Assembly: GCA_934487205.1 (NCBI GenBank) | Contig: CAKSRS010000002.1 | Location: forward strand, 29,116 to 93,115 | Length of the DNA: 64,000 bases | DNA from: an uncultured Clostridia bacterium | GTDB lineage: Bacteria; Bacillota; Clostridia; UBA1381 | Reading direction: 5' to 3' | Shown here: one piece after another, positions 1 to 64,000 of the stretch | Position numbering within the stretch: position 1 is the first letter of the stretch | How the letters are laid out: every line of letters starts with the position of its first letter | The notes under the pieces: model-generated | Seen by the model: only the letters and a program-made list of their open reading frames with translations | What the model was told of the DNA's origin: nothing | The model's database searches: none | Position numbers and translations under genes: made by a program

Positions 1-2982
1 TGTGCTTGTTACCATATCTTCCGGGAAGTCAAAAGTCTTACCGTTCACATAATAACGAAGTGCGCTGTTTGTATTTTTCATTTCTTCCGCTATCCAGCTT
101 GCAACTTTTTGCGCGCCCCATTCCGAAATATGAATTATGTCTTTCCCATTGACCGTGCTTTCATTTATGACCTTACCATTTTTATTAAAGTTAGCCTTCA
201 ATACATCTAAGTTGTGCATATGCATAGCCGCCTCGACATATTCATACCCTTCTTTATTCTGCAAATCCACGCTCTCTTGCCAAATATCAATACACGGAGC
301 ATTATATTCTTTAGCAACTTCCTTCATAAGGTCTTTATATCCGTTAAAATCATCTGACCCTGCTGTTTCGTTCAGATTCGCCGGTGAGGTTACGAATATA
401 ATCTCTGCGCCGTTTTCCTTTGCTATGTCGGCATAGAGTCTTAACATATTTTTATAATCATAGTTGCTGACATGTCTATAAGTATCGTTTTCTCTGCAGT
501 CGTTTTCCATAAAGGAAACTAAAAGTATATCGCCTGCCTGCATTTTAGATGCCAGTCTGTTAAAAATACTGAATCCGATAAATGTTCTTGTTGTGCTCCC
601 CGAAGTAGCTTCATTCTGTGCTGTTATACTATTATTAAAGTAATCAGCAGCGTATGCGCCCCAGCCTTGCATCGGATATTTTTTTTCATCAGTAGTTCCC
701 TCATATGTGTGAACTATCGAGTCGCCCGCAATACGAATTGTTCTTGCCGTTGTATTATCGGGAACATGCGCATTTGTTAACGGTGTAATGTTATCAATAG
801 TATCCAGCAGCATAACTTTTGTATAAACACCGTTGATATCCGCCGGCAATTGCATATCAATGGTTACATTTTTCGTTTCGCCTGCATTAACGCCATCAAA
901 TACTTTTTGAACAGGTTTAACTTTTATTAAATTCCCGTTCTTATCGTACAGTGCCAAAATCAAAACACCCAATTTATTATATTCGGCATTCTTTCTGACG
1001 GTAACAGATGCTATTTTGCCGCCGGCAGTCAGATACGGCGTGTACTTATCATCTTTGTCCGTAAAGTTTACGCCGCATATCTCATAGGCTTCGTCGGCAA
1101 AAATGAGTTTTGAATAGGCTTGGCAAAGCGCATCGTTTGCCGCATCTATCGCATCTTGAGTTGTTTCGCTTGCAATATATGCCGTCTTTGCTGTATCAAG
1201 AGCAGTTTTATAGTCGTTATAAATGTCTTGTCTGATGTTTGTACCGACAACTGCGCCGCTGAGAGCTTTCTCGCCTTTTCTTATGCTCGCCAGCAGTTGT
1301 CCGTAGTTAATGCCTTCCTCAGCATCATTGTAAAATCTTGTAACATTAATATTATCAATATAAACGGTTGCTCCGCCCGCATTAACATTAATACGATTCA
1401 TATATTCCGCATTAAGAAAATCTGCGCCTACTTTTGAACCCAAATCTTCCGCTATTACGGCTTGAACGTTATTTCCGTTAATATATAACTTTTTATTACG
1501 TCCTACATAAGTGTTGCCTTCTTTTGCAAATTCCGTTACAAGACGTATTCTGTTCCATTCGCCGTCTTTAAGCTTTATAAATGCTCTTTCTTTTGTATAT
1601 CCGCTGTCATTAACATACGTAAGCGTCACATAATTATCTTCAAAAGTCAAGGTGTTAACAGCCTTGCCGTCTTTACCCGCCCATGTTATCGTCGGATAAT
1701 TTGTGCTGTCCGTGCCAACCGTCTTTATATCAAATTCCGTCATTGTGCGGAACTCTCTGTTTGCATTTATATATGACGGACTCGTGAAATAAAAACGCTT
1801 GTTACCGGTCACTTCCAATGCCTTGCCGATGCCGTAGGTGCTATCATTAACAACGCCGTCATCTGTATCACTTTCAAAGTTTTTGCTTAAAACATTTACT
1901 GTTGTGGTTTCCGGAGTACCGGGGTCCTCGGGTTCTACAATCTCTGTTTCTATTTCACTTCTTCTTTGATAGATATTAAGGTTCGAAACAAGCAGCTGAC
2001 ATGACTTGGATGCAATGTAAAATCTTTTTTCTTTACCCTGTAAAGCCGAGATATTATAGCTGTTGATAAGTTTCCATGTATCTGTATCTTCGAACTTCAT
2101 ATAAAGACTCATTACGCCGCCGTCTGCTACAACCTTGCAGTTTATTACCTGGTTCAAATACGCTGTTGACTTATCAGCCTTTTGATAACTGTATATGTAT
2201 GTCTTTTTTGTCGTAGTATCAACATCAGTTTGCTCAGACTCCGATATGTAACTTCTTTTTGCCATATCTGCAGCAAACTGTTCAGCCGTTCTGTCATCAA
2301 TAACCGCTGAAATCGGTGCTATTCCGTCACTATTAAATTTTGACGGAATAACGGTTGTCATCATATTAACAGTATCACCCATTGATACATATTCACTGTC
2401 GGCATATTGAGTCAACCGAGTGTTTTTCGCTGCGGTCGAATTAATAAGTCCGATATCAAGGTACGGAACAGCCGTCTCGGTTGAGCACATATTAGGGAAC
2501 TGCAAATCAAATGTTATTCCGAAATTTTTGTATTCACCGCCCACATACTGTAAATGCTTGCCCTTATGATCTACTCGTATAGAATAAGATATCATGCCGG
2601 TTCTTCCGCGCGGATTTGCTCCCAGATAAATTGGGTTTGTAATATCTGCACCATTGTATTTCGTTGAAATACTGCCATAATAACCCTTACCTGATTTTTC
2701 AACAGTTATTTTATTGTTACAATCCGTATACGGTCCCCACCCGCCCGGGTCATTGTCACCGCCCGATGTAACAGTAAGAGTATCATACACCCATTTAGAT
2801 GAATCGCCCGATGCATTTTCCGCCACAACCTGCCACGGGTCGTCGGCGGTATCTACCATATCAACAGCCTGGCTGCTATCATCAATCACACTTGCGGTTG
2901 CAGCGCTGACCATAACATTCGGTACGGCAATCATACTCAAAATCATATTCAGAGCAATTGCCAAAGAAACTGTTTTTTTCAT
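1..2982 (-). CDS. Secreted multidomain carbohydrate-active protein with a C-terminal SGNH/GDSL esterase domain (rhamnogalacturonan acetylesterase-like); the 3' end runs off the window
   Basis: Absent from the ORF track because there is no stop in the window. The reverse frame is open from ATG 2982-2980 (AAGGAGG 7 nt upstream) to position 1. The N-terminus MKKTVSLAIALNMILSMIAVPNVMVSAATA is a signal peptide. Near the window start the frame reads IAGDSIVHTYEG..GWGAYAADYF..ILLVSFMENDC..IIFVTSPAN..DIIHISEWG, matching SGNH blocks I, II, III and V. Confidence 0.75.
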   Translation of the reverse strand, partial: MKKTVSLAIALNMILSMIAVPNVMVSAATASVIDDSSQAVDMVDTADDPWQVVAENASGDSSKWVYDTLTVTSGGDNDPGGWGPYTDCNNKITVEKSGKGYYGSISTKYNGADITNPIYLGANPRGRTGMISYSIRVDHKGKHLQYVGGEYKNFGITFDLQFPNMCSTETAVPYLDIGLINSTAAKNTRLTQYADSEYVSMGDTVNMMTTVIPSKFNSDGIAPISAVIDDRTAEQFAADMAKRSYISESEQTDVDTTTKKTYIYSYQKADKSTAYLNQVINCKVVADGGVMSLYMKFEDTDTWKLINSYNISALQGKEKRFYIASKSCQLLVSNLNIYQRRSEIETEIVEPEDPGTPETTTVNVLSKNFESDTDDGVVNDSTYGIGKALEVTGNKRFYFTSPSYINANREFRTMTEFDIKTVGTDSTNYPTITWAGKDGKAVNTLTFEDNYVTLTYVNDSGYTKERAFIKLKDGEWNRIRLVTEFAKEGNTYVGRNKKLYINGNNVQAVIAEDLGSKVGADFLNAEYMNRINVNAGGATVYIDNINVTRFYNDAEEGINYGQLLASIRKGEKALSGAVVGTNIRQDIYNDYKTALDTAKTAYIASETTQDAIDAANDALCQAYSKLIFADEAYEICGVNFTDKDDKYTPYLTAGGKIASVTVRKNAEYNKLGVLILALYDKNGNLIKVKPVQKVFDGVNAGETKNVTIDMQLPADINGVYTKVMLLDTIDNITPLTNAHVPDNTTARTIRIAGDSIVHTYEGTTDEKKYPMQGWGAYAADYFNNSITAQNEATSGSTTRTFIGFSIFNRLASKMQAGDILLVSFMENDCRENDTYRHVSNYDYKNMLRLYADIAKENGAEIIFVTSPANLNETAGSDDFNGYKDLMKEVAKEYNAPCIDIWQESVDLQNKEGYEYVEAAMHMHNLDVLKANFNKNGKVINESTVNGKDIIHISEWGAQKVASWIAEEMKNTNSALRYYVNGKTFDFPEDMVTST

Positions 2983-3359
2983 GTCATATCCTCCTTAATA
3001 ATCCGAATTATAAATACATGTATTTGTCAATCAGTCTCGCGAAATGCGAAACTTATACATTTACATTTTAACATTAACAACATGTTCTGTAAATACAATA
3101 TCTTTACCAAAATGTGCAATATTTTTACTATTTTTTGATTATTAACTATTTTCCACCCATATAAAACAGCGAAAATATGTTAATATTTCAATATCATTAT
3201 CAAATAAAAAAATATAACTTGGTTATATTTACCAAATTAAATTGCACATTTTGGTAAAGATATTGTATTTACAAAGCAGTTTACACATGTTAGAATAAAC
3301 TCAGGTAAAATTATTGCAAAAATGCAAACAAAATATGAAGAAAGCGGAGTGAAAACAAT

Positions 3360-4706
3360 ATGATTAAAAATTTCTATACACCGAATGATTTTTCCGGAAG
3401 TGACAGCGAACGTATCCAAGCAGCAATATACGAAGCAAAAAAAACAGGCGCGGACAGGGTAGTTATACCGAAATACAACAGCGGAACGGATTCCATGAAA
3501 TGGGTTATCGATAAAACCATATTGCTGCCGTCAGACATAACAATTGTTCTTGATAATTGTTATATGGTTATGGCAGATGATACATATTGCCAAATGTTTG
3601 CAAACGAGAATCTGTTTGATGAACGCGGCAGGGACAAAAGCAATGAGCAAAAGAATATCAATATTATCGGCTGCGGCAATGCCGAAATATCCGGCGGAAA
3701 AGAGAATAAACTTAATGAATTCACTTCCAAAAAGGACGGAAACCCGCACGTTTCCGCCAATGTATTGATTTATCTTTATAACGTCCGTGACTTTAAAATA
3801 GAAGGATTTCGGATTTCGGATCAGCGTTGGTGGTCTATTTTGTTGCTGTACGCAAGATACGGCAGCGTAAAAAATATTGATTTCAAAATCAATTTCAGAC
3901 ACAGCTACGGCGTGTGGAGAAATCAGGACGGAATTGATTTGCGCAGCGGCTGCAACAATATAAGCATAGAAAATATCACCGGCGAAACCGGCGATGACAT
4001 GATAGCTTTGACAACTCTTATAAGCAAAAATCATTTTGAACATTCTTTGAAAATAGAGGGCAGAGATACCGATATTCACGACTGCACAATCCGTAATGTA
4101 AAAGGATTTTCAAATATGTGTGCAATCGTCAGATTGCTGAATCAGCATGGAAACAAAATATACAACATATCAATAAGCGATATCTTTGATGTCGGAACGC
4201 CGAAGCTCGAATCAAAGGTTCAAATGGTTTTAAGAATAGGCGAAGACTCATATTATGAATCATTTGCCGAACGCGCAAAACCCGATGAATTGTATAATAT
4301 TTCAATTAATAATATCTATTCAAAAGCGCTCAGCGCCATACATCTGGAATTGGCAGCAAAGAATTTGCATGCAAGCAATATATTTGTAACCGAAAAGGGA
4401 CATCATGCCGTAACATTGGGAAGATTTTATATGAATAATGTATTTATGTATATTCCGGAACGTTACGAGGAATATGAAAAAGAACGGCTTATTCCCGATA
4501 AGGATCTTAACAAAAAGACTACTTTGAAAAATGTACAAATCGAAAATATTTATTATTCCGCAAAGCCGGATTATTACAAACCCGCTGTATGCGCGGTATC
4601 AAACGCTGAGTTGATTAATGTAAGCGTAAAAAATATTTATGCGGAAGACGATATCAAAAAAGAGGAATATTTTAATATGGAAGAAAAAAATATTGTTCTT
4701 AATTAA
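3360..4706 (+). CDS. Right-handed beta-helix (pectin-lyase fold) glycoside hydrolase, GH28-like
   Basis: 448-aa ORF with repetitive beta-helix rungs. NQDGIDLRSG..GETGDDMIALT resembles the GH28 Asp cluster. It sits next to esterase genes. Confidence 0.65.
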   Translation: MIKNFYTPNDFSGSDSERIQAAIYEAKKTGADRVVIPKYNSGTDSMKWVIDKTILLPSDITIVLDNCYMVMADDTYCQMFANENLFDERGRDKSNEQKNINIIGCGNAEISGGKENKLNEFTSKKDGNPHVSANVLIYLYNVRDFKIEGFRISDQRWWSILLLYARYGSVKNIDFKINFRHSYGVWRNQDGIDLRSGCNNISIENITGETGDDMIALTTLISKNHFEHSLKIEGRDTDIHDCTIRNVKGFSNMCAIVRLLNQHGNKIYNISISDIFDVGTPKLESKVQMVLRIGEDSYYESFAERAKPDELYNISINNIYSKALSAIHLELAAKNLHASNIFVTEKGHHAVTLGRFYMNNVFMYIPERYEEYEKERLIPDKDLNKKTTLKNVQIENIYYSAKPDYYKPAVCAVSNAELINVSVKNIYAEDDIKKEEYFNMEEKNIVLN

Positions 4707-4777
4707 TAGACTACAGGCTATAAAAAGTCTGTAAAAAAGATTCCATCTATGAGAATATAGATAATATCATAGATGGA

Positions 4778-5032
4778 TTGATTCAGGAGTATAGCATCAA
4801 GAGTGCAGAAGATATTCAAGAGGCATTAAAAGACCTGTTGGGTGGAACGATTCAAAAAATGATGGAAACTGAACTTGACGAACATTTGGGATATAGTGAA
4901 TATGAGCGCAGCGACAATCCCGATTACCGGAACGGCGTAAAAAAGAAGAAATTGCGCAGTTCATACGGCGAAATACCGATTGGTGTTCCGCAAGACCGTG
5001 ACGGTGATATTCAGCATTTAATTACATTTTAA
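4778..5032 (+). pseudogene. IS256-family transposase fragment (N-terminal about 80 aa only)
   Basis: LKDLLGGTIQKMMETELDEHLGYSEYERS..YRNGVKKKKLRSSYGEIPIGVPQDRDG is the conserved N-terminal region of IS256/mutator-type transposases. The ORF ends after 84 aa and no DDE domain follows. Confidence 0.7.
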
Positions 5033-5061
5033 AAACATTTTATATTTGCAAAAAAAACGTG

Positions 5062-5089
5062 TTGACAAGTGTTTTTTCAGTGATATAAT
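5062..5089 (+). promoter_or_regulatory. Sigma-A type promoter upstream of the esterase gene
   Basis: TTGACA (5062-5067), 16-nt spacer ending in TGA, TATAAT (5084-5089). Confidence 0.5.
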
Positions 5090-5193
5090 TGAAACTATAT
5101 GGAAAACCATGTGAATTTAAAACTGATAAAGCGCCAAGAAAATCGCTTAAACCCTATATGGTATGGCGGATATTTTGATAAAGGAGATTAATT

Positions 5194-5937
5194 ATGGAAC
5201 TGAAAGACATATATTACACACGAAATAACATACCGGAGCAGTCGCTTGATATATTTTTACCGGATAATGCAAAGGGTGAAATACCTGTGTTTATATATTT
5301 TCACGGCGGCGGGCTGGAGTCCGGCAGAAAAGAAGAAATCCCGCCGCAGCATTTTGTTGAAAAGAATGTGGGAGTAGTATCAGTTAACTACCGTATGTAT
5401 CCCGATTACAGGTATCCGGATTTTTTATGGGACTGCGCTGCAAGCGTAAAATGGGTAACAGACAACATCGGGAACTATGCGAATGTCTCAAAAATATATG
5501 TAGGCGGTTCATCGGCAGGTGCATACATTGCAATGATGCTTTATTTTGACAGCAGATATTTTTCGACATACGGTGTTGATATTAACAAAATATCCGGATT
5601 TGTTTTCAATGCCGGTCAGCCGACGACGCATTATAACGTGCTTAGAGAACGCGGCATCGACTCAAGAAGGTGTATTATTGATGAGGCGGCTCCGCTGTTT
5701 CATATTGAGGAATACAAAAACCAACCTCCTGTGTTGATTTTTTGTGCGGATAATGATATGACTAACCGATATGAGCAAACGCTGCTGTTAATCGGAACAT
5801 TAAAGCATATGAATTATCCAGAAGAAAATATACAGTTTGAATATTTACGTGGTCACTGCCATTGTGATTACATCCAAGACGCAAAAGTATTTGCTGACAG
5901 GATTCTTGATTTTATAAACCGAAATAAGAGAAACTAA
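5194..5937 (+). CDS. Alpha/beta-hydrolase esterase (carbohydrate esterase/lipase-like)
   Basis: 247 aa. HGGG oxyanion motif (FHGGGLESG), GxSxG nucleophile elbow (GGSSAGA), and a GGAG RBS upstream. Confidence 0.8.
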   Translation: MELKDIYYTRNNIPEQSLDIFLPDNAKGEIPVFIYFHGGGLESGRKEEIPPQHFVEKNVGVVSVNYRMYPDYRYPDFLWDCAASVKWVTDNIGNYANVSKIYVGGSSAGAYIAMMLYFDSRYFSTYGVDINKISGFVFNAGQPTTHYNVLRERGIDSRRCIIDEAAPLFHIEEYKNQPPVLIFCADNDMTNRYEQTLLLIGTLKHMNYPEENIQFEYLRGHCHCDYIQDAKVFADRILDFINRNKRN

Positions 5938-6045
5938 GGATAAGGTTATTTGCTTTGAATATCGGAATTATCCGATGTTGCTGTAAAAGCACTGTTCAAA
6001 GTTTCATTTTGAAGTCGAAATAATACTGCCTGTGGAGGATAATAT

Positions 6046-6750
6046 ATGAAAATTTTATCAATAGGAAACAGTTTTTCTGAAGATGCACAACGGTATCTGC
6101 ACGCAATAGCGGAAGCCAACGGTAAAAAACTGACGTGTGCCAATCTGTATATCGGGGGCTGTTCATTAAGACAGCATTACATAAATCTATCAGACAACGA
6201 AAAAAACTACATTTTTCAATTTAACGGTGAGAACACGAATATTAAAATTTCAATCAAAGATGCGGTAAAAAGCAATGAATGGGATTACATAACGCTTCAG
6301 CAGGCAAGCCATGAGAGTTTTGATATCAATAACTATACACCATACCTCGAGAGCATAACAAAATGGTTGAGATTAAGATGTCCGAACACGAAAATATTGC
6401 TGCACCAGACATGGGCATATCCGCAAGACAGGGAAAGACTTTCGGAAGTTGGTTTTAAAACTACTGAGGAGATGTTTGCGGCAGTTAAAGACGCGTATAA
6501 TAAAGCCGAAAAATTGATAAATGCGGATAATATGATAAAAAGCGGCGACGCTATGCTTAAAGCATACAGGCTTAATCCTGACATTGTTTACCGCGATGCG
6601 ATTCATGCAAGCTACGGTTTTGGCAGATACCTCGTAGGCTGCGTTTGGTATAAGGCATTATTCAATCAAAAACCAAAAATTCAAATCAGCAGCTTTGATG
6701 AAAATATAACCGATGAGGGTTTAAAATTGATAGACAATATTATGCAGTAA
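6046..6750 (+). CDS. DUF4886-like SGNH-fold hydrolase
   Basis: 234 aa. The N-terminal KILSIGNSFSED motif is typical of DUF4886/SGNH-like proteins. GGAGG-type RBS (tggaggataatat ATG). Confidence 0.6.
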   Translation: MKILSIGNSFSEDAQRYLHAIAEANGKKLTCANLYIGGCSLRQHYINLSDNEKNYIFQFNGENTNIKISIKDAVKSNEWDYITLQQASHESFDINNYTPYLESITKWLRLRCPNTKILLHQTWAYPQDRERLSEVGFKTTEEMFAAVKDAYNKAEKLINADNMIKSGDAMLKAYRLNPDIVYRDAIHASYGFGRYLVGCVWYKALFNQKPKIQISSFDENITDEGLKLIDNIMQ

Positions 6751-6791
6751 ACCTGCGGTCGTTACAAACATAAACAGAGGTGAAGCTAATT

Positions 6792-6953
6792 ATGTATAAA
6801 CAAAAACTCGGATTTTCCATGTTTGGATCATATGAACACGGTATGTCAAGCGCCGTTAAGCTCATCAAAGACTGTAAGTTTGACGCGATCTCTCCCGTAT
6901 GGACAAATGATTACAACATAGAAGAAATTGCAAATGTACGAGTTACTTGGTAG
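6792..6953 (+). pseudogene. 5' stub (53 codons) of a gene truncated at the left boundary of repeat module copy A
   Basis: ATG 6792 with an AGAGGTG RBS. It reads MYKQKLGFSMFGSYEHGMSSAVKLIKDCKFDAISPVW.. and stops at the TAG formed inside GGTAGG, exactly where the repeat begins. Identity is uncertain (sugar-phosphate isomerase/TIM-barrel-like N-terminus). Confidence 0.4.
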
Positions 6954-6969
6954 GTGTAACACAATTTTT

Positions 6970-7057
6970 TTATACAAACCAAACAGGCTGCCCGATACGA
7001 GCAGCCTGTTTAGTCCACAAAAATTCCCATAGGTCTTTTTGAGATAATCAACAACAT
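6970..7057 (-). ncRNA. Candidate about 85-nt small RNA driven by P1 and ending at an intrinsic terminator (copy A)
   Basis: The perfect consensus promoter P1 lies 5-7 nt upstream. The transcript would end at hairpin 7011-6981 followed by UUUGGUUUGU. The sequence is identical in all three copies. Confidence 0.4.
6981..7011 (-). terminator. Intrinsic terminator hairpin of the P1 RNA (11-bp stem)
   Basis: AAACAGGCUGC/GCAGCCUGUUU stem followed by a U-rich tail on the minus strand. Copy B carries one substitution, which gives G.U on the minus-strand RNA but A-C on the plus strand. Confidence 0.6.
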
Positions 7058-7061
7058 TTTT

Positions 7062-7090
7062 ATTATACTACTATATGTTGTATTTGTCAA
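7062..7090 (-). promoter_or_regulatory. P1: perfect consensus sigma-A promoter (copy A)
   Basis: Minus strand TTGACA (7090-7085), 17-nt spacer, TATAAT (7067-7062). Conserved in copies B and C. Confidence 0.65.
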
Positions 7091-7197
7091 TAGTTTTTTA
7101 CAAATATATTTCATTATTTTCATTTTTGTTGCAACATAATTACTGCACGTTTGCACATGTGCGATTTGGGGCTTTTGTCTTTTTTCGTAAAAAGGCA

Positions 7198-7226
7198 TTG
7201 ACAAAACTGTAAAACAGGCGTATAAT
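7198..7226 (+). promoter_or_regulatory. P2: perfect consensus sigma-A promoter (copy A)
   Basis: TTGACA (7198-7203), 17-nt spacer, TATAAT (7221-7226). Both hexamers are conserved in copy B although the spacer carries 3 substitutions. Confidence 0.65.
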
Positions 7227-7232
7227 TACAAT

Positions 7233-7376
7233 AGAAAAAGGCAAAACCTCAAACGGTTATGCCAAGAAATCAGTTATTTATGCAATAACCGTCTTGCCAG
7301 AGGCGGTTATTGTGCGTTTATGGGAAATATTATCATTAAGATAATAAATACAAAAAGCGCTATGAGCAGCTTTTTC
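7233..7376 (+). ncRNA. Candidate about 145-nt structured RNA from P2, with an 18-nt hypervariable single-stranded segment (copy A)
   Basis: Hairpin HP1 is 7240-7263, the variable segment is 7265-7282, HP2 is 7283-7312, HP3 is 7328-7346, and a terminator-like hairpin plus U5 is at 7352-7375. Substitutions in HP1 and HP2 between copies are compensatory or wobble only for plus-strand RNA. Confidence 0.45.
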
Positions 7377-7520
7377 GCCATAAGTACAATGCTTACTTTT
7401 CATAAGCATACCCCCTTTCATAGACTCGGCATTTCTGCCTGTGAATATAAAAGTGTGGGCATAACCGCCGGTGTGAACACCGTTAAGAAATCTCGCCTTT
7501 AACATCGGATTACTCCGACA
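7350..7520 (-). ncRNA. Candidate about 170-nt structured RNA from P3 (copy A)
   Basis: Minus-strand hairpins carry GNRA loops. UCGGA-GUAA-UCCGA (7518-7505) has loop GCAA in copy B. GGCA-GAAA-UGCC is at 7439-7428. CGGUG-UUCA-CACCG is also present. It contains an AAAGGGGG Shine-Dalgarno 7 nt before AUG 7403. Confidence 0.4.
7352..7375. terminator. Candidate bidirectional terminator between the convergent P2 and P3 transcripts
   Basis: AAAAAGCGCUAUGAGCAGCUUUUU: an A-tract, a short GC hairpin and a U-tract. The same architecture reads on both strands. Confidence 0.35.
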
Positions 7521-7526
7521 AATCCT

Positions 7527-7555
7527 ATTATACACTATTATACGATGTTTTTCAA
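7527..7555 (-). promoter_or_regulatory. P3: near-consensus sigma-A promoter (copy A)
   Basis: Minus strand TTGAAA (7555-7550), 17-nt spacer, TATAAT (7532-7527). Conserved in copy B. Confidence 0.55.
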
Positions 7556-7633
7556 GAGATTTTGCAGAGAGCAATCAAATTGGTTGATAATGACTTATGC
7601 CCGCGGCGGACATTTTGACAGAATATGATAAAA

Positions 7634-8209
7634 TCACTTCGTTTCAATCAACAATTTTCTTGTCATTCCCGACCATGCTTTTGTAATTTCGTCGGTCAGA
7701 ATGGCATACTCAATACCTTTTTTAACACCTCTGTTATCCCATTCGTCCGTGAGTTCTTTTCGTACTTGAATAGCCTGCAAGCGTTGATTTATCCATTCTC
7801 TTGTATAGCCCTTTTTCAAATATGTCTCAAGAGCTCTGTCTATCGTAAGTTCCGGGTCTATCGTTTCGTCAATTCTCTCGGCACCGACTTGCGCAAGCCA
7901 TTGTTTGAACGGCTCGGCTTTGGGCGATGGAATTGACTGTATAATACGCAAAACGCCTTTTGTGTCCGACGCTTGAATTTTTCTTTTTTTTCCGTCGTGT
8001 GCAATCATTTCAACAGGGGTACAAATTGTACCCCACTTCAAATTCAGTTCAGGATCACGCTGACGCATTTTTTTGATATATTGTTTAACATCTTTGCTGT
8101 CGGTAAGTATTTCAACTATATCATAAATTGAAAAATACCATTCCTCGTGTTCGCTGTCCCACGCAGTACGGATTTTTTTATTTTCGAATATCTGTATATT
8201 ATTTTCCAT
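7634..8209 (-). CDS. Bro-N domain / DinD-like (DNA-damage-inducible protein D family) protein with a non-homologous 3' end
   Basis: 191 aa. Contains IRTAWDSEHEEWYFSIYDIVEILTDS (Bro-N) and KAEPFKQWLAQVG..ILTDEITKAWSGMT. Homology to the second dinD-like fragment (9030-9137) breaks at about 7672, just before module copy A. Confidence 0.7.
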   Translation of the reverse strand: MENNIQIFENKKIRTAWDSEHEEWYFSIYDIVEILTDSKDVKQYIKKMRQRDPELNLKWGTICTPVEMIAHDGKKRKIQASDTKGVLRIIQSIPSPKAEPFKQWLAQVGAERIDETIDPELTIDRALETYLKKGYTREWINQRLQAIQVRKELTDEWDNRGVKKGIEYAILTDEITKAWSGMTRKLLIETK

Positions 8210-8419
8210 TATGTATACCTCGTCAAAAAGGTTATTTCTAATATATCATACGTTCGTATAAAATACAAAAATATTGATTACTTTTTTTAACCACTTCCGC
8301 CCCGAACGACACCAATATAGCGTTGCCGGCTCGAAATTCGTTTTGGGCGGCTGTTTGGAAAATTATCCTTGCAATCAACAGTATGATGGTTATTTTAATC
8401 ACATAGTCGGTCTTTGGTT

Positions 8420-8977
8420 TTACATCATTTCCATTACAGACGCTATGTTATCGACCAAGAACTGCTGAGCGTCGCGGTCATACACAATAACCGAATATTC
8501 ACGGTCATCTCTTCTGCTGCGCCTTAACTCTGTTGTAATACCGATTTCATTGCCCATTTTGGTAGGTTTTTTTGTTATTTTTCCGTCGGGCATAGTTCCC
8601 ACACACAGCATTTTAACACTGATTAACCAATCTGTGAGATGTTTGTATGAAATCTTTTTCATATTCTTTTCCGCGTTGATTTCATTGATTCTCCGCGCAA
8701 TTTCGCTCATCGTTATAGACGTATCGCAAAAGCGAAACTTTTGAATTTCCTCAAAAGAAATATAAAAATTTTCCTTTGCCGTTTTCTTTTTATTAACCGT
8801 TCCGCCGTTTTCCGCCACCTGTCTTAAAACATCAGATATATAAAATAAACATCTTGAAATTTTAACATTGTTTATAATATCATTTTCCGGGATAATGGTA
8901 TTATCAAGCGGATTAATGCCGTTTGCCAGCTTATCTGTATATATTTTTGCTCTTTGTATCATCTCTAAATCCGTCAT
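8420..8977 (-). CDS. Hypothetical protein (185 aa)
   Basis: GAGGTG RBS and a clean ORF. No family was recognised. It is transcribed from the R1 outward promoter through a dinD fragment. Confidence 0.55.
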   Translation of the reverse strand: MTDLEMIQRAKIYTDKLANGINPLDNTIIPENDIINNVKISRCLFYISDVLRQVAENGGTVNKKKTAKENFYISFEEIQKFRFCDTSITMSEIARRINEINAEKNMKKISYKHLTDWLISVKMLCVGTMPDGKITKKPTKMGNEIGITTELRRSRRDDREYSVIVYDRDAQQFLVDNIASVMEMM

Positions 8978-9029
8978 TTGTACACCTCATCTTGTTTTCG
9001 TAAGTCAATCATTCCGGCACCGATTGCTA

Positions 9030-9137
9030 ATATTATCGCGCAAGGTTTCTTTCGTCAACCCTTTTAACGCTTTATACTTGCGTGTTGTCAATTCCCGACC
9101 GTGCTTTTGTACCTTCATCGGTCAGGATAGCATAATT
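9030..9137 (-). pseudogene. DinD-like C-terminal fragment (frameshifted)
   Basis: The reverse strand reads NYAILTDEGTKARSG, then in a shifted frame ELTTRKYKALKGLTKETLRDNISN. This is homologous to YAILTDEITKAWSGMT of 7634..8209 and continues past where that gene breaks off. Confidence 0.5.
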
Positions 9138-9163
9138 TTACCATGCATTTTTGTATATGTCAA
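9135..9163 (-). promoter_or_regulatory. Outward-facing promoter at the R1 end (copy B)
   Basis: Minus strand TTGACA (9163-9158), 17-nt spacer ending in TGG, TAAAAT (9140-9135). It reads into the dinD fragment and the 185-aa gene. Confidence 0.5.
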
Positions 9164-9408
9164 TAAAATAAATGATTTTCGCCATAGGCGTCTATAATAC
9201 CTTGCAACAATTTAAAATGTTTCATCTTCTATAATATGCCGCAAGCTTAAAAAATCAATTTATGATTTTACACCTTTGTCACCCGTAAGGAAACGGTAGG
9301 TAGGACACAATTTTCTTATACAAACCAAACAAGCTGCCCGAATACGAGCAGCCTGTTTAGTCCACAAAAATTCCCATAGGTCTTTTTGAGATAATCAACA
9401 ACATTTTT

Positions 9409-9437
9409 ATTATACTACTATATGTTGTATTTGTCAA
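9409..9437 (-). promoter_or_regulatory. P1 (copy B)
   Basis: TTGACA (9437-9432), 17 nt, TATAAT (9414-9409) on the minus strand. Confidence 0.6.
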
Positions 9438-9544
9438 TGGTTTTTTACAAATATATTTCATTATTTTCATTTTTGTTGCAACGCGATTACTGCATGTTTG
9501 CATATGAGCGATTTGTGGCTTTTGTCCTTTTTCGCAAAAAGGCA

Positions 9545-9573
9545 TTGACAAAACTATGAAACGGGCGTATAAT
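9545..9573 (+). promoter_or_regulatory. P2 (copy B)
   Basis: TTGACA (9545-9550), 17 nt, TATAAT (9568-9573). Confidence 0.6.
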
Positions 9574-9579
9574 TATAAT

Positions 9580-9724
9580 AGAAAAGGGCAAGACCTCAAA
9601 CGGTTATGCCACAACGCAAACTATATTAACAATAGCTGCCTGTGCCAGAGGCGGCTATTGTGCGTTTATGGGAAATATTATCATTAAGATAATAAATACA
9701 AAAAGCGCTATGAGCAGCTTTTTC
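9580..9724 (+). ncRNA. Candidate P2 RNA (copy B), with a different 18-nt variable segment
   Basis: HP1 is 9587-9610, the variable segment is 9612-9629 (CAACGCAAACTATATTAA versus AGAAATCAGTTATTTATG in copy A), and HP2 is 9630-9660. The remainder is identical to copy A. Confidence 0.45.
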
Positions 9725-9868
9725 GCCATAAGTACAATGCTTACTTTTCATAAGCATACCCCCTTTCATAGACTCGGCATTTCTGCCTGTGAATATAAAA
9801 GTGTGGGCATAACCGCCGGTGTGAACACCGTTAAGAAATCTCGCCTTTAACATCGGATTGCTCCGACA
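9698..9868 (-). ncRNA. Candidate P3 RNA (copy B)
   Basis: Same structure as copy A. The first tetraloop is GCAA instead of GUAA, so both are GNRA. Confidence 0.4.
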
Positions 9869-9874
9869 AATCCT

Positions 9875-9903
9875 ATTATACACCATTATACAATGTTTTT
9901 CAA
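9875..9903 (-). promoter_or_regulatory. P3 (copy B)
   Basis: TTGAAA (9903-9898), 17 nt, TATAAT (9880-9875) on the minus strand. Confidence 0.55.
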
Positions 9904-9992
9904 GAGATTTTGCAGCGATCAATCAAATTTGTCGATAATGACTTATGCCCGCGGCGGACATTTTGACAGGATAGCATAATTGCACCCGTTTT

Positions 9993-10304
9993 TTATAATA
10001 GCCATTTATAGTCTTGTCTGCAATCCACAACATAATCGACATAAACTGTGTTATCTTTAATTTGATAAATTAACAAATACCTTTTTGCCGCAAGTTTTTT
10101 TCTATATTTATTTGCAGGAATCTCATCACAGTTAAGCCACGGATAACTTTCAGGCATAAACTCCAAAGCTCTTATTTCGGTAATAATATCCTTATGCAGC
10201 TTTTTAGCAGTTTCAGGTGAAACATTCGCCAAAAATCTGACATGATTTACAAGCATTGATACAGCCTTGTCAGAAACTATAACATTATACTTCTTATCCG
10301 ACAT
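9993..10304 (-). CDS. Type II toxin, RelE/ParE superfamily
   Basis: 103 aa. It overlaps the upstream antitoxin by 11 nt. KYRKKLAAKRYLLIYQIKDNTVYVDYVVDCRQDY is typical of the ParE/RelE fold. Confidence 0.8.
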   Translation of the reverse strand: MSDKKYNVIVSDKAVSMLVNHVRFLANVSPETAKKLHKDIITEIRALEFMPESYPWLNCDEIPANKYRKKLAAKRYLLIYQIKDNTVYVDYVVDCRQDYKWLL

Positions 10305-10572
10305 GACTCACCCCGGACGCTGCATCGCCAAGCATTTTGTCAAGTTCATCAACCGAATACCCTTTTTTGCCCATGAACCTTTCTTCCTCTGCGGCAATAA
10401 GTTCTTCTCTTAATTTAAGCATCTTTTCCCGTCTTGAAAAGCTTTCAATATCCATAACTACCAAATCGCCCTCGCCGTTTTTCGTAAGATACACGGGTTC
10501 CCCTGTTTCTTTGCAGTAGTTGGAAATGTCATTATAATTGTTTCTGATTGCTGCCGACGGTCTGATATTCAT
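10294..10572 (-). CDS. Type II antitoxin, Phd/YefM family
   Basis: The start is taken at ATG 10572 (GAGGAG RBS). MNIRPSAAIRNNYNDISNYCKETGEPVYLTKNGEGDLVVMDIESF is the Phd/YefM N-domain. Confidence 0.8.
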   Translation of the reverse strand: MNIRPSAAIRNNYNDISNYCKETGEPVYLTKNGEGDLVVMDIESFSRREKMLKLREELIAAEEERFMGKKGYSVDELDKMLGDAASGVSHVG

Positions 10573-10627
10573 AAAATCAACTCCTCGCATAAATATTATA
10601 TATTTATTATACATTTTTGTTACTATA

Positions 10628-10656
10628 ATTATACCATTCATATCCGTATATGTCAA
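10628..10656 (-). promoter_or_regulatory. Outward-facing R1 promoter driving phd-relE (copy C)
   Basis: Minus strand TTGACA (10656-10651), 17-nt spacer ending in TGG, TATAAT (10633-10628). Confidence 0.55.
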
Positions 10657-10902
10657 TAATATAGTTGATTTTCGTTACAAGCGTCTATAATACCTTGCGG
10701 CAATTTAAAATGTTTCATCTTCTATAATATGCCGCAAGCTTAAAAAATCAATTTATGATTTTACACCTTTGTCCCCCGTAAGGAAACGGTAGGTAGGGCA
10801 CAATTTTTCTTATACAAACCAAACAGGCTGCCCGAATACGAGCAGCCTGTTTAGTCCACAAAAATTCCCATAGGTCTTTTTGAGATAATCAACAACATTT
10901 TT

Positions 10903-10931
10903 ATTATACTACTATATGTTGTATTTGTCAA
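10903..10931 (-). promoter_or_regulatory. P1 (copy C)
   Basis: TTGACA (10931-10926), 17 nt, TATAAT (10908-10903). The downstream small-RNA sequence and the terminator hairpin at 10821-10852 are intact. Confidence 0.6.
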
Positions 10932-11020
10932 TGGTTTTTTACAAATATATTTCATTATTTTCATTTTTGTTGCAATATAATTACCACGTGTTTGCATTTG
11001 TGCAGTTTGTGGCTTTTGTC

Positions 11021-11181
11021 ATCAGCTCTGGACATCAAGGGGTGCGGACATATTCTTGGACAGTTTATACTGATAATCCAAGACTATGTCTGTACTCAAC
11101 CGGACTCATATATCCGAGGGACTGTTTTATTCGTTCTACATTATACCAATCAATGTATGTATTGATTTCTTTGTGTATTGC
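11021..11181 (-). mobile_element. IS3-family remnant: terminal repeat plus the last about 38 codons of the transposase
   Basis: The reverse strand reads ..AIHKEINTYIDWYNVERIKQSLGYMSPVEYRHSLGLSV*, the conserved IS3 integrase C-terminus. The end sequence is GATGTCCAGAGCTGAT. Confidence 0.65.
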
Positions 11182-11185
11182 TAAC

Positions 11186-11443
11186 CTATTTACCGTCTCT
11201 TTCAAGTCGTACTTCTTTCACCAAAACCACAACATCATCAATGGTATTTAGTCCCAGCCTGTCTGCCTCGCCCGTAAAATCTTTTTGTATTTTTTCAAAA
11301 GCATACACCGCTGCGTTTTCAATACGTACCCGACCGTCCTGCTCAATAAAGCAAATCTTATCCCCTGTTTTTAGATTCAGCCGTTTTCTTATCGCAGTAA
11401 GTATCGTTACTCGTCCGCCCGGCATTACACATACCGTTTCCAT
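11186..11443 (-). CDS. AbrB/MazE/SpoVT-family DNA-binding protein (antitoxin-like)
   Basis: 85 aa. GGRVTILTAIRKRLNLKTGDKICFIEQDGRVRIE is a swapped-hairpin (looped-hinge helix) motif. Confidence 0.7.
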   Translation of the reverse strand: METVCVMPGGRVTILTAIRKRLNLKTGDKICFIEQDGRVRIENAAVYAFEKIQKDFTGEADRLGLNTIDDVVVLVKEVRLERDGK

Positions 11444-11512
11444 AATTGAACCACCTCACGCAAATTTTTTGGTAAAATATATTTCCACCGGGTGGAACTA
11501 CCACAAATATAT

Positions 11513-12916
11513 TTACTGCATAACCTGCCAATAGCCCTTCTTATCCGAGCCTATACGGCAGATAATATTCTTCCTTTTGAGAGATTTTATCAATTCACCG
11601 ACGGTTTTTCGGCTTACATCTAATTTTCCGGATAAATCATCATATGTGTAAGCCGGATCTTCCAATAAGAGTGCAATGAGCCGATTTTCAGTTTCAGTCA
11701 CCTTTTCAGTCACCCTACCAGTCACCTTTTCAGTCACCCTACCAGTCACCTTTTCAGTCACCCTACCAGTCACCTTTTCAGTCACCCTATCGGCTGATGT
11801 ACGCACAATTCTATCCTCGGGTGCCGAAAACTTTATCATTATATCCTGCGGGTGAACCGTAAATTCCGGTTGAAAAACGCCATCATTTTTGCATACAGTA
11901 CAGATTTTTTCTATTCCGCGTCCCCAGCTTTCAATAAAGCCAGCAAGATAAAATACGTAAGCTATGTTGGGGTTGAACGGCTGTGATGCATGTTTCTCAA
12001 AAAGATTTTCAACTGTCCAGTTTTCCGGCAAATGACCACAATTTGCAATATACAGTTTATCATTGTAAACGCTTATTTGAATTGGAATCCCCCTTGAATA
12101 ATCCTTATGACAAAGAGCATTCAAAAGTGCTTCACGCAAAGCTTCTTCCGGAACAAAATACCGTTCAATGCGTTGCATACCGACATAGTATATCTTCGCT
12201 TTCATATATTTTAAATAAATAAGCTCAACTATTTTATCAATTTGATCCAATATAGAGCCGTGAATTTCATCTTGATATACAAGGTCTGCATCGGTTTCAA
12301 AAAAACCTATTTTTACATAAGCGCCCAACTGCCATTTTTCCGGATCATTACTGAAAAGCAGCATAGCCGCATTTGTTAAATACCCGTCCTTTACCAAGTG
12401 AAGTTTCTCAAGCATAACAAATTTATCTTCCGATAAAACCGATTTGTTTATTCGTCCTTTGTTAACTGCCCATTGCTTAAATCGCTTAACGACCCCATCG
12501 TCGACATCGTCTGCTGTAAACGTAGGCAATGGCATACTGTCCCAGGTGACTCCCCGCCGTCTCATAATAAAGGTTTCCAGTTCAGGACCGGATAGCTTTT
12601 GATTTGTGCTACCGCTTCTGTAATAGTATGAGCCTTTGCAGGAGATAGCAATAGGGTAAGGTGGCACGTCTATTTCAACGTACTCACAATTGCCGTCGGT
12701 AAGAGAATTTATGTTAACAATAATCCCCATTGCATCACGAATTTTGTTCGGAAGATCTTCAAGCAGTTTTTTCGCATTTTTCACCCCTACAACTTCGCCG
12801 GAATCATTCATACCAATATACAGTTTTCCCCCCTGTGCATTTGCAAATCCACATATCCATGCAAGATAATCGTCTTTCCAGACTTCTTTCCACTCAACAT
12901 TTTGTTTTTCACGCAT
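11513..12916 (-). CDS. AlbA_2 (Schlafen-like divergent AAA) plus HATPase_c_4-type putative transcriptional regulator with a C-terminal wHTH
   Basis: 467 aa. NVEWKEVWKDDYLAWICGFANAQGGKLYIG is an AlbA_2 N-domain. ALREALLNALCHKDYS is the ATPase-like domain. It contains the in-frame repeat (RVTEKVTG)x4. Confidence 0.7.
   Translation of the reverse strand: MREKQNVEWKEVWKDDYLAWICGFANAQGGKLYIGMNDSGEVVGVKNAKKLLEDLPNKIRDAMGIIVNINSLTDGNCEYVEIDVPPYPIAISCKGSYYYRSGSTNQKLSGPELETFIMRRRGVTWDSMPLPTFTADDVDDGVVKRFKQWAVNKGRINKSVLSEDKFVMLEKLHLVKDGYLTNAAMLLFSNDPEKWQLGAYVKIGFFETDADLVYQDEIHGSILDQIDKIVELIYLKYMKAKIYYVGMQRIERYFVPEEALREALLNALCHKDYSRGIPIQISVYNDKLYIANCGHLPENWTVENLFEKHASQPFNPNIAYVFYLAGFIESWGRGIEKICTVCKNDGVFQPEFTVHPQDIMIKFSAPEDRIVRTSADRVTEKVTGRVTEKVTGRVTEKVTGRVTEKVTETENRLIALLLEDPAYTYDDLSGKLDVSRKTVGELIKSLKRKNIICRIGSDKKGYWQVMQ
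11695..11790. repeat. Perfect 24-bp tandem repeat x4 inside the AlbA_2-type gene
   Basis: CAGTCACCTTTTCAGTCACCCTAC at 11695, 11719, 11743 and 11767 (the last unit ends in T). It encodes RVTEKVTG units. Confidence 0.9.
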
Positions 12917-13318
12917 TTTATCATCTCCGGCTCATTTTTCTATAGTATACCACAAACTGTTAAAAAAATCAATTCGTGATATTTGTATGTTGAATATTTG
13001 ATTTCCCAATCCTGAAGATTCTCATTATGAGTTCCTCGAAATAGGATATCTCAGTTTTGTAATATCTCTTATGCGTGATGCATCTCAAATTTCAAACTGT
13101 CCTCATATTCCTCCAACTCCCCCTATCACAGAACGTCCCCTAACCTTATCTCCTCTTTATCTTGGTTTCCCCCCGTTCCTGCCCGCGGTCCGTGCATGAT
13201 AAGACCGCGGGCGGTTCCTGTGCTTACAAAGTACGGTCAAATTCGGCTTTTGCATTTGCCGTCCCCCGTAAGCACATTAGTGCGACAAATTTGCAAATCG
13301 CCCGATTTTGCAAACCCC

Positions 13319-13345
13319 GCAAGCCGCATTACTGCTTGCTTTTTT
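13319..13345 (+). terminator. Intrinsic terminator-like hairpin in a non-coding tract
   Basis: GCAAGC-cgcattact-GCTTGC followed by TTTTTT. Confidence 0.45.
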
Positions 13346-13349
13346 GGGT

Positions 13350-13430
13350 GTTCCTTACGGGGGAAAGTGCGTGAATTTTTCACCCCTGTAGCCAACATTC
13401 ATTTTACACCTTTGTCACCCGTAAGGAAAC
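13350..13430. repeat. Imperfect about 80-bp palindrome made from two inverted copies of the R1-end motif
   Basis: GTTCCTTACGGGGGAAAGTGCGTGAA (13350-13375) against the reverse complement of TTTTACACCTTTGTCACCCGTAAGGAAAC (13402-13430). Confidence 0.6.
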
Positions 13431-13452
13431 GGTAGTATGACACAATTTTTTT
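13401..13452. repeat. Fourth, partial copy of the R1/R2 junction sequence
   Basis: ATTTTACACCTTTGTCACCCGTAAGGAAACGGTAG..GACACAATTTTT matches 9265-9315 and 10758-10810, then diverges. Confidence 0.75.
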
Positions 13453-13466
13453 GCGTATTTTTGTCA

Positions 13467-13489
13467 GCTCTGGACATGATGTCCAGAGC
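13467..13489. repeat. Abutted IS3-type terminal repeats (perfect 11-bp palindrome arms)
   Basis: GCTCTGGACAT-G-ATGTCCAGAGC. It is the same end sequence as the IS3 remnant at 11021-11040. Confidence 0.6.
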
Positions 13490-13496
13490 CCGCCAT

Positions 13497-13916
13497 TTAA
13501 GGTTTTAGCCTTTGCCGCATTAACTCAATCGCCATATGGTGATAGCAGTAATAGTTTGCGTAACTTGTAATTTTTACCTTTTCCCTCGTCTTTTCATAAC
13601 GCTCATTTGCCTTGTAAACTTTATCACAAAAATATGTATAATACAGAACCCAATAATATATCTCACCCGCTTCCTCATTTTCGCGTATATCTCGTACCGC
13701 TTTGTTTATCAGCTTTACCACTTTTATCGTGAGCTTACGTTCATTGCCGGTATAATTGATGTCATTGATGCCGGTTTCTTCTGCAAATTCTTCCGGTGAG
13801 CACAATATTTCCGGCTCATATCCAACCTCTTTTTCTACTTTTTGCAATTCTCTTGCAAGCTTCATATCGCGGTAGTTGTTTAGCAACAATACTACCCGTT
13901 TTTGTTCTTCTGTCAA
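13497..13916 (-). CDS. ArpU/sigma-70 region-4-like small transcriptional regulator (paralog 2)
   Basis: The start is taken at TTG 13916 (GGAGGAGG RBS, 7-nt spacing), directly after the upstream stop. The YYWVLYYTYF motif is shared with the neighbouring gene. Confidence 0.55.
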   Translation of the reverse strand: MTEEQKRVVLLLNNYRDMKLARELQKVEKEVGYEPEILCSPEEFAEETGINDINYTGNERKLTIKVVKLINKAVRDIRENEEAGEIYYWVLYYTYFCDKVYKANERYEKTREKVKITSYANYYCYHHMAIELMRQRLKP

Positions 13917-13918
13917 TT

Positions 13919-14449
13919 TTATACCTCCTCCGGCTTTACAAGCGTTTTCGTTATTTCCATACACTCTTTTGAGGTGTATCCCCACAGCATTGTGCTTAAT
14001 AGATTTATTGCCTGTCTGCGGTAGTTAAAGTACGTCTGCCACGATACATAGTACTGTTTTTGCGCAATCTTGTCCACAATCTGGTCGACGCTTTCTAAAG
14101 GCTTTTCGCACAGGTATGTATAATACAAAACCCAGTACATCATCTCGCCTTTTTGATGTTTTCTGCGGATAATTTCGACCGCACGGTCAATAAGCTGCAG
14201 CATCTTACGGTTACGTTCCATTGTTCGAACCTGTTCCTCAATTTTTGTATTCATCAAATCCGCTCCGGCAGCGTATGACATATCCAAAAATTCTGTCATT
14301 TTACAGCCCGTTTCAAATTCAAAATTGACCTCCGCCTGCATCGCCGATACCTCAATGCTCCACACGACATCGCGGTATTTTTTGAGCAGCAGCTCCGTGT
14401 TGTGATACAAAAATTCGTTGTTTTTCTCGATTGTGCTTTTCTTTTCCAT
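13919..14449 (-). CDS. ArpU/sigma-70 region-4-like small transcriptional regulator (paralog 1)
   Basis: 176 aa. It carries the MYWVLYYTYL motif. Its start overlaps the RepA_N stop by 1 nt. Confidence 0.55.
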   Translation of the reverse strand: MEKKSTIEKNNEFLYHNTELLLKKYRDVVWSIEVSAMQAEVNFEFETGCKMTEFLDMSYAAGADLMNTKIEEQVRTMERNRKMLQLIDRAVEIIRRKHQKGEMMYWVLYYTYLCEKPLESVDQIVDKIAQKQYYVSWQTYFNYRRQAINLLSTMLWGYTSKECMEITKTLVKPEEV

Positions 14450-15387
14450 TAGTTATCGTCCTTTCTGAAATAATTCTTGTTAAATTTTGATTGATAATAG
14501 TGATTCATTGTGTCCGGGGCGTTATACAGCATCGTCAAAATATAGCTTTTGTAATTGCGAATTTTTGTGCTGTTCTCGTCCAGACAGTCGATTACATACA
14601 CGATGTGCATATAATCGAGTTTTAAGAGCTTTCTTTTTACCACCTCCTTTGGCACTTGCATACTGTTGACATTGATTTTATCGTCAAAGCTGCATATTGC
14701 GTCGACTATGATATTTACAAAGCCGTCGATTTTCTCGGCAGCGTATTGCTGAATTAAGATGTCATACTCGATATTGGTTCTGATTACGTCCCTGTATTCC
14801 TCTCTTTCCCTCTCTAAGGCGGCAAATGAAATGCGTGAGGAAGAAGATATATCAGTTTTATTCAAATCTGTATTATTAATATCAGTATTATTAGAGTCGG
14901 ATATGCCGAAGTCAAGAGTTCGGTTTTTCAGAAGTGCAGACTTCGGTTTTTCAGAAGTCAAGACTTCGGCATTTTCGCCTGACTTCGGTTTTTCAGAAGT
15001 CTGGACTTCGGCTGAGTTATCAACACTTTGGATTGAATTTTGATTGTCCGTAAAATTTAAAACATAAATAATAACCGGCTTACCTAAGCCCTGCTTTTTG
15101 CGTTCTATCAAAATCCCGTCCAATTCTTTTAATAACTTCACACCTTTGTCCTTGCCGATTGATAAATAATCCGTGATTTCCTCAAGTGTGAAATATATGT
15201 AAACTCGGTTATCATCATCGACCCAGTTATTGCGAACCGACAAACTCATTCTGTCGAGCATTAAACCGTACAAAACTTTTGCCTCCACTGAAATTCCGGC
15301 ATACCGGCTGTCGGTAAACAATAATTTCGGTATTCGATAAAATGCGAACTGTTCCGATTCACTTTTGTAAAAAAAATTATTTTTCAT
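14449..15387 (-). CDS. RepA_N-family plasmid replication initiator
   Basis: The start is taken at ATG 15387 (GAGGAGG RBS). FYRIPKLLFTDSRYAGISVEAKVLYGLMLDRMSLS..YIYFTLEEI is the RepA_N N-terminal domain. The central linker is repetitive. Confidence 0.8.
   Translation of the reverse strand: MKNNFFYKSESEQFAFYRIPKLLFTDSRYAGISVEAKVLYGLMLDRMSLSVRNNWVDDDNRVYIYFTLEEITDYLSIGKDKGVKLLKELDGILIERKKQGLGKPVIIYVLNFTDNQNSIQSVDNSAEVQTSEKPKSGENAEVLTSEKPKSALLKNRTLDFGISDSNNTDINNTDLNKTDISSSSRISFAALEREREEYRDVIRTNIEYDILIQQYAAEKIDGFVNIIVDAICSFDDKINVNSMQVPKEVVKRKLLKLDYMHIVYVIDCLDENSTKIRNYKSYILTMLYNAPDTMNHYYQSKFNKNYFRKDDN
14908..15016. repeat. Five about 23-bp direct repeats inside repA (candidate iterons / internal origin)
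   Basis: The (A/T/G)GACTTCGG cores recur at 14916, 14939, 14962, 14981 and 15004, with GTTTTTCAGAAGT following three of them. Confidence 0.6.
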
Positions 15388-15413
15388 TGCCCATTCCTCC
15401 TCATTTTTGCACG

Positions 15414-15445
15414 AAAAAAGCAGACACACTTAATTGCATGTCTGC
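15414..15445 (-). terminator. Intrinsic terminator downstream of the cotJC 3' segment
   Basis: Minus strand GCAGACA-ugcaauuaagug-UGUCUGC followed by UUUUUU. Confidence 0.6.
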
Positions 15446-15483
15446 ATAACCAGAATTTGAAAACAGCCCGTTCCCGCCAAATG

Positions 15484-15731
15484 TTATTTATACAAATATG
15501 CAGCATCTGCTGCCAAATCCTCAAACAAATTAGTTATCGGGTCGCCCGTCGACGCAATAGATGCCGACGTGAACGGCGCGCCCTGTGCGCTCTGCGGGAA
15601 AACGCCGTTTCCGTTATCGGCATAATATTCGGGTGAGTGTCCGTTAAGCCAATCCTTTCCGGACGCTCCGTCCGACAGCTGATACACAAGCGTGCCCACC
15701 ATTTCCAGATGCCCCAACTCCTCAGTACCTA
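15484..15731 (-). pseudogene. cotJC: cotJC 3' segment (manganese-catalase-family spore coat protein, split gene)
   Basis: It reads (G)TEELGHLEMVGTLVYQL..GDPITNLFEDLAAD.., which continues the 5' segment at 24101-24285 in frame. Confidence 0.8.
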
Positions 15732-16021
15732 CCTGTTATCCAAAATTGGTATTCTGTCTTAAATGCCCTAAATACTGCACGAATGGGACAATCTGACAAG
15801 GCTATGTATAGTAATGTAAAGGTTACTGTTTTTCTTCCGGTATGATGAATTTAATATTACCTTTTAACAAAAGGTATCATTCCCAAAACTCCCACAAACC
15901 TAACTCTCGTAATGGTTTCAGGATTTTTGAGATTAAAAACTTAATAAAAACACAATTTGAATATTACCTTATGTTCAATAACTGAATGAAAGGTAATATT
16001 TTTCTTTTTGCAAAAAAACGG

Positions 16022-16050
16022 TGTACATTTCATCACAAGCGATATATAAT
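16022..16050 (+). promoter_or_regulatory. Promoter of the tyrosine recombinase gene
   Basis: TGTACA, 17 nt, TATAAT, preceded by AAAACGG. A 9-bp inverted repeat TAATTGTAA/TTACAATTA lies just downstream. Confidence 0.45.
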
Positions 16051-16088
16051 TGTAAAAAATAAAGTTACAATTAAAGGAGCATAAGCAT

Positions 16089-16664
16089 ATGGCTTTACAA
16101 AAAGAGGTTGAACCCATTAAGAACACAAGAGATATTAACAAAATCAAGCAGTATTTATACGGAAAAGAAAACAAGAGGGATTACTGTATATTTGTAGTCG
16201 GTATCAATGTCGGATTAAGGGCAGGGGACCTATTATCACTCAAAATAAAGGACATTACAGACGGAAACATAATATTTGATACTGTAACCATTAAAGAACA
16301 GAAAACGGGCAAAACAAGGAATTTTGCATTAAATAAAAACGCTAAGGAGTCAATAAAAATATATCTTAACTCTTTAACGGATTATGACTTTGAAGATTAT
16401 CTTTTTAAAAGCAGAAAAGGCGGTCATTTAGGGGTAAGACCGTTACATCATATAATTAAGACACTTACAAAGGATTTAGGGATTAAGGGTAATTTCGGGA
16501 CACATACATTAAGAAAAACTATGGCTTATCACAGATACATAAATAATGTGCCGTTAGAAACACTCCAAAAGCTCCTCAATCACTCGTCAAGTGCAATTAC
16601 ATTAAGATATATAGGCATTACTCAAAAAGTGATTATAGACTGCTATAATGCAGTAAATTTATGA
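16089..16664 (+). CDS. Small tyrosine site-specific recombinase (phage integrase family)
   Basis: 191 aa. GLRAGDLLSLK, HTLRKTMAYH and LNHSSSAITLRYI match the R..H-x-x-R..Y catalytic boxes. Confidence 0.75.
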   Translation: MALQKEVEPIKNTRDINKIKQYLYGKENKRDYCIFVVGINVGLRAGDLLSLKIKDITDGNIIFDTVTIKEQKTGKTRNFALNKNAKESIKIYLNSLTDYDFEDYLFKSRKGGHLGVRPLHHIIKTLTKDLGIKGNFGTHTLRKTMAYHRYINNVPLETLQKLLNHSSSAITLRYIGITQKVIIDCYNAVNL

Positions 16665-16665
16665 A

Positions 16666-17475
16666 ATGAGGTTTGGTATTATGTTATTTACAGTCAGAAA
16701 TAATGCGTTCGGTGAAAGTTTACCGAAGAACATAAAAATAGTTAAAAATAAAAAATACGGAATTATGAATGAATTAAACGGCATATATATTTTGCCCGAA
16801 GAATATGACAATATTTTTCTTTACGGTATCAATGTATTTGCCTTGCATAAAAACGGAAAAATCGGATTGTGCAGAATTGAAGATGAAAAGCTTGTTATCC
16901 TTTGTGAGTGTAAATATGATGTGATAGACAATTACAATCATGATTTATTTTTAAGCAATGATGGTGAAACTCTATATTTTAACTCAAATACAAAAGAAGT
17001 CAGAATATTTAAAGAAATTGTAACCGATATGATGTATTTATACGGATATGACAAAAATTATCAATATATCATTCATCAGGAGTCGGGAAAGGTTATCTAT
17101 AAGAAAGAGTTAAACAAATACAATAAATCCTATTATGTTTATTGCGGAGAAAGTGAAAAAGGTGCGGTATTTTACGATACATCATTCAGTACACTTATCT
17201 ATCCGACAGACAAGGGTTATATGCCGTATGAATATCCCTTAAATCACCCTGTAATCGTCAATAAGCATAACGTAATGAATATAATTGACGGCGAAAACGG
17301 TATTGGTATAATTGATTCCGAGGGCAACAGTATTATAGAAAATAATTATGATGAAATTACTGTCGAGCTAAAAATTACGGCGAAAAATAAAAATGAACGT
17401 GTAGAAAAAATAATAAAAATCCCCAATAACACCTTTACAAAAGATAAAGTATCGGATATCGGGGATTGGATTTAA
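16666..17475 (+). CDS. WG-repeat (KWG) containing protein
   Basis: 269 aa. The start is 2 nt after the integrase stop. Repeated KYGI.N..G..I.P.EYD units. Confidence 0.55.
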   Translation: MRFGIMLFTVRNNAFGESLPKNIKIVKNKKYGIMNELNGIYILPEEYDNIFLYGINVFALHKNGKIGLCRIEDEKLVILCECKYDVIDNYNHDLFLSNDGETLYFNSNTKEVRIFKEIVTDMMYLYGYDKNYQYIIHQESGKVIYKKELNKYNKSYYVYCGESEKGAVFYDTSFSTLIYPTDKGYMPYEYPLNHPVIVNKHNVMNIIDGENGIGIIDSEGNSIIENNYDEITVELKITAKNKNERVEKIIKIPNNTFTKDKVSDIGDWI

Positions 17476-17518
17476 TACACATAGAAGAAGCCGGTTATAT
17501 CGAAAAAAGAAACAGACT

Positions 17519-17704
17519 TTATTTATCTGTTTCCTTATTATTTGATTGTTCAAAATTTTCCATAGCATATTCACAGCATTGGATAACAAAGCTGTTTAAG
17601 GAAACCTTTTCGTTTTGTGCCACAACAGACATTTTATCAAGTAAGGATTTGGGAAATCTGAATGTTCTGTTAGCTGTTTCTTCTGTATGACGCACTTTAA
17701 ACAT
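17519..17704 (-). CDS. Ribbon-helix-helix (Arc/CopG-like) small DNA-binding protein
   Basis: 61 aa. AGAGGTGA RBS. RTFRFPKSLLDKMSVVAQNEKVSLNSFVIQCCEYAM fits an RHH fold. Confidence 0.55.
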   Translation of the reverse strand: MFKVRHTEETANRTFRFPKSLLDKMSVVAQNEKVSLNSFVIQCCEYAMENFEQSNNKETDK

Positions 17705-17793
17705 AGTATCACCTCTTACTAAATATTATAAATGCAGATAGTAATTTTATAAACACTATATTTATGCAATTTTATATTGTGTGCAATATGCAC

Positions 17794-17822
17794 TTGACTG
17801 TTTTGAGAAATTGTGATATAAT
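17794..17822 (+). promoter_or_regulatory. Strong promoter upstream of the LRR surface protein gene
   Basis: TTGACT, 17-nt spacer ending in TGA, TATAAT. Confidence 0.55.
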
Positions 17823-17871
17823 CATGACAGATTGGTAATTTCAAAATTTACTATACAAAGGAGTTTTCAAA

Positions 17872-19878
17872 ATGAAAAAAGTATTATCAACAATTATAGT
17901 GATTGTATTATTATTTCAATCACTATCGGCATATGCAGATATTATTGGAGTTGGATATGACATTGTTACAGGGAAAATAGAAAACGGATCAGAAGTATTG
18001 TATCCTACAGGAGACAGGTATTATGAGCCTGTTTGCCTTAAATATGGATATACCGACAAATTCAGTCTTGCTGCCGAAGATACAATGGCAAATAAAATTA
18101 TATGGGGTGTTGGAGATGAAAATATAATAGAAATTACCGAAACCAGCCCGCCCCAAAGTATAATAATTAAAGCTGTAGGCGTAGGTCATACCTCTTTGTA
18201 TGCCTATAAAATGTCTTATGCAGTAGCAACAGGGGAATATTCTTTAATAGGAATGTGTTCAATTCCCATAGACGTTATAGATTCAGGTACATGGGATATT
18301 GTAATACAACCTACTGAAACTGAAAAAGGAATAGCTGTTAAAACACTGGATTCGGGAAAACAAATTTTAGAGGAAATATCTCCGCTTTCAGATACGTCGG
18401 TTTGGACAAACGTTCAAACTGTAAAATCCACATGTACTGAATCTGGTTATGCTATATATTCGTCAAAATATGGTGAAGTAAAAGAAATTATACCCAATAC
18501 GGGTCATCAATGGAAAAAGATTTCCGAAACAGAATTATCGAACGGTGAAATTGATTTATGTTATAAATGCTCATTATGTCGGCTTACAAAAAATGAGAAA
18601 AAGTATAATTATTTGTATTATCTGCGGTCAGATTCAACTATAGGCATATATGGCTTTAATAATGGAAGTAATTTGAGTGGAGAAATTACATTTCCTGCGA
18701 CAATTGACGGCTATGAAGTAAAAGAAGTATCACTTGATTCATCGCGGACAGAATATGATTTAAGTAATGTTACAGGAATTGTCTTTGAAAATGGTATAGA
18801 AAAAATAAATACACCCTTTGCTGAACTGGGAAATTTAGAGTATGTTTTATTGCCCGACACGTTAAAATGTATAGATAGTTATACTTTTAAAAATTGTACT
18901 AAATTGCAGAATGTAGAAATCCCCCACAATGTAACTTCAATCGGAGAACAGGCTTTTGCAGGCTGTAATCATCTTAATTCTGTTATTATAAGTGAAGGAG
19001 TAGAAAAAATTGACAGTTATGCATTTTCTGAATGTCCTATAACAAGGCTTTCGTTGCCAAACTCAATTAAAAATTTAGCTAATGGTTCTTTTAAAGGGAG
19101 TAAAATAACAGAAATATTACTCCCTGAGGGATTAAAAACGTTTAGCATGGGAGCATTTTCAAACGTAGAATATTATTATATTCCTTCAAGTGTTACAAAG
19201 TTAAATGATTTATATGCTCTTAATTCATCGTGTAAGGGTATATATGTTTCAAATAATAATTCTACCTATTCGAGTGATGAATACGGAGTTTTATATAATA
19301 AAAATCAAACCGAATTATTAGTTTATCCTACCGAATTGGACAAGGCAATTTATAATGTTCCCAATGGGGTTGAAACAATAAGCTCAGTAGCATTTGGAAA
19401 CACTGAACAAAAATATTTGAAAACTATTTGTTTCCCTGAAACACTCATAAAAATTTCAAATTCTGCATTCTTTAATTGTCAGAATTTACACAGAGTAGTT
19501 TATGACGGAAGCAAGCAGAATTATTTAAAGATTAATATTGAACTTGGCAATGATGTTTTAAGTGGAGTCGAGGTGGTTTGTAAAAAAACGGGATCAAACA
19601 CATATGAGTCCCTTTCTGATTTAAACGTTGAATTTTCTAAAACTTCATCACGCTGGCACTTTGATATTTCTGATGATACCTATGAAGAAAATGCAATCAT
19701 ATATGTCGGAATATATGATGAAAATAACATATTATTAACAGCGAAATCAGAGAGTATGGTCAGGAATGATATTACCAGTATCTCTATTACAAAGATTAAT
19801 AATTCCAAATTTGCAAAGGTTTACGAATGGGTGAATATGAAACCTGTTGCAAATGTGAAAACCATTGATTTAAATTAA
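17872..19878 (+). CDS. Secreted leucine-rich-repeat (BspA-like) surface protein
   Basis: 668 aa. Signal peptide MKKVLSTIIVIVLLFQSLSAYA. Repeated ..I.IP..VTSIG..AF..C..L..V.. units. Confidence 0.75.
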   Translation: MKKVLSTIIVIVLLFQSLSAYADIIGVGYDIVTGKIENGSEVLYPTGDRYYEPVCLKYGYTDKFSLAAEDTMANKIIWGVGDENIIEITETSPPQSIIIKAVGVGHTSLYAYKMSYAVATGEYSLIGMCSIPIDVIDSGTWDIVIQPTETEKGIAVKTLDSGKQILEEISPLSDTSVWTNVQTVKSTCTESGYAIYSSKYGEVKEIIPNTGHQWKKISETELSNGEIDLCYKCSLCRLTKNEKKYNYLYYLRSDSTIGIYGFNNGSNLSGEITFPATIDGYEVKEVSLDSSRTEYDLSNVTGIVFENGIEKINTPFAELGNLEYVLLPDTLKCIDSYTFKNCTKLQNVEIPHNVTSIGEQAFAGCNHLNSVIISEGVEKIDSYAFSECPITRLSLPNSIKNLANGSFKGSKITEILLPEGLKTFSMGAFSNVEYYYIPSSVTKLNDLYALNSSCKGIYVSNNNSTYSSDEYGVLYNKNQTELLVYPTELDKAIYNVPNGVETISSVAFGNTEQKYLKTICFPETLIKISNSAFFNCQNLHRVVYDGSKQNYLKINIELGNDVLSGVEVVCKKTGSNTYESLSDLNVEFSKTSSRWHFDISDDTYEENAIIYVGIYDENNILLTAKSESMVRNDITSISITKINNSKFAKVYEWVNMKPVANVKTIDLN

Positions 19879-19950
19879 TAATAATTCTTATTTAATTATT
19901 ATGGACACAATTAACACATTACATAAATATTAGAATTAAATCTAATCACT

Positions 19951-20032
19951 CAAAACCACCTTAGAATGAACACGATAGTATAATAATGATTTATATACAA
20001 TATCGTGCAAAATCAATTCTAAGGTGGTTTTG
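19951..20032. terminator. Long hairpin between convergent genes (17-bp perfect stem)
   Basis: CAAAACCACCTTAGAAT (19951-19967) pairs with ATTCTAAGGTGGTTTTG (20016-20032), with an inner CACGATA/TATCGTG stem. Confidence 0.55.
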
Positions 20033-20035
20033 TGT

Positions 20036-20224
20036 TTAGTTATGTTTATTCAGTCTGTACAGAGTCAAGGCAATACTATCATATGCTTTATGAAGTAAAG
20101 GAAGTACATCATAATATTTTTTCGGATAGTACATATAAATGGAGTCCTCCAGGTCTTTAATTGAATTTTTTGTAAAAATAATATCTTGTATAAACTGATT
20201 GTTTGATTTATCCGAATAATCCAT
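20036..20224 (-). CDS. Small hypothetical protein (62 aa)
   Basis: The start is taken at ATG 20224 (AAGGAG RBS). It is the second gene of a two-gene operon. Confidence 0.4.
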   Translation of the reverse strand: MDYSDKSNNQFIQDIIFTKNSIKDLEDSIYMYYPKKYYDVLPLLHKAYDSIALTLYRLNKHN

Positions 20225-20240
20225 ACTGCAACAACTCCTT

Positions 20241-20447
20241 TTAATCATTTTCTGCCACAATGCAGAACTCACCGAAATCATCATACAGTTGAGATAAAAT
20301 ATCTACTAAGGTATCTAAGTCGTATTTGTCGGGGTTAAACTGTAAATCTTCTTTAACAGTCTTTAATCTGTTGATAACAGTTCCGATACTTTTGTCAATA
20401 CTTTTAATTCTGTCAGCCTGTAAATTGTCTTTAAGAATTTTTATCAT
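20241..20447 (-). CDS. Small hypothetical acidic helical protein (68 aa)
   Basis: Clean ORF lying upstream of the 62-aa ORF. Confidence 0.4.
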   Translation of the reverse strand: MIKILKDNLQADRIKSIDKSIGTVINRLKTVKEDLQFNPDKYDLDTLVDILSQLYDDFGEFCIVAEND

Positions 20448-20709
20448 AATATCATCTCCAAAATTGATTTTTATAATTTTATTTTAAAAAATATTCAACA
20501 AATTTTTTCTTGATATTATTCGTTTTGTTGTAGAAAATCAACAACACATTTTTTAATTCTTAAAAATAAATCTACAATCATACGTATTTTGTTTTTAATT
20601 AAAGGAAGTTGTCTTAATACTTTAAAAAAAAGATTTTTTAAAAGTATTAAAGTATAAGTATAAAGCAATATTTATTGTTGCTAAAAATTTATGAAAGGAG
20701 GAATTTGTT

Positions 20710-21240
20710 ATGAATACAAATTCCAATAAAATTTTATTTAAAAAGGTAATTACAAATAAGGTGGTGCTTGATTATCCACGGTTAATCAAGCCCAAGTCTA
20801 ACAAGAATTTTCCCGATTCCGAACCGAAGTATGGTACGACTATCATTATCCCCAAAGATGATGTTAAAACCATCGAAAAAATTAAACAGGCTATTAAAGC
20901 TGTGATTGATAGCGGGTGTTTTACAGATGTCAATGACATAAAATTGCCTTTAAAAGACGGAGATGAGATACATCCTGGGGAAACATTATATAAAAACAGT
21001 ATGTATTTATATGCTTCAAGTTCATTTAAACCTTATTTGGTAGACAGTAAGGTGCAAGAAATCAAATTCCGTATGAATGAGTTCCAAGGCGGCACATATG
21101 CCAAAGTTTGTATGCAGTTTGAACATTATAATTATAATGGTATAAAGGGCATTAAAGCAGAATTAATTAGTGTACAAATTTTAAGTGGCAATAAGCTATT
21201 GGAATCAAGGTCAAAACCCGAAGATGATTTTGAAGTATAG
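20710..21240 (+). CDS. DUF2815-family phage-type single-stranded-DNA-binding protein
   Basis: 176 aa. PKYGTTIIIPKDD..LPLKDGDE..YLYASSSFKP..GGTYAKV..YNYNGIKGIKAEL follows the DUF2815 pattern. AGGAGG RBS. Confidence 0.65.
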   Translation: MNTNSNKILFKKVITNKVVLDYPRLIKPKSNKNFPDSEPKYGTTIIIPKDDVKTIEKIKQAIKAVIDSGCFTDVNDIKLPLKDGDEIHPGETLYKNSMYLYASSSFKPYLVDSKVQEIKFRMNEFQGGTYAKVCMQFEHYNYNGIKGIKAELISVQILSGNKLLESRSKPEDDFEV

Positions 21241-21264
21241 GAAGACGAAGAAGATTAAGAATTT

Positions 21265-21299
21265 TTGTCTGCCGATATAAAAATTATATCGGCAGACAA
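21265..21299. other. 15-bp perfect hairpin immediately upstream of rep (terminator or candidate double-strand origin)
   Basis: TTGTCTGCCGATATA-aaaat-TATATCGGCAGACAA. Confidence 0.5.
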
Positions 21300-21355
21300 C
21301 CCCTTACTTCCATATTTAATTATTATTGATACTTTAGGTACACTTTGGGTGATAA

Positions 21356-22150
21356 GTGATGAAACAGGAAAACAGTAAATCAATCAATGAACACGATTAC
21401 GTTACCTTGTATAAATGCGGTAACTATAAAGAAATTGTATGTTGCAGACAAGATACAATACCGATTCAAATAACAAAACTTACTAAAAATCAATATATAG
21501 ACAATAATACTGGAGAAATTAAAGAATATCACTATACAGGAAATAAAACTCTTAACAATATAAGAAAACAATTTAAAAATATACCAAGACTTATAAAAGG
21601 ATATTTTGACGGAAATAACACAGAACGTTTTATTACTTTAACTTATTCATATATAATGAGTAATCCCTATTGTCTGTCATACGATTTTAAAAAATTTATA
21701 AGAAAGATAAACAGAAGATACGGAAAATGCAGATATATTTACATTAAAGAGCCTAACAGAAAAGGCTCGTGGCATATACACAGTCTTATAAAAAGATTAG
21801 ACGGAAAGCCCTTTACTATTACAGATGAAGTATTACGCAAATTATGGGGAAACGGTTATGCTGTATCGAATGAAATTCTATACAATATTTATACTTTACC
21901 GCAATACTTTGACGTTACAAGATATGATGATAAAAAATCAAGACTTATTTATTATCCGTCTTATTTAAACATTTATGGTTGCTCGGAAGATATGAAGATT
22001 GAAAAGATAAACGGAACATACAAAGACTTAAAACCCTCTGAAATGACAAAAATATATGATTCCGAAAATCAATATATTACGGTCAATAAAGAGGACGGAG
22101 AAATAACAGGACAATGGAAAACTGCATATGAGCAGTATAAGACACAATAA
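21356..22150 (+). CDS. Putative HUH-type rolling-circle replication initiator
   Basis: 264 aa. RFITLTY.., GSWHIHSLIK (an H-hydrophobic-H motif) and downstream Tyr-rich segments. It is adjacent to the SSB gene. Confidence 0.5.
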   Translation: MMKQENSKSINEHDYVTLYKCGNYKEIVCCRQDTIPIQITKLTKNQYIDNNTGEIKEYHYTGNKTLNNIRKQFKNIPRLIKGYFDGNNTERFITLTYSYIMSNPYCLSYDFKKFIRKINRRYGKCRYIYIKEPNRKGSWHIHSLIKRLDGKPFTITDEVLRKLWGNGYAVSNEILYNIYTLPQYFDVTRYDDKKSRLIYYPSYLNIYGCSEDMKIEKINGTYKDLKPSEMTKIYDSENQYITVNKEDGEITGQWKTAYEQYKTQ

Positions 22151-22333
22151 TTTTTTGATTGGGCAGTTAAAACCGACCGCCCGATAAATCCCTAAATCAC
22201 TTAACAAACAACTAATCATACAGATTTAGAGAAACAAAACGGTTTAATATCTTATGTTTGGAGTTGTTTGTTTTGTTTGAAATTTATGTAATAGGTCAAG
22301 CTCTCAATTTCATAAACATTTATATAAAAACGG

Positions 22334-22362
22334 TGTACTTTGTGTGTGAAATGGTATATAAT
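22334..22362 (+). promoter_or_regulatory. Promoter of the serine recombinase operon
   Basis: TGTACT, 17 nt, TATAAT, preceded by AAAACGG. The architecture and 12-mer match the tyrosine recombinase promoter. Confidence 0.45.
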
Positions 22363-22402
22363 TTAAAAGTTTATATCCACACATATTATTTGGTGATGTG
22401 CT

Positions 22403-22567
22403 ATGGAAAATGAGAAAAGTTTTGACACATTACTAATGACAGGTATTTTAAAGGCACTAAAAGAACGGGAATTATTGACCGAAGAAGAATTAAACGAATG
22501 TATCAGAAAAATAGAGAGTGATGAAGAAAATGTTAAAAGTTGCGGCATATTGCAGAGTATCGACTGA
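22403..22567 (+). CDS. Small helical protein (54 aa) overlapping the recombinase start
   Basis: MENEKSFDTLLMTGILKALKERELLTEEELNECIRKIES... It is below the ORF-track length cutoff. Small ORFs of this type often precede clostridial serine recombinase genes. Confidence 0.35.
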   Translation: MENEKSFDTLLMTGILKALKERELLTEEELNECIRKIESDEENVKSCGILQSID

Positions 22568-24128
22568 CAAGGACGACCAAAAAAATTCCCTTGAAAGCCA
22601 GAAATCATATTTTGAAGAATATATCAATAAAAATTCCGATTGGGAATTTGTTAAAATATATCCCGATGAGGGTATCAGCGGTACAAGCACAAAAAAACGC
22701 AAAGAGTTTAACTGTATGATTAAAGATGCCAAATGCGGAAAAATAGACCTTATTATAACAAAAGAGGTTTCGAGATTTGCAAGAAATACAGTTGATACAC
22801 TCCAATATACACGTGAATTAAAATCATTGGGAATCGGTGTATTATTCATAAATGACAATATAAACACATTAGACAGCGACGGAGAACTGCGTTTGACTAT
22901 AATGGCGAGTATCGCCCAGGAAGAAAGCCGAAAAACTTCCGAACGTGTTAAATGGGGACAAAAAAGACAAATGGAAAAGGGTGTTGTATTCGGTCGTAAT
23001 ATTTTAGGTTATAATTTAAAAAACGGAGTCTTAACAGTAAATGAAGATGAGGCTAAACTTGTACGGCATATATTCAGTAAATACTCAGAAGGCAAAGGAC
23101 TTCATATCATAGCAAAAGAATTAAGAGAAGAAGGTCATAAAACAAAAAACGGTAACAGCGAATGGACAAATAAGTCCATTCGTACCATTTTACAGAATGA
23201 AAAATATGCAGGCGATTTATTGCAGAAAAAAACAATTACACCCGATTATTTAACCCACGAAAAGAAATATAACAGGGGCGAGGAAGAAATGGTTTATATA
23301 AAAGACCACCACGAGCCTATTATAGACAGAGAAACATTTGATTTTGTTCAGGCAGAATTTAAAAGAAAATCGGTAGCATATAAAACCGATAATACCAAAC
23401 ATTCCAACAGATATGCCTTTTCGGGAAAAATCATATGCGGTCATTGCGGCAGAAGATACTCGGCTACATTCAGAAAACGCAAGGACGGAAGTAAACGAAA
23501 GGTATGGAATTGCTATAATAAATTTAAAAACGGTGCCTTGCACGAGGTCAACGGAGAAATTATAGGCTGTGATAATACGGCTGTCGGAAATGATATTTTA
23601 GAATGTGCGGTTTTGCAGGCACTAAATGATATATCAATCAACAAATCTGCAATTACAGATAAAATCACAAAAACAATAAATGAGGTTTTAAGGAATAAGG
23701 AAAAAGAAGAATATAACTTTGAAAAGGCAGAAAAAGCGATTGAGCGATTGGATTCAAAAAAATTAAAGGTCATAGACTCTTATTATGACAACGAAATAAG
23801 CAAGGACGAATTTATTAAGCTGAAAGAACAGTATCAAACCGAGATAGACGAATTAAAGAATAAAATCAAGACTGAACGTGAAAAATCTGTTTCCATTGAA
23901 AATAAAGACGGCTTTATAAATGAAATATGTAAAACCGTAAAACAACTCGTTTCGTTTGAAACCTTTAATGATTCTATTACAAAAGAGATTTTGGATAAGA
24001 TTATAATACACAGCAAATCCGATATAGATGTATATTTGAAAGGCTTTTCGGGGGAACATATTTTTTTTGCGGACGGAAGTAAAATTTTGGATAGTAATTT
24101 CCTATATCAGTTAAAAGGCCCTTACTGA
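22518..24128 (+). CDS. Large serine recombinase (resolvase domain, recombinase domain, zinc ribbon, coiled coil)
   Basis: AAYCRVSTDKDDQ..SLESQ (catalytic Ser), ITKEVSRFARN, and CGHCGRRY..WNCY zinc-ribbon cysteines. The last 8 codons and the stop lie beyond the CCTA junction. Confidence 0.9.
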   Translation: MMKKMLKVAAYCRVSTDKDDQKNSLESQKSYFEEYINKNSDWEFVKIYPDEGISGTSTKKRKEFNCMIKDAKCGKIDLIITKEVSRFARNTVDTLQYTRELKSLGIGVLFINDNINTLDSDGELRLTIMASIAQEESRKTSERVKWGQKRQMEKGVVFGRNILGYNLKNGVLTVNEDEAKLVRHIFSKYSEGKGLHIIAKELREEGHKTKNGNSEWTNKSIRTILQNEKYAGDLLQKKTITPDYLTHEKKYNRGEEEMVYIKDHHEPIIDRETFDFVQAEFKRKSVAYKTDNTKHSNRYAFSGKIICGHCGRRYSATFRKRKDGSKRKVWNCYNKFKNGALHEVNGEIIGCDNTAVGNDILECAVLQALNDISINKSAITDKITKTINEVLRNKEKEEYNFEKAEKAIERLDSKKLKVIDSYYDNEISKDEFIKLKEQYQTEIDELKNKIKTEREKSVSIENKDGFINEICKTVKQLVSFETFNDSITKEILDKIIIHSKSDIDVYLKGFSGEHIFFADGSKILDSNFLYQLKGPY

Positions 24129-24285
24129 TATCATCGGGCATAATGTACCGCTGCGACAGATACCTAAGCGACGCACCCAGTTCACCGTTCGGCCCGCCGT
24201 ACTGCGTCGCAATAATCGTTGCAAGCTGCGGATTTTTATTTTTCAGTTTTATCGGATATTGCAAAAACTTTTTATATGAAAACAT
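24101..24285 (-). pseudogene. cotJC: cotJC 5' segment (split gene)
   Basis: MFSYKKFLQYPIKLKNKNPQLATIIATQYGGPNGELGASLRYLSQRYIMPDDISKGLLTDIG matches the CotJC N-terminus. It then runs into element DNA. Confidence 0.8.
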
Positions 24286-24533
24286 TACGCATTACCTCCC
24301 TTTTCCCACGGCCACGGACTGTTAAGCCACATATCGCTCTCATCGCACGCCGACGCCGCGGCGTCAAGCGGACCGTATTTACTTTCAAATTCGTCCATCA
24401 GCTTTTCCGCAGTTTCGGTAAGCGTCCGGAAAATTGCAAATGCACGCGTATCACCCGGGTGGGTGTCCAAATATAACCGCATATCGTACGCGGCAAACGC
24501 ATACCGCTGAATTTCAAGCCTTAATTCATTCAT
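24285..24533 (-). CDS. cotJB: Spore coat protein CotJB
   Basis: 82 aa. YAFAAYDMRLYLDTHP..A...F and WPWE motifs. The ATGA overlap with cotJA and the 1-nt overlap with cotJC match cotJ operon architecture. Confidence 0.85.
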   Translation of the reverse strand: MNELRLEIQRYAFAAYDMRLYLDTHPGDTRAFAIFRTLTETAEKLMDEFESKYGPLDAAASACDESDMWLNSPWPWEKGGNA

Positions 24534-24703
24534 ACACTTTTCCCCTCACTTTTACAAACTTTTCCGTACTGTTCAATCGTCAGCACAAGTTCCGGGAACA
24601 GTGACCCGGCGGCAAGCGCCTCTTTTGCATTATATACAGTATTAAGCTGCTGAATCGGCACATATCCGTACCCGACACAGCCGCAGCTGTTCTGCATTTC
24701 CAT
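24530..24703 (-). CDS. cotJA: Spore coat-associated protein CotJA
   Basis: 57-aa ORF, below the track cutoff. It reads MEMQNSCGCVGYGYVPIQQLNTVYNAKEALAAGSLFPELVL.. with a GGAG RBS. Confidence 0.7.
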   Translation of the reverse strand: MEMQNSCGCVGYGYVPIQQLNTVYNAKEALAAGSLFPELVLTIEQYGKVCKSEGKSV

Positions 24704-24811
24704 ACAGTATTGCTCCTTTCATATTCCGATTTCGGCACAAATTTACACTTTTGCGCCTTATAAGACTTCCGTCTGTTTACATAATATGCCGAAAACATAA
24801 ATTTGTGTACA

Positions 24812-24842
24812 CAAAAAAAAGCTGCGGCAAAATTGCCGCAGC
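24812..24842 (-). terminator. Intrinsic terminator after the prsA-like gene
   Basis: Minus strand GCUGCGGCA-auuu-UGCCGCAGC followed by U8. Confidence 0.7.
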
Positions 24843-24853
24843 CGTAAAACAAA

Positions 24854-25831
24854 TCACTTTATCTCTTTTAACAGTTCGTCATTTTTCGTGACAACAAAAT
24901 TGTATTCCTTTTCCCATTCCGCCAATTTATTATCGACCATTTCATCTACGATTTTATCTTCCAGCTTATCGCGAACATCGTCCATCTCAAGCTGAAGGCG
25001 CTTTATGATATGATATCCGAAATCCGATTTACAGAACGTCACCTCGCCCGGCATGACTGCGTCAACAGCCTGTTCAAACTCCGCCACCATCTCGCCCGAG
25101 CCGAAAACATATCCGTCCGGATTTTGTGCAAGTCCCGGGTCTTGTGAAAATTCCTTCATAAGCGCATCAAAATCCTCACCCTTTTTAATGCGCTCATAAA
25201 CATCATTCGCCTGTTGCTCCGCCTTTTTTTGTTCTTCCTCCGAAAGCGGCTGACGCGTCGCCGAATCTACCGTTAAAAACAGTATATGCTTGGCTTTTCG
25301 GTATTCACCCTGCACCCCCGACGACTCAAACCGCGCCTTAAGCGCATCGTCCGTTATCGGCGTTTTCGCTTTAACCATATCGCCGATTTTGCTGTAATAG
25401 ACAGTGGATTCGCACATCATATCAATAAACGAATCGGTAATATTGTTATCCGACAGGAATTTTTTATATGAGTCCTTGCCGCCGTTATTGGCAATTATCT
25501 GCTCCTTCATACCATTGATTTTTGCTTTATCATCATCGGTCAGCCTGACGCCGGCAAGTTTCGCCAAATCGCGGTATTCCACATTTTTTGTCGCTATATC
25601 AAGCGCGCGCTGCTTGGCAACGTCAATCGCCTTTTTGCTCTCTATCTCTTTTGTTTCCCAATCCTCATCGGTTTGAATTTCCGTGCCCTTCATCTGACTT
25701 TTTATCGACGAAAGATAAAATTCAAATTCACCGCGCGTTATTTTCGTTTTACCCGCCGTTGCAACTGCGCTGCCGCCCGCACAGGACGCCAGCATCAGCA
25801 CCGACAGCGCCAATACAATAAATTTTTTCAT
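24854..25831 (-). CDS. PrsA/SurA-like peptidyl-prolyl isomerase lipoprotein
   Basis: The start is taken at ATG 25831 (GAGGTG RBS). It has an LMLASCAG lipobox and a parvulin-type core (AKHILF..FGYHIIK). Confidence 0.8.
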   Translation of the reverse strand: MKKFIVLALSVLMLASCAGGSAVATAGKTKITRGEFEFYLSSIKSQMKGTEIQTDEDWETKEIESKKAIDVAKQRALDIATKNVEYRDLAKLAGVRLTDDDKAKINGMKEQIIANNGGKDSYKKFLSDNNITDSFIDMMCESTVYYSKIGDMVKAKTPITDDALKARFESSGVQGEYRKAKHILFLTVDSATRQPLSEEEQKKAEQQANDVYERIKKGEDFDALMKEFSQDPGLAQNPDGYVFGSGEMVAEFEQAVDAVMPGEVTFCKSDFGYHIIKRLQLEMDDVRDKLEDKIVDEMVDNKLAEWEKEYNFVVTKNDELLKEIK

Positions 25832-25974
25832 ACCGTACACCTCGCTTAAGTATATTATACCACAAGCAAAAACGATTGCTTGCAAAGAAATGATACAATT
25901 TCACAGCTACGCACAGCGTAGGCGGCAAAAACCGCAAAACATTGCATTACAATGTTTTCTGTGATTATTATACC

Positions 25975-28900
25975 TTATTTCTCTGCGGTATGCAATTCAT
26001 TTAGCTGCTGTAATAAAAATTTAATATTGGCAATCATTTTTTTACCGTCGCGCACGCGGTATTTAACCGTTGGTTTTCCCTGCGCCGATATAACAATATC
26101 CTTTGAATAATTTTTTATAATAAACTGCACATATTCGGGCATGAAAAGCTTTTCGGAGAACACAAAATCAACCTCGCTGCCATTTTGCACCACATCGGTT
26201 ATGCCGATATTATGCGCCATAGCCTTAATCTGCGCGATTTCCAAAAGATTTCCGACCGACGAGGGCATATCGCCGAAACGGTCAATCAGCTCGTCGGTAA
26301 TTTCCGACGCGTCGTCCTCATTTTCCACCGCAGCGATGCGCTTATAGGTGTCAATCCGCACGCCGTTACTGCGGATATACCGCTCCGGAATAAATGCGTC
26401 CACGCTTAAATCCACCGAAGTGGCAAGTTCCTCCGCCTCCACATCATGCCCCTGGATTTCGCGCACGCTGTCGGCAAGAATCTTGCAGTACATGTCATAA
26501 CCCACCGAATCAATATGTCCGTGCTGTTCCGCGCCGAGAATATCCCCCGCGCCGCGGATTTCCAAATCACGCATGGCAATTTTAAATCCCGACCCGAATT
26601 CGGTAAATTCGCGTATCGCCGACAGCCGTTTTTCCGCCGTTTCCGAAAGCACGCCGTCACGCTTATACGTCAGATACGCATATGCGCTGCGCGACGAACG
26701 CCCCACTCTGCCGCGCAGCTGATAAAGCTGTGCGAGTCCCATTTTGTCGGCATTTTCTATAATAATCGTGTTGGCGTTAGGGATATCAAGCCCCGTTTCG
26801 ATAATGGTTGTGCAGACAAGTATATCTGTTCTGCCGTTCACCATGTCGTACATGATATCCTCCAGTTCGTCCTCCTTCATTTTTCCGTGCCCAACGGCGA
26901 CGTTTGCCTCCGGAATCATCGTCTTTATCCACTCCGCCACGCGGTATATCCTCGAAACTCGATTGTACAGATAAAAAATCTGTCCCCCGCGCGATAATTC
27001 CTTTTTCATCGCGTCGATAAGAATATTCGGGTCGTGTTCCAAAACATATGTCGATACCGGATAGCGGTTTTCGGGCGGTGTTTCCAAAAGACTCATATCG
27101 CGCACCGACACCATCGCCATGTGCAGTGTCCGCGGGATAGGCGTCGCGCTCATGGACAGTACATCGACGTTCTTTTTCAGTTCCTTCAGCCGCTCTTTAT
27201 GCGCAACACCGAACCTCTGTTCTTCATCAATAATCAAAAGTCCCAAATCGCGGAACTCCACGTCCTTGCTCAAAAGCCGATGTGTTCCGATAATAACATC
27301 AATTTCGCCCGTTTTCAGTTTTTTTATGATTTTCTTTTGCTCCGCCGCCGTGCGGAACCGTGAAAGCATTTCCACCTTCACCGGGAAATTTTTCATGCGG
27401 TTTACAAAAGTTTCATGATGCTGCATGGCAAGAATGGTTGTCGGGCAAAGATATGCCACCTGCTTTGAATCCATAACCGCCTTGAACGCGGCACGCAGCG
27501 CAACCTCCGTTTTGCCGTAGCCGACATCGCCGCACAGCAGTCTGTCCATCGGCCGCGCACTCTCCATATCGTGCTTTACTTCCTCAATAGAGCGCAGTTG
27601 GTCGTCCGTTTCGCGGTACGGGAAAGCGTCCTCAAAATCACGCTGCCACGGCGTATCGGCAGAATACTGATACCCCTTCGTATGCTCACGCTCGGCATAA
27701 AGCGCCGCAAGCTGTTTCGCCATATCCCGCGTCGACGCACGCACGCGCTGTTTCGCCTTGTTCCATTCTGTACCGCCCAGCTTGTTTAGCCGCAATTCTT
27801 TATCGGAATTTCCCGAATATTTATACAGCATATCCAGCTGGTCGACAGGAACATAAAGACTGTCGGTGCCGCGGTAGGCAATATGCAGATAATCCTTGGT
27901 GATTCCGCCCACCGTCATCTTCTTTATCCCTAAATATTTGCCTATTCCGTGCGCGCGGTGCACAACGTAATCGCCCGCATTTATATCGGTGTACGCCTTT
28001 ATCCGATTTGCATTTTCCGCCTTTCTGCGCGACTTTTTCTTCGCCGCGTCAAAAATTTCACGGTCGGAAATCAGCACAAATTTGAGCTCCGGATATTCAA
28101 ATCCTTTGCCCGTTTCGCCGCGCATTATTACAATTTCGCCTTTGTCAAACTCGCCGACATCATGCATATATCGGCATTTTATGCCCTTGTCATTGAGCGT
28201 TCCCGCAAGATTTTCCCCGCGCGAACGATTGGACGCAAGCACTATCACCGTTGCGCCGTCTTTTTGACGTTCGGTCAGGTCGCTGTACAGATAATCGATT
28301 TTGCCGTGCAGCGACACCGTCGTTTTGGTGGAAAAGTTAAATATCGCCTTGTAGGTATAAGTTATCGCGGAATGTGTAAGCGAGTTCATCGACACAAGCG
28401 GCAAATTCTGCAATCGCGCGGAAATTTCCGCATACGCCGCCCACATGCCCGCGAAATCGCGCGCTATAAGATTTTTCGCCGCCAAATCCTCTATTATTTC
28501 GCCCTGCTCCCACTCAAAACTTTTCGCACGCTCGGCAATGCGCTTGGGCTCCATCAAAAATATGAGCGAATTTTCATCATAGTAGTCAAGCAGCGTCGGA
28601 ATTTTGTCAAAAATTATACCGATATATTTGCAGATTGACGTCGGAATAATCCCCGATTTTATACTCTCAATGTCATTTTCAATATTTTCGATAACCGCGC
28701 TTTGGTCGGATTTTTTCCGCTTAAGTCTTTTTACCGCCGCCGAAAGTTTTTCGGCAAGCGCGCCCGTATCAACCCCGCACAGCTCACTGCACGGAATCAG
28801 ACGCACCGCCTCCAGCGTATCGACCGAGCGCTGCGTCATTACGTCAAATTCACGGATTGAGTCAATCTGAATATCAAAAAATTCAATTCGCACGGGATTT

Positions 28901-29436
28901 TCCGCCTGCGGCGAAAAAACGTCCAAAATACCGCCGCGCATGGCAAATTGTCCGCGCCCGGAAACCTCGTCCTCGCGGCTGTACCCCATTTTTATAAGCT
29001 TTTCGCAAATTTCCGACGGCTCACATTCACCGTCCTGAACCAAATCAAGCGTGTATTTTTGCATGATTTCCGGCGGAAGGGTAAACTGCAGCAAACTTTC
29101 AAGCGACGCAACCGTGATTTCGTCCGCCGCAAGCGCGGACAGCCGCCGAAATTCGCTGTGGCGGTCGCGCGCGTCTATGTCAAAAAACAGATACTCCTTC
29201 GACGGGAACACCTCCGTGCCCTCGGCAAACAGCCGCAAATCCGACACCAGCTGCGCCGCCTCCATGTCGCTGTATGTGATTACAAGCGTCTTTTTGCCGC
29301 GCGATGTTTCATATATAAAATGCGCCGCCGCAGAGTCTACAACACCGGCAACCGATATCGGCGTTTCGCCGTTTTTAAGAGCAGCACAAAAGCCGGAATA
29401 TTCCGTATATCCCGACAATAAATTCTCAAAATTCAT
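25975..29436 (-). CDS. mfd: Transcription-repair coupling factor Mfd
   Basis: DRLLCGDVGYGKTEVA (Walker A), DEEQRFGV (DEAD/H box) and QLRGRVGRS motifs. The start is taken at ATG 29436. Confidence 0.95.
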   Translation of the reverse strand: MNFENLLSGYTEYSGFCAALKNGETPISVAGVVDSAAAHFIYETSRGKKTLVITYSDMEAAQLVSDLRLFAEGTEVFPSKEYLFFDIDARDRHSEFRRLSALAADEITVASLESLLQFTLPPEIMQKYTLDLVQDGECEPSEICEKLIKMGYSREDEVSGRGQFAMRGGILDVFSPQAENPVRIEFFDIQIDSIREFDVMTQRSVDTLEAVRLIPCSELCGVDTGALAEKLSAAVKRLKRKKSDQSAVIENIENDIESIKSGIIPTSICKYIGIIFDKIPTLLDYYDENSLIFLMEPKRIAERAKSFEWEQGEIIEDLAAKNLIARDFAGMWAAYAEISARLQNLPLVSMNSLTHSAITYTYKAIFNFSTKTTVSLHGKIDYLYSDLTERQKDGATVIVLASNRSRGENLAGTLNDKGIKCRYMHDVGEFDKGEIVIMRGETGKGFEYPELKFVLISDREIFDAAKKKSRRKAENANRIKAYTDINAGDYVVHRAHGIGKYLGIKKMTVGGITKDYLHIAYRGTDSLYVPVDQLDMLYKYSGNSDKELRLNKLGGTEWNKAKQRVRASTRDMAKQLAALYAEREHTKGYQYSADTPWQRDFEDAFPYRETDDQLRSIEEVKHDMESARPMDRLLCGDVGYGKTEVALRAAFKAVMDSKQVAYLCPTTILAMQHHETFVNRMKNFPVKVEMLSRFRTAAEQKKIIKKLKTGEIDVIIGTHRLLSKDVEFRDLGLLIIDEEQRFGVAHKERLKELKKNVDVLSMSATPIPRTLHMAMVSVRDMSLLETPPENRYPVSTYVLEHDPNILIDAMKKELSRGGQIFYLYNRVSRIYRVAEWIKTMIPEANVAVGHGKMKEDELEDIMYDMVNGRTDILVCTTIIETGLDIPNANTIIIENADKMGLAQLYQLRGRVGRSSRSAYAYLTYKRDGVLSETAEKRLSAIREFTEFGSGFKIAMRDLEIRGAGDILGAEQHGHIDSVGYDMYCKILADSVREIQGHDVEAEELATSVDLSVDAFIPERYIRSNGVRIDTYKRIAAVENEDDASEITDELIDRFGDMPSSVGNLLEIAQIKAMAHNIGITDVVQNGSEVDFVFSEKLFMPEYVQFIIKNYSKDIVISAQGKPTVKYRVRDGKKMIANIKFLLQQLNELHTAEK

Positions 29437-29533
29437 AATTCTTCTCCGTTCTGCCGATAATTTAACCTTACACAGCTGCGACATTTTTATGAACATTTCC
29501 GACAAACACCGTCTGCACCGGGAATAGACGGCA

Positions 29534-29615
29534 CATTGCGCTTTTTGGTGCGGCGACGGCGTATATTCATACTCCGAGCCGTGAATACGCGTGAAATGCG
29601 ACGCATATCTTCCGC
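29534..29615. repeat. Diverged single copy of the about 111-bp intergenic repeat family
   Basis: GCGGCGACGGCGTATATTCATACTCCGAGCCGTGAATACGCGTGAAATGCG aligns with the units at 30301-30520. Confidence 0.6.
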
Positions 29616-29619
29616 ATTT

Positions 29620-30183
29620 TCAGTTGTTGTACTTGTTCATCGCACTATCTGTTCCGTGAGATATAATTTCTTCCACGGCTTTTGCGGCGCGGATAATCGA
29701 CTCCTCCAAAACAGGAATTTCCTCCTTGCCAAAACGCGCAAGCACAAAATCCGCCAAATCCATTTTTTCGCGCAGAGGTGAGTCAACACCTACGCGTATG
29801 CGCGGGAAATTGTCGGAATTAAGCTGATATATTATGGATTTTAACCCGTTGTGTCCGCCGGCGGAACCTTTGGCGCGTATGCGCAGTCTGCCCGCGGCAA
29901 GGTTTATGTCATCATTAATTACGATGATGTTTTCAACGGGAATTTTGTAAAACGCGGCAAATTCGCGTATACTCTCGCCAGATAAATTCATGAAGGTTGT
30001 CGGCTTTAGTAAAATTGCCTTTTCGCCGCCGATTACCGCGTCGGCATATAATCCCTTGAATTTCAGCTTTTTCACCTTTACATTATATTTATCCGCCATG
30101 TAATCTATGACCTCAAAGCCAATGTTATGGCGCGTCATTTCATATTGTCGTCCCGGATTGCCGAGACCTGCTATTAAATACAT
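29620..30183 (-). CDS. pth: Peptidyl-tRNA hydrolase
   Basis: 187 aa. MYLIAGLGNPG..Y..TRHN.GF and GGHNGLKS motifs. Confidence 0.95.
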   Translation of the reverse strand: MYLIAGLGNPGRQYEMTRHNIGFEVIDYMADKYNVKVKKLKFKGLYADAVIGGEKAILLKPTTFMNLSGESIREFAAFYKIPVENIIVINDDINLAAGRLRIRAKGSAGGHNGLKSIIYQLNSDNFPRIRVGVDSPLREKMDLADFVLARFGKEEIPVLEESIIRAAKAVEEIISHGTDSAMNKYNN

Positions 30184-30189
30184 TTTTCT

Positions 30190-30520
30190 CTCCGTTCCGC
30201 CGCGAAATCCGCGGTATAGTGATGTTTGCCGACCCGTAACGGCTCATGCCGGCACTCTAATTCGTGCGTATGCGTATAATACGCACGCACATTACGTCCA
30301 TTTTATTAGGGCACAACAAGAATCCAAGCAGTTTGCGCTTATGAGCGGCGACGGCGTACGTTGGTACTCCAAGTCATGAATATCCGTGAAACACACCGCA
30401 TATTGCGCCGCTTTTATTAGGACACGCAAGATGCAAGCAGTTTGCGCTTATGAGCGGCGACGGCGTACGTTGGTACTCCAAGTCGTGAATATGCGTAAAA
30501 TGCGCCGCATATTGCGCGTC
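30190..30520. repeat. Three tandem units (two clear about 111-bp units plus one degenerate) of a structured intergenic repeat
   Basis: Units 30301-30411 and 30412-30521 are near-identical, and 30190-30300 is a diverged third unit. Closing stems contain G.U pairs only in the minus-strand (gene-sense) RNA. Confidence 0.75.
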
Positions 30521-31225
30521 CTAATCGCGCTTGTCACGCCAGGCTGTCTTGTTCACCTGCCGTGCACGCGCGATTGCAAGCGATTTGTCGGGAACTTCAT
30601 CGGTTATGGTTGAACCCGCCGCCGTGTATGCCCCGTCCCCTACCGTTACCGGCGCAACAAGATTTGTATTGCAGCCGATAAAGCAATCGTCGCCGATTTT
30701 ACATCTATGCTTATTTTTTCCGTCATAATTAACCGTAACCGTACCGCAGCCGAAATTTACATTTTTGCCGACATCGCTGTCGCCGACATACGTCAGATGC
30801 GCAATTTTTGTGCCTTCGTCAATAACGGCATTTTTAACCTCAACAAAATCGCCGACTTTGACATCGTCCGCAATTTTGCTGCCCGGGCGGATATACGAGA
30901 ACGGCCCCGCAAGCACATTCTTACCCAATACCGCGTCCACCGACACGACTGACAACAGCTCCGAGCCGTCGCCGACTTTTGTGTCCACAAGCTTACAGCC
31001 CATGCCTATTACGCAATTCTCGCCGATTTCGGTATCACCTTGCAGCATAACATTCTGCTCCACAACAGTACCCTTGCCGATTTTTACATTTTCTTCCACA
31101 TAACAGCTCGCCGCATTGATAAACAGCACTCCGCTTTTTTCAAGCTTTTCAATCGTCTGCGCATTTTTTGCGAGATTTTCCTTCGCACGCGCATAAGTCA
31201 TTTCGGTAATCGTTCTCTTTGCCAT
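30521..31225 (-). CDS. Left-handed beta-helix acetyltransferase equivalent to the C-terminal half of GlmU (no uridyltransferase domain)
   Basis: 234 aa from ATG 31225 (GAAAGGAA RBS). It has hexapeptide repeats and NVNFGCGTVTVNYDGKNKH..T.IGD, as in the GlmU acetyltransferase domain. ribF ends 5 nt upstream, so no N-terminal domain is encoded here. Confidence 0.7.
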   Translation of the reverse strand: MAKRTITEMTYARAKENLAKNAQTIEKLEKSGVLFINAASCYVEENVKIGKGTVVEQNVMLQGDTEIGENCVIGMGCKLVDTKVGDGSELLSVVSVDAVLGKNVLAGPFSYIRPGSKIADDVKVGDFVEVKNAVIDEGTKIAHLTYVGDSDVGKNVNFGCGTVTVNYDGKNKHRCKIGDDCFIGCNTNLVAPVTVGDGAYTAAGSTITDEVPDKSLAIARARQVNKTAWRDKRD

Positions 31226-31229
31226 AATA

Positions 31230-32207
31230 TCATTCCTTTCCGTGCCGCACGGCACACACATCATTTTCTATCTGTTTTTTTAAATCTTCCGTATTTTCAA
31301 ACTTTATTTCACCGCGGATTTTTTCCGTAATCTCCGCCGTCAGCACCTTTCCGTACAAGTCGCCGTCAAAATCCAAAACATGCACTTCAAACGTACGCTT
31401 TTCCGCACCGAACGTCGGATTTTTTCCTATATTTATAACCGCGCGGCGATTTCCGACCTTTCCGCCGTAAACGCCGTCGGGCGGAAGGATTTTATTCTCC
31501 GCAATATCAAAATTTGCCGTCGGGAATCCCAATTTCCGACCGTTTTGCTTTCCGCGCACAATCTTTCCGCGCACACGGTAAGGTCTGCCCGCAAGCTGCG
31601 CCGCGTCCGCAAGCGCGCCCGCTTTCACCAATCCTCGGATTTTTGTACTCTTTACCGGTTCGCCGCCGGCGGTCACGGCGTCCGCGACAATTACCCGCGC
31701 TTTACCCGCGAGCAATTCTTTAAGCTGTGCCGCATCGCCCCACGCCTTATACCCAAACCGATAATCATAGCCGACAACAACCGCGTCCGGTTTCATTACT
31801 TCCGACAAAAGCCCCGCAAATTCCCGCGGCGATTTTGCCGCAAAACTTTCGGAAAATTCCGCGATTACAACATAATCCGCGCCGTATTCTTCCGCAATTT
31901 CCAGCTTTTCGGCAAGCGTCGTAAGCACGCCGTCGCGGGAATTATGCCCGCCGAGCAACAACACGCCCCATCTTCCGCAAGATTTTGCAAGCTCAAAAAG
32001 CCGCGCGTGCCCGAGGTGCACGCCGTCAAAATCGCCCAGGCATATCGCCGCGGCATGCAAATCCGCGCCGTTTTCGCCGATTATGCCGATACTTTGCGCA
32101 CAGCCGCCGACCCAATCGCGCAGCAAAACGCCGCCTTCCGTGACATCCTTCGAATCGCCTATGCGGATAACGCTGTTATTTTGTTCACAATATCCGTAAA
32201 TATCCAT
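31230..32207 (-). CDS. ribF: Bifunctional riboflavin kinase / FMN adenylyltransferase
   Basis: LGDFDGVHLGH, and PTANF..PPDGVYG in the kinase domain. The N-terminal start is uncertain because the leader is unusually long. Confidence 0.85.
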   Translation of the reverse strand: MDIYGYCEQNNSVIRIGDSKDVTEGGVLLRDWVGGCAQSIGIIGENGADLHAAAICLGDFDGVHLGHARLFELAKSCGRWGVLLLGGHNSRDGVLTTLAEKLEIAEEYGADYVVIAEFSESFAAKSPREFAGLLSEVMKPDAVVVGYDYRFGYKAWGDAAQLKELLAGKARVIVADAVTAGGEPVKSTKIRGLVKAGALADAAQLAGRPYRVRGKIVRGKQNGRKLGFPTANFDIAENKILPPDGVYGGKVGNRRAVINIGKNPTFGAEKRTFEVHVLDFDGDLYGKVLTAEITEKIRGEIKFENTEDLKKQIENDVCAVRHGKE

Positions 32208-32227
32208 TTAAGCCACCACTCAACCGA

Positions 32228-33109
32228 TTACACCGACCAAAACGCCTTCTCAAGCACAAGCGCGCCGCCGGTAAATTTCGACAGACACAAAAACTCGCCG
32301 TTTTCGGCATAAACACGATAAATTCCGCCCTCATTAAGTCCGCTGCAGCGGATTTTTACGCCGTTTTTCGCTTTTTCCGACAAAAATCCGTTCAGCGTAA
32401 CTGCCTTATATTCACTAAACAATTTATCCACGGGAATTACCGCGCTTTCAAGCGTTCCTTCTTCCTTCATTTCCGCAAGCCGCTCCGGCGTGTACGCCGT
32501 ATCAAGCGCAAATCCCCCACTTTTCGTGCGCACAAGCGAATTCATATACGCACCGCAGCCAAGCTTTATGCCGATATCCTCGCACAGCGTGCGGATATAC
32601 GTCCCCTTCGAACAGGACACATCTATCGTCGCGGTGTAATTTTCCGTATCAATTTCAATTATATCTATACCGTAAATCGTAACATGCCGCTTTTCGCGCT
32701 CAACGGTAACGCCGCGGCGCGCAAGTTCATACAGCTTTTTTCCGCCCTGTTTTATGGCAGAAAACATAGGCGGAATCTGGTCAATTTCGCCTATAAAACT
32801 ATTTATTGCATTTCTGATTTCCTCCGCCGACACCGCCACCGGCTGTTCGGTGAGAATTTCGCCCGACGCGTCCAGCGTATCCGTCGTCATGCCAAAAACA
32901 AGCTGCGCACGGTACGCCTTATCAGACGCTGTCAGCATATCCGCCGCCTTCGTCGCCCTGCCGATACATATCGGCAGAACGCCCGTTGCGTCAGGGTCAA
33001 GCGTTCCCGTATGCCCGACCTTTTTTATCCCGAAAAGCCGCCGCACAAAATACACCATATCATGCGATGTTTTGCCGGGCGGCTTATCTATCACTATCAG
33101 TCCGTCCAT
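32228..33109 (-). CDS. truB: tRNA pseudouridine(55) synthase
   Basis: GLIVIDKPPGKTSHD and GHTGTLDPDATGVL motifs. Confidence 0.95.
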   Translation of the reverse strand: MDGLIVIDKPPGKTSHDMVYFVRRLFGIKKVGHTGTLDPDATGVLPICIGRATKAADMLTASDKAYRAQLVFGMTTDTLDASGEILTEQPVAVSAEEIRNAINSFIGEIDQIPPMFSAIKQGGKKLYELARRGVTVEREKRHVTIYGIDIIEIDTENYTATIDVSCSKGTYIRTLCEDIGIKLGCGAYMNSLVRTKSGGFALDTAYTPERLAEMKEEGTLESAVIPVDKLFSEYKAVTLNGFLSEKAKNGVKIRCSGLNEGGIYRVYAENGEFLCLSKFTGGALVLEKAFWSV

Positions 33110-35743
33110 TTAGCCAAGCTGCGCCTCGATAACCTTCGCCGCCGCCGCAAGCGCCTCGTCAATCTTCGACGCGTCCTTGCCGCCGCCCTGCGCCATATCC
33201 GGCTTACCGCCGCCCGAACCGCCGGCAATCGCCGTCAGCTCTTTTATAACTTTTCCGGCATGAACGCCCGCCTTTACCGCGTCGCCCGTTGCCGTTGCCA
33301 AAAAGACAATCCGCCCGTCGGTCTGCGCCGCCAATACCGCAATTCCGCAACCGATTTTTTCTTTTATACTGTCGCCGAGCGTCCGCAAATCGTTCGCCGC
33401 AAGTCCGTCGACGCGCCCCGACACTATCGTTACACCCTTGATTTCCGCCGCATTTTTAAGCACATCATCAAGCTTGCCCGACGCCATCTTTGCATTCATG
33501 GACTCAATATTTTTCTTCAGTTCCTTCACTTCCGCCGCGGTTTGTTCCGCCTTGCGGTCGATTTCATTTACGTTATTCGCCTTCAGCGCCGCCGCACATC
33601 TTTCGATAAGTCCGTCCCTCGCGGCAATATAATCAAGCACACCCTCGCCCGTTACAGCCTCGATACGTCTTGTTCCCGCTGCAACGCCGCTTTCCGAAAT
33701 CAGCTTGAACAGTCCCGCATTTGCTGTGTTCGTAAGATGCGTTCCGCCGCAAAATTCTATCGAATAATCGCCCATCGAAACGACGCGCACAACATCACCG
33801 TACTTTTCGCCGAACTGCGCTTCGGCGCCCAGTTTTTTCGCCTCGTCAATCGGCAGTTCGTGCACCGTTATCGGCAATGCTGCAAGAATTGCGTCATTAA
33901 CCTTCTTCTCGGTGAGCGCAAGTTCCTCTTTCGTCATCGCCTCAAAGTGCGAAAAGTCGAACCGCAAATGCTTTGCGTTGACTTCGGAACCCGCCTGTGC
34001 AACGTGTCCGCCCAGAACCTCGCACAGCGCCTTATGCAAAAGGTGCGTCGCACTGTGGTTGCGCGCAATCGCCATTCTGTTCTTCTTGCAGACCGTCAGC
34101 TTTACCGTATCTCCCGCAGAAAAACTGCCCTTTATTACCTCGACAATATGCATATAAATTCCGTTGCCGTTCTTTTTGGTATCAATAACCTTCGCCTCGG
34201 CGCCGTCCTTCGTGATTTTTCCAATATCGCCTGCCTGACCGCCCATTTCCGCATAAAACGGCGTTTCTTCAGTCACGATAATGCCCTTTGCGCCTTCTTC
34301 AATTTCCGCGGAAACTTCCCCGGCTGCCGCTATTCCGACAATTTTCGACTCGCCCTCAAGCGACTCATAGCCGATAAATTTCGTCGCCGACGCGTCCTCA
34401 AACGTGTAGCTTTCGTTATCGTCCCAGCTGGAGCCGTCCTTACGCGCACTGCGCGCCGTCTCCTTCTGAACGGCAAGCTCTCTGTCATAGCCTTCGCGGT
34501 CAATCGCGATGCCCTGTTCCGCGCAGATTTCCACCGTCAAATCAATCGGGAAACCGTACGTATCATTCAATTTGAAGGACTTTTCGCCGCTCAGAACCGT
34601 TTCGCCGTTCTTTTTCAGCTCCGCTATATAGTCGCTCAGAATCGTCAGACCGTTATCGATAGTCTTTGCAAATCTGTCCTCTTCAATTCTGATAATTTTC
34701 TTAATATAATCACGCTTTTCGGCAAGTTCCGGATAGCCCTGCGCCGACTCGTTTATAACGGTATCGGCAACTTCATACAGAAATTCGCCCTGTATATTAA
34801 GAAGCTTTCCGTGACGTGCCGCGCGGCGCAAAAGGCGGCGCAGTACGTAACCTCTGCCCTCGTTCGACGGAATTACGCCGTCAGAAACCATCATAACCGT
34901 ACTTCTTATATGGTCGGTGATAACGCGCAGCGATACGTCGGTTTTTGCGTCCTCTTTATATTTAACGCCCGCAATTTTTGAAATATGATTCATTATATTC
35001 CGCACGGTGTCAACCTCAAAGAGGTTATCCACGCCCTGCATAACCGCTGCAAGACGCTCAAGTCCCATACCCGTATCAATATTCGGGTGCGACAGGCGGT
35101 TATAGTTGCCGTCCTCGTCCTTATCGAACTGCGTAAACACAAGATTCCACACTTCCATAAAGCGGTCGCAGTCGCAGCCCATATGGCAGTCCGGCCCGCA
35201 GCTGTATTCCTCGCCGCGGTCAACGTGAATTTCCGAGCACGGTCCGCACGGTCCCGTACCGTGTTCCCAGAAGTTGTCCTCTTTGCCCATTTTAAGCACG
35301 TGCTCCGGCTTTACTCCGATTTCATTTATCCAAATATCGCGCGCCTCATCGTCCTCCTCATAAACCGTTATCCACAGTTTATCGGCGGGGATTCCCATAA
35401 CTTCCGTCAGAAATTCCCATCCCCATGAAATTGCCTCGCGCTTGAAATAGTCGCCGAAGGAGAAATTTCCGAGCATCTCGAAAAATGTACCGTGGCGCGC
35501 CGTTTTGCCCACGCACTCAATATCCGGCGTTCTTATACATTTTTGACATGTCGTAACGCGCTTTCTCGGCGGAACTTCCGCACCCGTAAACCACTTTTTC
35601 ATCGGCGCCATGCCCGAATTTATCAAAAGAAGGCTCGCGTCGTTCTTCGGCACAAGCGAAAAACTCCCCAGGCGCAGACACCCTTTCGACTCAAAGAAAC
35701 TCAGGAACTTTTCCCTGATTTCATTTACTCCGTATTTTTCCAT
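33110..35743 (-). CDS. alaS: Alanine--tRNA ligase
   Basis: 877 aa. FFEMLGNFSFGDYFK, and HSATHLLH..GGTH in the editing domain. Confidence 0.97.
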   Translation of the reverse strand: MEKYGVNEIREKFLSFFESKGCLRLGSFSLVPKNDASLLLINSGMAPMKKWFTGAEVPPRKRVTTCQKCIRTPDIECVGKTARHGTFFEMLGNFSFGDYFKREAISWGWEFLTEVMGIPADKLWITVYEEDDEARDIWINEIGVKPEHVLKMGKEDNFWEHGTGPCGPCSEIHVDRGEEYSCGPDCHMGCDCDRFMEVWNLVFTQFDKDEDGNYNRLSHPNIDTGMGLERLAAVMQGVDNLFEVDTVRNIMNHISKIAGVKYKEDAKTDVSLRVITDHIRSTVMMVSDGVIPSNEGRGYVLRRLLRRAARHGKLLNIQGEFLYEVADTVINESAQGYPELAEKRDYIKKIIRIEEDRFAKTIDNGLTILSDYIAELKKNGETVLSGEKSFKLNDTYGFPIDLTVEICAEQGIAIDREGYDRELAVQKETARSARKDGSSWDDNESYTFEDASATKFIGYESLEGESKIVGIAAAGEVSAEIEEGAKGIIVTEETPFYAEMGGQAGDIGKITKDGAEAKVIDTKKNGNGIYMHIVEVIKGSFSAGDTVKLTVCKKNRMAIARNHSATHLLHKALCEVLGGHVAQAGSEVNAKHLRFDFSHFEAMTKEELALTEKKVNDAILAALPITVHELPIDEAKKLGAEAQFGEKYGDVVRVVSMGDYSIEFCGGTHLTNTANAGLFKLISESGVAAGTRRIEAVTGEGVLDYIAARDGLIERCAAALKANNVNEIDRKAEQTAAEVKELKKNIESMNAKMASGKLDDVLKNAAEIKGVTIVSGRVDGLAANDLRTLGDSIKEKIGCGIAVLAAQTDGRIVFLATATGDAVKAGVHAGKVIKELTAIAGGSGGGKPDMAQGGGKDASKIDEALAAAAKVIEAQLG

Positions 35744-35853
35744 ATTTATCCGTTTGCTCCTTTCAAAAGGTTCGTAAGCCGCATACGGCGCAAAGCCTTT
35801 TATGTATAAATTTTCATATTATTTTTCACAACAACCGCCATTTTATCCTCATT

Positions 35854-35882
35854 ATTATACAAAAAAAAAGCGTCATTGTCAA
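35854..35882 (-). promoter_or_regulatory. Consensus promoter for alaS
   Basis: Minus strand TTGACA (35882-35877), 17-nt spacer ending in TG, TATAAT (35859-35854). The leader is only about 95 nt. Confidence 0.55.
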
Positions 35883-35916
35883 TATTTAACCAAAAAAATC
35901 CCCGCATGTGCGTTTT

Positions 35917-36255
35917 TTACGGCTCCTGCAGATTACCCTCGTCCTGAAGTAATCGGAAATAACACTTATAAAGCTGCGCCAACCCTTTCGAATTAAGTTT
36001 TCGGAGGTCAATTTCGCAGTTTTCGCTTGCCAAATCACTGTCATCGGGATTTTCCATTTGAATTTGATTGATTTCCTCACTGCTGATGTCTAAAATCGCA
36101 AACAAGGTCCAAAGATGTACTACGCCCGGATGCCACTCGTCATTTTCCCATGCGGATATTGCAGTGCGTGAAACGCCCACTGATTTCGCCAGGCTTAACT
36201 GTGTTATATTTTTGCGTTCACGTGCGAATTTTATAAACATTCCGACCGTCACCAT
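35917..36255 (-). CDS. XRE-family helix-turn-helix transcriptional regulator
   Basis: 112 aa. ARERKNITQLSLAKSVGVSRTAISAWEN is an HTH_3 motif. Confidence 0.8.
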   Translation of the reverse strand: MVTVGMFIKFARERKNITQLSLAKSVGVSRTAISAWENDEWHPGVVHLWTLFAILDISSEEINQIQMENPDDSDLASENCEIDLRKLNSKGLAQLYKCYFRLLQDEGNLQEP

Positions 36256-36446
36256 ACATCACCCCATTATAATTATACATCCAATCTGTAAAAATGTCAA
36301 GACAGCGTTCACAGTTTGTTAACAAAATTTGTCATAGAAATTAATTTTTTATTCATACTGACGTAAAAACCGCGTGTTATTATATAGTTACAGAATAAAA
36401 AATAAGCAATCGGTAAAAACTGATTGCATAAAACGGAGGAGTTATT

Positions 36447-37664
36447 ATGAAGAAATATCCTTATACAGATTCTACGGAAATTATCATGTACGAACCGAAG
36501 AAAAAGAAACACCGCAATTTTAAAAAGTTTGTACCGTGCATTTTATCGGCAGTACTTGCAAGCGTAATTACGGCGGGCGCTGTCGGCGTAGGCGGTTACT
36601 ACTATCTTAAACCGCTCGCGGCACAAAGCGTAGCCTATACCGGCACGGCAAACGGCGGTACATCATCAAACGGCGCAAGCACTCTCGCCGCGGCAAACGG
36701 CAAAACCGAAATGTCGGTAACGGAAATTGCAAAAACCGTCGGCCCGTCCTGCGTAGGCGTTATCAACAAGGCTAAGGTTCAGCCGCAGAAATATTACGAC
36801 CCGTTTAGCGGCAGATATTTTTACTATCAGCAAAGCGACGAGGTTGTTGAACAGGGTTCCGGCTCGGGAATTATCATAAGCAGCGACGGCTATGTCGTAA
36901 CAAACCAGCACGTTATAGCCGACGCGACCGAAATAACGGTTATTCTGAACACCGGCGATGAATACAAAGCTACCCTCGTCGGCTCGGACGAAAAATCCGA
37001 CCTTGCAGTTCTGAAAATCGACGCAAAAGGCTTGCCGGTAGCGACGCTCGGCGATTCTTCAACCGTTGAAGTCGGCGAACTTGCCGTAGCAATCGGCAAT
37101 CCGCTCGGACAAGAGCTTGCCGGTTCCGTAACACAGGGCTGCATAAGCGCGGTTAACCGTAAAATGACGGTGGACGGCAGAACCTACAACCTTTTACAGA
37201 CAGACGCCGCTATCAACCCCGGTAACTCGGGCGGGGCGCTTGTTAACAGATATGGCGAAGTTATCGGCATTAACTCAATCAAAATGTCGCAGACAGGCGT
37301 TGAAGGTATCGGATTTGCAATCGCAATCTCCGAGGCAAAACCGATTATTGATGATCTGATGAACGAAGGATACGTTTCGGGCAGAAGTCTTATCGGTATC
37401 ACGGCAACCGAGTCGCGCAACGGTCTGACGGTTTATTCCGTAAGCCCCGGCAGCGGCGCCGAAGAAGCCGGAATTAAAAAAGATGATTTAATTGTCAAGG
37501 CAGACGGTCAGGTTATCAACACCGTTGACGCACTTAACGAAATCAAGGACAAAAAATCGCCCGGCGACTATATCACGCTGACGATTATCCGCAACGGCGG
37601 CTTGACCGACGTCAAGGTAAGGCTGCAGGAGGACAAACCGACAACCGATAAAAAAAATAACTAA
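36447..37664 (+). CDS. HtrA/DegP-family serine protease with a PDZ domain
   Basis: 405 aa. N-terminal TM segment, TNQHV (His), DLAVLK (Asp) and GNSGGAL (Ser) motifs. Confidence 0.9.
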   Translation: MKKYPYTDSTEIIMYEPKKKKHRNFKKFVPCILSAVLASVITAGAVGVGGYYYLKPLAAQSVAYTGTANGGTSSNGASTLAAANGKTEMSVTEIAKTVGPSCVGVINKAKVQPQKYYDPFSGRYFYYQQSDEVVEQGSGSGIIISSDGYVVTNQHVIADATEITVILNTGDEYKATLVGSDEKSDLAVLKIDAKGLPVATLGDSSTVEVGELAVAIGNPLGQELAGSVTQGCISAVNRKMTVDGRTYNLLQTDAAINPGNSGGALVNRYGEVIGINSIKMSQTGVEGIGFAIAISEAKPIIDDLMNEGYVSGRSLIGITATESRNGLTVYSVSPGSGAEEAGIKKDDLIVKADGQVINTVDALNEIKDKKSPGDYITLTIIRNGGLTDVKVRLQEDKPTTDKKNN

Positions 37665-37807
37665 CTAACCAAAATAACTTTTGCGAAAAAATTTCGCAAA
37701 AGTTATTTTTTCTGCAGCTTTTTGGGAGTTTAAAAAGTATTACTGTTGAAAAGGTCCGAAAAATAGTGTATAATATGTATAACAGCGAAACGAAGGAAGG
37801 TGAGTCG

Positions 37808-38284
37808 GTGGAGACGGAGGAAAAAAAATCGCTGATCGGCAAATATTATGACATGGTGTACAAACTGGCAGTTTCGCAGACAAAGGACTTGCAGCATGCG
37901 GAAGATGTCACTAACGATACGTTTTTGAAATTTATTGAGACCGACAAGCAGTTTGACAGTGAAGAACATGTTAAAGCATGGCTTATACGCGTCACCATAA
38001 ACCGCAGCAAAAGCGTCTTTCTCAGCGCATGGTACAGAAAAACCGTGCCTCTTGAAGAAAACATTCCCGTCGAAATGAGCGAGGGCGAAAGCGAAGTTTA
38101 CACCGCAGTTTTGAAACTTCCGCCGAAGTACCGCGCGGTTATACACTTATTCTATTACGAGGACTTATCGGTTGCGGAAATCGCAGACAGTCTGAAAATA
38201 CAGCCGTCTACGGTTCGCTCGCAGCTTACAAGAGGGAGAGCAATGCTTAAGGACGTTTTGAAGGGAGCTGAGGTTCTTGTTTAA
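37808..38284 (+). CDS. ECF-type RNA polymerase sigma factor
   Basis: The start is taken at GTG 37808 (AGGAAGG RBS, 7-nt spacing). The track start at 37766 overlaps a TTGAAA-17-TATAAT promoter (37746-37774). The region 4 HTH reads LSVAEIADSLKIQPSTVRSQLTRGR. Confidence 0.8.
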   Translation: METEEKKSLIGKYYDMVYKLAVSQTKDLQHAEDVTNDTFLKFIETDKQFDSEEHVKAWLIRVTINRSKSVFLSAWYRKTVPLEENIPVEMSEGESEVYTAVLKLPPKYRAVIHLFYYEDLSVAEIADSLKIQPSTVRSQLTRGRAMLKDVLKGAEVLV

Positions 38285-39257
38285 AAAGCTTTACAAAAGT
38301 GCTAATGATAAAATCTCGTCGGAAGACGCGTACGCGCGGTTTGCGGCAAGTCTCAACGGGCACAGAAAAAGAAGTATAAGACCGTATATTACATCTGCGG
38401 CAGCGCTTGCGGCATGCCTTACGGTGACGGTTTTCGGAATAAAACTGTATGACAGCCGTCCGAACGAAGCCGGCAGCGCCGTACGCGTATATGTTCCGCA
38501 GTCCACGGCGGTACCCGACGTTAAGGCGGACGATATAACCGATACACCCGACGGTGCAGCCGATGCAGACACTGCAGACATCGTGCAGACGCCTGCGCCG
38601 AAGGCGGAAGGCAGCACAAAAAAATCCGCAAAAACCCGTTCGGCGAAAAAGTCGGAACAAAAGGAAGCAGCCGTACCCGAAAATTCCGTGCAATCGGAAA
38701 CGGTGCACACCGACACCGCGGAGCCCGCTGTTTCGGAAAATATTTCGGCGGCGGAAACCGTGCCCGAACCAAACAATACGGCTGAGATGAAAAAAGCGGC
38801 TGACACAGCGGAAATATACGGAATTTCCGCGTTCAGCACCGATACCGCAGAAAGCGCCGACAGCGCCGATACCTTTATGGCAAAGTCGGACAGAATGAGC
38901 GGCGCGGCGGCAGTACGCACCCTTGATGAATACAACAGTTTTATCGGCAGAGATATCCGCGACGGCATATGCGTTCCGGACGGCATGGCGGACAACACCG
39001 CGCAGAGCGGCACGGACGGTGGCTGGACATATGTCTATGACGGCGGCGGAAAGCATGCCGAAATAAAAACTTCGCCCGCGGAAATTCCCGACGTGGACTG
39101 CGGCGAGGCAAACATGGCGGCGCAAGGCGCGGCATACTTAATCGGCGAAAATTCCGACACGGCACGCTTTTCGTGCGGCGGCATTGACTTTGAGGTAACA
39201 GCCCAAGGCTTTACCGATGAGGAATTTTCGGCATTGATTTCGTCATTACAGCAGTAA
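38277..39257 (+). CDS. Putative anti-sigma factor (single-pass membrane protein, low-complexity ectodomain)
   Basis: It overlaps the sigma gene by 8 nt. TM segment ITSAAALAACLTVTVFGI. The extracellular part is Ala/Asp/Thr-rich. Confidence 0.6.
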   Translation: MFKKLYKSANDKISSEDAYARFAASLNGHRKRSIRPYITSAAALAACLTVTVFGIKLYDSRPNEAGSAVRVYVPQSTAVPDVKADDITDTPDGAADADTADIVQTPAPKAEGSTKKSAKTRSAKKSEQKEAAVPENSVQSETVHTDTAEPAVSENISAAETVPEPNNTAEMKKAADTAEIYGISAFSTDTAESADSADTFMAKSDRMSGAAAVRTLDEYNSFIGRDIRDGICVPDGMADNTAQSGTDGGWTYVYDGGGKHAEIKTSPAEIPDVDCGEANMAAQGAAYLIGENSDTARFSCGGIDFEVTAQGFTDEEFSALISSLQQ

Positions 39258-39383
39258 AAAAGATTGCTTATAAGCAGTCACAGACTGTCGAAAAAGTCTG
39301 TCAGTACATTTTTCCATCTCCGAAAAATGCCGGTTAAAAGTCAATTGACTTTTAACCGGCATTTTAATTTTCGCGTAACATAT

Positions 39384-40295
39384 TTAATTTCCCGTTACAT
39401 GGATTGTCGTTTTAAGCGGAACATAGCTTACCAGCCAATTCATATCGACGGGGCGAACGCGAACGCAACCGTGCGACAGCTTTTTCCCGACCGTCGCATT
39501 ATAATCCGTTCCGTCATACTTCAAAAGCGTCGAATGAATGGCATAGCCGCCGTAAAAACGCATAATCGGCCCTACATAAAACTTGTCATACGTCCAGCGC
39601 TCCTCGCGCGAAAAATATTTGAAAGTTCCCGTAACCGTCGGCGTATCGCTTGCGCCGATTGCACATGCGCATGAATACACCTGTTTCCAGCGCCCGTTTT
39701 CGCGCAGAAATGTATAAACGGTGTATCGGCTTTTGTTCACCCACACAAGGTACGGCGTCTGCGAAGTAAGTCCGGCGGAATTTACATAGTCTTCCGCGGA
39801 AAATTTATCTGTTTTTTCATGCGGGAGGTCGGCATAAACCGAGAGAATCCCGCCGTTATCCGCCGCGTCCACCGTAAATCCGAGACCTTCCGAAACAAAC
39901 CGCATCGGCGCATACACCGTATCGCCCACAAAAAACGGCGCCGCGGCAAGGGTTGTCTGCTCGCCGTTTTGCATCGCGTCGGTACTGCCCGTATGCATGG
40001 CAATTATCTTCTTGCCGTACGTCGCGGTAATCTGATTATCCTCATCAACCGAAAAATCGAATGCACCCAAATTCGACAGATACTCGCGTATCGGCAAAAA
40101 CAGTGTGCCGTTTTCGATTATCGGAAAGCCGTTAAGCGCAACGCCCTGTCCGTATATGTATAAATCAACCTGTTTCGGCGCCGCGGTTTCCGCCGTATCA
40201 TTTGCGGTGATTTCCGGCTCCGCCGCCAACTCCTCCGCAAACACACACGGCTGAAGTACAAGTATCGCTATGAGTACATATAAAAACTTTTTCAT
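39384..40295 (-). CDS. L,D-transpeptidase (YkuD) with a copper-amine-oxidase-N-like domain
   Basis: The start is taken at ATG 40295 (AAGGAG RBS). It has a signal peptide and the YkuD catalytic motif SHGCVRV. Confidence 0.85.
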   Translation of the reverse strand: MKKFLYVLIAILVLQPCVFAEELAAEPEITANDTAETAAPKQVDLYIYGQGVALNGFPIIENGTLFLPIREYLSNLGAFDFSVDEDNQITATYGKKIIAMHTGSTDAMQNGEQTTLAAAPFFVGDTVYAPMRFVSEGLGFTVDAADNGGILSVYADLPHEKTDKFSAEDYVNSAGLTSQTPYLVWVNKSRYTVYTFLRENGRWKQVYSCACAIGASDTPTVTGTFKYFSREERWTYDKFYVGPIMRFYGGYAIHSTLLKYDGTDYNATVGKKLSHGCVRVRPVDMNWLVSYVPLKTTIHVTGN

Positions 40296-40392
40296 ATCGT
40301 TTCTCCTTAATATCAATTAGGAAGATTATAGCATTTTTTCCGCACATATGCAATAGTTTTTTTTGTAATTTTTTAAGAACTTTGCGACATTA

Positions 40393-41328
40393 TCACAATT
40401 TATCCGCCGCCGATTGCAGCAGTTCGACCATCTCCGACAGCGCCGTCGTTTTAAAGACTTTATTTTTAAGTTCCGCATTTTGCGGAATACCCTTAACGTA
40501 CCACGCAATGTGCTTGCGCGCCTCCATCATTCCGCGCTTTTCGCCCTTATCGGCACACAGCATCTCGGCATGCCGCAGTGCCTGCATTATTTTTTCGCGG
40601 TTCGTCGGGAAATAGGTGACCCTGCCCGTCTCGAAATATTCCTTAATCTGACGGAATATAAACGGATTCCCCTGTGCTCCGCGACCGACCATGACGCCGT
40701 CGCAGCCTGTATATTCAATCATGCGGCGCGCATCCTCCGCCGAAAAAATATCTCCGTTGCCGATTACCGGGATTTTCACGGCGGCTTTAACCGCGCGGAT
40801 TGTATCCCAATCGGCGCTGCCGCGGTACAGCTGTTCGCGCGTGCGCCCGTGCACGGTAATCGCCGCCGCGCCGTTTGCCTCCAGCACTTTCGCAAATTCG
40901 GCGGCGGTATCGCTATCCCACCCTTTACGGATTTTTACCGTAACCGGAACGCTCGACGCGCGTACCGCCTTGCGCACAATTTCGCCCGCAAGCGGCGGAT
41001 TTTTCATCAGCGCGCTGCCGTCGCCGTTATTCACGATTTTCGGCATCGGACAACCCATATTTATATCAACCGCCGCCGCACCGAACCCGATAATTTCCGG
41101 TATCACTTCCGCAATAATATCCGCATCGGAGCCGAAAATCTGAATTGACGCGGGTTTTTCGCGCTCGTCCAGCTGCATGAGTTCGGCGGTTTTTTTATTT
41201 TTAAAGTACAGTCCCTTGGCGCTTACCATCTCGGTCGTAAGCCCGTCCGCGCCGTAATTTTTGCAAATCAGGCGGAACGTAAGGTCTGTCACGCCTGCCA
41301 TCGGTGCAAGGTGAATTTTATTAATCAA
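40393..41328 (-). CDS. dusB: tRNA-dihydrouridine synthase
   Basis: LAPMAGVTD, DINMGCP and VHGRTR motifs. The start is taken at TTG 41328 (GGAGG 9 nt upstream, TTGA overlap with the feoB stop). The longest ORF would start at 41373. Confidence 0.85.
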   Translation of the reverse strand: MINKIHLAPMAGVTDLTFRLICKNYGADGLTTEMVSAKGLYFKNKKTAELMQLDEREKPASIQIFGSDADIIAEVIPEIIGFGAAAVDINMGCPMPKIVNNGDGSALMKNPPLAGEIVRKAVRASSVPVTVKIRKGWDSDTAAEFAKVLEANGAAAITVHGRTREQLYRGSADWDTIRAVKAAVKIPVIGNGDIFSAEDARRMIEYTGCDGVMVGRGAQGNPFIFRQIKEYFETGRVTYFPTNREKIMQALRHAEMLCADKGEKRGMMEARKHIAWYVKGIPQNAELKNKVFKTTALSEMVELLQSAADKL

Positions 41329-43418
41329 AAGAACAGTCCTCCGATTTGATAGAATAATGCAGAAACCGTCCATGCTATTCCGAGCTGCAGCACTATGGCA
41401 AAAACGGTAAGCTTTGCCGAATTAAGTTCACGTTTCATTGTTGCAAGGCTTGCAATACATGGTATGTACAAAAGGCAAAACAACATCATTGAGTATGCGT
41501 TAAGAGCCGTAAATCCGCTCTTTACAAGCGTTTGGGAAAGCGCTGACATTCCCTCGGCAGATGAAATATTGCCAATCCCGTACAGCACAGCCATACTCGA
41601 AACAACAACCTCTTTCGCCGCTATACCTGAAATCAGCGCGACGATAATCTGCCAATATCCCAATCCCGCAGCCGACATTACCGGCACCAAAAATCTGCCG
41701 ATATTCGCGCCGAAACTTTGCGACATATCCGTTACACGTCCGGATATGCCGAAATTCAGAATAAACCAAAGGATTATAGACGCAAGAAAAATCGTTGTAC
41801 CCGCCTTGGTGAGATAATCTTTAATCTTATCCCAAACATAAATCGCAATCGTATGCGGATTAGGTGTTTTATATTCCGGCAATTCGATAAGCAAATCGTT
41901 TACGTTATGCTTTTTATCCGCCTTGGACATAACAAATGCAAGGAACAAAGCCATTCCAAACCCGATTAAATACATCGAATACGCCGCCCACATCGCATGT
42001 TTTGCAAAAAACATCTGCGACATCATAACATAAATCGGCAGACGTGCGCTGCATGACATAAACGGCGTTATCAAAACGGTGCGGACTCTGTCATGATGAT
42101 TTTCAAGCGCGCGCGACGCCATTACCGCCGGAACGGTGCAGCCGAATCCCAAAAGCATGGGGATAAACGCTCTGCCCGAAAGTCCGAGCCTGCCCATAAT
42201 CCCGTCCATAACATACGCCACACGCGACATGTATCCGCTGTCCTCTAAAAAAGCCAATGCCAAAAACAATATGAATATATTCGGCAAAAACGTCAGTATT
42301 CCGCCCACTCCCGCGATTATTCCGTCAACAATAAGCGATTTAACCGTTTCATGCACGGAAATTGCCGTCAAAAGCGACGTCACCCCCGCGGAAAAGCTTT
42401 CAAGCCAATTTTCAAAAAATCCTTTAAGCCAATCGCCTACGGTAAATGTCAGAAAGAATACCAGCGCCATTATTGCAAGGAAAATCGGAACGCCCCATAT
42501 ACGATGCGTCAAAACCGCATCAACTTTATCGGTAAAGGCGCTTTTTTCGTCCTTATTTACAAGCACCTCATCAATAATTTCCTGAATAAAATCATATTTT
42601 TCGCCGATTATCTGCGGCTCATAACTTTTATCCGCAATACCCGACAAATCGACCGGGTATTTTTCCATTATTTCCGCGTCTTGCTCCAAAAGCTTTATGG
42701 CATGCCAGCGGTAATTTTTCATCCCCGGATATTTTCGTTTTAGTATCGCCACAATATAATCAAGTTTTTCCTCAATTTCATCGGAGTAAACCATAACATA
42801 CCGGTGGTGCTTTGAGTGCAGTTTTATGCTTGAGTTAAAGCTGCGCTCCGCCGCCTCCGCATCATCCGCCGATTCGTAGCGCGGCATCTCATGATGGTGG
42901 TGCTCCGTTAAATCATGCGGACGCCCCGCATGATGCTCCGCCGCATGCATCAGGATATCAAGCCCCGTGCGCTTGCGGGCGCTTACCGGAACAACCGGTA
43001 TCCCGAGCATTTCCGGCAGACGGTGCATATCGATTTCCATTCCGCGCTCCTCTACAATATCCATCATGTTCAGCGCAAGCACAACCGGCTTGCCCAGCTC
43101 AATCAACTGCAGCGTAAGATACAGATTTCGCTCAAGACTCGACGCGTCCGCCACGTCGATTATTACGTCCACATCTTCCCCCATGACATATTCGCGCGAT
43201 AATTTTTCTTCCATAGTATACGATGTCAGCGAATATATCCCCGGCAAATCCACCAGCTTAAAGGTATTACCCTTATACTTCATATGTCCTTCAATTTTCT
43301 CTACAGTAACGCCCGGCCAGTTAGCAACCTTCAGATTTGCCCCTGTATATGCGTTAAAAAGCGTCGTCTTTCCGCAATTCGGATTGCCGATAAACGCTAT
43401 GTTCAAATCTTTCATCAT
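41325..43418 (-). CDS. feoB: Ferrous iron transporter FeoB
   Basis: 697 aa. The G-domain reads GNPNCGKTTLFN..DLPG.YSL, followed by a polytopic membrane domain. Confidence 0.95.
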   Translation of the reverse strand: MMKDLNIAFIGNPNCGKTTLFNAYTGANLKVANWPGVTVEKIEGHMKYKGNTFKLVDLPGIYSLTSYTMEEKLSREYVMGEDVDVIIDVADASSLERNLYLTLQLIELGKPVVLALNMMDIVEERGMEIDMHRLPEMLGIPVVPVSARKRTGLDILMHAAEHHAGRPHDLTEHHHHEMPRYESADDAEAAERSFNSSIKLHSKHHRYVMVYSDEIEEKLDYIVAILKRKYPGMKNYRWHAIKLLEQDAEIMEKYPVDLSGIADKSYEPQIIGEKYDFIQEIIDEVLVNKDEKSAFTDKVDAVLTHRIWGVPIFLAIMALVFFLTFTVGDWLKGFFENWLESFSAGVTSLLTAISVHETVKSLIVDGIIAGVGGILTFLPNIFILFLALAFLEDSGYMSRVAYVMDGIMGRLGLSGRAFIPMLLGFGCTVPAVMASRALENHHDRVRTVLITPFMSCSARLPIYVMMSQMFFAKHAMWAAYSMYLIGFGMALFLAFVMSKADKKHNVNDLLIELPEYKTPNPHTIAIYVWDKIKDYLTKAGTTIFLASIILWFILNFGISGRVTDMSQSFGANIGRFLVPVMSAAGLGYWQIIVALISGIAAKEVVVSSMAVLYGIGNISSAEGMSALSQTLVKSGFTALNAYSMMLFCLLYIPCIASLATMKRELNSAKLTVFAIVLQLGIAWTVSALFYQIGGLFF

Positions 43419-43639
43419 TTACCTTCCTTCACAAAAATTCCGTCACAAAAACCGCGCCCCAATGCAAACCTTGTGCCGCGTATTTTTATAATCATCGGAC
43501 CGCTGCGCTTTTTATTCAGCACGCAAATCGGAGTGCCGTGCGTCATACCGAGCATCTGAAGCCGGCGCGCTGTCTTTTCATTCAACTCTATACTGTCCGT
43601 AATATATGTATTTCCCTTAATTCCTTCCGATAATTTCAT
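43415..43639 (-). CDS. feoA: FeoA-family iron transport protein
   Basis: The start is taken at ATG 43639 (GGAAGGGA RBS). RRLQMLGMTHGTPICVL..GPMIIKIRGTRFALGR is a FeoA SH3-like domain. Confidence 0.85.
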   Translation of the reverse strand: MKLSEGIKGNTYITDSIELNEKTARRLQMLGMTHGTPICVLNKKRSGPMIIKIRGTRFALGRGFCDGIFVKEGK

Positions 43640-43822
43640 ACTTTCATTCCCTTCCGTATATACTCTACCATTATTCCGATAAAATGTCAATGAAAAATTG
43701 TTTATATGATTATTAAAATTTATGTTTAATTTTGGTATAAATGACAAATCATAAAATCGGCAATATAATTGACAAAACCGCAAATTTGTTGTAATATATA
43801 AGATAGGAAAGGTGGTATCGGT

Positions 43823-45547
43823 ATGAAAATTTTGTATGTCGCATCAGAGGCCGCGCCCTTTGTCAAAACGGGCGGATTGGGTGATGTAGCCGGGTCGCTG
43901 CCCGTTACGCTGAAGGAAAAAGGCGCGGACTGCCGCGTAATTCTTCCGCTTTATCGCTGCATCGACCAAAAATACAGGGATATGATGACTTATATCAATC
44001 ATATCTACATTGACGTCGGCTGGCGCAAGCAGTATTGCGGCGTGTTTTCTATGGAGTACAGAGGTACTACATACTATTTTGTAGACAATGAATATTATTT
44101 CGGCGGCGACAAGCCGTATGACTACATTCATCTTGACTGTGAAAAATTTATATTTTTCTCGAAGGCGGTTCTGTCGCTTTTGCCTACGCTGGACTTCCGT
44201 CCCGACGTAATCAACTGCAACGACTGGCAGACAGCGCCCGTTCCTGTCTTTTTGGATACGTTTTACGACAACCCCTTCTACCGTGGAATAAAAACTGTTA
44301 TGACTATCCACAATCTGAAATTCCAGGGACGCTGGAATTTGGATAAAATCAAGGACGCCATGGGTATCGGCAACTACTACTTTACCGATGATAAGCTTGA
44401 ATATTACAAGGACGCAAACCTCTTAAAGGGCGGACTTGTATATGCAAACAAAATTACAACCGTTTCGGAACGCTACGCACAGGAAATCACCACCCCCGAC
44501 TACGGCGAGGGTCTTGACGGACTTTTATCCGCCCGCCGCGGCGATTTATGTGGCATAGTCAACGGAATTTCCGACGACTGGAATCCCGAAACCGACAAAA
44601 TGATAAGCAAAAATTATTCTGCAAAGACTCTTGCCGACAAAAAAATAAACAAAACCGAACTGCAAAAGGAATTAAATCTGCCCGTCGATGAAAATAAATT
44701 CATGGTGGGAATTGTGTCGCGCCTGACCGACCAAAAGGGTTTTGACCTCATTGCATACGCAATGGAGCGCCTTTGCGAGGGCGGATATCAGGTGGTTGTT
44801 CTCGGCACGGGCGAGGAAAATTACGAGAATATGTTCCGCCACTATGCGTGGAAATATCCCGACCGCGTTTCGGCGAACATCTACTTCTCAAACGAGCTGT
44901 CGCACAAGATTTATGCGGCATGCGACGCATTTTTGATGCCGTCGCGGTTTGAACCGTGCGGTCTTTCGCAGCTGATTTCCATGCGCTACGGCACTCTGCC
45001 AATCGTACGCGAGACGGGCGGCCTTGCCGACACCGTTGCGCCGTACAACGAATACACAGGCGAAGGAACGGGATTTTCCTTCTCTGCATATAATGCAGAG
45101 GATATGATGCATGTCGTCGACTACGCAATGCGCACTTTTTACGACAACCGCGCAGCTTGGGATAAGCTGGTTCAAAGCGCCATGAGCAGGGATTTCTCCT
45201 GGGGCGTATCGGCGGACAAATATCTTGCATTATATGAAGAGATAACCGGTATTCCGGCAAAAAAGCCGGCGGAAACACCTGCGGCAGCACCGAAAAGTGT
45301 ACCGCGCCGCAAAAAGTCAGAAAATTTCGCCAAAAAAATCGCGCGCGACACCGCCGCGGCGGAAAGCACATGGGCGGCGGAAACTGCGTCCAAAGACGGG
45401 AAGGTTCTCTCCGAGCAGACCGACGCTCAGCGCGCCGAAAAGCTTGAACGAACAAAAGCGGAAATTGAAAAATCCGCGCCCAAACCCGCAAAAACGGCAA
45501 AAAAACCGGCAAAAAAATCACAAAAGAAACCGAAAAAAAATAAATAA
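43823..45547 (+). CDS. glgA: Glycogen synthase with an about 100-aa Lys/Ala/Pro-rich C-terminal extension
   Basis: MKILYVASEAAPFVKTGGLGDV and PSRFEPCGLSQL motifs. The tail from about 45239 reads PAKKPAETPAAAPK...KPAKTAKKPAKKSQKKPKKNK. Confidence 0.93.
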   Translation: MKILYVASEAAPFVKTGGLGDVAGSLPVTLKEKGADCRVILPLYRCIDQKYRDMMTYINHIYIDVGWRKQYCGVFSMEYRGTTYYFVDNEYYFGGDKPYDYIHLDCEKFIFFSKAVLSLLPTLDFRPDVINCNDWQTAPVPVFLDTFYDNPFYRGIKTVMTIHNLKFQGRWNLDKIKDAMGIGNYYFTDDKLEYYKDANLLKGGLVYANKITTVSERYAQEITTPDYGEGLDGLLSARRGDLCGIVNGISDDWNPETDKMISKNYSAKTLADKKINKTELQKELNLPVDENKFMVGIVSRLTDQKGFDLIAYAMERLCEGGYQVVVLGTGEENYENMFRHYAWKYPDRVSANIYFSNELSHKIYAACDAFLMPSRFEPCGLSQLISMRYGTLPIVRETGGLADTVAPYNEYTGEGTGFSFSAYNAEDMMHVVDYAMRTFYDNRAAWDKLVQSAMSRDFSWGVSADKYLALYEEITGIPAKKPAETPAAAPKSVPRRKKSENFAKKIARDTAAAESTWAAETASKDGKVLSEQTDAQRAEKLERTKAEIEKSAPKPAKTAKKPAKKSQKKPKKNK

Positions 45548-45568
45548 TGCGAAAGGAATTATTCGTAA

Positions 45569-48025
45569 ATGGAAAAAGTCAAATTAAATTCTAAAGAAAC
45601 GGAATTAAGGAACGAGATTGAGGGAAAAATTGCCCGCCATTTCGGAAAAACCCTTGAGGACGCAACCCCGAAAATGGTGTACACCGCATGCGCACTGACC
45701 GCGCGCGACCAGATTATGGCGCGCTGGGCGGTTTCGCACAAGGAAGTTAAAAAGGAAAGCTCAAAAAAGCTTTACTATCTGTCATTCGAATTTTTGATGG
45801 GCAGACTGCTCGCCACAAACATACTTAACCTTATGCAGACAAAAACATATGTAAATGCGCTTAAATCCTTAGGTTATGAGCTATCCGACATAGTGGAGCT
45901 CGAAAACGACGCAGGTCTCGGCAACGGCGGTCTCGGACGTTTGGCGGCATGCTTTATGGACTCGCTCACAACAATGGATTTGCCCGCATACGGCTGTACA
46001 ATCCGCTATGAATACGGACTTTTCCGCCAGAAAATCGTTGACGGATACCAGACGGAACTCCCCGACACATGGCTGGAAAACGGCAACGCATGGGAAATCG
46101 CACGCCCCGAGGAATCGGTGACTGTAAGTTTCGGCGGCGAAATCCACACCGACTGGAGCGACGGACATTTTTCCTTCCGCTGCGAAAATGCACGCACAAT
46201 CATCGCTATGCCGTACGATGTGCCGCTTGTTGGTTATGATTCAAAAATCGTAAATAAGCTGCGCCTTTGGTCGGCAAAAGCGCCCGATGTTATGAACATG
46301 CAGGAGTTTAACAGCGGAAATTATATCCGCTCGACCGAGGAAAAGCAGCTCGCCGAGCTGATTTCCAAGGTGCTTTATCCCGAAGACAACCACACCGAGG
46401 GTAAAGAGCTGCGCTTAAAGCAGCAGTATTTCCTCGTTTCGGCAACGCTGCAGTGGATTTTGAAGGAATACGAAACCCGCTACGGCTATGATTGGCATAA
46501 TCTGCCCGAAAAGGCGGTTATTCACATCAACGACACACACCCGACCCTCGCAATCCCCGAACTTATGCGCATTTTGCTTGACGAGAAGGGGCTCGGCTGG
46601 GACGAGGCGTGGGACATTACAAGAAGAACCTTCGCTTACACCAACCACACCGTAATGAGCGAAGCTCTCGAAAAATGGCCGCTTGACATGTTTAAGCGTA
46701 TTCTGCCGCGTATTTCCATGATTGTTGAGGAAATCAACCGCAGACTTATGGAAAATCTGCAGATGGTTTACCCCGACGACTACGGCAAGCAGAAATGGAT
46801 GGCGGTTATTTCGGATAATCAGGTATTTATGGCGAACCTGTGTCTTGCCACATGCTTTGCCGTAAACGGCGTTTCCAAGCTGCACACAAAAATTCTTACA
46901 AGCGATATTTTCGCTGACTATTACAGACTCGACAAATCGCGTTTCCATGCGATTACGAACGGAATTACCTTCCGCCGCTGGATTGCAAACTGCAACCCCG
47001 CGCTGACTGAATTGATTTCGACCAAAATCGGCAAGGACTGGATTAAGGATTACACGCAGCTGGCACGCCTTAAAGACTTCGCAGACGACAAGGAGTTTCA
47101 GGAAAAATTCGCAAAAATCAAGCACGAAAACAAGGTTAAGCTTGCCGAATATATTAAAGTTCACAACGGCATAGACATCGACCCGAACTCGATTTTTGAC
47201 GTTCAGGCAAAGCGTCTGCACGAATACAAGCGTCAGCTTTTGAACATTCTGCACATTCTTGCCGATTACAATATGCTCGTTGACAATCCAAACACCGAAT
47301 ATACGCCGAAAACCTACATCTTCGGCGCAAAGGCGGCGCCCGGATACAAGCGTGCAAAGCTTATCATCAAGCTGATAAATTCTGTCGGCAACATGATTAA
47401 CAACGACCCGCGCATTGAGGGCAAAATCAAGGTAGTATTCCTCGAAAACTACGGCGTTTCCATTGCGGAAAAGCTTGTCGTTGCGGCGGACGTTTCGGAG
47501 CAGATTTCAACGGCGGGCAAGGAGGCATCGGGCACGGGCAACATGAAATTCATGTTAAACGGCGCGGTTACATGCGGAACTCTTGACGGCGCAAACGTGG
47601 AAATGCTCGAACAGGTCGGCGAGGACAACATCTACATCTTCGGACTCAAAGCGGACGAAGTTGCGGCAAGACTTAAATACAACAATTCCGACGAGGTAAA
47701 GACGATTTACTCGACGAACAGCGTTTTAAGACGTGCGCTTGACCAGCTTATCTCGGGCGAGATTGAGCCGGAAAACACGCAAATCTTCCGCGACCTCTAT
47801 CAAACCCTTCTGTTCGGTGATTACGGATATCCCGACACATACATGGTTCTGCGCGATTTCGAGGCATACTGCCTGACGCAGGACAGAATTTCAAAGGACT
47901 ACAACAACAAGGCAAAATGGTGGCACATGGCTATTATGAACACCGCGTCATGCGGATACTTCTCGTCCGACCGCACAATTGCCGATTACAACAAGGAAAT
48001 CTGGCATCTTAAACCGATTAAATAA
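45569..48025 (+). CDS. glgP: Glycogen/maltodextrin phosphorylase
   Basis: 818 aa. It contains the EASGTGNMKFMLNG pyridoxal-phosphate site. Confidence 0.95.
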   Translation: MEKVKLNSKETELRNEIEGKIARHFGKTLEDATPKMVYTACALTARDQIMARWAVSHKEVKKESSKKLYYLSFEFLMGRLLATNILNLMQTKTYVNALKSLGYELSDIVELENDAGLGNGGLGRLAACFMDSLTTMDLPAYGCTIRYEYGLFRQKIVDGYQTELPDTWLENGNAWEIARPEESVTVSFGGEIHTDWSDGHFSFRCENARTIIAMPYDVPLVGYDSKIVNKLRLWSAKAPDVMNMQEFNSGNYIRSTEEKQLAELISKVLYPEDNHTEGKELRLKQQYFLVSATLQWILKEYETRYGYDWHNLPEKAVIHINDTHPTLAIPELMRILLDEKGLGWDEAWDITRRTFAYTNHTVMSEALEKWPLDMFKRILPRISMIVEEINRRLMENLQMVYPDDYGKQKWMAVISDNQVFMANLCLATCFAVNGVSKLHTKILTSDIFADYYRLDKSRFHAITNGITFRRWIANCNPALTELISTKIGKDWIKDYTQLARLKDFADDKEFQEKFAKIKHENKVKLAEYIKVHNGIDIDPNSIFDVQAKRLHEYKRQLLNILHILADYNMLVDNPNTEYTPKTYIFGAKAAPGYKRAKLIIKLINSVGNMINNDPRIEGKIKVVFLENYGVSIAEKLVVAADVSEQISTAGKEASGTGNMKFMLNGAVTCGTLDGANVEMLEQVGEDNIYIFGLKADEVAARLKYNNSDEVKTIYSTNSVLRRALDQLISGEIEPENTQIFRDLYQTLLFGDYGYPDTYMVLRDFEAYCLTQDRISKDYNNKAKWWHMAIMNTASCGYFSSDRTIADYNKEIWHLKPIK

Positions 48026-48111
48026 AAAAAACAGGGGTTGCGGCAAAATCAATTTTTTGCCGCAGCTCCTTACATTTTGCGGCTCTTTGCTGCGAAAAAC
48101 GGAGGAAGTAT

Positions 48112-50007
48112 ATGAAAATCGAGCATAATTCAAGAGAACTGCTCTACCGCAAGCCGTTCGGCGCGGTTACATGCGGTACGACGGTGCGGCTGAGGCTTGC
48201 GCTCACCGATTTCGGCATACCGTCGCACATACGCGTTGTGTATGAATCCGGCGACGTTTGCGAAACGGCGAACATGGCGTATGTTTTTGAAATTTCCGGC
48301 ACTTATGTGTATGAGGCGTCGCTTAAGATGCCGCACACCGCGGGACTTTTCTTTTATTACTTCGATATCGGCACGCACGCGGGCAGGGTATTTTACGGCA
48401 ATAACGCAAAATCCCTTGGCGGCGCAGGCGAAGTTTATGACGACGCGCCGGACAAAAAATTTCAGATAACCGTCTACGACAAGGCGTATGAAACGCCCGA
48501 ATGGTGGCGGACGGGCGTATGCTATCAGATATTCCCCGACCGCTTTGCGCGCGGGCAAAACGGCGGTTTTTTATCGGACAGAACCGATATTATCCGCCGC
48601 GAATGGGGCGACGAGCCGTTCTATAAAGCGGAGCAGTTCGGCGGGAAATACCTCGCCAACGATTTTTTCGGAGGCACTCTTGAAGGCATAAGCGAAAAAC
48701 TTCCTTATTTAAAGGATTTGGGGATTTCATGCATATATTTAAATCCGATTTTCAAGGCGTATTCGAACCACCGCTACGACACGGGCGATTACAAGGAAAT
48801 TGACCCCATGCTCGGCGATGAGGACGCATTTAAAAAGCTGTGTAAGTCGGCGGAAAAACTGGGTATACGCATAATTTTGGACGGCGTATTCAACCACACC
48901 GGCAGCGACAGCCGATACTTCAACAAGTACGGAAATTATGACAGCACGGGCGCGTATCAGTCGCAGCAATCGCCGTACTACGGCTGGTATCGGTTTAGCA
49001 AATTTCCCGACAAGTACGAAAGCTGGTGGGGAATCGACACCCTCCCGCAGGTTGAGGAGCATTGCGAGGATTTTCAAAACTACATTTTAAAAGACGACGA
49101 CGCAGTTATAAAAAAATGGCTTAAAAACGGCGCGTCCGGTTGGCGGCTTGACGTCGTGGACGAACTTCCGGACTTTTTCGTGAAAATTCTGCGCCGCGAA
49201 GTCAAGGCGGAAAATCCCGACGCGGTTATAATCGGCGAGGTTTGGGAGGACGCGTCCAACAAGGTTGCATACGGCGAACAGCGGCAGTATTTCATGGGCG
49301 CGGAACTGGATTCCGTCATGAACTACCCCCTCCGCAATGCGCTTATTGATTTTGTATGCGGAAACATCGGCGCGGCGGAGTTTGACAGCTGCATTATGAG
49401 CCTTAAGGAAAACTATCCGCACCCGTCGTTTTACGCGGCGATGAACTTTTTGTCAAGCCACGATGTTGAGCGCATTCTGACGGTAATGGGCGGCGAGAAC
49501 AAAACCGTCAAAGACGAGCAATCGGGCGCGCGTATTCCGTGGGAACACAGGCAGACGGCGGTTGACAAGCTCAAATGCATAATCACGATGCAGATGCTGC
49601 TGCCCGGTGTGCCGACGATTTTCTACGGCGACGAGGCGGGCGTCGAAGGCTATGCCGACCCGTTCTGCCGCTCATGCTACCCATGGGGGCACGAGGACGC
49701 CGAAATACTTGAATACTACAAAAAAAACATAGCCTTGCGCAATGAACACGACGAGTTCAAAATCGGCGAATTTGAAACCGTGTATAAAATCAACGGCGGT
49801 TACGGATTTGTGCGTACGACCAAAAACGGCGGATATGTTGTGCTTGTGAATACCGGCGGCGAAGACGTGTTCCGCCTGGACGCGGCGCGGTTCGGCATGT
49901 TCCGCCTTTGCGGCGTTTTCCACAACGAAAGCTATTCCTCCGACGACGGAATTTACTATATAAAAATGGAACAATATTCCGTGAAGGTCTTTGAAAGCGT
50001 AAAATAG
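48112..50007 (+). CDS. GH13 alpha-glycosidase (neopullulanase/cyclomaltodextrinase-like)
   Basis: DGVFNH, GWRLDVVDE, EVWE and FLSSHD match conserved GH13 regions I-IV. Confidence 0.88.
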   Translation: MKIEHNSRELLYRKPFGAVTCGTTVRLRLALTDFGIPSHIRVVYESGDVCETANMAYVFEISGTYVYEASLKMPHTAGLFFYYFDIGTHAGRVFYGNNAKSLGGAGEVYDDAPDKKFQITVYDKAYETPEWWRTGVCYQIFPDRFARGQNGGFLSDRTDIIRREWGDEPFYKAEQFGGKYLANDFFGGTLEGISEKLPYLKDLGISCIYLNPIFKAYSNHRYDTGDYKEIDPMLGDEDAFKKLCKSAEKLGIRIILDGVFNHTGSDSRYFNKYGNYDSTGAYQSQQSPYYGWYRFSKFPDKYESWWGIDTLPQVEEHCEDFQNYILKDDDAVIKKWLKNGASGWRLDVVDELPDFFVKILRREVKAENPDAVIIGEVWEDASNKVAYGEQRQYFMGAELDSVMNYPLRNALIDFVCGNIGAAEFDSCIMSLKENYPHPSFYAAMNFLSSHDVERILTVMGGENKTVKDEQSGARIPWEHRQTAVDKLKCIITMQMLLPGVPTIFYGDEAGVEGYADPFCRSCYPWGHEDAEILEYYKKNIALRNEHDEFKIGEFETVYKINGGYGFVRTTKNGGYVVLVNTGGEDVFRLDAARFGMFRLCGVFHNESYSSDDGIYYIKMEQYSVKVFESVK

Positions 50008-50382
50008 CGGCACATATCCGATAATTTTACCGACTGTTCAAAGCGGCGCTGTATGCGCCGCTCAGCGTGTCGATAAACTTATAGACACGCTGACAGACTT
50101 TGAAAAAGGAAGGTAAATCTGTTCGGCGTGTACTCGTCGGCGTACGATGGTACGTTAGAGTGCACGCCGGACGGAAACAAGCAATTACTTCCATACTATG
50201 AAAAAGCTTAAGAATATGGTTTGCTTGTGTTTGACCGACTTTTTCTACAGTCTGAGCGGCGCTGTATGCGCCGCTATTTTTTATTTCTGTCCTTATTTGG
50301 CTTTATTTTGTTTTATTATTGACTTTTTTATAGCGTTGTGATATCATGATTATAACATTTTTTACAAAAAGGAGCGAAACAA

Positions 50383-53091
50383 ATGGACTTTAAAAATGTA
50401 CCGAAAAAATACCGTCCGATTCCGTTTTGGAGCTGGAATGAAAAGCTCGACACGGCGGAAACGGCGGAACAGATACATATTATGAACGACGCCGGAATAG
50501 GCGGATTTTTCATGCATGCGCGCGGCGGTCTGCAAACCGAATACATGGGCGACGAATGGTTTGAAAATGTGCAGACAGGCATCGACACGGCAAAAGAGTG
50601 CGGCATGGGCGCATGGGCGTACGATGAAAACGGCTGGCCGAGCGGATTCGGCGGCGGGTTGGTCAACGGCATGGGCGTTGACTATCAGCAGAAATATCTG
50701 CGCATGAGCGACACCGAGCCGTCGGAAAACGTAATCGGCAAACACGGCGAGCACTGGTTTTATTATGAAGTGAACCCGTTCTACGTTGACACACTGGACG
50801 AAAAAGTTATAAAAAAATTCATTGAGTTGATTTATGAGCCGTACTATGAGCGTTTCGGCAAAAGTTTCGAGGGATTTTTCTCGGACGAACCGCAGATTTC
50901 CCGTTCCGGATATCCGTGGAGTTTTGTTTTCGAAAAGGAATACAAAGAGCGCTACGGCGAGGATATTTTAGACAGCCTTGAATCGCTGTTCCTTCCCGCG
51001 GGCGACTACAAAGCGGTGCGCGTAAAGTTTTGGCGCATGGTTGTCGACCTGTTTTCAAACGCATACATGAAACAAATCCATGACAGCTGCGCCGCGCACG
51101 GCGTACGTTTTACGGGACATCTTCTTTGCGAGGAAACCTTTGAAAGCCAGCTTGTAACAAATGGCGCATGCATGCCGCATTACGAGTATTTCGACATGCC
51201 CGGCATGGATTGGCTCGGCAGACAAACCTTCGACTGCCTGACCGCACGCCAGCTTACATCGGCGGCGGAGCAAATGGGGAAATCCGACGTTTTAAGCGAG
51301 ACCTTCGCGTTGTGCGGACACGGCGTGAGCCTTACGGAACTTAAAGGAATATATGAGTGGCAGATGGTTCGCGGCGTGAATCGGCTTTGCCAACACCTTG
51401 AGGGATATTCGCTGCGCGGTCTGCGCAAGCGCGATTATCCGCCGGCTATGTACAAACAGCAGCCGTGGTGGAGCGAGTACAAAAAATTCAACGACGCCGT
51501 GTCGCGCACAGGTATGCTCATATCGCAATCAACCGTGGCGCCGGATATCCTCGTTCTGCACCCGCAGACGACCGCATGGACGATGTATCATTACGGCAGT
51601 CTGGACGAAATCAATGCCCTCTGCGACGAATTTTTAAAGGTAATCAAAACCCTTGAGCAAAAGCACGTAATGTTCCACTTAGGCGACGAAACCGTTATGG
51701 CGCGCCACGCACGCGTAGAAAACGGCAAAATTATAATCGGAAAGCAGAGCTACTCAACCGTTATCACCGACTGCTGTCACTACATGTTCGACGATACCGA
51801 GCGCCTTCTCGGCGAATTTACCGCACAGGGCGGAAAAATCGTATCCGCAGCGGAAATCGCGGATAACCCCGTGACAGACAACGTGGACATCACATACTCA
51901 ACACGCCAGCTTGACGGCGCTGTTCTCCACTATTTCGTGAACAGTTCATACGAGCCGAAACACGCAAAAATCAATGTTCAGGGGAAAAAGCTTGACGTTT
52001 TGACGGGTGAACTTTTGGATTTCTGCGGCGAATATGACTTCGAACCGTGGGACAGCCTGATAATTATCGAGGACGGCAGCAAGAACGCCGGCAGTCCGAA
52101 ACAGCAAAACATCATCGTGCCCAACGGCGAATTTGAAGTAATCGCGGCAGAAAATGCGCTCACCCTCGACAAATGCGACTACTATTTTGACGGCGAATTA
52201 CAGGAAAAAGACGGATACGTTCTGAACATCGCAAACCGCGCAAACGCCTTGCAAAGAGCGGTTAAAATCCACCAGGACTACCACGTAAAGGCGGATTATG
52301 TTCCGGAAAAACTCTATCTTGTATGCGAAACGCCGGAGATGTTCAAAATTTCGATAAACGGGACGGAGGTTGAAAAAGAGCCGTGCGGCCGGTATCGCGA
52401 CAAGAGCTTTAAAAAGACCGATATTTCGGGACTTTTGCACAAAGGCGAAAACGTAATCTCCTTTGACTGCGATTTTGCGCAATCGGTGAAAACCTACGAA
52501 AATCTTGAAAAAGCCACGCATTTCGAAACCGAAATGAACAAACTATGCTACGACATGGAAATCGAGGCGATATATCTTTTGGGTGATTTTTCCGTCAAGA
52601 CCGACGGTGAATGGACGGAAACGGACAAAACCGACCCAATCGGCAGAAACGGCGTACGCTACCGCGGCGATTTTGTCATAGCAGAGCCGAAAAAGACGGT
52701 AACGCCGAAACATATCGAAAAGCAAGGTTTTCCGTTCTTCTGCGGTGAGATGACTCTGCGCGGAAAAATCAACATTACGGGCGAAAACCCCGTTTTGAAG
52801 TTCAATAAGTGCGGAATTAACGCTATCCGCGCGGAAATCAACGGAATTGAAAAAACAGTTCTGTGGAGCGACTTACTCCCTCTTGCCGACTTCGGCGCGG
52901 AAGGCGAAACCGAAATCAAGCTGACGCTTATAAATAATCTGCGCAATCTCCTCGGCCCGCATCATCTGCAAAGCGGCGAGTCCGGGCTCGTTTCGCCGTC
53001 AAGCTTTTTCAAAGAAGCATGCGTATGGAAGGGCAACTTCGGCGACGGCGATTGGAATGACGATTACTGCTTTATTAATACGGGATTTTAA
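50383..53091 (+). CDS. Large intracellular glycoside hydrolase of unassigned family (jelly-roll/GH-like)
   Basis: 902 aa. The N-terminal YRPIPFWSWNEKLD..GIGGFFMHARGG motif is typical of a widespread family of uncharacterised glycosyl hydrolases. Confidence 0.6.
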   Translation: MDFKNVPKKYRPIPFWSWNEKLDTAETAEQIHIMNDAGIGGFFMHARGGLQTEYMGDEWFENVQTGIDTAKECGMGAWAYDENGWPSGFGGGLVNGMGVDYQQKYLRMSDTEPSENVIGKHGEHWFYYEVNPFYVDTLDEKVIKKFIELIYEPYYERFGKSFEGFFSDEPQISRSGYPWSFVFEKEYKERYGEDILDSLESLFLPAGDYKAVRVKFWRMVVDLFSNAYMKQIHDSCAAHGVRFTGHLLCEETFESQLVTNGACMPHYEYFDMPGMDWLGRQTFDCLTARQLTSAAEQMGKSDVLSETFALCGHGVSLTELKGIYEWQMVRGVNRLCQHLEGYSLRGLRKRDYPPAMYKQQPWWSEYKKFNDAVSRTGMLISQSTVAPDILVLHPQTTAWTMYHYGSLDEINALCDEFLKVIKTLEQKHVMFHLGDETVMARHARVENGKIIIGKQSYSTVITDCCHYMFDDTERLLGEFTAQGGKIVSAAEIADNPVTDNVDITYSTRQLDGAVLHYFVNSSYEPKHAKINVQGKKLDVLTGELLDFCGEYDFEPWDSLIIIEDGSKNAGSPKQQNIIVPNGEFEVIAAENALTLDKCDYYFDGELQEKDGYVLNIANRANALQRAVKIHQDYHVKADYVPEKLYLVCETPEMFKISINGTEVEKEPCGRYRDKSFKKTDISGLLHKGENVISFDCDFAQSVKTYENLEKATHFETEMNKLCYDMEIEAIYLLGDFSVKTDGEWTETDKTDPIGRNGVRYRGDFVIAEPKKTVTPKHIEKQGFPFFCGEMTLRGKINITGENPVLKFNKCGINAIRAEINGIEKTVLWSDLLPLADFGAEGETEIKLTLINNLRNLLGPHHLQSGESGLVSPSSFFKEACVWKGNFGDGDWNDDYCFINTGF

Positions 53092-53093
53092 AT

Positions 53094-53183
53094 AAAAAAA
53101 CTGTCCCCCAACCGGGAACATCTGCCACGGCGCCGATACACCTATCGGCGCCGCGGCTTTAATCAATCGGGACAGTTTTTTTT
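53094..53183. terminator. Nested bidirectional terminator between the GH gene and rpsR
   Basis: The outer stem is AAAAAAACTGTCCC / GGGACAGTTTTTTT. The inner 10-bp stem is GGCGCCGATA / TATCGGCGCC. Confidence 0.7.
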
Positions 53184-53246
53184 ACCACGCACACAAAAAG
53201 ACTGCGGCAAAATGAAATCATTCTGCTGCAGTCTCTTAAATTTACA

Positions 53247-53492
53247 TTATTCAGCAACGAAAGGCAAAAGAGCGATTTGTCTTGCTCTCTTAACAGCAAT
53301 TGTAAGCTGTCTCTGATGCTTTGCACAGTTACCGCTAATTCTTCTCGGAACGATTTTACCGCGTTCGGTAATATATCTTCTGAGCTTTGCAGTATCCTTG
53401 TAATCAATGTTTTCTACCTTATCAACACAGAAAACGCAAACCTTTTTCTTTGCACGTCTTGCCTTGAAAGGTCTTTCTGTCTTTTCAGCCAT
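53247..53492 (-). CDS. rpsR: 30S ribosomal protein S18
   Basis: The start is taken at ATG 53492 (AGGAGG RBS). KKVCVFC..IDYKD...LRRYI.ERGKI.PRR..G.C motif. Confidence 0.95.
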
Positions 53493-53520
53493 GATTAATC
53501 CTCCTATCAATTTTTATCGT

Positions 53521-53970
53521 TTAGAACGGCAAATCGTCTTCCGAGCCGTCTATCGCCTGAAATCCCATATTATCGATATCGCCCCCGCCGAAGGAGTTAT
53601 CCTGTCTCGGCTGAGCAGCGGCATGACCAAAGTCACCGCCCTGTGTATGAGATTCATTTCTTGAGCCGGTAAAGTAAACCTCGTCAACCATAACTTCGGT
53701 TGAATACTGGCGCTTTCCCTCCTGATTTTCCCATGAACGCGACTGCAATTGACCGACAATTGCAATCATTGAGCCCTTTTGGAAATATTTGCAGATAAAT
53801 TCCGCTTGCTGACGCCATGCCGTGCAGTTGATGAAATCAGCCGCCTGCTGACCTTCCTTCGCGAAACGTCTGTTTACTGCAATGGAAAATCCGCATACCG
53901 CAACGCCGTTCGGCGTTTGGCGCATTTCCGGATCACGGGTGAGTCTGCCCATTAAAATTACTTTGTTCAT
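53521..53970 (-). CDS. ssb: Single-stranded DNA-binding protein
   Basis: MNKVILMGRLTRDPE OB-fold N-terminus and the acidic tail DDLPF. Confidence 0.95.
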   Translation of the reverse strand: MNKVILMGRLTRDPEMRQTPNGVAVCGFSIAVNRRFAKEGQQAADFINCTAWRQQAEFICKYFQKGSMIAIVGQLQSRSWENQEGKRQYSTEVMVDEVYFTGSRNESHTQGGDFGHAAAQPRQDNSFGGGDIDNMGFQAIDGSEDDLPF

Positions 53971-53985
53971 AATGACACCTCTTGA

Positions 53986-54285
53986 TTATTTGTCCTTACG
54001 AATAATGATTGTTCTTACGATGCCGTCTGTAATTCTGTACTGTCTGTCAAGCTCCTTCGGGAAATCTCCGTCTGAAGTGAAGTCAGCAAGAACATAGTAG
54101 CCTTCCGTTTTATCATCAATTTCGTAAGCAAATCTTCTCTTTCCCCATTCCTCAACGTTTTCAAGCGTTCCGTTTTTTGAAATAAGGTTTGTGAACTTCT
54201 CTGTTAAAGCCTTAACAGCGTCCTCTTCAAGACCTGCATCAATGATAAAAATTGTTTCATAGCTGTAGATTAATTTTTCAGCCAT
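53986..54285 (-). CDS. rpsF: 30S ribosomal protein S6
   Basis: 99 aa. YETIFII, WGKRRFAY and GYYV motifs. Confidence 0.95.
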   Translation of the reverse strand: MAEKLIYSYETIFIIDAGLEEDAVKALTEKFTNLISKNGTLENVEEWGKRRFAYEIDDKTEGYYVLADFTSDGDFPKELDRQYRITDGIVRTIIIRKDK

Positions 54286-54512
54286 TTTCGCACCTCCTTA
54301 TGGACTTATGTCCCAAGAACTATCCCTTGGGCAAGGATTTTGCTCATCATGAGCCTTTTTATTATACACCATTTTATTCCGATTGTCAAGTATTTTTATA
54401 AATTACCGTTGTAACATTTTTATTTTACGGCATAATCTATATTGAAGAAACTCCTTCGGCGTGTAATTTTTGCGGCGAATTTAATAAATTTGCAAAAATT
54501 TGCAATAATCTA

Positions 54513-54541
54513 TTGACATCCGCGGTAAATTGGTATATAAT
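54513..54541 (+). promoter_or_regulatory. Consensus promoter for the ylxM-ffh operon
   Basis: TTGACA (54513-54518), 17 nt, TATAAT (54536-54541). Confidence 0.55.
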
Positions 54542-54597
54542 ATCACCTGTAAAGTTTTTTTGGTTTACACCCGCGCAGGTGTTAAGGAGCGGATTTC

Positions 54598-54933
54598 ATG
54601 GCAAAGGATTTGACCGTGAGCATGCTTGCGGATTTCTACGGCGAGCTGCTTACCGAAAAGCAACAGACGGCGCTTGACGGATACTACAACCGCGACTTAT
54701 CCCTTGCGGAAATTGCGGAAGAAATGCAGGTATCGCGCCAGGGCGTGCGCGCCATTATCAAGCAGGGCGAGGCTCACCTTGCCGAATTTGAAGATAAGCT
54801 GCACATGGCGGAGCGCTTTTCCGAAATAAACCGCCTGACGCGCGGCATGCGGGAAATTATCGCGGCGATGCCGCAAGATGAATTTACGAAAAAATTATCC
54901 GAAAAAATAGATGATATAACCGATAAACTGTAA
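54598..54933 (+). CDS. ylxM: YlxM/UPF0122 putative DNA-binding protein
   Basis: 111 aa. LTEKQ......YY..DLSLAEIAEE..VSRQ.V motif. It lies immediately upstream of ffh. Confidence 0.85.
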   Translation: MAKDLTVSMLADFYGELLTEKQQTALDGYYNRDLSLAEIAEEMQVSRQGVRAIIKQGEAHLAEFEDKLHMAERFSEINRLTRGMREIIAAMPQDEFTKKLSEKIDDITDKL

Positions 54934-54947
54934 AGGGCGGTGAGAAC

Positions 54948-56300
54948 ATGGCATTTGAAAATCTTGGCGAAAAGCTATCCGGCGTATTCAAAAAGCTGAA
55001 GGGCACTACAAAAATTACCGAAAAAGACGTGAAGGACGCAATGCGCGAAGTTAAGCTTGCGCTTTTGGAGGCGGACGTTAACTTTAAAGTAGTTAAAGAT
55101 TTCGTTAAGTCGGTATCGGAAAAGGCTATGGGCACCGAGGTTCTGGAAAGTCTGACGCCGTCGCAGAACATATTGAAAATCGTTCGCGACGAGCTGACAG
55201 AGCTTATGGGCGCGGAAAACACACGCCTTGAATTTGCGAAAAATCCGCCGACCGTCATCATGATGTGCGGTCTGCAGGGTGCCGGCAAAACGACGGCAAC
55301 GGCAAAGCTTGCGCTGAATCTTCGCAAAACTTTGGACAAACGCCCGCTTATGGTTGCCTGTGACGTATACCGTCCCGCTGCCGTAAAGCAGCTGCAGGTT
55401 CTCGGCGACCAAATCGGCGTTTCGGTTTTCTCGATGGGTACCGATGAAAATCCTGTGAACATCGCAAAAGCCGCAATCGAACACGCAAAAAAACACGGGA
55501 ACGATCCCGTTATCATAGATACCGCCGGACGCCTTCATATAGACGAGACGCTGATGGAAGAACTCGAAAACATAAAAGGCACGGTTAATCCGTCCGAAAT
55601 ACTGCTTGTTGTCGACGCGATGACCGGTCAGGACGCGGTCAACGTTGCCGAAAGCTTTAATTCGCAGCTTGAAATATCCGGCGTAATCCTGTCCAAGCTG
55701 GACGGCGACACTCGCGGCGGTGCGGCGCTTTCCGTCCGCGCGGTTACAGGCAAACCGATAAAATATGCGTCGGTCGGCGAAAAGCTGTCCGAGCTCGAAC
55801 CCTTCCACCCCGACAGAATGGCAAGCCGTATCCTCGGCATGGGCGACGTTATGACGCTTATCGACAAGGCGCAGGAAGTCGTCGACGAAAAAGAGGCGGC
55901 GGAACTCGAGCGCAAAATGCGGCAGCAGACCTTCGATTTGGAGGACTTTTTGAACCAGCTGCAGCAAATAAAGAAAATGGGTTCGATAACCCAGCTTGTC
56001 GGCATGATGCCCGGTGTGGACAAATCCATGTTGGACAAAATCGACGCCGCCGACGGCGAGAAAAAAATGAAACGCACCGAGGCGATTATTCAATCCATGA
56101 CGCCCAAAGAACGTGCAAATCCGAAAATTATCGCCGCAAGCCGCAAAGTGCGGATTGCAAAGGGCAGCGGAACCCGCGTCCAGGACGTCAACGAACTTTT
56201 AAAACAGTTTGAACAGATGAAACAGATGATGAAACAGCTGTCGGGCGGAAAACAGGCGCGAATGTTAAAACGGCTTAAAAAAATGGGCGGCAGATATTAA
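54948..56300 (+). CDS. ffh: Signal recognition particle protein Ffh
   Basis: GLQGAGKTT, DTAGRL and the Met-rich M-domain. Confidence 0.97.
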   Translation: MAFENLGEKLSGVFKKLKGTTKITEKDVKDAMREVKLALLEADVNFKVVKDFVKSVSEKAMGTEVLESLTPSQNILKIVRDELTELMGAENTRLEFAKNPPTVIMMCGLQGAGKTTATAKLALNLRKTLDKRPLMVACDVYRPAAVKQLQVLGDQIGVSVFSMGTDENPVNIAKAAIEHAKKHGNDPVIIDTAGRLHIDETLMEELENIKGTVNPSEILLVVDAMTGQDAVNVAESFNSQLEISGVILSKLDGDTRGGAALSVRAVTGKPIKYASVGEKLSELEPFHPDRMASRILGMGDVMTLIDKAQEVVDEKEAAELERKMRQQTFDLEDFLNQLQQIKKMGSITQLVGMMPGVDKSMLDKIDAADGEKKMKRTEAIIQSMTPKERANPKIIAASRKVRIAKGSGTRVQDVNELLKQFEQMKQMMKQLSGGKQARMLKRLKKMGGRY

Positions 56301-56350
56301 TGTCGAAAGACTTTGATATACAAAAGATTCACTTTAGGGAGGTGACATAA

Positions 56351-56593
56351 ATGGCAGTAAAAATCAGACTTAGAAGAATGGGTGCAAAAAAGGCTCCGTT
56401 TTACAGAGTAGTTGTTGCTGATTCAAGATACCCCAGAGACGGAAGATTTATCGAAGAAATCGGAACATATAACCCATTGACAGACCCTGCAACAGTTAAC
56501 ATTGACGCAGATATGGCAAAGAAATGGATTGCTAACGGCGCTCAGCCTACAGATACTGTAAAGGCTCTTTTGAAGAAGCAGGGTATTATGTAA
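56351..56593 (+). CDS. rpsP: 30S ribosomal protein S16
   Basis: [26 protein letters not shown]. Confidence 0.95.
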
Positions 56594-56606
56594 GGAGATT
56601 ACCGTA

Positions 56607-56837
56607 ATGAAAGAAGTTTTGGAAATCATTGCAAAAGCATTGACGGAACACCCCGACCAAGTTTCCGTAACGGAAATCGAGTCGGGCGACTCGGTGACGC
56701 TTGAACTCCGCGTTGCGGACAGCGACATGGGCAAGGTTATCGGCAAACAGGGTAAGATTGCCAAAGCAATCCGCACCGTTGTCAAGGCAGCCGCAAGCAT
56801 TGAAAACAAGCGTGTATCTGTCGATATAGTTCAATAA
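56607..56837 (+). CDS. khpA: KH-domain RNA-binding protein (YlqC/KhpA family)
   Basis: 76 aa. It has the GKVIGKQGKIAKAIRT GXXG loop and the conserved position between rpsP and rimM. Confidence 0.85.
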   Translation: MKEVLEIIAKALTEHPDQVSVTEIESGDSVTLELRVADSDMGKVIGKQGKIAKAIRTVVKAAASIENKRVSVDIVQ

Positions 56838-56909
56838 GCATTAAAATGAGTGTCTTAAACTTTTGAGGACACTTATTTTATTTAATGTGACTTTAAAGGA
56901 GAAACTTTT

Positions 56910-57416
56910 ATGGACTTGCTTGAAGTAGGAAAAATCATTAACACTCACGGTCTTAAAGGCGAGGTCAAGGTTGTTTCGTGGACCGATTCGCCCGACACAT
57001 TCGAAAATCTGGATTATGTTTTTGCGCGCATGCGCGGCGGCGATGTGCGGCTTGACATCAAAAACATCAAGTATCAGAAAAACAACATAATCGTACTTTT
57101 TGCGCAGATTGACTCCATCGACGAGGCGGAAAAATATAAAAACGCCGTGCTTTTCGCCAACAAGGACATGCTTGGCGACCTCCCCGAAAACGTATACTAT
57201 ATCGCCGACTTAATCGGCTGTACCGTTTCAGACGAGAACGGCGAAATCGGCGTACTTGCCGACGTTTTCGCGACGGGCTCCAACGATATTTACGATATAA
57301 AGCGCGACGGCAGAAAAAATTTGCTCGTTCCGATAATCGACGGCGTCGTGCAGTCGGTGGATATCGAAAACAAGAAAATTACAATAAAAATACCGGAAGG
57401 TTTGGAAGATGATTAA
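56910..57416 (+). CDS. rimM: 16S rRNA processing protein RimM
   Basis: VGKIINTHGLKGEVKV and a PRC barrel C-terminus. Confidence 0.9.
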   Translation: MDLLEVGKIINTHGLKGEVKVVSWTDSPDTFENLDYVFARMRGGDVRLDIKNIKYQKNNIIVLFAQIDSIDEAEKYKNAVLFANKDMLGDLPENVYYIADLIGCTVSDENGEIGVLADVFATGSNDIYDIKRDGRKNLLVPIIDGVVQSVDIENKKITIKIPEGLEDD

Positions 57417-58146
57417 ATTTGACGTTTTGACCCTGTTCCCCGAAATGTTCGAGTCGGTTCTCGGCGAGAGCATAACGGGGCGCGCACGCGACGCGGGACT
57501 TATAGAAATGAATTTCACCAATATCCGTGATTTTTCCGCCAACAAGCACAAAAAAACCGACGACTACCCATACTCCGGCGGCGGCGGAATGATTATGACG
57601 CCCCAGCCGATTTATGACGCATACATGCACATCACCAACGATTGCAAATCCAAACCACACACGGTTTTTATGTCGCCGCAAGGCGCGGTTTTTAACCAAA
57701 AAAAGGCGGTGGAACTTTCCCGCCTTGACCATATCGTTTTTTTGTGCGGACATTACGAGGGCGTCGACCAGCGCATTATCGACATGCTTGTCGACGAGGA
57801 AATTTCAATCGGCGACTTTGTTTTAACCGGCGGCGAATTGCCGGCAATGACGGTTATCGACGCCGTCAGCCGCATGATTCCCGGCGTTTTGGCGAGCGAG
57901 GACTCATACAAAAACGAAAGCCACTTTTCCGGACTTTTGGAATATCCGCAGTACACCCACCCGCAAGAGTTCATGGGCGTGAAAATTCCGGATATACTTA
58001 TTTCCGGCCACCACAAAAATATCGAACAATGGAAACGCCGTCAGGCGCTCATTAACACCTTGAAAAAACGCCCCGATATGCTTGAAAACGCCCCGCTTAC
58101 CGATGAAGATAAGAAGTTTTTAAAAGAATTTTGCGAAATAAGTTGA
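57409..58146 (+). CDS. trmD: tRNA (guanine37-N1)-methyltransferase
   Basis: DVLTLFPEMF, CGHYEG.DQR and GDFVLTGGE motifs. Confidence 0.95.
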   Translation: MIKFDVLTLFPEMFESVLGESITGRARDAGLIEMNFTNIRDFSANKHKKTDDYPYSGGGGMIMTPQPIYDAYMHITNDCKSKPHTVFMSPQGAVFNQKKAVELSRLDHIVFLCGHYEGVDQRIIDMLVDEEISIGDFVLTGGELPAMTVIDAVSRMIPGVLASEDSYKNESHFSGLLEYPQYTHPQEFMGVKIPDILISGHHKNIEQWKRRQALINTLKKRPDMLENAPLTDEDKKFLKEFCEIS

Positions 58147-58245
58147 TTTTATGCCGCTAATTTGGTATAATAAAGTGATACAGGAACACTCCCCGCCGTT
58201 TTACATATTATACAGTATGTAAATAATAGATTGGGAGGTGTTTCC

Positions 58246-59499
58246 GTGAGTAAGCTGGAAATTTCCGGCGGCAGAAAAATGGAGGGCGAAATTGACGTCC
58301 GCGGTGCAAAAAACGCGGTTCTTCCGATACTTGCCGCCGCGATTTTAAGCGACGGAAAAAATATAATTTACAACTGTCCGCGGCTGCGCGACGTCGAAAT
58401 GACGATTGAGGTTCTTAAAAACCTCGGCTGCCGCGTAAAGTGGGAGAAAAATTGTCTGGAGGTCGATTCCTCCGATATTTCGGGTTATACTATCCCCGAC
58501 GAGCTGATGCGGCAGATGCGTTCATCAATAATATTTTTGGGCGCGATAATCTCTAAATTCGGCAAAGCCGAGGTTTCCATGCCCGGCGGCTGCGAAATCG
58601 GCAACAGACCGATTGACCTGCATCTTAAGGCGCTGCGGCAGCTCGGCATCGAAATTACCGAGTCGCACGGATTTATCCACTGCATTGCAGACAAACCCGA
58701 GGCGGCGCAAATTCACCTTGATTTCCCAAGCGTCGGCGCAACCGAAAATACCATGCTTGCCGCATGCATGATTGACGGCATCACGGTTATCGAAAATGCC
58801 GCGCGCGAGCCCGAAATCGTGGATTTACAGAACTTTTTAAACCGCATGGGCGCAAAAATAAATGGCGCCGGCAGCGATATAATTACCATCGAGGGCGTAC
58901 ATAAGCTCTACGGCGTTGAATATTCTATTATTCCCGACCGCATCGCCGCCGCTACATATCTTGCATGCGCGGCTGCGTCGGACGGAACGGTTATTCTTAA
59001 AAACGCCGACAGCACCCACATGGGCGCGATGATTAACACCCTCAAGGATATGGGCTGCCGCATTTATACCGAAAAATCGAAAATTATTCTTCAGCCGGCG
59101 CGCGTTTTAAAAAGCGTCGGAACACTGAAGACCATGCCGTACCCCGGTTTTCCGACCGATATCCAGTCGCCGTTCACCGCGCTTGCGACGCAGTGCCGCG
59201 GCACAACCGTTTTCGTTGAAAATATCTTCGAAAACCGTTACCAGCATATCGAGGAACTCGTGCGCATGGGCGCAAACATACAAACCGACGGCAGAGTTGC
59301 GGTTGTTATCGGCAAAAGCAATCTCACCGGCGCGCATGTTGTCGCAAAGGAACTCCGCGGCGGCGCGGCGCTCGTTGTGGCAGCGCTTGCGGCAGAGGGT
59401 ACAACCGAAATTGACAATGTAAAATTTATCGACAGGGGTTATGAGTCTATCGAAAGAGTCTTATCCGCCTGCGGTATTGATATAAAACGAAAAGAGTGA
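58246..59499 (+). CDS. murA: UDP-N-acetylglucosamine 1-carboxyvinyltransferase
   Basis: The start is taken at GTG 58246 (GGGAGG 7 nt upstream). GAKNA.LPILAA and GGCEIG.RPIDLH motifs. Confidence 0.93.
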   Translation: MSKLEISGGRKMEGEIDVRGAKNAVLPILAAAILSDGKNIIYNCPRLRDVEMTIEVLKNLGCRVKWEKNCLEVDSSDISGYTIPDELMRQMRSSIIFLGAIISKFGKAEVSMPGGCEIGNRPIDLHLKALRQLGIEITESHGFIHCIADKPEAAQIHLDFPSVGATENTMLAACMIDGITVIENAAREPEIVDLQNFLNRMGAKINGAGSDIITIEGVHKLYGVEYSIIPDRIAAATYLACAAASDGTVILKNADSTHMGAMINTLKDMGCRIYTEKSKIILQPARVLKSVGTLKTMPYPGFPTDIQSPFTALATQCRGTTVFVENIFENRYQHIEELVRMGANIQTDGRVAVVIGKSNLTGAHVVAKELRGGAALVVAALAAEGTTEIDNVKFIDRGYESIERVLSACGIDIKRKE

Positions 59500-59508
59500 A
59501 AATCGCTT

Positions 59509-60297
59509 ATGGCTACAAGGAAAGCAACCGAGGAGAGCTTTAAGGCTCGCCACAATAAGCGGCGTCAGAAACGGATACGTGAGCAAAAAATCAGAAGATA
59601 CACCTTCTTTACCGTTCTGGCGCTTATTGCAGTGCTTTCCGTAATGTTTTTCACGCCGATTTTCAACATAAAAACAATTAATATAACAGGAAATTCAAAA
59701 CTCTCGTCGGAACAGATTATGGCTCAGGTTGACTACGCAAACGGCAAAAATCTGTTCCGCACGAGCAAGCGCGGTTTACGCCGCAAGCTTGCCGAGCTCG
59801 CATATACCGACACGGCGGTGATTAAAAAACGACCCTTCCCGCCGTCAATCACCATCGAAATTACCGAATGTCAGCCGGTATGTCAGGTTAATTTTTCCGA
59901 GTCATTTATAGTAATTGACAAAAATGCCAAAGTTTTGGAAAAATCACCCGAAAAGCAGGAAAGCGTGCCCGTTTTGGAAGGAATTTCCGTAATTTCCGCA
60001 AACGAGGGCGAGCTCATCGCTTTTAAAGATGAAGAAACGCAAAAAATTGTTATGTCATGCATAGGAAATATGGAAAAAGCGGATATAATAAAAGATATAA
60101 CAACAATGTCTTTTGAGGATATGACAAATATTACTTTCAACTATCAGAACCGTCTGGACGTTATCTGCGGAACGCATATCGACTTCCAGCGCAAGCTTGC
60201 CTTGCTGAAAGAAGCGGTAAATTCCAACAAGCTTAACGAAAATTCGCGCGGGACAATTAACCTTTCGACAACAGGAAAGGCTATTTATACGCCGTAA
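59509..60297 (+). CDS. ftsQ: Cell division protein FtsQ/DivIB (POTRA domain)
   Basis: 262 aa. It has a basic N-terminus, a TM segment and a POTRA motif (IKTINITGN). It lies upstream of ftsZ. Confidence 0.8.
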   Translation: MATRKATEESFKARHNKRRQKRIREQKIRRYTFFTVLALIAVLSVMFFTPIFNIKTINITGNSKLSSEQIMAQVDYANGKNLFRTSKRGLRRKLAELAYTDTAVIKKRPFPPSITIEITECQPVCQVNFSESFIVIDKNAKVLEKSPEKQESVPVLEGISVISANEGELIAFKDEETQKIVMSCIGNMEKADIIKDITTMSFEDMTNITFNYQNRLDVICGTHIDFQRKLALLKEAVNSNKLNENSRGTINLSTTGKAIYTP

Positions 60298-60422
60298 TTG
60301 TTAAAAAAAAGTAAAATTTTTGGTATTTTTTAATATTTTTTTGGATTTCCTATTGAAATAATTATAAAAACATAGTACAATAAAAATGTATAATCAGATA
60401 ATAGACTAAGGAGGATATATAT

Positions 60423-61577
60423 ATGGGTAACAATATGGATTTTGCAGCCGATAATGCAGCCGCTCAGCCAACCGACGGCGCAAGAATTAAAGTAATCGGC
60501 ATAGGCGGTGGCGGAAACAACGCCGTCGACAGAATGATTGACGCAAATGTTTCCAAAGCAGAATTTATTGCCGTAAACACGGATTTGCAGCAGCTTAAAA
60601 CAGTTAAGGCTCCCGTTGCGCTTCAAATCGGGACAAGACTGACGCAGGGACTCGGCGCGGGCGCTAAACCGGAAATCGGTCAGAAAGCGGCGGAAGAAAC
60701 AGAAAGCGCCATCAAAGAACTTTTGGAAAACACCGAAATGGTATTTATTACAGCCGGCATGGGCGGCGGAACAGGTACGGGCGCAGCCCCCGTTATCGCC
60801 AAGCTTGCCAAAGACATGGGTATACTTACCGTTGCCGTTGTTACAAAGCCGTTCTTCTTTGAAGGCCCGCAAAGAGCAAGAAATGCGGAACTGGGCATCG
60901 AACAGCTTTCGACGAATGTTGACGCTATCGTTACTATCCCCAATGACTTGCTTTTGAAAACTGCGGACAAGAAAATTTCAATAAAGGATTCCTTCAAGCT
61001 GGCGGACGAAGTTCTCCGTCAGGGCGTTGCGGGTATCATTGAAGTTATCGCTCAGAACGGTATTATCAGCTGTGACTTTGCGGACGTAAGCACAATTATG
61101 CGTGATTCCGGCGTTGCACACATGGGTATCGGTATCGGCAAGGGCGAAAACGCCGCACAAGACGCAGTTCGCGCCGCTATCGAATCGCCGCTGCTTGAGA
61201 CAAGCATCTCCGGCGCACACAATGTTCTCCTTAACATCACCGGCGGAACGGAATTCTCGCTTGTTGACATGGGCGAAGTTTCTTCAATCGTACGCGAAAT
61301 GGTTTCTCAGGACGCAAACATTATCGTCGGTACTGCTGTTGATGAAAACATGAAGGACGAAATTAAGGTAACATTGATCGCAACCGGTCTTAACGCTAAA
61401 AACAAAAGAGGTATAAAGACTGATACGATTACGCCGAGCGCGCCGAAAACAACCGATTTCGGTTCGCATATTCCGACGTTTTCGGCATCGAATGATGATG
61501 ACGCAATCTTCTCGAGAACATTAAAGACAGGCATGGACAATGTAAACGTTCCTTCCTTCTTTAAACCGAAAAACTAA
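60423..61577 (+). CDS. ftsZ: Cell division GTPase FtsZ
   Basis: GIGGGGNNAV and GMGGGTGTGAAPV tubulin signatures. Confidence 0.97.
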   Translation: MGNNMDFAADNAAAQPTDGARIKVIGIGGGGNNAVDRMIDANVSKAEFIAVNTDLQQLKTVKAPVALQIGTRLTQGLGAGAKPEIGQKAAEETESAIKELLENTEMVFITAGMGGGTGTGAAPVIAKLAKDMGILTVAVVTKPFFFEGPQRARNAELGIEQLSTNVDAIVTIPNDLLLKTADKKISIKDSFKLADEVLRQGVAGIIEVIAQNGIISCDFADVSTIMRDSGVAHMGIGIGKGENAAQDAVRAAIESPLLETSISGAHNVLLNITGGTEFSLVDMGEVSSIVREMVSQDANIIVGTAVDENMKDEIKVTLIATGLNAKNKRGIKTDTITPSAPKTTDFGSHIPTFSASNDDDAIFSRTLKTGMDNVNVPSFFKPKN

Positions 61578-61704
61578 AACCACAATAAATATCCACCCGC
61601 ATAGTGCAGTTGTCAAGTAAAAGTAGACACATGGAAAACCACCGTGTATCTACTTTTATTTTACTGCTTCAAACTATCGCGCGGTTTTCTTTATATAAAA
61701 AATG

Positions 61705-61731
61705 ACCGCTGACTTTGACTTTGTCAGCGGT
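61705..61731 (-). terminator. Intrinsic terminator after the anti-sigma gene
   Basis: Minus strand ACCGCUGAC-aaagucaaa-GUCAGCGGU followed by CAUUUUUUAU. Confidence 0.6.
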
Positions 61732-61801
61732 CTGACATCGGCTATAAAGCCAATGTTTTTAATGGCAAAATGAAATTCTTCTACCACTGTATTTTTTATG
61801 T

Positions 61802-62686
61802 TCACGGAACCAATTTCCCGTTTTCCGCTTTTCCGACGGTAAATTCACATACGCCCATTGCACCCGGCGCAATTTCGTATTTGTCAAAAATCATCACGAT
61901 TTTCCCGTCATCGTTTAGATAGAAATTCGCTCTGTCGATAAGCTCCGCATACGGCATGTCAAAATCCGACCCGTCTATAAAATACATCTGCATTTCGTCA
62001 TCTTCCATACGCTTACGCGCCTGTGCGGCAACCTCATCATAAATCGCTTTTCTGTAATCATATCCGTCCTCAAACAGGTCGCCCAGTCCGATTATTTTTT
62101 CATTCTTTTTATCAACAGTGAAACATTTGTTGAACTCCTGCGTGCTCGCCATCGAAATCGTCGTCCAAACCTTTATCGTGAAATAATTGTCATTGTCCGC
62201 AAGAACATCATACTTCGTATTCATCGCAAACTTCGCCGACATGCTGTCCGGCGCATCTTCGTCCGGCGCAAAGGAGTCGCGGTCCTTCTCATATGCCGCA
62301 ATAATTCCGCCGACATATTCATCAATCCGCTTATTCAATTCCTCGCCCACACTGCCGAGATTTTTTATCTCCGGCACTTCAACGTCTGCGCTTATAAACC
62401 CGTGTTTGTCCTCATATGTTCTGAATGTCACGACCCGCACTAAGCCGCCGATTACCGGCATATCCTGCATCGCGTACGCAATTCCGGAATTTATGTTCGG
62501 CAGTATCACAAGTATCCCGAGCGCCGCCGCAAGCGCGCCCGTCGTTATTCTTAATCCCGCAAGACGTCTGTTTTTCTTGAATTTTTCAGCAATTTTCGTT
62601 TTCAATTCCCTGTTCATCTCCTCCGTCGGCTCACCGCTGTATTTCAGTGCCGACCTTATCTCGCTGTCCAGTCTGATTTCCGTCAT
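61802..62686 (-). CDS. RsiV-like anti-sigma factor (DUF4163/DUF3298 ectodomain)
   Basis: It has a TM segment (ALAAALGILVILP). The C-terminus FYLNDDGKIVMIFDKYEIAPGAMGVCEFTV is typical of DUF3298. The start is either ATG 62686 or ATG 62692. Confidence 0.7.
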   Translation of the reverse strand: MTEIRLDSEIRSALKYSGEPTEEMNRELKTKIAEKFKKNRRLAGLRITTGALAAALGILVILPNINSGIAYAMQDMPVIGGLVRVVTFRTYEDKHGFISADVEVPEIKNLGSVGEELNKRIDEYVGGIIAAYEKDRDSFAPDEDAPDSMSAKFAMNTKYDVLADNDNYFTIKVWTTISMASTQEFNKCFTVDKKNEKIIGLGDLFEDGYDYRKAIYDEVAAQARKRMEDDEMQMYFIDGSDFDMPYAELIDRANFYLNDDGKIVMIFDKYEIAPGAMGVCEFTVGKAENGKLVP

Positions 62687-63194
62687 ATTCATATTCCTCC
62701 AATCTTTGCTTTATCTCGGCGCGCGCCGAAAATAATCTGCTTTTTACCGTCCCTTCGGATATCTTTTCCGCCTCGGCAATCTCCCGAACCGACATTCCCG
62801 CATTATAATACATCAGCACAACCACGCGATGTTTTTCACCCAGTGCCGCAACCGCCTTCCGGATAACCTCGCGCCGCTCCTTTTCTATTATTTCCTCCTG
62901 CAAATCGGACGATGAATGTACGCTCCTGAGTTCTTCTTCATCGGCACGCGGCGCTATTCTGCTGCGTACCGCATGCTTTTTTCTTCCGTTTTTCCATACC
63001 GAAACAGCTATCGACATTAAAAATGCTTTCGGATTTTTGTCCTTATCAATGCGTTGCGCCATCTCTGCTGCCTTTAAAAATGTGTCTTGATACAACTCCG
63101 CAAGCTCCTCCGCGTCATGCGCAAGCCCGGCGCAAAATCCGTACACATCATTTCCGTAATCGTCGGTAAGCTTTGCAAATTCCGACATGTTCAT
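62631..63194 (-). CDS. ECF sigma factor (SigV-like)
   Basis: The start is taken at ATG 63194 (GGGAGG RBS). The region 4 HTH reads MSVREIAEAEKISEGTVKSRL. Confidence 0.8.
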   Translation of the reverse strand: MNMSEFAKLTDDYGNDVYGFCAGLAHDAEELAELYQDTFLKAAEMAQRIDKDKNPKAFLMSIAVSVWKNGRKKHAVRSRIAPRADEEELRSVHSSSDLQEEIIEKERREVIRKAVAALGEKHRVVVLMYYNAGMSVREIAEAEKISEGTVKSRLFSARAEIKQRLEEYEYDGNQTGQRDKVGTEIQR

Positions 63195-63321
63195 ACGCTT
63201 TCCGCCTCCCTTCATCTATATATTTTCCCGTAATGCGACATGGTTCATTTTGATCTTGTTTTCGGCTAAAAAAAACAGACGGAATCCTCAACGTACCCCC
63301 GTCTGTTATATAAAATTTCAT

Positions 63322-63510
63322 TTAATACTGCGGACCGTCCGGCATAATAAGCGCCGCCACGATATAAATAAGAAGTCCCGAACCGAACCCCAAAATCAGC
63401 AGCACCGCTATCAGGCGCACTATCGTGGAATCCATATCGAAATATTCCGCAATTCCGCCGCACACCCCCGCAATTTTTTTATCTGTTTGTGATTTATATA
63501 ACTTTTTCAT
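63322..63510 (-). CDS. PspC-domain membrane protein
   Basis: 62 aa. [36 protein letters not shown] is a PspC domain. Confidence 0.85.
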
Positions 63511-63539
63511 GCTCCCGCACTCCTATTTCCGCCGTATAA

Positions 63540-64000
63540 TTACAATTTTTCTATCTTATCCGCCACGCCGTCAAGCCAATCGCCGTCGAACAGCTCAATC
63601 ATGCCGCTGTCGCACGCCGCCGCCAGTTTCGGATTTATCGGCAGTTTTGCAACCGTATCAACGCTATACTGTTTCGCCAGCTCATCAATATGGCTCTCGC
63701 CGAATATGCTGTGCTTTTCATGACACGACGGACACTCAAAATATGACATATTTTCGACCAGTCCGAGCACCGGGATATCAAGCATTTCCGCCATCTTTAC
63801 CGCTTTTTCCACAATCATGCCGACAAGCTCCTGCGGTGACGCCACAACGATTATTCCGTCAAGCGGAAGGGATTGGAACACCGTCAGCGGTACGTCGCCC
63901 GTTCCCGGCGGCATATCCACGAACATGAAGTCTACGTCCTTCCAGATAACCTCCGTCCAGAACTGCTTTACCGTTCCCGCAATCACCGGCCCGCGCCATA
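63540..64000 (-). CDS. Mrp/NBP35-family Fe-S cluster carrier ATPase; the 5' end runs off the window
   Basis: DMPPGTGDVPLTV and the CPSC motif. The frame stays open to position 64000. Confidence 0.85.
   Translation of the reverse strand, partial: WRGPVIAGTVKQFWTEVIWKDVDFMFVDMPPGTGDVPLTVFQSLPLDGIIVVASPQELVGMIVEKAVKMAEMLDIPVLGLVENMSYFECPSCHEKHSIFGESHIDELAKQYSVDTVAKLPINPKLAAACDSGMIELFDGDWLDGVADKIEKL

Follow-up and report, generated by a model that had tools for sequence, protein, structure and literature searches.

Two convergent promoters in the genome of an uncultured Clostridia bacterium raise the question of which element they delimit and what the two resulting RNAs may do. The window (the whole stretch of DNA that was analyzed, 64,000 nucleotides) had been given a preliminary description, in which one region was read as resembling type I toxin-antitoxin loci. 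That reading holds for the convergent RNAs and for the pairing between 5' and 3' regions, both of which now have comparative evidence, but not for the lack of a toxin, the terminator shared by both RNAs and the likeness to par/Fst or hok/sok. From sequence comparisons, we predict with a probability of about 75% that the flagged region is the 5' half of a module of ~360 bp, which represents a new, uncatalogued, multicopy family of type I toxin-antitoxin-like elements.

Promoter P3 (7527..7555, minus strand) has a TTGAAA -35 box (7555-7550), a 17-nt spacer and a TATAAT -10 box (7532-7527), with 11/12 consensus matches and a start site expected at ~7520. Promoter P2 (7198..7226, plus strand) has the arrangement TTGACA-17-TATAAT, with 12/12 consensus matches and an expected start at ~7233. 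These near-consensus sequences agree with the earlier proposal that P3 fires toward P2. Among 112 distinct modules, 89 have a P3-type promoter fewer than 60 nt ahead of the leader, and 110 have P2 at the same position. Both are sigma-A-type promoters, which converge and bound the module. P3 is predicted to drive a toxin mRNA of ~287 nt (7234..7520, minus strand), consisting of a leader, a 24-codon ORF and a 3' UTR. Its 5' end is derived from the promoter and its 3' end from a terminal hairpin with a U-tract. The fold of this mRNA has a minimum free energy (MFE) of -103.7 kcal/mol (z = -7.0).

P3 and P2 mark the exact limits of the conserved unit. Only 7173-7603 and 9520-9951 of the window are homologous to the ~150-155 other loci; the flanks are unrelated, and conservation ends just outside P3 and just outside P2. 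The loci are from gut and rumen Clostridia (Lachnospiraceae, Ruminococcus, Acutalibacteraceae). The two matching regions correspond to two copies of the module, copy A (7198-7555) and copy B (9545-9903), the latter being a complete second module according to sequence comparison with copy A. It comprises a P2 promoter (9545-9573, with the P2 RNA predicted to start at ~9580), the 3' element (9587-9610), the terminator hairpin H8 (9630-9660), a toxin ORF (9729->9655, minus strand) with a peptide identical to that of copy A and a TAG stop, the leader hairpins (9776-9867) and a P3 promoter (9903->9875, minus strand). A repeat of ~670 nt within the window was rejected as the functional unit, since its P1 part (6955-7197) is absent from all other loci.

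The preliminary description had placed three hairpins on the minus-strand RNA, and their conserved pairing and strand bias support this. H1, the first of these, is the 5'-terminal hairpin GUCGGA-GUAA-UCCGAU (7504..7519). H2 (CGGUG-UUCA-CACCG, 7469..7482) lies between two long-range segments in a three-way junction, and H3 (GGCA-GAAA-UGCC, 7428..7439) lies inside the loop closed by pairing of the Shine-Dalgarno (SD) region. In 28 related sequences, H1 is 92.9% paired, H2 98.6% and H3 100%. Changes on both sides affect three of six pairs in H1, at least one pair in H2 and two of four in H3. The stem of H1 occurs in many variants across 95 modules, and H2 covaries across subfamilies (CGGUG/CACCG, CAGU/GCUG, CGGC/GCCG, CGAU/AUCG). 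Taken over all local hairpins, pairing in the 28 sequences is 87% versus 37-52% when the partners are slid, and 12 pairs are changed on both sides, a number reached by none of 500 shuffles. In the minus-strand sense, G-U pairs outnumber A-C pairs by 24 to 0 in H1, 1 to 0 in H2 and 7 to 0 in H3. Because G-U pairs arise in the minus-strand sense alone, the leader hairpins are assigned to the minus-strand RNA. The reported change of the first loop from GUAA to GCAA is also real (copy A has GUAA, copy B GCAA). GNRA loops are, however, not a conserved feature: an automatic search found them in only 29 of 95 first-hairpin loops, with ~10 further GUAA loops mis-called, and the other loops include UACU, AUUA and GAU. 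They were therefore rejected as a module-defining feature.

The 5' UTR also pairs with the far end of the predicted mRNA. Segment 1, GGCGAGAUUUC (7487..7497, minus strand), pairs with 7250-7240, and segment 2, GCGGUUAUGCC (7458..7468, minus strand), pairs with 7263-7253. The latter is the complementarity that had been noticed before, with coordinates off by one. The resulting 11+11-bp closure is obtained from single-sequence MFE folding (z = -7.0) as well as from RNAalifold. Its 18 core pairs are 99.2% paired in 28 sequences versus 25-44% with slid partners. Full complementarity of the 8-nt core of segment 1 is seen in 96/112 modules versus 2/112 shuffled, and that of the 10-nt core of segment 2 in 94/112 versus 0/112. 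Segments 1 and 2 are part of the MFE structure in 91 and 77 of 95 modules, respectively. Five compensatory events were found, one in segment 1 (locus L021, with L012 having a G-U intermediate) and the others in segment 2 (L013, L027, L105 and L066); locus L123 is a counterexample, in which the long-range pairing is broken without compensation. All 28 one-sided changes in the 5' arm lead to G-U in the mRNA sense, and none to A-C.

A covarying inverted repeat (7458-7497 versus 7240-7263) in a short multicopy unit that has unrelated flanks and often breaks assemblies may also be expected from a non-coding repeat or a miniature mobile element. The inverted repeat would then be a DNA site for recombination or protein binding, and the hairpins would be by-products. 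We consider this very improbable. The inverted repeat is internal, with conservation running ~40 nt past one arm to P2 and ~60 nt past the other to P3, and neither target-site duplications nor terminal repeats are seen at the unit boundaries. The G-U-only changes in the mRNA sense are an asymmetry expected of RNA, not of DNA. In addition, the unit clearly bears the signature of a coding sequence, including a stop that keeps its place (see below).

The 3' partner of both segments is a 24-nt element, GGCAUAACCGUUUGAGGUUUUGCC (7263-7240), followed by a U-tract (7239-7234), the two spanning 7234..7263 and having a predicted role on both strands. The element is near-invariant across ~150 loci, most of which were gathered with exact-match anchors, so that anchor invariance is partly built in. 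On the mRNA, it is predicted to be the terminator hairpin as well as the 3' partner of the long-range closure, and on the plus strand to be the 5' hairpin of the P2 RNA. As a hairpin, it fits better in the P2 sense (0 G-U versus 26 A-C pairs). The U-tract follows it in 102/112 modules. The P3 mRNA is thus predicted to terminate at 7263-7234, right at the start of P2 transcription; with this end, the two RNAs would overlap by at least 88 nt and have no common terminator.

Between leader and 3' element, a short ORF encodes MAKKLLIALFVFIILMIIFPINAQ (24 codons plus TAA, 7307..7381, minus strand). The earlier statement that none of the peptides is typically hydrophobic was wrong, as this 24-aa peptide is hydrophobic (GRAVY 1.98) and predicted to form a single transmembrane-type helix. 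All 26 distinct homologous ORFs have 24 codons and the same stop position, even though the stop codon differs (TAG 14, TAA 9, TGA 3). The synonymous fraction in this frame is 0.54 versus 0.11-0.13 in the other sense frames; for the part downstream of the hairpin at 7352-7375, it is 0.44 versus 0.08-0.11. Entropy at the three codon positions is 0.57/0.28/0.85, and indels inside the ORF region are of 3 and 12 nt. By this substitution pattern, the ORF is coding. Other subfamilies have the same UTRs but different hydrophobic peptides of 20-28 aa, which directly follow a canonical SD (e.g., MKKYILRVIVLTIVFLFVLTIKVR, MEYVYIMMYLLALITLVLAIKK and MDNEFIISFMIILLLLVVSIKK).

The toxin frame is +1 relative to a long minus-strand ORF (98 aa, 7574->7278), which, or the SD-proximal version of which (MKSKHCTYGEK..., 41-43 codons), might be taken for the real gene. 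The long ORF is open in all members, gene finders call it in 43 database entries ("homologues"), and its inner AUG is 7 nt past the SD. Yet the absence of stops is what is expected for the +2 frame of a U-rich hydrophobic ORF, the upstream part is frame-shifted among homologues despite nucleotide conservation, and the C-terminus and stop position vary freely. With a synonymous fraction of 0.11 within the toxin region and these frame-shifts, the 98-aa ORF was rejected as a gene, and we give this assignment hardly any weight, the least of all those considered. A 60-aa plus-strand ORF (7320-7502) was also rejected: it has no SD, it is interrupted by stops in some members, and wobble positions shared with the toxin frame explain its synonymous fraction of 0.41.

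The SD region upstream of the toxin ORF, UAUGAAAGGGGG (7411..7422, minus strand), is the most conserved stretch in the protein-level alignment of spurious ORF calls as well as in DNA alignments. It can pair (7422-7411) with an anti-SD stretch, CCCACACUUUUAUA (7446..7459, minus strand). This helix is 90% paired in 28 related sequences and is also found in the MFE structure and by RNAalifold; the partner sequences vary by subfamily, with complementarity being kept. The SD is paired in the MFE of 52/84 modules, and the longest anti-SD helix has 7.8 bp versus 6.8 bp in shuffled sequences. Sequestration of the SD by the anti-SD stretch is thus predicted with moderate support.

Between SD and toxin AUG, an 8-bp hairpin is found (H5, AUGCUUAU-GAAAA-GUAAGCAU, 7389..7409, minus strand). 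It is 99.6% paired, with changes only between A-U and G-U, G-C and G-U, or U-G and U-A (32 G-U versus 0 A-C pairs). In the subfamily of the window, 29 nt separate the SD and the toxin AUG, and an out-of-frame AUG is at ideal spacing. Efficient translation of the toxin would therefore depend on a hairpin bridge, which we infer to be H5: it would hide two out-of-frame AUGs and reduce the effective SD-AUG spacing from 29 nt to ~8 nt. According to these models, the toxin mRNA appears to be built for stability but poor translation. Of the structures predicted to restrain translation, the long-range closure is strongly supported and SD occlusion moderately.

The A-tract/hairpin/U-tract at 7352-7375 (H6), which had been proposed as a bidirectional terminator, does exist, but it can hardly be a shared end point. 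H6 corresponds to codons 3-10 (KKLLIALF) of the 24-codon toxin ORF. Since it lies inside the ORF, the toxin transcript cannot end there. Also, the 5' UTR covaries with a segment ~100 nt beyond H6, so that one RNA must span both. The earlier proposal was a locus of the par/Fst kind, with this terminator shared by both RNAs and no typical toxin peptide. It is compatible with the conservation of the hairpin and its flanking tracts (core pairs are conserved, three pairs are changed on both sides and a 12-nt in-frame insertion lengthens the hairpin), with the window itself, in which the tract past the hairpin is U-rich in both directions, and with the G-U pairs, which slightly favor the P3 (mRNA) sense (17 versus 5). 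Against it stand the coding signal and the conserved stop, which continue downstream of the hairpin, the 28-aa variants, in which the sequence past the hairpin is not U-rich in the P3 direction, a far stronger P2 terminator upstream (7283-7312), and the lack of an Fst match in Pfam and an RNAII match in Rfam. We therefore regard a shared terminator as improbable. A U-tract is present in all members only in the P2 direction, where it is the antisense of the Lys-Lys codons, so that H6 could at most serve the antisense RNA as a second terminator, downstream of the main one. This is probably its function, besides a structural one in the mRNA; P3 transcripts may also be partly terminated or attenuated there.

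The main terminator of the P2 RNA is predicted to be H8, a 13-bp stem (7283-7312) followed by the U-tract UGCGUUUAU (together 7283..7321, plus strand), which overlaps the toxin stop codon. This assignment is strand-specific: in 108/112 modules, H8 folds more stably in the P2 sense (mean -17.6 versus -13.4 kcal/mol), and a U-rich tract follows in 110/112. Compensatory changes are present (GC:13/AU:10), and a promoter/terminator scan of the window also flagged part of H8 as terminator-like. The P2 antisense RNA, the candidate antitoxin (7233..7380, plus strand), would thus have a short form of 88 nt (~7233-7321) and possibly a long form to ~7380. The notion that it always runs to 7380 was dropped in view of the strand-specific terminator at 7283-7312. 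The short form is fully complementary to the last part of the ORF and to the 3' UTR of the mRNA, and the long form to the whole ORF. The folds have -30.5 kcal/mol for a 90-nt form and -45.1 kcal/mol (z = -5.2) for a 148-nt form. Between 5' hairpin and H8, a linker (7264..7282, plus strand) is single-stranded in the fold of the 90-nt isoform, but can alternatively pair with the mRNA at the 3' arm of H8. The linker varies more between the two copies than any other part of the module and is a candidate for the specificity or seed region. Linker and H8 stem account for the main differences between the copies, those in the stem being compensatory.

Several known type I systems resemble the module in part. 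In the Gram-positive 3'-overlap layout, the antisense RNA covers the last part of the ORF together with the 3' UTR (PMC8594479). The convergent arrangement predicted here is of this type, as in bsrG/SR4 and txpA/RatA of Bacillus subtilis and in the systems of Clostridioides difficile (e.g., CD2517.1/RCd8). These also have a small hydrophobic toxin peptide, and like the module, they reside in prophage or mobile regions with several paralogous copies (PMC6563280). The Gram-positive type I toxins listed in a review have 28-60 aa (PMC6563280), while those of the module have 20-28 aa and are devoid of a long charged tail. No similarity of toxin or antitoxin to TxpA/RatA, BsrG/SR4 or C. difficile RCd was found in Rfam, Pfam or NCBIfam. 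A further difference is that the 5' hairpin of the module's antitoxin repeats sequence of the mRNA 5' UTR. We know of no covarying 5'-3' closure of the mRNA, as is present in the module, in Gram-positive 3'-overlap systems.

Such a closure, together with a sequestered SD and a small membrane peptide, is typical of hok/sok (plasmid R1) and aapA1/IsoA1 (Helicobacter pylori); the fbi/tac pairing of hok and the long-distance interaction of aapA1 are in part described in PMC5416894, PMC6733600 and PMC9841398. The module has the 5'-3' long-distance pairing of this class. In hok/sok and aapA1/IsoA1, however, the antisense RNA is directed against the 5' part of the mRNA, which is activated by 3' trimming, whereas that of the module would cover the 3' end. 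Its promoter is at the 3' end of the mRNA and not in the leader, unlike Sok, which acts against the mok/hok leader. An overlapping, mok-like frame close to the SD (MKSKH...) stays open in every member, with a synonymous fraction of only 0.11 and no sign of coding constraint. The hosts differ as well (Proteobacteria and Campylobacterota versus Clostridia), and seven representative peptides gave no Hok_Gef match in Pfam (E<=10). The likeness to end-locked hok/aapA mRNAs is best described as an analogy in mechanism and not as homology.

The par locus (RNA I/RNA II-Fst of Enterococcus faecalis pAD1) shares with the module a Gram-positive host, convergent RNAs, and a toxin mRNA with a 5' stem-loop and SD sequestration. 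A YUNR motif in a terminal loop of par could start the RNA-RNA contact, and a loop of the module also carries YUNR. While par has one bidirectional terminator downstream of the ORF, each RNA of the module would have its terminator inside the region transcribed into the other. The par RNAs pair via direct repeats at their 5' ends, and the module has no complementary direct repeats; the motif CGGUUAUGCC in the 5' parts of both its RNAs is identical and not complementary. The Fst family has no Pfam match among the seven peptides (E<=10), and RNAII/Fst-antitoxin has no Rfam match at gathering threshold or E<=10. Given these searches and the lack of complementary direct repeats, the module belongs to neither the par/Fst nor the hok/sok family. 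As for ibs/sib of Escherichia coli, the hydrophobic toxins have only 18-19 aa and are thus similarly short. The ibs/sib loci are tandem and multicopy, as is the module, with small sequence differences setting the cognate pairing. Their antisense RNA can extend across the entire ORF (PMC8594479), which resembles the possible long P2 isoform. Unlike in the module, Sib is wholly within the ibs transcript and the hosts are Gram-negative, and a Pfam scan found no sequence relationship to the module's peptides. To our knowledge, ibs has no 5'-3' closure. The best reading of the family is the Gram-positive 3'-overlap layout combined with a hok/aapA1-like pairing of the mRNA ends.

Taken together, the module shows traits of type I systems in silico: a small (<60 aa) hydrophobic peptide, predicted to be of membrane type, on a short mRNA; a cis-antisense RNA with its own promoter and terminator; and an mRNA structure (predicted closure and SD occlusion) that would limit toxin translation. 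The same architecture would also be found if the gene encoded a non-toxic small membrane protein (e.g., a modulator of a membrane complex), with the antisense RNA being an ordinary cis-regulator. Toxicity is what we infer for the peptides, and they are devoid of the charged C-terminal tail that is common in Gram-positive type I toxins. We nevertheless consider a non-toxic protein unlikely. Genomes have several copies, with tandem arrays carrying different toxins at six loci (L019, L036, L066, L076, L128, L142). Many copies are at contig ends, and predicted viral contigs (IMG/VR) have 6 matches to the 3' element. In the window, the module is part of an island of low GC content that also carries ParE/Phd, Bro-N, RepA_N and an integrase. 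Genomic contexts are unrelated, and there is no conserved partner gene. Orphan copies with only the antisense part (e.g., L023, L051, L071) are the pattern expected after toxin loss. A multicopy, tandem distribution on mobile islands is typical of type I toxin-antitoxin loci, and layered translational silencing with a perfect-consensus antisense promoter is a hallmark of toxic genes.

A type I toxin-antitoxin-like family of this kind seems to be absent from current catalogs. At gathering threshold, Rfam yielded nothing relevant for 14 related loci or for the whole window, where only tRNA, 5S rRNA and pemK RNA were found elsewhere; at E<=10, the region 6900-7700 also gave nothing relevant. Pfam (E<=10) and NCBIfam scans of seven representative toxin peptides gave nothing meaningful, and literature searches did not find the family described. 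The 676-nt window repeat has 0 matches (blastn) in phage and plasmid collections, and the exact leader pattern has 0 matches in IMG/VR.

A mechanism can be proposed as follows. P3 would transcribe the ~287-nt minus-strand mRNA (7520->7234) for the membrane peptide, with translation restrained by the 5'-end hairpin, SD/anti-SD pairing, the hairpin between SD and AUG, and the 11+11-bp closure of the 5' UTR with the last 24 nt. P2 would transcribe the ~88-nt plus-strand RNA with its 5' hairpin, variable linker and strong terminator hairpin, and some read-through may reach the hairpin at 7352-7375. By analogy to bsrG/SR4, txpA/RatA and the C. difficile systems, the P2 RNA would pair with the 3' region of the mRNA. 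Pairing may start at complementary terminal loops (UCAAAC/GUUUGA, of which GUUUGA holds the YUNR motif) or at the linker. It would trigger RNase III-type decay, and the toxin would stay unexpressed. Upon loss of the P2 RNA, the peptide would be made and would damage the membrane, which would stabilize the mobile island that bears both copies.

It is tempting to speculate further that the 3' element is part of a three-partner RNA switch, an idea that we consider tentative. The 3' element would pair with itself (as the terminator hairpin), with the 5' UTR of the mRNA (an end-locked, inert state) or with the antitoxin. Because the 5' hairpin of the antitoxin is a sequence copy of the mRNA 5' UTR, the antitoxin would compete with the 5' UTR for the 3' element. 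By outcompeting it, the antitoxin would release the two ends from each other and leave the mRNA open to decay. The conserved UTR chassis would have served, in several Clostridia families, for at least five short toxin ORFs that are unrelated to each other, and the hairpin that bridges a distant SD to the start would also be needed for translation in one subfamily.

Type I toxin-antitoxin systems easily escape detection, as their two genes are very small and little conserved, and the known families have a narrow range of hosts. For Clostridia, a review focuses on C. difficile (PMC6563280). The module family is abundant in uncultured gut and rumen Clostridia, but annotation pipelines overlook it and call a spurious ORF of 75-98 aa across it. 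The near-invariant 24-nt element is an easy handle for its detection. The module explains contig breaks in gut metagenome assemblies and marks mobile islands. With predicted membrane-active peptides that are very short and with compact RNA control parts, it may offer useful components. The five toxin types, which share an RNA scaffold that shows compensatory changes, are natural variants for studying how a toxin mRNA is locked and unlocked, in a module that would unite the end-locking principle of hok and aapA1 with the Gram-positive 3'-antisense layout.

The window contains a repeat of ~670 nt that looks non-coding. Two full copies (6955-7625 and ~9300-9972) are 94-97% identical, and a third, partial copy is found at 10800-11040. 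Each full copy has three near-consensus sigma-70-type promoters (P1, P2 and P3). P2 (7198-7226, plus strand, 12/12 consensus matches) and P3 (7555->7527, minus strand, 11/12 consensus matches) are convergent, which confirms the preliminary description, where P3 was said to fire toward P2. The repeat region has no match in Rfam, either at the gathering threshold or at E<=10, and phage and plasmid collections gave no match to the repeat.

Relatives were retrieved by searching a protein database with a 98-aa ORF, the longest on the minus strand. This returned 43 "proteins" of ~65-160 aa, and the only strongly conserved stretch in their alignment (...AESMKGGMLMKSKH...) represents a Shine-Dalgarno (SD) sequence and AUGs. 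Upstream of it, the entries are frame-shifted despite conserved DNA, and their C-termini vary freely. The 98-aa ORF was therefore rejected as a gene and is considered a gene-caller artefact over a conserved RNA. On the contigs of two entries, the element is found in unrelated contexts (the pyrG/ispG interval, and beside an ABC transporter and resolvase fragments). The DNA alignment is conserved from the -35 box of P3 to that of P2, with nothing in common beyond. Further loci were gathered by pattern scans with exact-match anchors: 24 from Clostridia MAGs (one genome per species; Lachnospiraceae, Ruminococcus, Acutalibacteraceae and unclassified Clostridia), 118 from metagenomes and 6 from predicted viral contigs. 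There are at most four loci per MAG, and for one-third of the MAG loci the contig ends no more than a few hundred bases away. When window positions 1-24000 were compared by megablast with all collected loci, only 7173-7603 and 9520-9951 matched, and the P1 part of the repeat was not found in the ~155 other loci (L001-L155) or in IMG/VR. Judged by conservation, the functional unit is thus the P3-P2 pair of ~360 bp.

Most loci found via the 3' element have a canonical SD sequence (GGAGGUGG), followed at once by a short, very hydrophobic ORF (e.g., MKKYILRVIVLTIVFLFVLTIKVR, MEYVYIMMYLLALITLVLAIKK, MDNEFIISFMIILLLLVVSIKK and (V)NFYELLMYLITLIVLIIITKK). In the subfamily to which the window belongs, the peptide is MAKKLLIALFVFIILMIIFPINAQ, encoded on the minus strand (7381->7307 in copy A, 9729->9655 in copy B) in frame +1 relative to the 98-aa ORF. 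Coding tests were made on 26 distinct versions of this 75-nt ORF. All have 24 codons, and the stop is at one fixed place (TAG in 14, TAA in 9 and TGA in 3). Entropy at the three codon positions is 0.57/0.28/0.85, and indels in the ORF region are of 3 and 12 nt. Single-nucleotide codon differences are synonymous in 54% of cases in the toxin frame vs 11-13% in the other two sense frames; the value is 41% for the antisense frame that shares the wobble positions, which has internal stops and no SD sequence. GRAVY values are 1.6-2.0 for all peptide types, and none of the peptides is recognized by Pfam or NCBIfam. The in silico evidence thus identifies the 24-codon hydrophobic ORF as coding, whereas the preliminary description had seen no peptide resembling a typical hydrophobic type I toxin.

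The P3 RNA (the predicted toxin mRNA) contains a series of local hairpins, and 28 distinct subfamily members were aligned to evaluate them. Pairing in these hairpins amounts to 87.2%, vs 37-52% after sliding of the 3' partners. Twelve of their pairs are changed on both sides, a count reached by 0 of 500 shuffles, which do not correct for relatedness. The three minus-strand hairpins described earlier are all present: H1 (7519-7504; 92.9% paired, 3/6 pairs changed on both sides), H2 (7482-7469; 98.6%, 1/5) and H3 (7439-7428; 100%, 2/4). A further conserved minus-strand hairpin of 8 bp, H5 (7409-7389; 99.6% paired), is located between the SD sequence (7422-7411) and the toxin AUG. H1, H3 and H5 are attributed to the P3 RNA because their G-U pairs (24, 7 and 32, respectively, vs 0 A-C) are confined to the minus-strand sense. 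Across 95 modules from all subfamilies, H1 and H2 hold their position with many different stem sequences. GNRA tetraloops had been proposed as a feature of this RNA. The H1 loop is, however, GNRA in just 29 of 95 automatically called hairpins (about 10 more have a mis-called GUAA), so that the conserved feature in these alignments is the H1 hairpin itself and not a GNRA loop.

The SD-to-AUG arrangement of the window subfamily is unusual, and its function can be proposed only by inference. If formed, H5 would cut the SD-AUG distance from 29 nt to ~8 nt; two out-of-frame AUGs are buried in it. The SD region pairs with 7459-7446, immediately 3' of the GGUUAUGCC motif. The partners vary by subfamily yet stay complementary (CCACCUC/GAGGUGG, AUCAUCU/AGGUGAU and CUUUUAUA/UAUGAAAG), and the SD sequence is paired in the minimum free energy (MFE) structure of 52 of 84 modules. 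This gives moderate support to a predicted sequestration of the SD sequence by the upstream stretch.

The complementarity reported between 7253-7263 and 7458-7468 is real and proved to be half of a larger 5'-3' closure. In the minus-strand transcript, 7497-7487 (GGCGAGAUUUC) pairs with 7250-7240 (GAGGUUUUGCC), and 7468-7458 (GCGGUUAUGCC) pairs with 7263-7253 (GGCAUAACCGU), with H2 placed between the two 5' segments. The predicted 287-nt transcript has an MFE of -103.7 kcal/mol (z = -7.0), closure included, and RNAalifold predicts the closure independently of the single-sequence MFE. The 18 core pairs are 99.2% paired in 28 sequences (25-44% when slid), and each of the 28 changes that affect one side alone produces a G-U pair in the sense of the mRNA. 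Full complementarity is found for a 10-nt core in 94 and for an 8-nt core in 96 of 112 distinct modules, compared to 0 and 2 in shuffled controls; the two helices are within the MFE structure of 77/95 and 91/95 modules. Many loci were picked by an exact 3'-element pattern, and variant 3' elements were therefore inspected specifically. Compensatory changes were found in L013 and L027 (A-U to G-C) and in L066 (C-G to U-A), with several coordinated changes in L105. In the other closure helix, L021 has A-U to G-C, and L012 is a G-U intermediate. L123, with a change lacking compensation, is a counterexample. The changes in L105 and L027 make the local hairpin in the antisense RNA less stable while 5'-3' pairing is kept, and selection thus seems to act on the long-range pairing. 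Such selection is possible only if a minus-strand transcript extends as far as 7240.

The 3' partner is part of a 24-nt element (7263-7240), which has a U-tract after it in 102 of 112 modules. This element is predicted to form the mRNA terminator hairpin and, in the opposite strand, the 5' hairpin of the P2 RNA, the two roles being assigned because its end coincides with the inferred P2 start site. It makes the better hairpin in the P2 sense (0 G-U vs 26 A-C pairs). The strongest P2-sense terminator candidate in most modules is H8 (7283-7312), a long GC-rich hairpin just past the toxin stop codon. In 108 of 112 modules, its stability is greater in the P2 sense (mean -17.6 vs -13.4 kcal/mol), and in 110 of 112 it is followed by a U-rich tract that is antisense to the conserved C-terminal Ile-Lys codons. 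With this terminator, the basic P2 RNA is predicted to have ~88 nt, consisting of the 5' hairpin, a single-stranded linker of ~18 nt and the terminator. The linker is the most divergent segment between the two copies in the window. In the mRNA, the 3' arm of H8 could pair alternatively with this variable linker downstream (7264-7312 and homologous alignment positions; GGUUAUU/AAUAAC, GCUAUU/AAUAGU and GGUCAU/AUGAUU). Stems average 5.6 bp vs 4.2 bp when shuffled, with apparent covariation; this pairing may function as a structural switch, or it may determine how the cognate antitoxin is recognized.

The U-tract after H8 is a weaker variant in the window (UGCGUUUAU), which makes P2 read-through plausible. 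Downstream is H6 (7352-7375), a hairpin that does exist but is limited to the window's subfamily. It had been proposed as the common end of both RNAs, and this does not hold for the mRNA: the coding signal of the ORF persists beyond it (44% synonymous in the toxin frame vs 8-11%). A U-run in the P2 direction, antisense to Lys-Lys codons, is present in every member, whereas a U-rich tract in the P3 direction is found in only some. A 12-nt in-frame insertion in 28-aa variants leads to a longer H6. We thus read H6 as a probable second terminator of the P2 RNA, downstream of H8; the resulting long isoform would have ~147 nt and span the whole ORF. G-U pairs lean slightly to the P3 sense (17 vs 5), and H6 may also have a role in the mRNA.

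In six loci (L019, L036, L066, L076, L128 and L142), two or three modules are arranged in tandem over a few kb, often with different toxin types on one UTR scaffold (e.g., MTKKLL... beside MKKYILRV...). Eight others (L023, L051, L065, L071, L085, L094, L136 and L144) retain the P2 promoter together with the 24-nt element and are missing a recognizable leader, an intact toxin ORF or both; they resemble decayed modules or remnants of orphan antitoxins. Two module-carrying contigs have a pemK RNA motif (Rfam RF02913, a type II toxin gene leader; L034 12634-12692, L037 892-950).

The repeats are located in a low-GC island (30-40% GC vs ~48% in the remaining window), close to a RepA_N/DUF6017 protein and an integrase fragment. 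Small cargo operons separate them, one coding for a Bro-N and an unknown protein, the other for ParE and Phd. A metagenome scaffold of 43.8 kb (L156) carries the same island, and the same Bro-N gene is also found on other contigs, including some from the Hadza human gut. The P1 unit (minus strand; 6965-7090, 9312-9437 and 10806-10931) is almost identical in its three window copies. Its promoter (7090->7062, TTGACA-17-TATAAT) is a perfect consensus, and the predicted transcript of ~90 nt (-35.4 kcal/mol, z = -6.9) ends in a very strong hairpin terminator (6980-7015). It contains a 15-codon ORF (MLLIISKRPMGIFVD), which starts ~5 nt past the -10 box. Directly downstream (minus sense) of the P1 terminator is a 183-nt direct repeat (9132-9314 and 10625-10807, 91% identical) that supplies the cargo-operon promoters (TTGACA-17-TAAAAT, 9163->9135; TTGACA-17-TATAAT, 10656->10628). 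The island seems to be built of tandem cassettes, each with a toxin-antitoxin module, P1 RNA, promoter and cargo. The Phd/YefM antitoxin (10294-10656) and ParE toxin (9993-10304) form a type II pair between two of the repeat copies (minus strand, 9993-10656), so that the island has type I-like plus type II addiction modules. A 467-aa protein with Schlafen/AlbA_2, HATPase_c_4 and winged-helix domains (11513-12916, minus strand) is encoded in place of the right-hand part of the truncated third copy; this may be a defence or regulator gene inserted in a former module. An 84-aa ORF (4778-5032) close to the island's left edge is a transposase fragment, with a match limited to the N-terminal part of a Transposase_mut family protein annotated in the syntenic L156. 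An 87-nt direct repeat (three copies within 29527-30517, 64-92% identical, spacing 795 and 109 nt) is found where the window is higher in GC.

In layout, the module corresponds to the 3'-overlap type I systems of Gram-positive bacteria. The end-locking of its mRNA resembles hok and aapA1, and its very short toxins and tandem paralogs resemble ibs/sib. Sequence-based tests (Rfam, Pfam and NCBIfam) all failed to assign it to par/Fst, hok/sok, TxpA/RatA or BsrG/SR4, and par is also excluded by architecture. The T1TAdb publication reports 24 type I families (PMC8594479), and the review on Clostridia is confined to C. difficile systems, whose toxins have 34-59 aa (PMC6563280). A literature search of incomplete coverage returned no description of the P3-P2 module family. 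We thus classify it as a new predicted type I toxin-antitoxin (super)family, with at least five peptide types on one conserved UTR scaffold.

In silico, the module is discrete, with two fixed convergent promoters, a highly structured mRNA predicted to have locked ends, and a short antisense RNA that has its own strand-specific terminator and is complementary to the 3' UTR and ORF end of the mRNA. The ends of all transcripts, the toxicity of the peptide and the way in which the antitoxin acts are predicted. If the module works like bsrG/SR4, txpA/RatA and the systems of C. difficile (PMC6563280, PMC8594479), with an end-locking like that of hok and aapA1, the toxin mRNA would be stable and translationally inert. 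The P2 RNA would be produced constitutively, bind the 3' region of the mRNA and set off its decay. Upon loss of the module or lower P2 transcription, the peptide would be made and would damage the membrane. Phage defence is one candidate role. Stabilization of the mobile island is another and would be the most economical, because the two copies flank cargo operons within it.

Follow-up and report, generated by a model that had tools for sequence, protein, structure and literature searches.

Organization of the locus

The window analyzed here, a stretch of 64,000 nucleotides from a contig of an uncultured Clostridia bacterium, contains several repeated segments that we term R1, R2 and R2x, which occur in up to three copies (A, B and C) along with a toxin-antitoxin operon and remnants of a Bro-N gene. 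Read on the minus strand, the order is R1(C), phd and parE, abutting R2x, R2(B) and R1(B); these abut a fragment of a Bro-N gene, which is followed by a gene for a 185-aa product and a truncated Bro-N gene, and the latter abuts a further R2x, R2(A) and a partial R1(A). Copy B is bracketed by a 15-bp direct repeat, CAGGATAGCATAATT on the plus strand and AATTATGCTATCCTG in the minus orientation, which is found exactly twice, at 9123-9137 and 9967-9981, with the two copies lying 844 bp apart. Both copies read N-Y-A-I-L on the reverse strand, and in this respect, as in the positions of the repeats, the original prediction was accurate. No match other than these two was recovered from the 64-kb window when up to two mismatches were allowed (about 0.11 expected by chance), and two or more copies were seen in none of 100 shuffles. 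No longer direct repeat than the 15-mer spans the ends of copy B, and its length was reached in 0 of 300 shuffles.

The truncated Bro-N/DinD-like gene (7634-8209, minus strand; 191 aa) is recognized by the Pfam Bro-N profile (PF02498; E = 1e-11, 45.6 bits against a cutoff of 25.6). Its product is 99% identical over 96% of its length to 288-aa proteins, which represent intact versions of the gene found in related elements, and its DNA is 91.8% identical to that of one such locus, L043. The homology to the intact gene ends at about position 7660 (aa ~184-186), with the final residues and the stop codon being supplied by R2x. A second remnant, spanning approximately aa 169-211, lies at 9027-9134 on the minus strand; it is 89.8% identical to L043 8502-8608 and 86% identical to 7660-7708, and its frame is shifted by a 1-nt insertion. 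It is this Bro-N/DinD-like frame (YAILTDEGTKARSG...) that forms the left flank of the 15-mer at 9123, and its homology to the 7634-8209 gene and to the intact 288-aa relatives bears out the proposal that the flank continues a dinD-like gene. Given that the DinD equivalog of NCBIfam (NF008573) matches the intact homolog weakly and partially (27.6 bits, cutoff 242), the protein appears to be a Bro-N protein with a DinD-like C-terminal half, and not DinD itself. The gene has been broken in this region. The 185-aa ORF taken from the ORF list (8420-8977, minus strand), which lies downstream of the Bro-N fragment, yielded no match in Pfam or NCBIfam.

The R1 segment and the phd-parE operon

R1(B) occupies 9132-9526 on the minus strand and is 92.7% identical to R1(C), at 10625-11020 on the same strand. 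It comprises a promoter, P1, at its left end, a spacer that includes a short segment found again at 13401-13452, a terminator hairpin (9327-9358) and a second promoter, P2; the part from 9295 to 9526 is matched in copy A by 6949-7179. R1(C) lies upstream of a phd-parE type II toxin-antitoxin operon (9993-10572, minus strand), and is cut at 11020 by a region with an IS3-family transposase remnant (11065-11205). The phd (10297-10572; 92 aa) and parE (9993-10304; 103 aa) genes overlap by 11 nt, and both products score above the Pfam cutoff (PhdYeFM_antitox, PF02604, 35.1 bits; ParE_toxin, PF05016, 32.3 bits), with TIGR01552 also being matched in the operon.

Outward-directed promoters with a TTGACA hexamer and 17-nt spacing had been predicted at the R1 end, and a promoter scan located both of them on the minus strand. 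P1(B), running from 9163 to 9135, is TTGACA-17-TAAAAT with an upstream TG and points left, where it meets the Bro-N fragment and the 185-aa gene, while P1(C), running from 10656 to 10628, is TTGACA-17-TATAAT with the TG. Homologous phd-parE operons with the same promoter were found in L049 and L053, both of which have TTGACATA(T/C)ACAAAAAT(A/G)(C/T)ATGGTATAATTATA... directly upstream of phd, in contexts that are otherwise unrelated. The left end of R1 is thus the native promoter of phd-parE. In view of this conservation, copy C represents the normal arrangement and copy B a duplicate of the promoter region that has lost its operon. Hence, the notion of a portable outward promoter stands insofar as P1 is near-consensus and points left into whatever follows, but in origin it is the promoter of the adjacent operon. 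We also considered an operator palindrome in P1(C) as a sign that C is the original, and rejected it, as L049 and L053 resemble the spacer of B and not that of C.

P2 (9437 to 9409, minus strand) is a perfect TTGACA-17-TATAAT promoter. Its predicted transcript of ~90 nt would end at the hairpin running from 9358 to 9327, and this promoter-transcript region (9315-9437) is 100% identical across copies A, B and C. The transcript has a predicted fold with a z-score of -5.6 and no match in Rfam. We also evaluated whether it might act in trans on the putative toxin mRNA encoded by R2 (see below), and rejected this role, as the duplex energy is no better than that of shuffles (z = -0.2 to -0.6). Exact-pattern scans with the R1 core against genome, metagenome and viral collections returned only chance 20-mer hits, which upon checking by blast proved to be from unrelated taxa, and R1 was accordingly not traced outside this lineage.

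R2 as a candidate type I toxin-antitoxin cassette

R2(B) occupies 9520-9914 on the minus strand and is bounded by two convergent promoters, P4 and P3. DNA that is 79-92% identical to it is present in L023, L024-29, L030-35, L036-39, L040-42, L057/58 and L059, so that R2 is found alone in at least seven other genomic contexts. In these contexts the homology always ends at both promoters (~9520/9567 and 9887-9914), and in no case extends into R1 or the 15-mer. R1 and R2 thus occur separately, which contradicts the view of a single R1+R2 module. P4, the putative promoter of a toxin mRNA, lies at 9875-9903 on the minus strand (TTGAAA-17-(TG)TATAAT); its hexamers and 17-nt spacing are retained in 6 of the 7 aligned copies, while the sequence of the spacer varies. 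P3 is on the plus strand (9545 to 9573), and is a perfect TTGACA-17-TATAAT whose hexamers and spacing are invariant in all seven copies, again with a variable spacer.

The predicted toxin mRNA (9576-9868, minus strand), as delineated by the alignment fold, begins with a 5' stem-loop that leads into a highly conserved leader of ~125 nt; the single-sequence fold has an energy of -104.9 kcal/mol (z = -6.3). A Shine-Dalgarno sequence, GGGGG, which is paired in the fold, is followed by an 8-bp hairpin (9737-9766), and the 5' and 3' ends are predicted to engage in a long-range pairing of 25 bp. As these sequences hardly vary, the long-range helices receive weak support from covariation. Downstream of the hairpin is a 24-aa hydrophobic ORF (9655-9729, minus strand; MAKKLLIALFVFIILMIIFPINAQ), a putative membrane toxin that is open in seven copies with the same start and stop. 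Its variable sites are distributed over the three codon positions as 14/4/15, and there are 80 synonymous codon differences in its frame, with the two other frames showing 28 and 6. The peptide core has a mean Kyte-Doolittle hydropathy of 3.2-3.6. Taken together, these features are those of a small hydrophobic peptide (<60 aa) with a predicted transmembrane stretch that is under purifying selection. Its charges are N-terminal (MAKK), whereas the C-terminus, FPINAQ, lacks the charged region that is typical of many type I toxins, among them those of the Firmicutes (PMC6563280). Gene callers annotate R2 instead with a spurious 41-86-aa ORF in the wrong frame; the frame-1 ORF that gene finders predict (MLMKSKHCTYG..., 41-98 aa) was rejected as a real product because it is conserved only over the Shine-Dalgarno and hairpin region and shows few synonymous differences.

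From P3 an antisense sRNA of ~95 nt is predicted (9545-9675 including the promoter, plus strand), which would overlap the 3' end of the toxin ORF and end at a shared hairpin (9630-9660). Its fold has a z-score of -4.6, and compensatory changes were observed in the hairpin in the alignment fold. This architecture looks like that of a type I toxin-antitoxin locus, with the functions of both the RNA and the peptide being deduced from sequence features. R2 has no match in Rfam (E<=1), Pfam or NCBIfam, and its core was not found in IMG/VR; an Rfam scan of 5500-14500 at E<=1 returned only a meaningless miRNA hit. At least 29 diverged clusters in protein databases derive from R2, which was seen in at least eight genomic contexts.

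R2 is a compact, conserved and unannotated cassette with the sequence hallmarks of type I systems, which is present in many uncultured gut Clostridia. Our assessment, which we hold with slightly less than even confidence, is that it is the first representative of a type I toxin-antitoxin family not described before, widespread in human-gut Oscillospiraceae/Clostridia, with an unusual form of translational control. Under such a model, the conserved hairpin would bridge the distant Shine-Dalgarno sequence to the start codon and thereby control translation of the 24-aa peptide, while the full-length mRNA would be closed by the 25-bp pairing of its ends, for which the antisense RNA would compete. 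In the L057 variant the hydrophobic ORF would start either at its own AUG or at the one proximal to the Shine-Dalgarno sequence, with a short A-run acting as the toggle. If confirmed, R2 would add a new family of small toxins and offer a testable case of control through the 5' and 3' ends of a single mRNA in Gram-positive anaerobes.

Anatomy of the two joints

Both copies of the 15-mer are placed exactly at homology breakpoints, and both are chimeric joints, each built of sequence native to its neighbors. The left copy (9123-9137) joins the P1 promoter/leader of R1 to the Bro-N fragment. In the minus orientation it consists of AATTAT from R1 and TATGCTATCCTG from Bro-N, with TAT common to both. 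The native R1/P1 sequence at this point is GGTATAATTATAGTAAC in copy C, L049 and L053, whereas the intact Bro-N gene has GAGTATGCTATCCTGAC in L043, the gene itself reading GAGTATGCTATCCTGACA. Bro-N accounts for 12 of the 15 bases, namely codons 169-172 (Y-A-I-L), that is TATGCTATCCTG. At the position of AATTA/T the Bro-N gene has GAGTAT instead, and the AAT of the 15-mer is thus not Bro-N sequence; the intact Bro-N genes (L043-L048) contain the 12-mer CAGGATAGCATA and lack the 15-mer.

The right copy (9967-9981) joins the 3' flank of parE, specifically the 5' arm of its terminator, to R2x. R2x(B) is an upstream extension of R2 with a terminator-hairpin remnant (9915-9966, minus strand), which has homologs in copy A (7567-7662), L030 and L057. 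With slashes separating the segments, the right joint in B reads TAA-AAAACGGGTGCAATTA/TGCTATCCTG/TCAAAATG, its parE side being also given as AAACGGGTGCAATTA/TGCTATCCTG/TCAAAATG, while the native 3' flank of parE in L049 is AAACGGGAGCAATTA/AGTG, followed by the terminator. The native R2x sequence at this spot is TATCATATTCTG; copy A has it as TTTTATCATATTCTG and L030 as TTTTATCATA, while L057 carries a longer tract of the TATCATA type, so that it is variable exactly where B has the 15-mer. Directly beyond this tract the R2x sequence is identical. R2x was examined as a relic of the Bro-N gene as well, an idea that was rejected, as the gene upstream of it is unrelated to Bro-N in L057 and an AbiE locus occupies that place in L030.

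The first five to six bases of the 15-mer (AATTA/T, minus orientation) are native to the left arm of each copy, with the left copy deriving them from the -10 element and leader of P1 and the right copy from the parE terminator arm. The claim that the repeats lie inside a dinD-like gene survives for the left copy, which continues into Bro-N sequence, but fails for the right copy, which is followed by the 3' flank of parE. The right 15-mer lies, furthermore, within a longer repeat between A and B (6949-7631 and 9295-9979). At the homologous place copy A has a diverged sequence, CAGAATATGATAAAA (7619-7633), which is identical at 10 of the 15 positions.

Origin of the 15-bp repeat

Copy A as a whole (6949-7662, minus strand) consists of the partial R1 (6949-7179), R2 (7173-7566, with the ORF at 7307-7381) and R2x (7567-7662), and is 92.8% identical to 9295-9979. 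Its R2x, for which the homology to L057 extends to 7662, adjoins the truncated Bro-N gene. Neither A nor C nor any of five other R2 loci has a significant flanking repeat, and copy B is the only one that does: repeats of at most 8 bp, which is chance level, were found at A, C, L023, L024 and L036, while those at L030 (10 bp) and L040 (11 bp) are AT-rich and marginal, being reached in 16/300 and 7/300 shuffles. No Bro-N gene adjoins any of the other R2 loci. R2 copies sit in mobile-element remnants and next to other toxin-antitoxin systems (HicAB, AbiE, Phd/ParE). The expected 12-15-bp duplication at other copies and the preference for a dinD-like target were therefore both missing, which are the very observations that the original prediction had set against itself, in addition to finding the right 15-mer within the longer A/B repeat.

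The original prediction of a mobile promoter cassette amounts to a non-autonomous, MITE-like element that carried R1+R2 into the Bro-N/DinD-like gene with a target-site duplication of 12-15 bp, the upstream part of Bro-N being replaced later. The exact 15-bp repeat at both ends, 12 bp of which are Bro-N codons of a gene that exists intact elsewhere, is what such an event would leave, and the same block adjoins the 5' part of Bro-N in copy A. Moreover, in a circularly permuted view of the 2347-bp repeat unit, the block lies between a Bro-N 5' part (aa 1-186) and a Bro-N 3' fragment (from aa 169), and contig L011 links these physically. The change from A-type to B-type sequence in L011 falls within a stretch that A and B share without differences, and the contig may therefore be an assembly chimera. 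More generally, we do not take L007 and L011 to be ancestral or empty-site arrangements of independent origin. Both are clean hybrids whose switch points fall in stretches where the repeat copies do not differ, and we regard them as either assembly chimeras or products of homologous recombination; if real, they would represent a deletion of phd-parE-R2 and a 2.35-kb circle or tandem copy. An inverted-repeat search of 9100-10000 found no terminal inverted repeats linking 9138-9170 with 9930-9966, and the block contains no transposase, only ORF fragments or spurious ORFs being present inside R1+R2. A blastn search with R1+R2 found no match in phage and plasmid collections. The block is instead a composite of independently distributed parts whose ends are the phd-parE promoter and the upstream region of R2, parE DNA forms its right flank, Bro-N is not the source of the AAT in the 15-mer, and the other copies have neither flanking repeats nor a Bro-N neighbor. 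R1+R2 is thus not one mobile unit, and we consider a MITE-like origin improbable. What holds of the proposed disruption is that the Bro-N gene is broken while intact 288-aa versions exist elsewhere; the transposon hallmarks are absent. As the cassette block sits between 5' and 3' parts of Bro-N, which are linked in L011, an original insertion into the gene with a duplicated overlap of ~50 bp is possible.

Site-specific recombination, in which the 15-mer would be the attL/attR core left by an integrase and the 844-bp block a cis-mobilizable remnant of an integrated element, has very little probability in our estimate. A direct repeat of such a length would be typical of an att core, and the region, a decayed mobile element, has remnants of integrase, RepA_N and IS in the vicinity; however, the integrase fragments are several kb away, no recombinase lies in or beside the block, and the ends of the block run continuously into native promoter and terminator sequences. 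The intact target gene contains 12 and not all 15 of the bases, the window has no additional copy of the core even with two mismatches, and the circle joint, TAAAATTATGCTATCCTGTCAA, was found neither in the fetched loci nor in IMG/VR. A chance repeat in AT-rich intergenic DNA full of promoter-like sequence can be set aside almost completely, since the repeat was reached in 0/100 and 0/300 shuffles and both copies lie exactly at homology breakpoints.

A less remote but still unlikely alternative is short-patch gene conversion or templated mutation, whereby the two joints arose independently, 844 bp apart, as imperfect repeats that were already alike at about 12 of 15 positions (AATTAT..TAT.CTG). 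A local template switch from one to the other would then have written the left joint into R2x and rendered the repeat perfect. The unconverted right joint would have read AATTATCATATTCTG, also given as GTGCAATTATCATATTCTGTCAAAATG. In agreement with this, A and B show no difference over more than 30 nt directly downstream of the right 15-mer, yet differ at 5 of the 15 positions within it, and the B-specific bases are those of the left copy; the R2x tract is, moreover, naturally variable among A, L030 and L057. On the other hand, L057 shares one of these differences (T->C), which may be an ordinary polymorphism, and the scenario requires two independent joints to have been very similar by chance beforehand, with no flanking homology to serve as a guide.

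We therefore favor, as the probable explanation, that the 15-bp repeat represents two recombination joints in a mosaic of toxin-antitoxin cassettes and broken genes, and not a target-site duplication made by a transposase; the locus is best read as a decaying mobile-element region in which microhomology guided a duplication or recombination. Starting from the established anatomy, the origins of the parts and the absence of transposon hallmarks, we infer the following order and mechanism of events. The 3' flank of parE would have been fused to the Bro-N fragment, forming a first joint, following which the block R2x-R2-R1 would have been copied between the halves of this joint by template switching, or by unequal exchange and deletion. 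The short homologies used would be AATTAT at one end and TAT..TAT.CTG at the other, so that both new joints would inherit the same 15 bases. At the right copy, the TATGCTATCCTG tract would thereby have replaced the similar, naturally variable TATCATA-type tract of R2x. An empty joint, in which the parE flank is fused directly to the Bro-N fragment (GCAATTATGCTATCCTGACC), was absent from the 60 fetched loci and from IMG/VR. Several multi-step paths would give the same product.

Accordingly, we see the repeat as an ordinary recombination scar in a decaying mobile element that was re-assorted at short homologies. As a consequence, a pseudogene fragment and the 185-aa gene now lie in front of a strong promoter from a toxin-antitoxin operon. 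If R2 represents a family as considered above, clusters of its cassettes would also serve as recombination substrates that reshuffle the cargo of mobile elements and give rise to joints like the 15-mer. The locus also offers a caution, namely that flanking direct repeats and an outward promoter are not sufficient to define a mobile element.

Comparison with known systems

With its direct repeat at both ends and ~0.85 kb of non-coding sequence, the block resembles the target-site duplications of insertion sequences and MITEs, but it differs from these in its composite nature, in having no inverted ends or transposase family, and in the lack of duplications at its other copies. In the same vein, its strong end promoter reads outward into a neighbor as in promoter-carrying mobile elements (Correia elements, outward promoters borne by IS), though here that promoter is the ordinary one of the adjacent phd-parE operon. 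The operon itself is comparable to other Phd/YefM-ParE type II operons in its overlapping genes, Pfam matches and conserved promoter and leader, and is unusual only in that its promoter region has been duplicated without it in copy B. The joints are closer to microhomology-mediated duplications or insertions, in which junctions fall at homologies of 3-12 nt and leave the same short sequence on both flanks. As in such events (template switching, unequal exchange, deletion between short repeats) there are no transposon ends, and hybrids between the repeats, which may be products of homologous recombination, are seen in other assemblies (L007, L011). Unlike directly seen microhomology events, this one is old, with the repeat copies being ~7% diverged, and several orders of events fit it.

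Convergent transcripts that overlap at their 3' ends are characteristic of type I loci in Firmicutes, such as txpA/RatA, bsrG/SR4 and yonT/SR6 of B. subtilis, and the same layout is seen in CD2517.1/RCd8 and its relatives in C. difficile (PMC6563280, PMC2887945). R2 resembles these in its very small hydrophobic peptide, in the strong convergent promoter with a predicted short antisense RNA over the 3' end of the toxin ORF, in a highly structured toxin mRNA leader with a ribosome-binding site that is predicted to be paired, and in the occurrence of its copies in mobile-element remnants beside other toxin-antitoxin systems. It is distinguished from all known type I systems by having no sequence similarity to any toxin or antitoxin family in Pfam, NCBIfam or Rfam, and from those of the Firmicutes by a peptide of only 24 aa with N-terminal (MAKK) instead of C-terminal charges, and by a Shine-Dalgarno sequence ~30 nt upstream of the AUG with a conserved 8-bp hairpin in between. 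In its predicted 25-bp pairing of the 5' and 3' ends, R2 would be closer to the hok mRNA than to the Bacillus systems.

Organization of the repeat copies

Comparison of the window with itself revealed 92.8% identity between copy A (6949-7631) and copy B (9295-9979), and 92.7% between copy B (9132-9526) and copy C (10625-11020). Because of these relationships, what had been described as one module resolves into at least three pieces, namely R1 (9132-9526), R2 (about 9520-9914) and R2x, an upstream extension of R2 from 9915 to about 9981. Copy C consists of R1 only and is cut at 11020, where it adjoins an IS3-family transposase remnant; in copy A, R1 is short of its left 160 nt, and in contig L006 the R2 of copy A is joined to another flank at the R1/R2 border. 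Further, a 52-nt piece (13401-13452) matches 9265-9317, and 7660-7708, within a gene for a 191-aa protein, matches 9085-9134 at 86%. Separately, we noted that GTCA(T)CAGCTCTGGACAT follows both the R1 of copy C and the short R1 piece 13401-13452 (11006-11035 and 13448-13489), forming at 13467-13489 part of a 23-nt palindrome. This sequence may be where the IS3-family element with the transposase remnant at 11065-11205 ends.

These pieces lie in a decayed integrative or mobilizable element of a human-gut Clostridia/Oscillospiraceae organism, with RepA_N, integrase and transposase remnants in the wider neighbourhood, and several gut metagenome assemblies hold the same arrangement at 99.9% identity. 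Three other repeats were observed in this setting. A 12-nt unit (24-nt super-unit) repeated about nine times in tandem at 11671-11813, in the 467-aa gene for a Schlafen/AlbA_2-type regulator (11513-12916, minus strand), encodes (VTEKVTGR)n between its HATPase_c_4 and HTH domains, and a 459-aa version on a related contig (L005/L015) indicates that the repeat number varies. Four copies of a ~23-nt repeat (GACTTCGGTTTTTCAGAAGTC...) at 14893-15012, within the coding sequence of a RepA_N-type gene (14449-15429), could be iteron-like. A 56-nt inverted repeat (3065-3120 and 3241-3296), whose arms are 84% complementary and separated by 120 nt, is found immediately upstream of a 448-aa ORF (3360-4706) and overlaps its start region.

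The 15-base direct repeat and its chimeric joints

As originally predicted, CAGGATAGCATAATT is present at both ends of copy B (9123-9137 and 9967-9981), with no further site in the window when two mismatches are allowed. About 0.11 matches are expected by chance, no shuffle yielded two copies, and the 15-mer is the longest direct repeat spanning the copy B ends, a length that none of 300 shuffles attained. The repeat is genuine and not random. Both copies read N-Y-A-I-L on the reverse strand, and the promoter-like sites of the same prediction are likewise present. The right 15-mer falls within the A/B repeat, where its copy A counterpart (7619-7633, CAGAATATGATAAAA) is identical at 10 of 15 positions.

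The proposal that a dinD-like gene was hit was also upheld. Close relatives of the 191-aa Bro-N domain protein (7634-8209, minus strand) are 288 aa long and 99% identical across its first ~184 residues; their genes lie in a mobilizable element alongside those for relaxase, MobC and DUF6050, and the resemblance of their C-terminal half to DinD is weak (27.6 bits; cutoff 242). In DNA, window 8280-7660 matches L043, a locus with an intact homolog, at 91.8%, the homology ending at about 7660 (aa ~184-186), and window 9134-9027 matches L043 8502-8608 at 89.8%, covering about aa 169-211 with a 1-nt insertion. The window therefore holds a C-terminally truncated Bro-N gene and a separate internal fragment. 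Where the 15-mer would fall, the intact gene has GAG TAT GCT ATC CTG ACA; in minus orientation the 15-mer is AAT-TATGCTATCCTG, of which 12 bases are the Bro-N Y-A-I-L codons and AAT is not Bro-N. This 12-mer occurs once in each intact Bro-N gene and the 15-mer in none. We also observed that the truncated gene (7634-8209) and its intact homologs (L043 8001-8550) are 99% identical in protein and only ~92% in DNA; purifying selection on the family is strong, and the stump may have kept its function or lost its end only recently.

The left joint was clarified by phd-parE homologs (antitoxin identity 92-95%) in two unrelated contexts, a conjugation-type gene cluster (L049) and a phage lysis region (L053). 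Directly upstream of phd (10297-10572 in the window) both carry TTGACATA(T/C)ACAAAAAT(A/G)(C/T)ATGGTATAATTATA..., then a similar leader and GGAG-ATG. This promoter and leader are the same as in copy C, and copy B shares the promoter up to AATTAT. Hence P1, the promoter at the left end of R1, is the native promoter of the TA operon, and copy C represents the normal arrangement, with copy B as a duplicate. Three bases past the -10 element the copy B leader breaks off and, at a shared TAT, passes into the Bro-N fragment; the left joint therefore links the P1 leader to Bro-N. The outward "portable promoter" thus stands only in its orientation: P1 of copy B does face the Bro-N fragment and a 185-aa gene, but it is the native phd-parE promoter with no sign of cassette movement.

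Past the stop codon of parE (9993-10304), copy B reads AAAACGGGTGCAATTA-TGCTATCCTG-TCAAAATGTCC, and L049 reads AAACGGGAGCAATTA-AGTGTAACAGCTTAGTTGCTCTTTTTT, the parE terminator; the right 15-mer therefore opens with five bases that belong to an arm of this terminator. From TCAAAATG on, copies A and B are identical, and L030 and L057, R2 loci with unrelated neighbours, are homologous. The 15-mer position is occupied by TTTTATCATATTCTG in A, TTTTATCATA in L030 and TTTTATCATATCATATCCTATCATA in L057; this part of R2x is a naturally variable TATCATA-type tract. The right joint links the parE flank to R2x, a Bro-N-type dodecamer replacing the native tract. Given the native sequences at each side, both 15-mers are chimeric joints.

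Searches of the copy B block detected no terminal inverted repeats and no transposase, its ORFs being only spurious. The duplication anticipated at other copies was not recovered: flanking direct repeats were not significant at A, C, L023, L024 and L036, and the matches at L030 and L040 were marginal and AT-rich. Nor was there any preference for dinD-like sequence, as no other R2 locus adjoins a Bro-N gene; their neighbours are pyrG/ispG, ABC permease/resolvase remnants, AbiE/acyl-CoA ligase-type, HTH/HicAB, Ppx/ABC exporter, YpsA and an unknown gene. These outcomes are the ones named beforehand as refuting the mobile-cassette reading. The 15-mer is a scar left by recombination in a mosaic of cassettes; it is not evidence of a mobile promoter element.

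Origin of the identical joints

In each 15-mer the left part runs on from the sequence of its own neighbour, and Bro-N sequence makes up the right part. The simplest history we infer for two identical joints is a single starting joint into which a block was later copied. Initially the parE flank would have been fused to a Bro-N fragment, reading GCAATTA followed at the joint by TGCTATCCTGACC. The R2x-R2-R1 block would then have been copied between the halves of this joint, using AATTAT (common to the P1 leader) and TAT..TAT.CTG (common to the R2x tract) as homologies. This could have involved a single template-switching event, or an unequal exchange duplicating R2x-R2-R1-phd-parE, after which the second operon was lost between the two AATTAT repeats; by either route both joints would inherit the same 15 bases.

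Alternatively, short-patch conversion of an already similar joint or an att-type event may have produced the repeat, or the block may have been inserted earlier into a Bro-N gene. Consistent with older insertion, in the 2347-bp repeat unit the block is flanked by a 5' Bro-N part that ends at aa ~186 and a 3' fragment that starts at aa 169; the two are linked in contig L011. This short metagenome contig is an R2 A-to-B hybrid joining the truncated Bro-N gene to R1 of copy B and the Bro-N fragment; another, L007, is an R1 C-to-B hybrid without phd-parE and the R2 of copy B. Both switch within stretches identical between copies, and may be homologous recombinants (a deletion in L007, and in L011 a circle or tandem copy of 2.35 kb) or else assembly chimeras formed via identical repeat cores. 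The predicted empty joint and circle joint were searched for, and neither was found in the 60 loci compared or in IMG/VR.

Predicted transcripts of R1 and R2

Within R1, a perfect promoter, P2 (9437 to 9409), drives a predicted ~90-nt transcript ending at a strong hairpin (9358 to 9327; fold z = -5.6). P2 and this transcript are 100% identical in A, B and C (cores at 6969-7090, 9315-9437 and 10809-10931), against ~92% for the flanks. No Rfam match to the transcript and no significant pairing with R2 mRNA were found. A possible leaderless 15-codon ORF (MLLIISKRPMGIFVD) lies at its start.

The most interesting content of the interval is R2, an unannotated type I TA-like cassette. Using as handle a spurious 75-aa ORF placed on R2 by gene callers, we retrieved 29 diverged database clusters, whose loci are 79-92% identical to R2 in DNA; the shared unit always ends at two convergent promoters. 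Of 7 aligned copies, 6 retain P4 (9903 to 9875, TTGAAA-17-TGTATAAT) and all retain P3 (9545 to 9573, TTGACA-17-TATAAT), with invariant hexamers and spacing where conserved and variable spacer sequences. In L030 (5833-5880) a 10-bp tandem duplication (GGTGTATAAC/GGTGTATAAT) between the P4 -35 and -10 spoils the 17-nt spacing, possibly silencing this toxin promoter. In L023, the P3 -10 element and the 5' domain of the predicted R2 antisense RNA recur as an isolated 44-nt stretch (261-304; 88.6% identical to window 9568-9611) ~5.7 kb from the complete R2 on the same contig.

Between P4 and P3 lies a hydrophobic 24-codon ORF (9729 to 9655, MAKKLLIALFVFIILMIIFPINAQ), which in other copies reads MAKKLLAAIFVVIILMILYPIKAQ, MAKKLITALLIVFIFMILFPINAQ and MAKKLIVSVITIIVVLIVCSVKVQ with unchanged start and stop. 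Its variable sites at codon positions 1/2/3 number 14/4/15, and synonymous codon differences number 80 in its frame, compared with 28 and 6 in the remaining frames. The ~125-nt R2 leader is nearly invariant, and the R2 mRNA single-sequence fold has -104.9 kcal/mol (z = -6.3). Consensus and single-sequence folds predict a 5' stem-loop, with another hairpin at the same place in L023; the SD GGGG pairs with UCCC inside the ORF, an 8-bp hairpin (AUGCUUAU-GAAAA-GUAAGCAU) would place the SD within about 8 nt of the AUG, and leader and 3' tail pair over 25 bp. In L057 (709-906) and L058 (651-848), from two independent samples, GAAAAG replaces GAAAAAG just past the internal AUG (compare window 9729-9766), fusing the SD-proximal AUG frame to the hydrophobic ORF (33-aa product, MLMKSKHCTYGEKLLIALFVFIILMIIFPINAQ), which in all other copies lies in the +1 frame relative to that AUG; the A-run may toggle the choice of start codon.

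The 3' tail of the R2 mRNA is complementary to the 5' domain of the predicted P3 RNA (~95 nt, fold z = -4.6), and both share a bidirectional hairpin (9630-9660) with compensatory changes between copies. R2 had no matches in Rfam, Pfam or NCBIfam. The charges of its 24-aa peptide are N-terminal, and R2 has the same architecture as Firmicutes type I toxin-antitoxin loci (PMC6563280).

Follow-up and report, generated by a model that had tools for sequence, protein, structure and literature searches.

A small serine-recombinase element splits the coat gene cotJC at codon 62 in an uncultured Clostridia bacterium

The analysed stretch of DNA (hereafter the window) comprises 64,000 nucleotides from an uncultured gut Clostridia bacterium (GCA_934487205.1, CAKSRS010000002.1:29116-93115). 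It holds, on the minus strand, a cotJ operon in the order cotJA, cotJB, cotJC codons 1-62, an 8,373-bp element and cotJC codons 63-137. The cotJA (24530..24703) and cotJB (24285..24533) genes were recognised by Pfam (CotJA, E 1.2e-9; CotJB, E 1.4e-24), and the identical CotJB protein was found on 22 conspecific contigs. The 5′ segment of cotJC (24103..24285, minus strand) ends with ..GLLTDIG and was assigned by tblastn and by the Pfam Mn_catalase match of the joined open reading frame (ORF), which corresponds to the N-terminal part of Mn_catalase/CotJC; the middle segment (15506..15729, minus strand), which reads TEELGHLEM...EDLAA, was assigned by tblastn and alignment with full-length homologues. 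The tblastn query was a B. subtilis CotJC sequence, of which residues 1-62 aligned to 24285..24097 and residues 60-135 to 15732..15505. The preliminary description of this DNA had claimed a cotJA-cotJB-cotJC operon in a clostridial-type genome, and this is borne out by the Pfam calls. A promoter-pattern scan placed a sigmaK-type match, AC-N16-CATATTAT, upstream of cotJA (24806..24781), and cotJB2-cotD of C. difficile is sigmaK-dependent (PMC3789822). By its operon and promoter match, the reading frame that the element interrupts is that of a sporulation gene expressed in the mother cell.

The element occupies positions 15730-24102 and is low in GC (about 0.30 against about 0.49 in the host DNA on its right). 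Its junctions share a 4-bp core, CCTA, beyond which no target duplication was found; the core lies at 24101-24104 in the junction adjoining the recombinase gene (24070..24135, named attR earlier) and at 15728-15731 in the far-end junction (15700..15760, named attL). The join through CCTA gives ...GLLTDIG-TEELGHLEM... with the frame kept, and the insertion point falls between the codons of Gly62 and Thr63, in the first ExxH metal-ligand motif. An 11-bp inverted repeat stands near each end, TATCCAAAATT on the left (15737-15747) and AATTTTGGATA on the right (24083-24093). TATCCAAAATT occurs twice in the 64-kb window, as one inverted pair (shuffle mean of 0.16 matches), and the right repeat is kept as TATCCA(A/T)(A/T)AT in L024 and L025, the two related loci that form a subfamily with the window. 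Because both repeats lie exactly 7 bp from CC (15728-15729 and 24101-24102), crossover is indicated at this dinucleotide, which reads GG along cotJC. The split of cotJC in frame by a serine-recombinase element and the terminal inverted repeats had both been proposed from the first inspection; the split is upheld by tblastn, the CCTA join and Pfam, and the repeats by the uniqueness of the inverted pair in the window.

The same host-side junction, ACNGATATNGG, is present in the window and in 67 related loci, and in other subfamilies inverted arms of about 22 bp are found at attP, with host-side junctions conserved within each subfamily. Short sites, a central dinucleotide, inverted attP arms and no long duplication are the features of attachment sites of the serine-integrase type. 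The attB predicted in the preliminary description exists as a natural empty site in two strains of the same species, as conspecific metagenome contigs L003 and L009 lack the element and read exactly ...CTGATATAGG directly followed by TACTGAGGAG..., with identical CotJB, and the site is occupied in eight other conspecific loci.

At one end of the element a large serine recombinase (LSR) of 536 aa is encoded (22518..24128, plus strand), having the Pfam domains Resolvase (PF00239), Recombinase (PF07508) and Zn_ribbon_recom (PF13408), a match to PHROG 95 integrase and the catalytic-serine context AAYCRVSTD. The domains agree with the 536-aa recombinase reported earlier, and their architecture (resolvase catalytic, recombinase, zinc-ribbon) is that of a large serine recombinase. 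Gene callers give a 532-aa start, and the ORF extends 24 nt beyond the crossover into antisense cotJC. Relatives of this recombinase number 275 in GTDB species genomes, and in 75 of the best 80 loci the recombinase gene lies directly beside a piece of cotJC broken at the same codon. The hosts are labelled as Oscillospiraceae, Lachnospiraceae, Ruminococcaceae, Acutalibacteraceae, Yeguia, Roseburia, Dorea and others. These relatives form a large recombinase clade of gut Clostridia in which nearly every member occupies this cotJC position, and the recombinase family, dedicated to the codon-62 site, fits the class of intervening elements. Among the related elements are some, from about 3.8 kb upward, in which the recombinase and the small ORF remain together with one to three further genes, and such reduced elements show the pattern that would be expected for retained recombination units.

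The small ORF of the window encodes 54 aa and overlaps the recombinase start (22403..22567, plus strand), with the motif ILxxLxxRxLLTxxExxxC. In 65 of 99 related loci the recombinase is preceded by a homologue of 53-70 aa, and the window ORF was aligned with the family small ORF by hhalign (probability 91.5%, E 8.5e-7). Searches of Pfam and PHROG gave nothing significant for it, and no known family of recombination directionality factor (RDF) was matched. From its position and conservation it is the best candidate for the directionality factor or an accessory protein. The arrangement resembles that of skin, in which the RDF gene skr overlaps the start of spoIVCA (PMC6957869), and the size of the candidate in the cotJC family is close to that of CD1234, a 72-aa RDF under sigmaE control (PMC5025042).

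The promoters of this gene pair differ between the main family and the subfamily of the window. Of 57 distinct upstream regions from the main family, 44 carry a sigmaE-type motif ATA-N16-18-CATA(C/T)A (consensus taken from PMC3789822) at a fixed position before the small ORF, against 0.56 in shuffles. In the window a sigmaA-like match, TGTACT-N17-TATAAT, which is a consensus match only, precedes the small ORF (22334..22362, plus strand); it is conserved as TTTAC(A/T)-N17-TATAAT in L024 and L025, and the conserved promoter before the small ORF/recombinase pair of this subfamily is sigmaA-like. The CATATTAT box in the window is not conserved in the subfamily, and by motif counts the mother-cell promoter patterns inside the element are at chance level.

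From the far end, the remaining genes begin with a short tyrosine-recombinase-family protein of 191 aa having the catalytic domain only (16089..16664, plus strand; Pfam Phage_integrase, E 5.9e-26; PHROG 216), followed by a 269-aa protein with no family match in Pfam or PHROG (16666..17475, plus strand) and a 61-aa Arc/HicB-like small DNA-binding protein (17519..17704, minus strand; weak Pfam HicB and Arc matches, PHROG Arc-like repressor). The cargo is a BspA-type leucine-rich-repeat protein of 668 aa (17872..19878, plus strand; Pfam LRR_5, E 7.5e-56), whose translation shows by eye a hydrophobic, signal-peptide-like N-terminal segment. Two small overlapping ORFs of 68 and 82 aa (20036..20447, minus strand) have no Pfam or PHROG family match and are both called as genes in conspecific loci. 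Then come a single-stranded DNA-binding protein (SSB) of 176 aa, similar to Enc34/Gp2.5 (20710..21240, plus strand; Pfam PF10991, E 3.5e-36; PHROG 112), and a rolling-circle-type Rep of 264 aa (21356..22150, plus strand; Pfam REP_ORF2-G2P; PHROG 3419), which has 28-37% identity to Reps from Firmicutes plasmids of 1.5-2.5 kb. Pfam and PHROG searches of all larger ORFs gave no capsid, tail, terminase, lysis or repressor-module genes in the 8.4 kb, and megablast of the element matched no phage or plasmid record. The DNA at 15730-24102 is a mobile element, small, integrative and plasmid-like, and not a phage. A temperate SPbeta-like prophage was considered and rejected, as the structural, packaging and lysis genes are missing among the larger ORFs.

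The element is very unlikely to be the remnant of a defective prophage like skin of B. subtilis, in which only a decayed end would be left of some temperate phage once integrated in cotJC. The match of the recombinase to PHROG integrase family 95, the phage type of the SSB (Gp2.5/Enc34) and the relatives of 47-54% identity that end IMG/VR proviruses with tail and endolysin genes (L119 and L121) speak for such an origin, while the gene content and megablast result just given and the resemblance of Rep to plasmid Reps speak against it; moreover, the L119 and L121 contigs end at the recombinase, and a cotJC insertion is not visible there.

We consider it moderately probable that an LSR element has integrated at cotJC and is excised by the LSR with a directionality factor, perhaps timed to sporulation. 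The LSR would insert the element by recombination of attP with attB, with crossover at GG (CC on the plus strand); together with a directionality factor, for which the conserved small ORF is the best candidate, it would excise the element and rejoin the cotJC pieces in frame. The precedents of skin, SPbeta, gin and yin make it plausible that excision is timed to sporulation and takes place in the mother cell. Once excised, the 8.4-kb circle may use its own Rep to replicate.

The element may also be a plain integrative plasmid-like insertion with no developmental role, using the conserved, non-essential cotJC as a safe landing site, which we hold to be possible without favouring it. Excision would then serve solely its own transfer or replication, and cotJC would be inactivated in carriers, being here already dead through the second insertion described below. 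This account agrees with the presence or absence of the element among strains of one species, the likeness of Rep to small-plasmid Reps, the encoded SSB, the sigmaA-like promoter of the subfamily and the mother-cell promoter signals not above chance; further, cotJC-type genes of C. difficile are reported to be redundant and their mutants to have mild phenotypes (PMC11222575). It is less easily reconciled with three separate LSR families targeting cotJC, with the many elements in which little remains beside the recombinase and small ORF with one to three further genes, which is typical of intervening elements that must excise, and with the conserved sigmaE-like promoter of the main family; also, in the characterised cases consulted, LSR elements in mother-cell sporulation genes do excise during sporulation (PMC5595907, PMC4191935, PMC5025042). 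Since the element is present or absent among strains and encodes a plasmid-type Rep, it gives the impression of a mobile element that is still active, and not of a developmental switch that has become fixed.

Several known systems can be compared with the integrated LSR element that we favour. The skin element in sigK (SpoIVCA/Skr in B. subtilis; CD1231/CD1234 in C. difficile) also carries its LSR gene at one end and splits a mother-cell coding sequence, the halves of which are joined precisely, with the frame kept, by way of a short core; in the main cotJC family a sigmaE-type motif before the small ORF adds to the likeness. It differs in that its target is a regulator and not a coat-protein gene; the cotJC element is without phage genes, has a plasmid-type Rep and, in its subfamily, a sigmaA-like promoter, has an excision that is so far a prediction and has a host gene with a second interruption. 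The gin element in gerE of B. cereus ATCC10987 (GirC/GirX; PMC5595907) is likewise a non-phage serine-recombinase element in a small mother-cell gene, with GC below that of the host and cargo differing between strains; however, gin measures 28.6 kb and has three serine recombinases, and for it excision specific to sporulation is proved (PMC5595907), whereas the cotJC element of 8.4 kb encodes a single LSR besides a short tyrosine recombinase and is described from its sequence. In SPbeta/spsM, phi3T/kamA and yin/yabG a sporulation gene is similarly rejoined by an LSR-plus-RDF unit, and such units are exchangeable among elements of very different content (PMC4191935, PMC5499854, PMC6957869, PMC10747680). 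Unlike the plasmid-like cotJC element, these are prophages or prophage-like and their excision is demonstrated.

The cotJC gene is not a new target. It was given as an intervening-element target by Abe et al. 2013, as cited in Kohm et al. (bioRxiv 10.1101/2021.11.22.469490), and a cotJC intervening element in Laceyella sacchari was given by Galperin et al. (bioRxiv 10.1101/2022.02.25.481979). These earlier in silico elements share the target gene and the idea with our case, which differs in belonging to gut Clostridia, in its recombinase clade apparently dedicated to codon 62, in the further LSR sites at codons ~30 and ~137 and in that two sites can be occupied in one gene.

Such a double occupation is seen in the window. 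The rejoined ORF measures 142 aa and ends ...EDLAAD-AAYLYK*, against 193-197 aa in intact homologues, and lacks the C-terminal helices that bear the Glu and ExxH ligands. The earlier claim that the join restores cotJC therefore holds for the reading frame and not for the length. A second insertion junction lies in cotJC at 15506..15513 (minus strand), with the core GCAGCAGA over codons A-A-E/D, palindromic about GA (GCAGCA-GA-TGCTGC). The intact site, attB2, reads TTG GCAGCAGA ACAAAAAGC in L019 and L049, with near variants in L021, L048 and L143. In many species cotJC 5′ fragments stop at the codon-137 point and 3′ fragments begin with AAEQKAR, and in other genomes a 517-aa LSR adjoins the 3′ cotJC piece at this site; codon 137 is a recurrent insertion site in other species too. 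The insertion at codon 137 is present in every conspecific contig examined, and the 142-aa truncation is found even in the strains with an empty site for the first element, which suits the plain insertion. So does the lack of the 3′ piece, as the last ~60 codons of cotJC turned up neither in the window nor in ~46 kb of conspecific sequence lying leftward of it; there may be no selection for precise excision here.

With a second element at codon 137, excision of the 8.4-kb element alone cannot give functional CotJC, and a complete functional cotJC is not reconstituted. Of the skin-like developmental excision first proposed, the site-dedicated recombinase family stands in its favour, while the complete cotJC is wanting and the subfamily sequence shows no sign of sporulation-specific control. 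The 8.4-kb element is most aptly described as a mobile element that seeks out cotJC and here sits in an already interrupted, possibly dead gene. A wider reading, which we offer tentatively and think rather unlikely, is that cotJC is a multi-site landing pad in gut Clostridia, entered by at least three LSR families at codons ~30, ~62 and ~137 and cleared by coordinated excisions. If this were true, the mother cell could make CotJC only after two inserts had been excised in a coordinated way, and each excision would depend on a separate recombinase and a separate small factor controlled by sigmaE. A parallel is offered by Anabaena heterocysts, in which the nif and hup genes are reassembled through multiple excisions.

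Of the insert at the second site, positions 1..15505 are visible. Its far end was not found in a walk to ~46 kb of conspecific sequence, and an ICE or mobilisable element was rejected for it, since beside the RepA_N/DUF6017 gene nothing but accessory genes is seen and precomputed Pfam labels gave none for a recombinase, a relaxase or type IV secretion in the 46 kb. The insert starts with a RepA_N/DUF6017 gene (14449-15429, minus strand), followed, all on the minus strand, by two unknown genes, Schlafen/AlbA_2, AbrB-like, a PhD/ParE pair and Bro-N, after which come glycan-utilisation genes.

The cotJ operon was located on the minus strand by Pfam, with CotJA at 24703..24530, CotJB at 24533..24285 and codons 1-62 of CotJC (Mn-catalase) at 24285..24103; the last was also recovered by tblastn, which placed codons 63-137 at 15729..15506 (minus strand), 8.4 kb away from the 5′ piece. 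The tetranucleotide CCTA stands at each break point (15728-31 and 24101-04), and when the two pieces are joined through it the frame is kept and the product reads ...GLLTDIG|TEELGHLEM.... The 11-mer TATCCAAAATT has only two occurrences in the 64-kb window, which form an inverted pair, and the spacing of 7 bp between each copy and the core CC marks this CC, read as GG on the gene strand, as the probable crossover dinucleotide. Between the break points lie 8,373 bp with a GC fraction of ~0.30, against ~0.49 for the host DNA rightward of them. The in-frame split of cotJC by a serine-recombinase element, which was proposed in the preliminary description, is thus borne out by Pfam, tblastn, the CCTA join and the inverted 11-mers. 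A sigmaK-type promoter match, AC-N16-CATATTAT, was also seen at 24781-24806 (minus strand), ~75 nt upstream of the cotJA start and past the terminator that closes the preceding rotamase (PrsA-like) gene.

A search for exact matches to CotJB gave ten conspecific loci from human-gut metagenomes. The 8.4-kb element (15730-24102) is present in eight of them and absent from two contigs, L003 and L009, which read ...CTGATATAGG|TACTGAGGAG... at the site. This is exactly the predicted attB1, so the joined site forecast earlier exists as a natural allele with identical sequence, and therefore the 8.4-kb element is a real site-specific insertion. It is strain-variable, being carried by some strains and not by others. 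The junction of its circular form, attP1, is predicted as ...GGATAGTAATTTCC|TACCTGTTATCC.... The split cotJC and the two empty-site strains differ by 2 synonymous and 0 non-synonymous changes, a count too small to judge selection. In one conspecific locus (L002) the variant of the element has an additional GmrSD-type gene (GmrSD_N; L002:13905-15095), a defence-type nuclease dependent on DNA modification, beside the tyrosine-recombinase-like gene. The same presence/absence polymorphism at cotJC was noticed in one other species (L143-L150) whose CotJB falls in the same 90% cluster; there some contigs have an intact 193-aa cotJC, and in others a ~6.5-kb element splits the gene, bringing with it a serine recombinase of 477-479 aa, an upstream ORF of 52-53 aa and a cargo gene of 1511 aa.

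Relatives of the recombinase were sought in one genome per GTDB species, and 275 were found, the top identities being 74% and 70% and the bulk 50-53%. Among the best 80 of these 275 loci, 75 have a cotJC fragment directly adjoining the recombinase gene at its 3′ end. In 68 loci and also in L024 and L025 (which with the window form one subfamily), the adjoining piece is the opposite-strand 5′ fragment followed by cotJB, which is the arrangement of the window; in four it is the same-strand 3′ fragment; L079 has the cotJC 3′ fragment at the far end of the element. The remaining loci of the best 80 either stop at a contig edge (2) or are without a cotJC fragment (3). Hosts of the relatives are labelled as Oscillospiraceae, Lachnospiraceae, Ruminococcaceae, Acutalibacteraceae, Yeguia hominis, Roseburia, Dorea and others. 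On the host side the junction invariably reads ...ACNGATATNGG(TA), and the arms on the element side form inverted repeats that differ from one subfamily to another. Elements with both cotJC pieces in view measure ~3.8 kb to ~10 kb, and the smallest have, besides the recombinase and a small ORF, one to three further genes. Site-specific insertion at a fixed position of cotJC, together with a clade of recombinases dedicated to this gene, is in our judgement very probable.

Certain subfamilies are found inserted in cotJC in either direction (L073 versus L048, and L027 versus L049), and the element arms match within each pair, so the same element type is found at codon 62 in either orientation. 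The two orientations fit a palindromic TA crossover in GGTAC, and the window subfamily appears to use a GG crossover. Opposite orientations were also noted between L146-L149 and L150, judged from gene order only. In the main family (L028, L038, L046 and many more), the element end beside the cotJC 5′ piece reads GAAGCCTCTGAAATGTTCCTTTCAGAGGCT and then a run of T, a hairpin terminator oriented with cotJ that would keep cotJ transcripts out of the element. Cultured carriers of the main family include Yeguia hominis NSJ-40 (L055), Lachnospiraceae bacterium M18-1 (L094) and Bacterium D16-50 or D16-51 (L033, L053).

By its gene content the 8.4-kb element is a plasmid-like integrative element. It carries at its right end the 536-aa large serine recombinase, whose ORF extends 24 nt beyond the crossover, with a 54-aa ORF (22403..22567, plus strand) overlapping the recombinase start; a Rep protein with kin among the Reps of 1.5-2.5 kb Firmicutes plasmids; a Gp2.5/Enc34-type SSB; a 668-aa BspA-type LRR protein; an Arc-like protein; a 269-aa protein without assigned function; and a 191-aa tyrosine-recombinase catalytic domain. 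Phage structural, packaging and lysis genes are absent from it, phage and plasmid collections gave no megablast match to its DNA, and an Rfam search of window positions 1-26000 gave none. The gin element of B. cereus (PMC5595907) is nearer to it in kind than skin or SPbeta. The recombinase ORF crosses the junction (24101-24128), its final 8 codons being antisense cotJC, and in the excised circle it would continue into the element's left end, acquiring a longer, different tail. This tail is probably not functional, since the family alignments end near residue 507.

The rejoined cotJC is not complete. The preliminary description took the join at codon 62 as restoring CotJC and overlooked a second interruption; the rejoined ORF has only 142 aa, ending ...EDLAAD|AAYLYK*, against 193-197 aa in intact homologues, which continue as ...EDLAAEQKARA(V/T)YDNIL...FLRQREI(V/T)HFQRFGEAL. 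The part that is absent includes the C-terminal helices, which align to Mn catalases of solved structure. The second break lies at codon 137 (15513..15506, core GCAGCAGA), with ...GATTTGGCAGCAGA|ACAAAAGG... as the predicted attB2 junction, and directly past it a RepA_N/DUF6017 gene (15429..14449) opens a lower-GC region. This insertion is present in every conspecific locus that reaches so far, including both loci with an empty first site. Many CotJC homologues (71-95% identity) are 140-147 aa long and end exactly at this break, and many proteins of 60-108 aa are cotJC 3′ fragments starting ...(I)AAEQKAR; such a fragment comes after a 517-aa serine recombinase in two loci (L017 and L141) and after a RepA_N gene in another (L018). 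Judged from these sequences, the codon-137 site is recurrent in other species.

The cotJC 3′ piece was not found in the window by tblastn. A leftward walk through conspecific contigs in four 10-kb steps reached ~46 kb from the second junction, where several assemblies end, and neither the 3′ piece nor the far end of the insertion was met in this stretch. It contains glycan-utilisation genes and a two-component system, and the precomputed Pfam labels hold no recombinase or conjugation genes there. A scan of JGI metagenomes with the ABC permease returned distant relatives only. The closest 3′ fragments (P0121, P0122 and P0125) were considered as the missing end and set aside, as they come from other samples and are not linkable to this species. 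The context of intact cotJC in three relatives (P0008, P0023 and P0258) is not conserved and offers no hint of which gene ancestrally lay downstream. The second element is either very large, or a remnant, the end of cotJC having been lost or moved.

L053, L066, L080 and L100 have, besides the codon-62 insertion, one at a third large serine recombinase (LSR) site near codon 30; in L053 (11584-15272) the occupant of this third site is a ~3.5-kb element that encodes another serine recombinase, of 502 aa, and stands in tandem with the element at codon 62. As the codon-62, codon-137 and codon-30 sites were all found occupied, cotJC has at least three LSR landing sites, two of which can be filled in one gene.

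Of 99 related loci, 65 have an ORF of 53-70 aa that precedes the recombinase by 140-310 bp (mostly ~155-200 bp), with the consensus (M)KxREFVYVGxPxPxLxEQEHAAF...SILxSLEKRxLLTxSQRERC.... The 54-aa ORF of the window is homologous to the C-terminal two-thirds of it (hhalign probability 91.5%, E 8.5e-7), and Pfam and PHROGs gave no significant match. This conserved small ORF is a candidate recombination directionality factor (RDF), for which there are precedents in Skr of the B. subtilis skin, which overlaps the spoIVCA start (PMC6957869), and in the 72-aa RDF CD1234 of C. difficile, which is controlled by sigmaE/SpoIIID and has a constitutively expressed partner recombinase (PMC5025042). In the main family the region upstream of the small ORF is strongly conserved. 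Of 57 distinct upstream sequences, 44 have the motif ATA-N16-18-(C/A)ATA(C/T)A at a constant position, against 0.56 in shuffles, which is to be read as conservation and not as independent occurrence, the 57 sequences sharing descent. The motif matches the sigmaE-type pattern of C. difficile, with -35 ATA and -10 CATATAAT or CATATTAT (PMC3789822), and is followed at sensible distances by an RBS and a TTG, CTG or ATG start.

The window, L024 and L025 have instead a conserved sigmaA-like promoter element, TTTAC(A/T)-N17-TATAAT, which in the window reads TGTACT-N17-TATAAT (22334-22362). The CATATTAT directly before the window small ORF is conserved in neither L024 nor L025, and in a pattern scan mother-cell promoter patterns occur inside the 8.4-kb element at chance frequency. 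Because this promoter signal is sigmaA-like and not sigmaE-like, and because the element carries a Rep gene and is polymorphic in presence within the species, it may excise constitutively or for its own transfer. In the mechanism that we propose, the element would be integrated by its own serine recombinase with crossover at GG and excised by the recombinase and a directionality factor, probably the small ORF, the excised circle would be replicated through Rep, and excision across the whole family would be timed to the mother cell. Developmental excision of the 8.4-kb element itself is suggested only tentatively, and it is rather doubtful that cotJC is reconstitutable at all in this species.

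Of the intervening elements known in mother-cell genes, skin, SPbeta, vfbin, vrin, gin and yin are well established (PMC4191935, PMC5595907, PMC5025042, PMC10747680). The gene cotJC is named as a target in a passage of Kohm et al. that cites Abe et al. 2013 (bioRxiv 10.1101/2021.11.22.469490), and a skin-like element in cotJC of Laceyella sacchari is given by Galperin et al. (bioRxiv 10.1101/2022.02.25.481979); cotJC as a target of intervening elements is thus already known. Our literature search found no experimental work on any cotJC element and no account of the breadth seen here. A dedicated clade, three sites that can be filled in tandem, and a conserved small ORF behind a sigmaE-like promoter make up a wider pattern that may merit its own study. 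To our knowledge, programmed gene rearrangement in sporulation has so far been demonstrated in no more than a few Bacillus and Clostridium strains, and if the cotJC elements excise in sporulation it would be routine in many uncultured gut spore-formers. If they do not, the family shows mobile elements that shelter in a coat gene both conserved and dispensable, which would account for many 'truncated' Mn-catalase/CotJC annotations in metagenome-assembled genomes. The family also provides many natural serine integrases with one well-defined attB in common and differing attP arms, accompanied by a conserved candidate directionality factor, and both are useful for integrase engineering.

Some further features were noted in the DNA left of cotJC. 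Three copies of a ~650-bp direct repeat (6949-7594, 9295-9942 and 10789-11105; 94-97% and 72% identity) separate small cassettes (Bro-N with a 185-aa gene, PhD/ParE, and an AbrB-like gene) in a layout like that of a cassette array. A 12-nt tandem repeat of about 9-12 units (11671-11813) lies in a 467-aa Schlafen/AlbA_2-type gene and encodes (R)VTEKVTG repeats; L003 and L012, from the assembly of one other sample, end near it. An 84-aa Transposase_mut (IS256-family) fragment at 4778-5032, between glycoside-hydrolase-like and esterase genes, is a sign of past rearrangement in this region.
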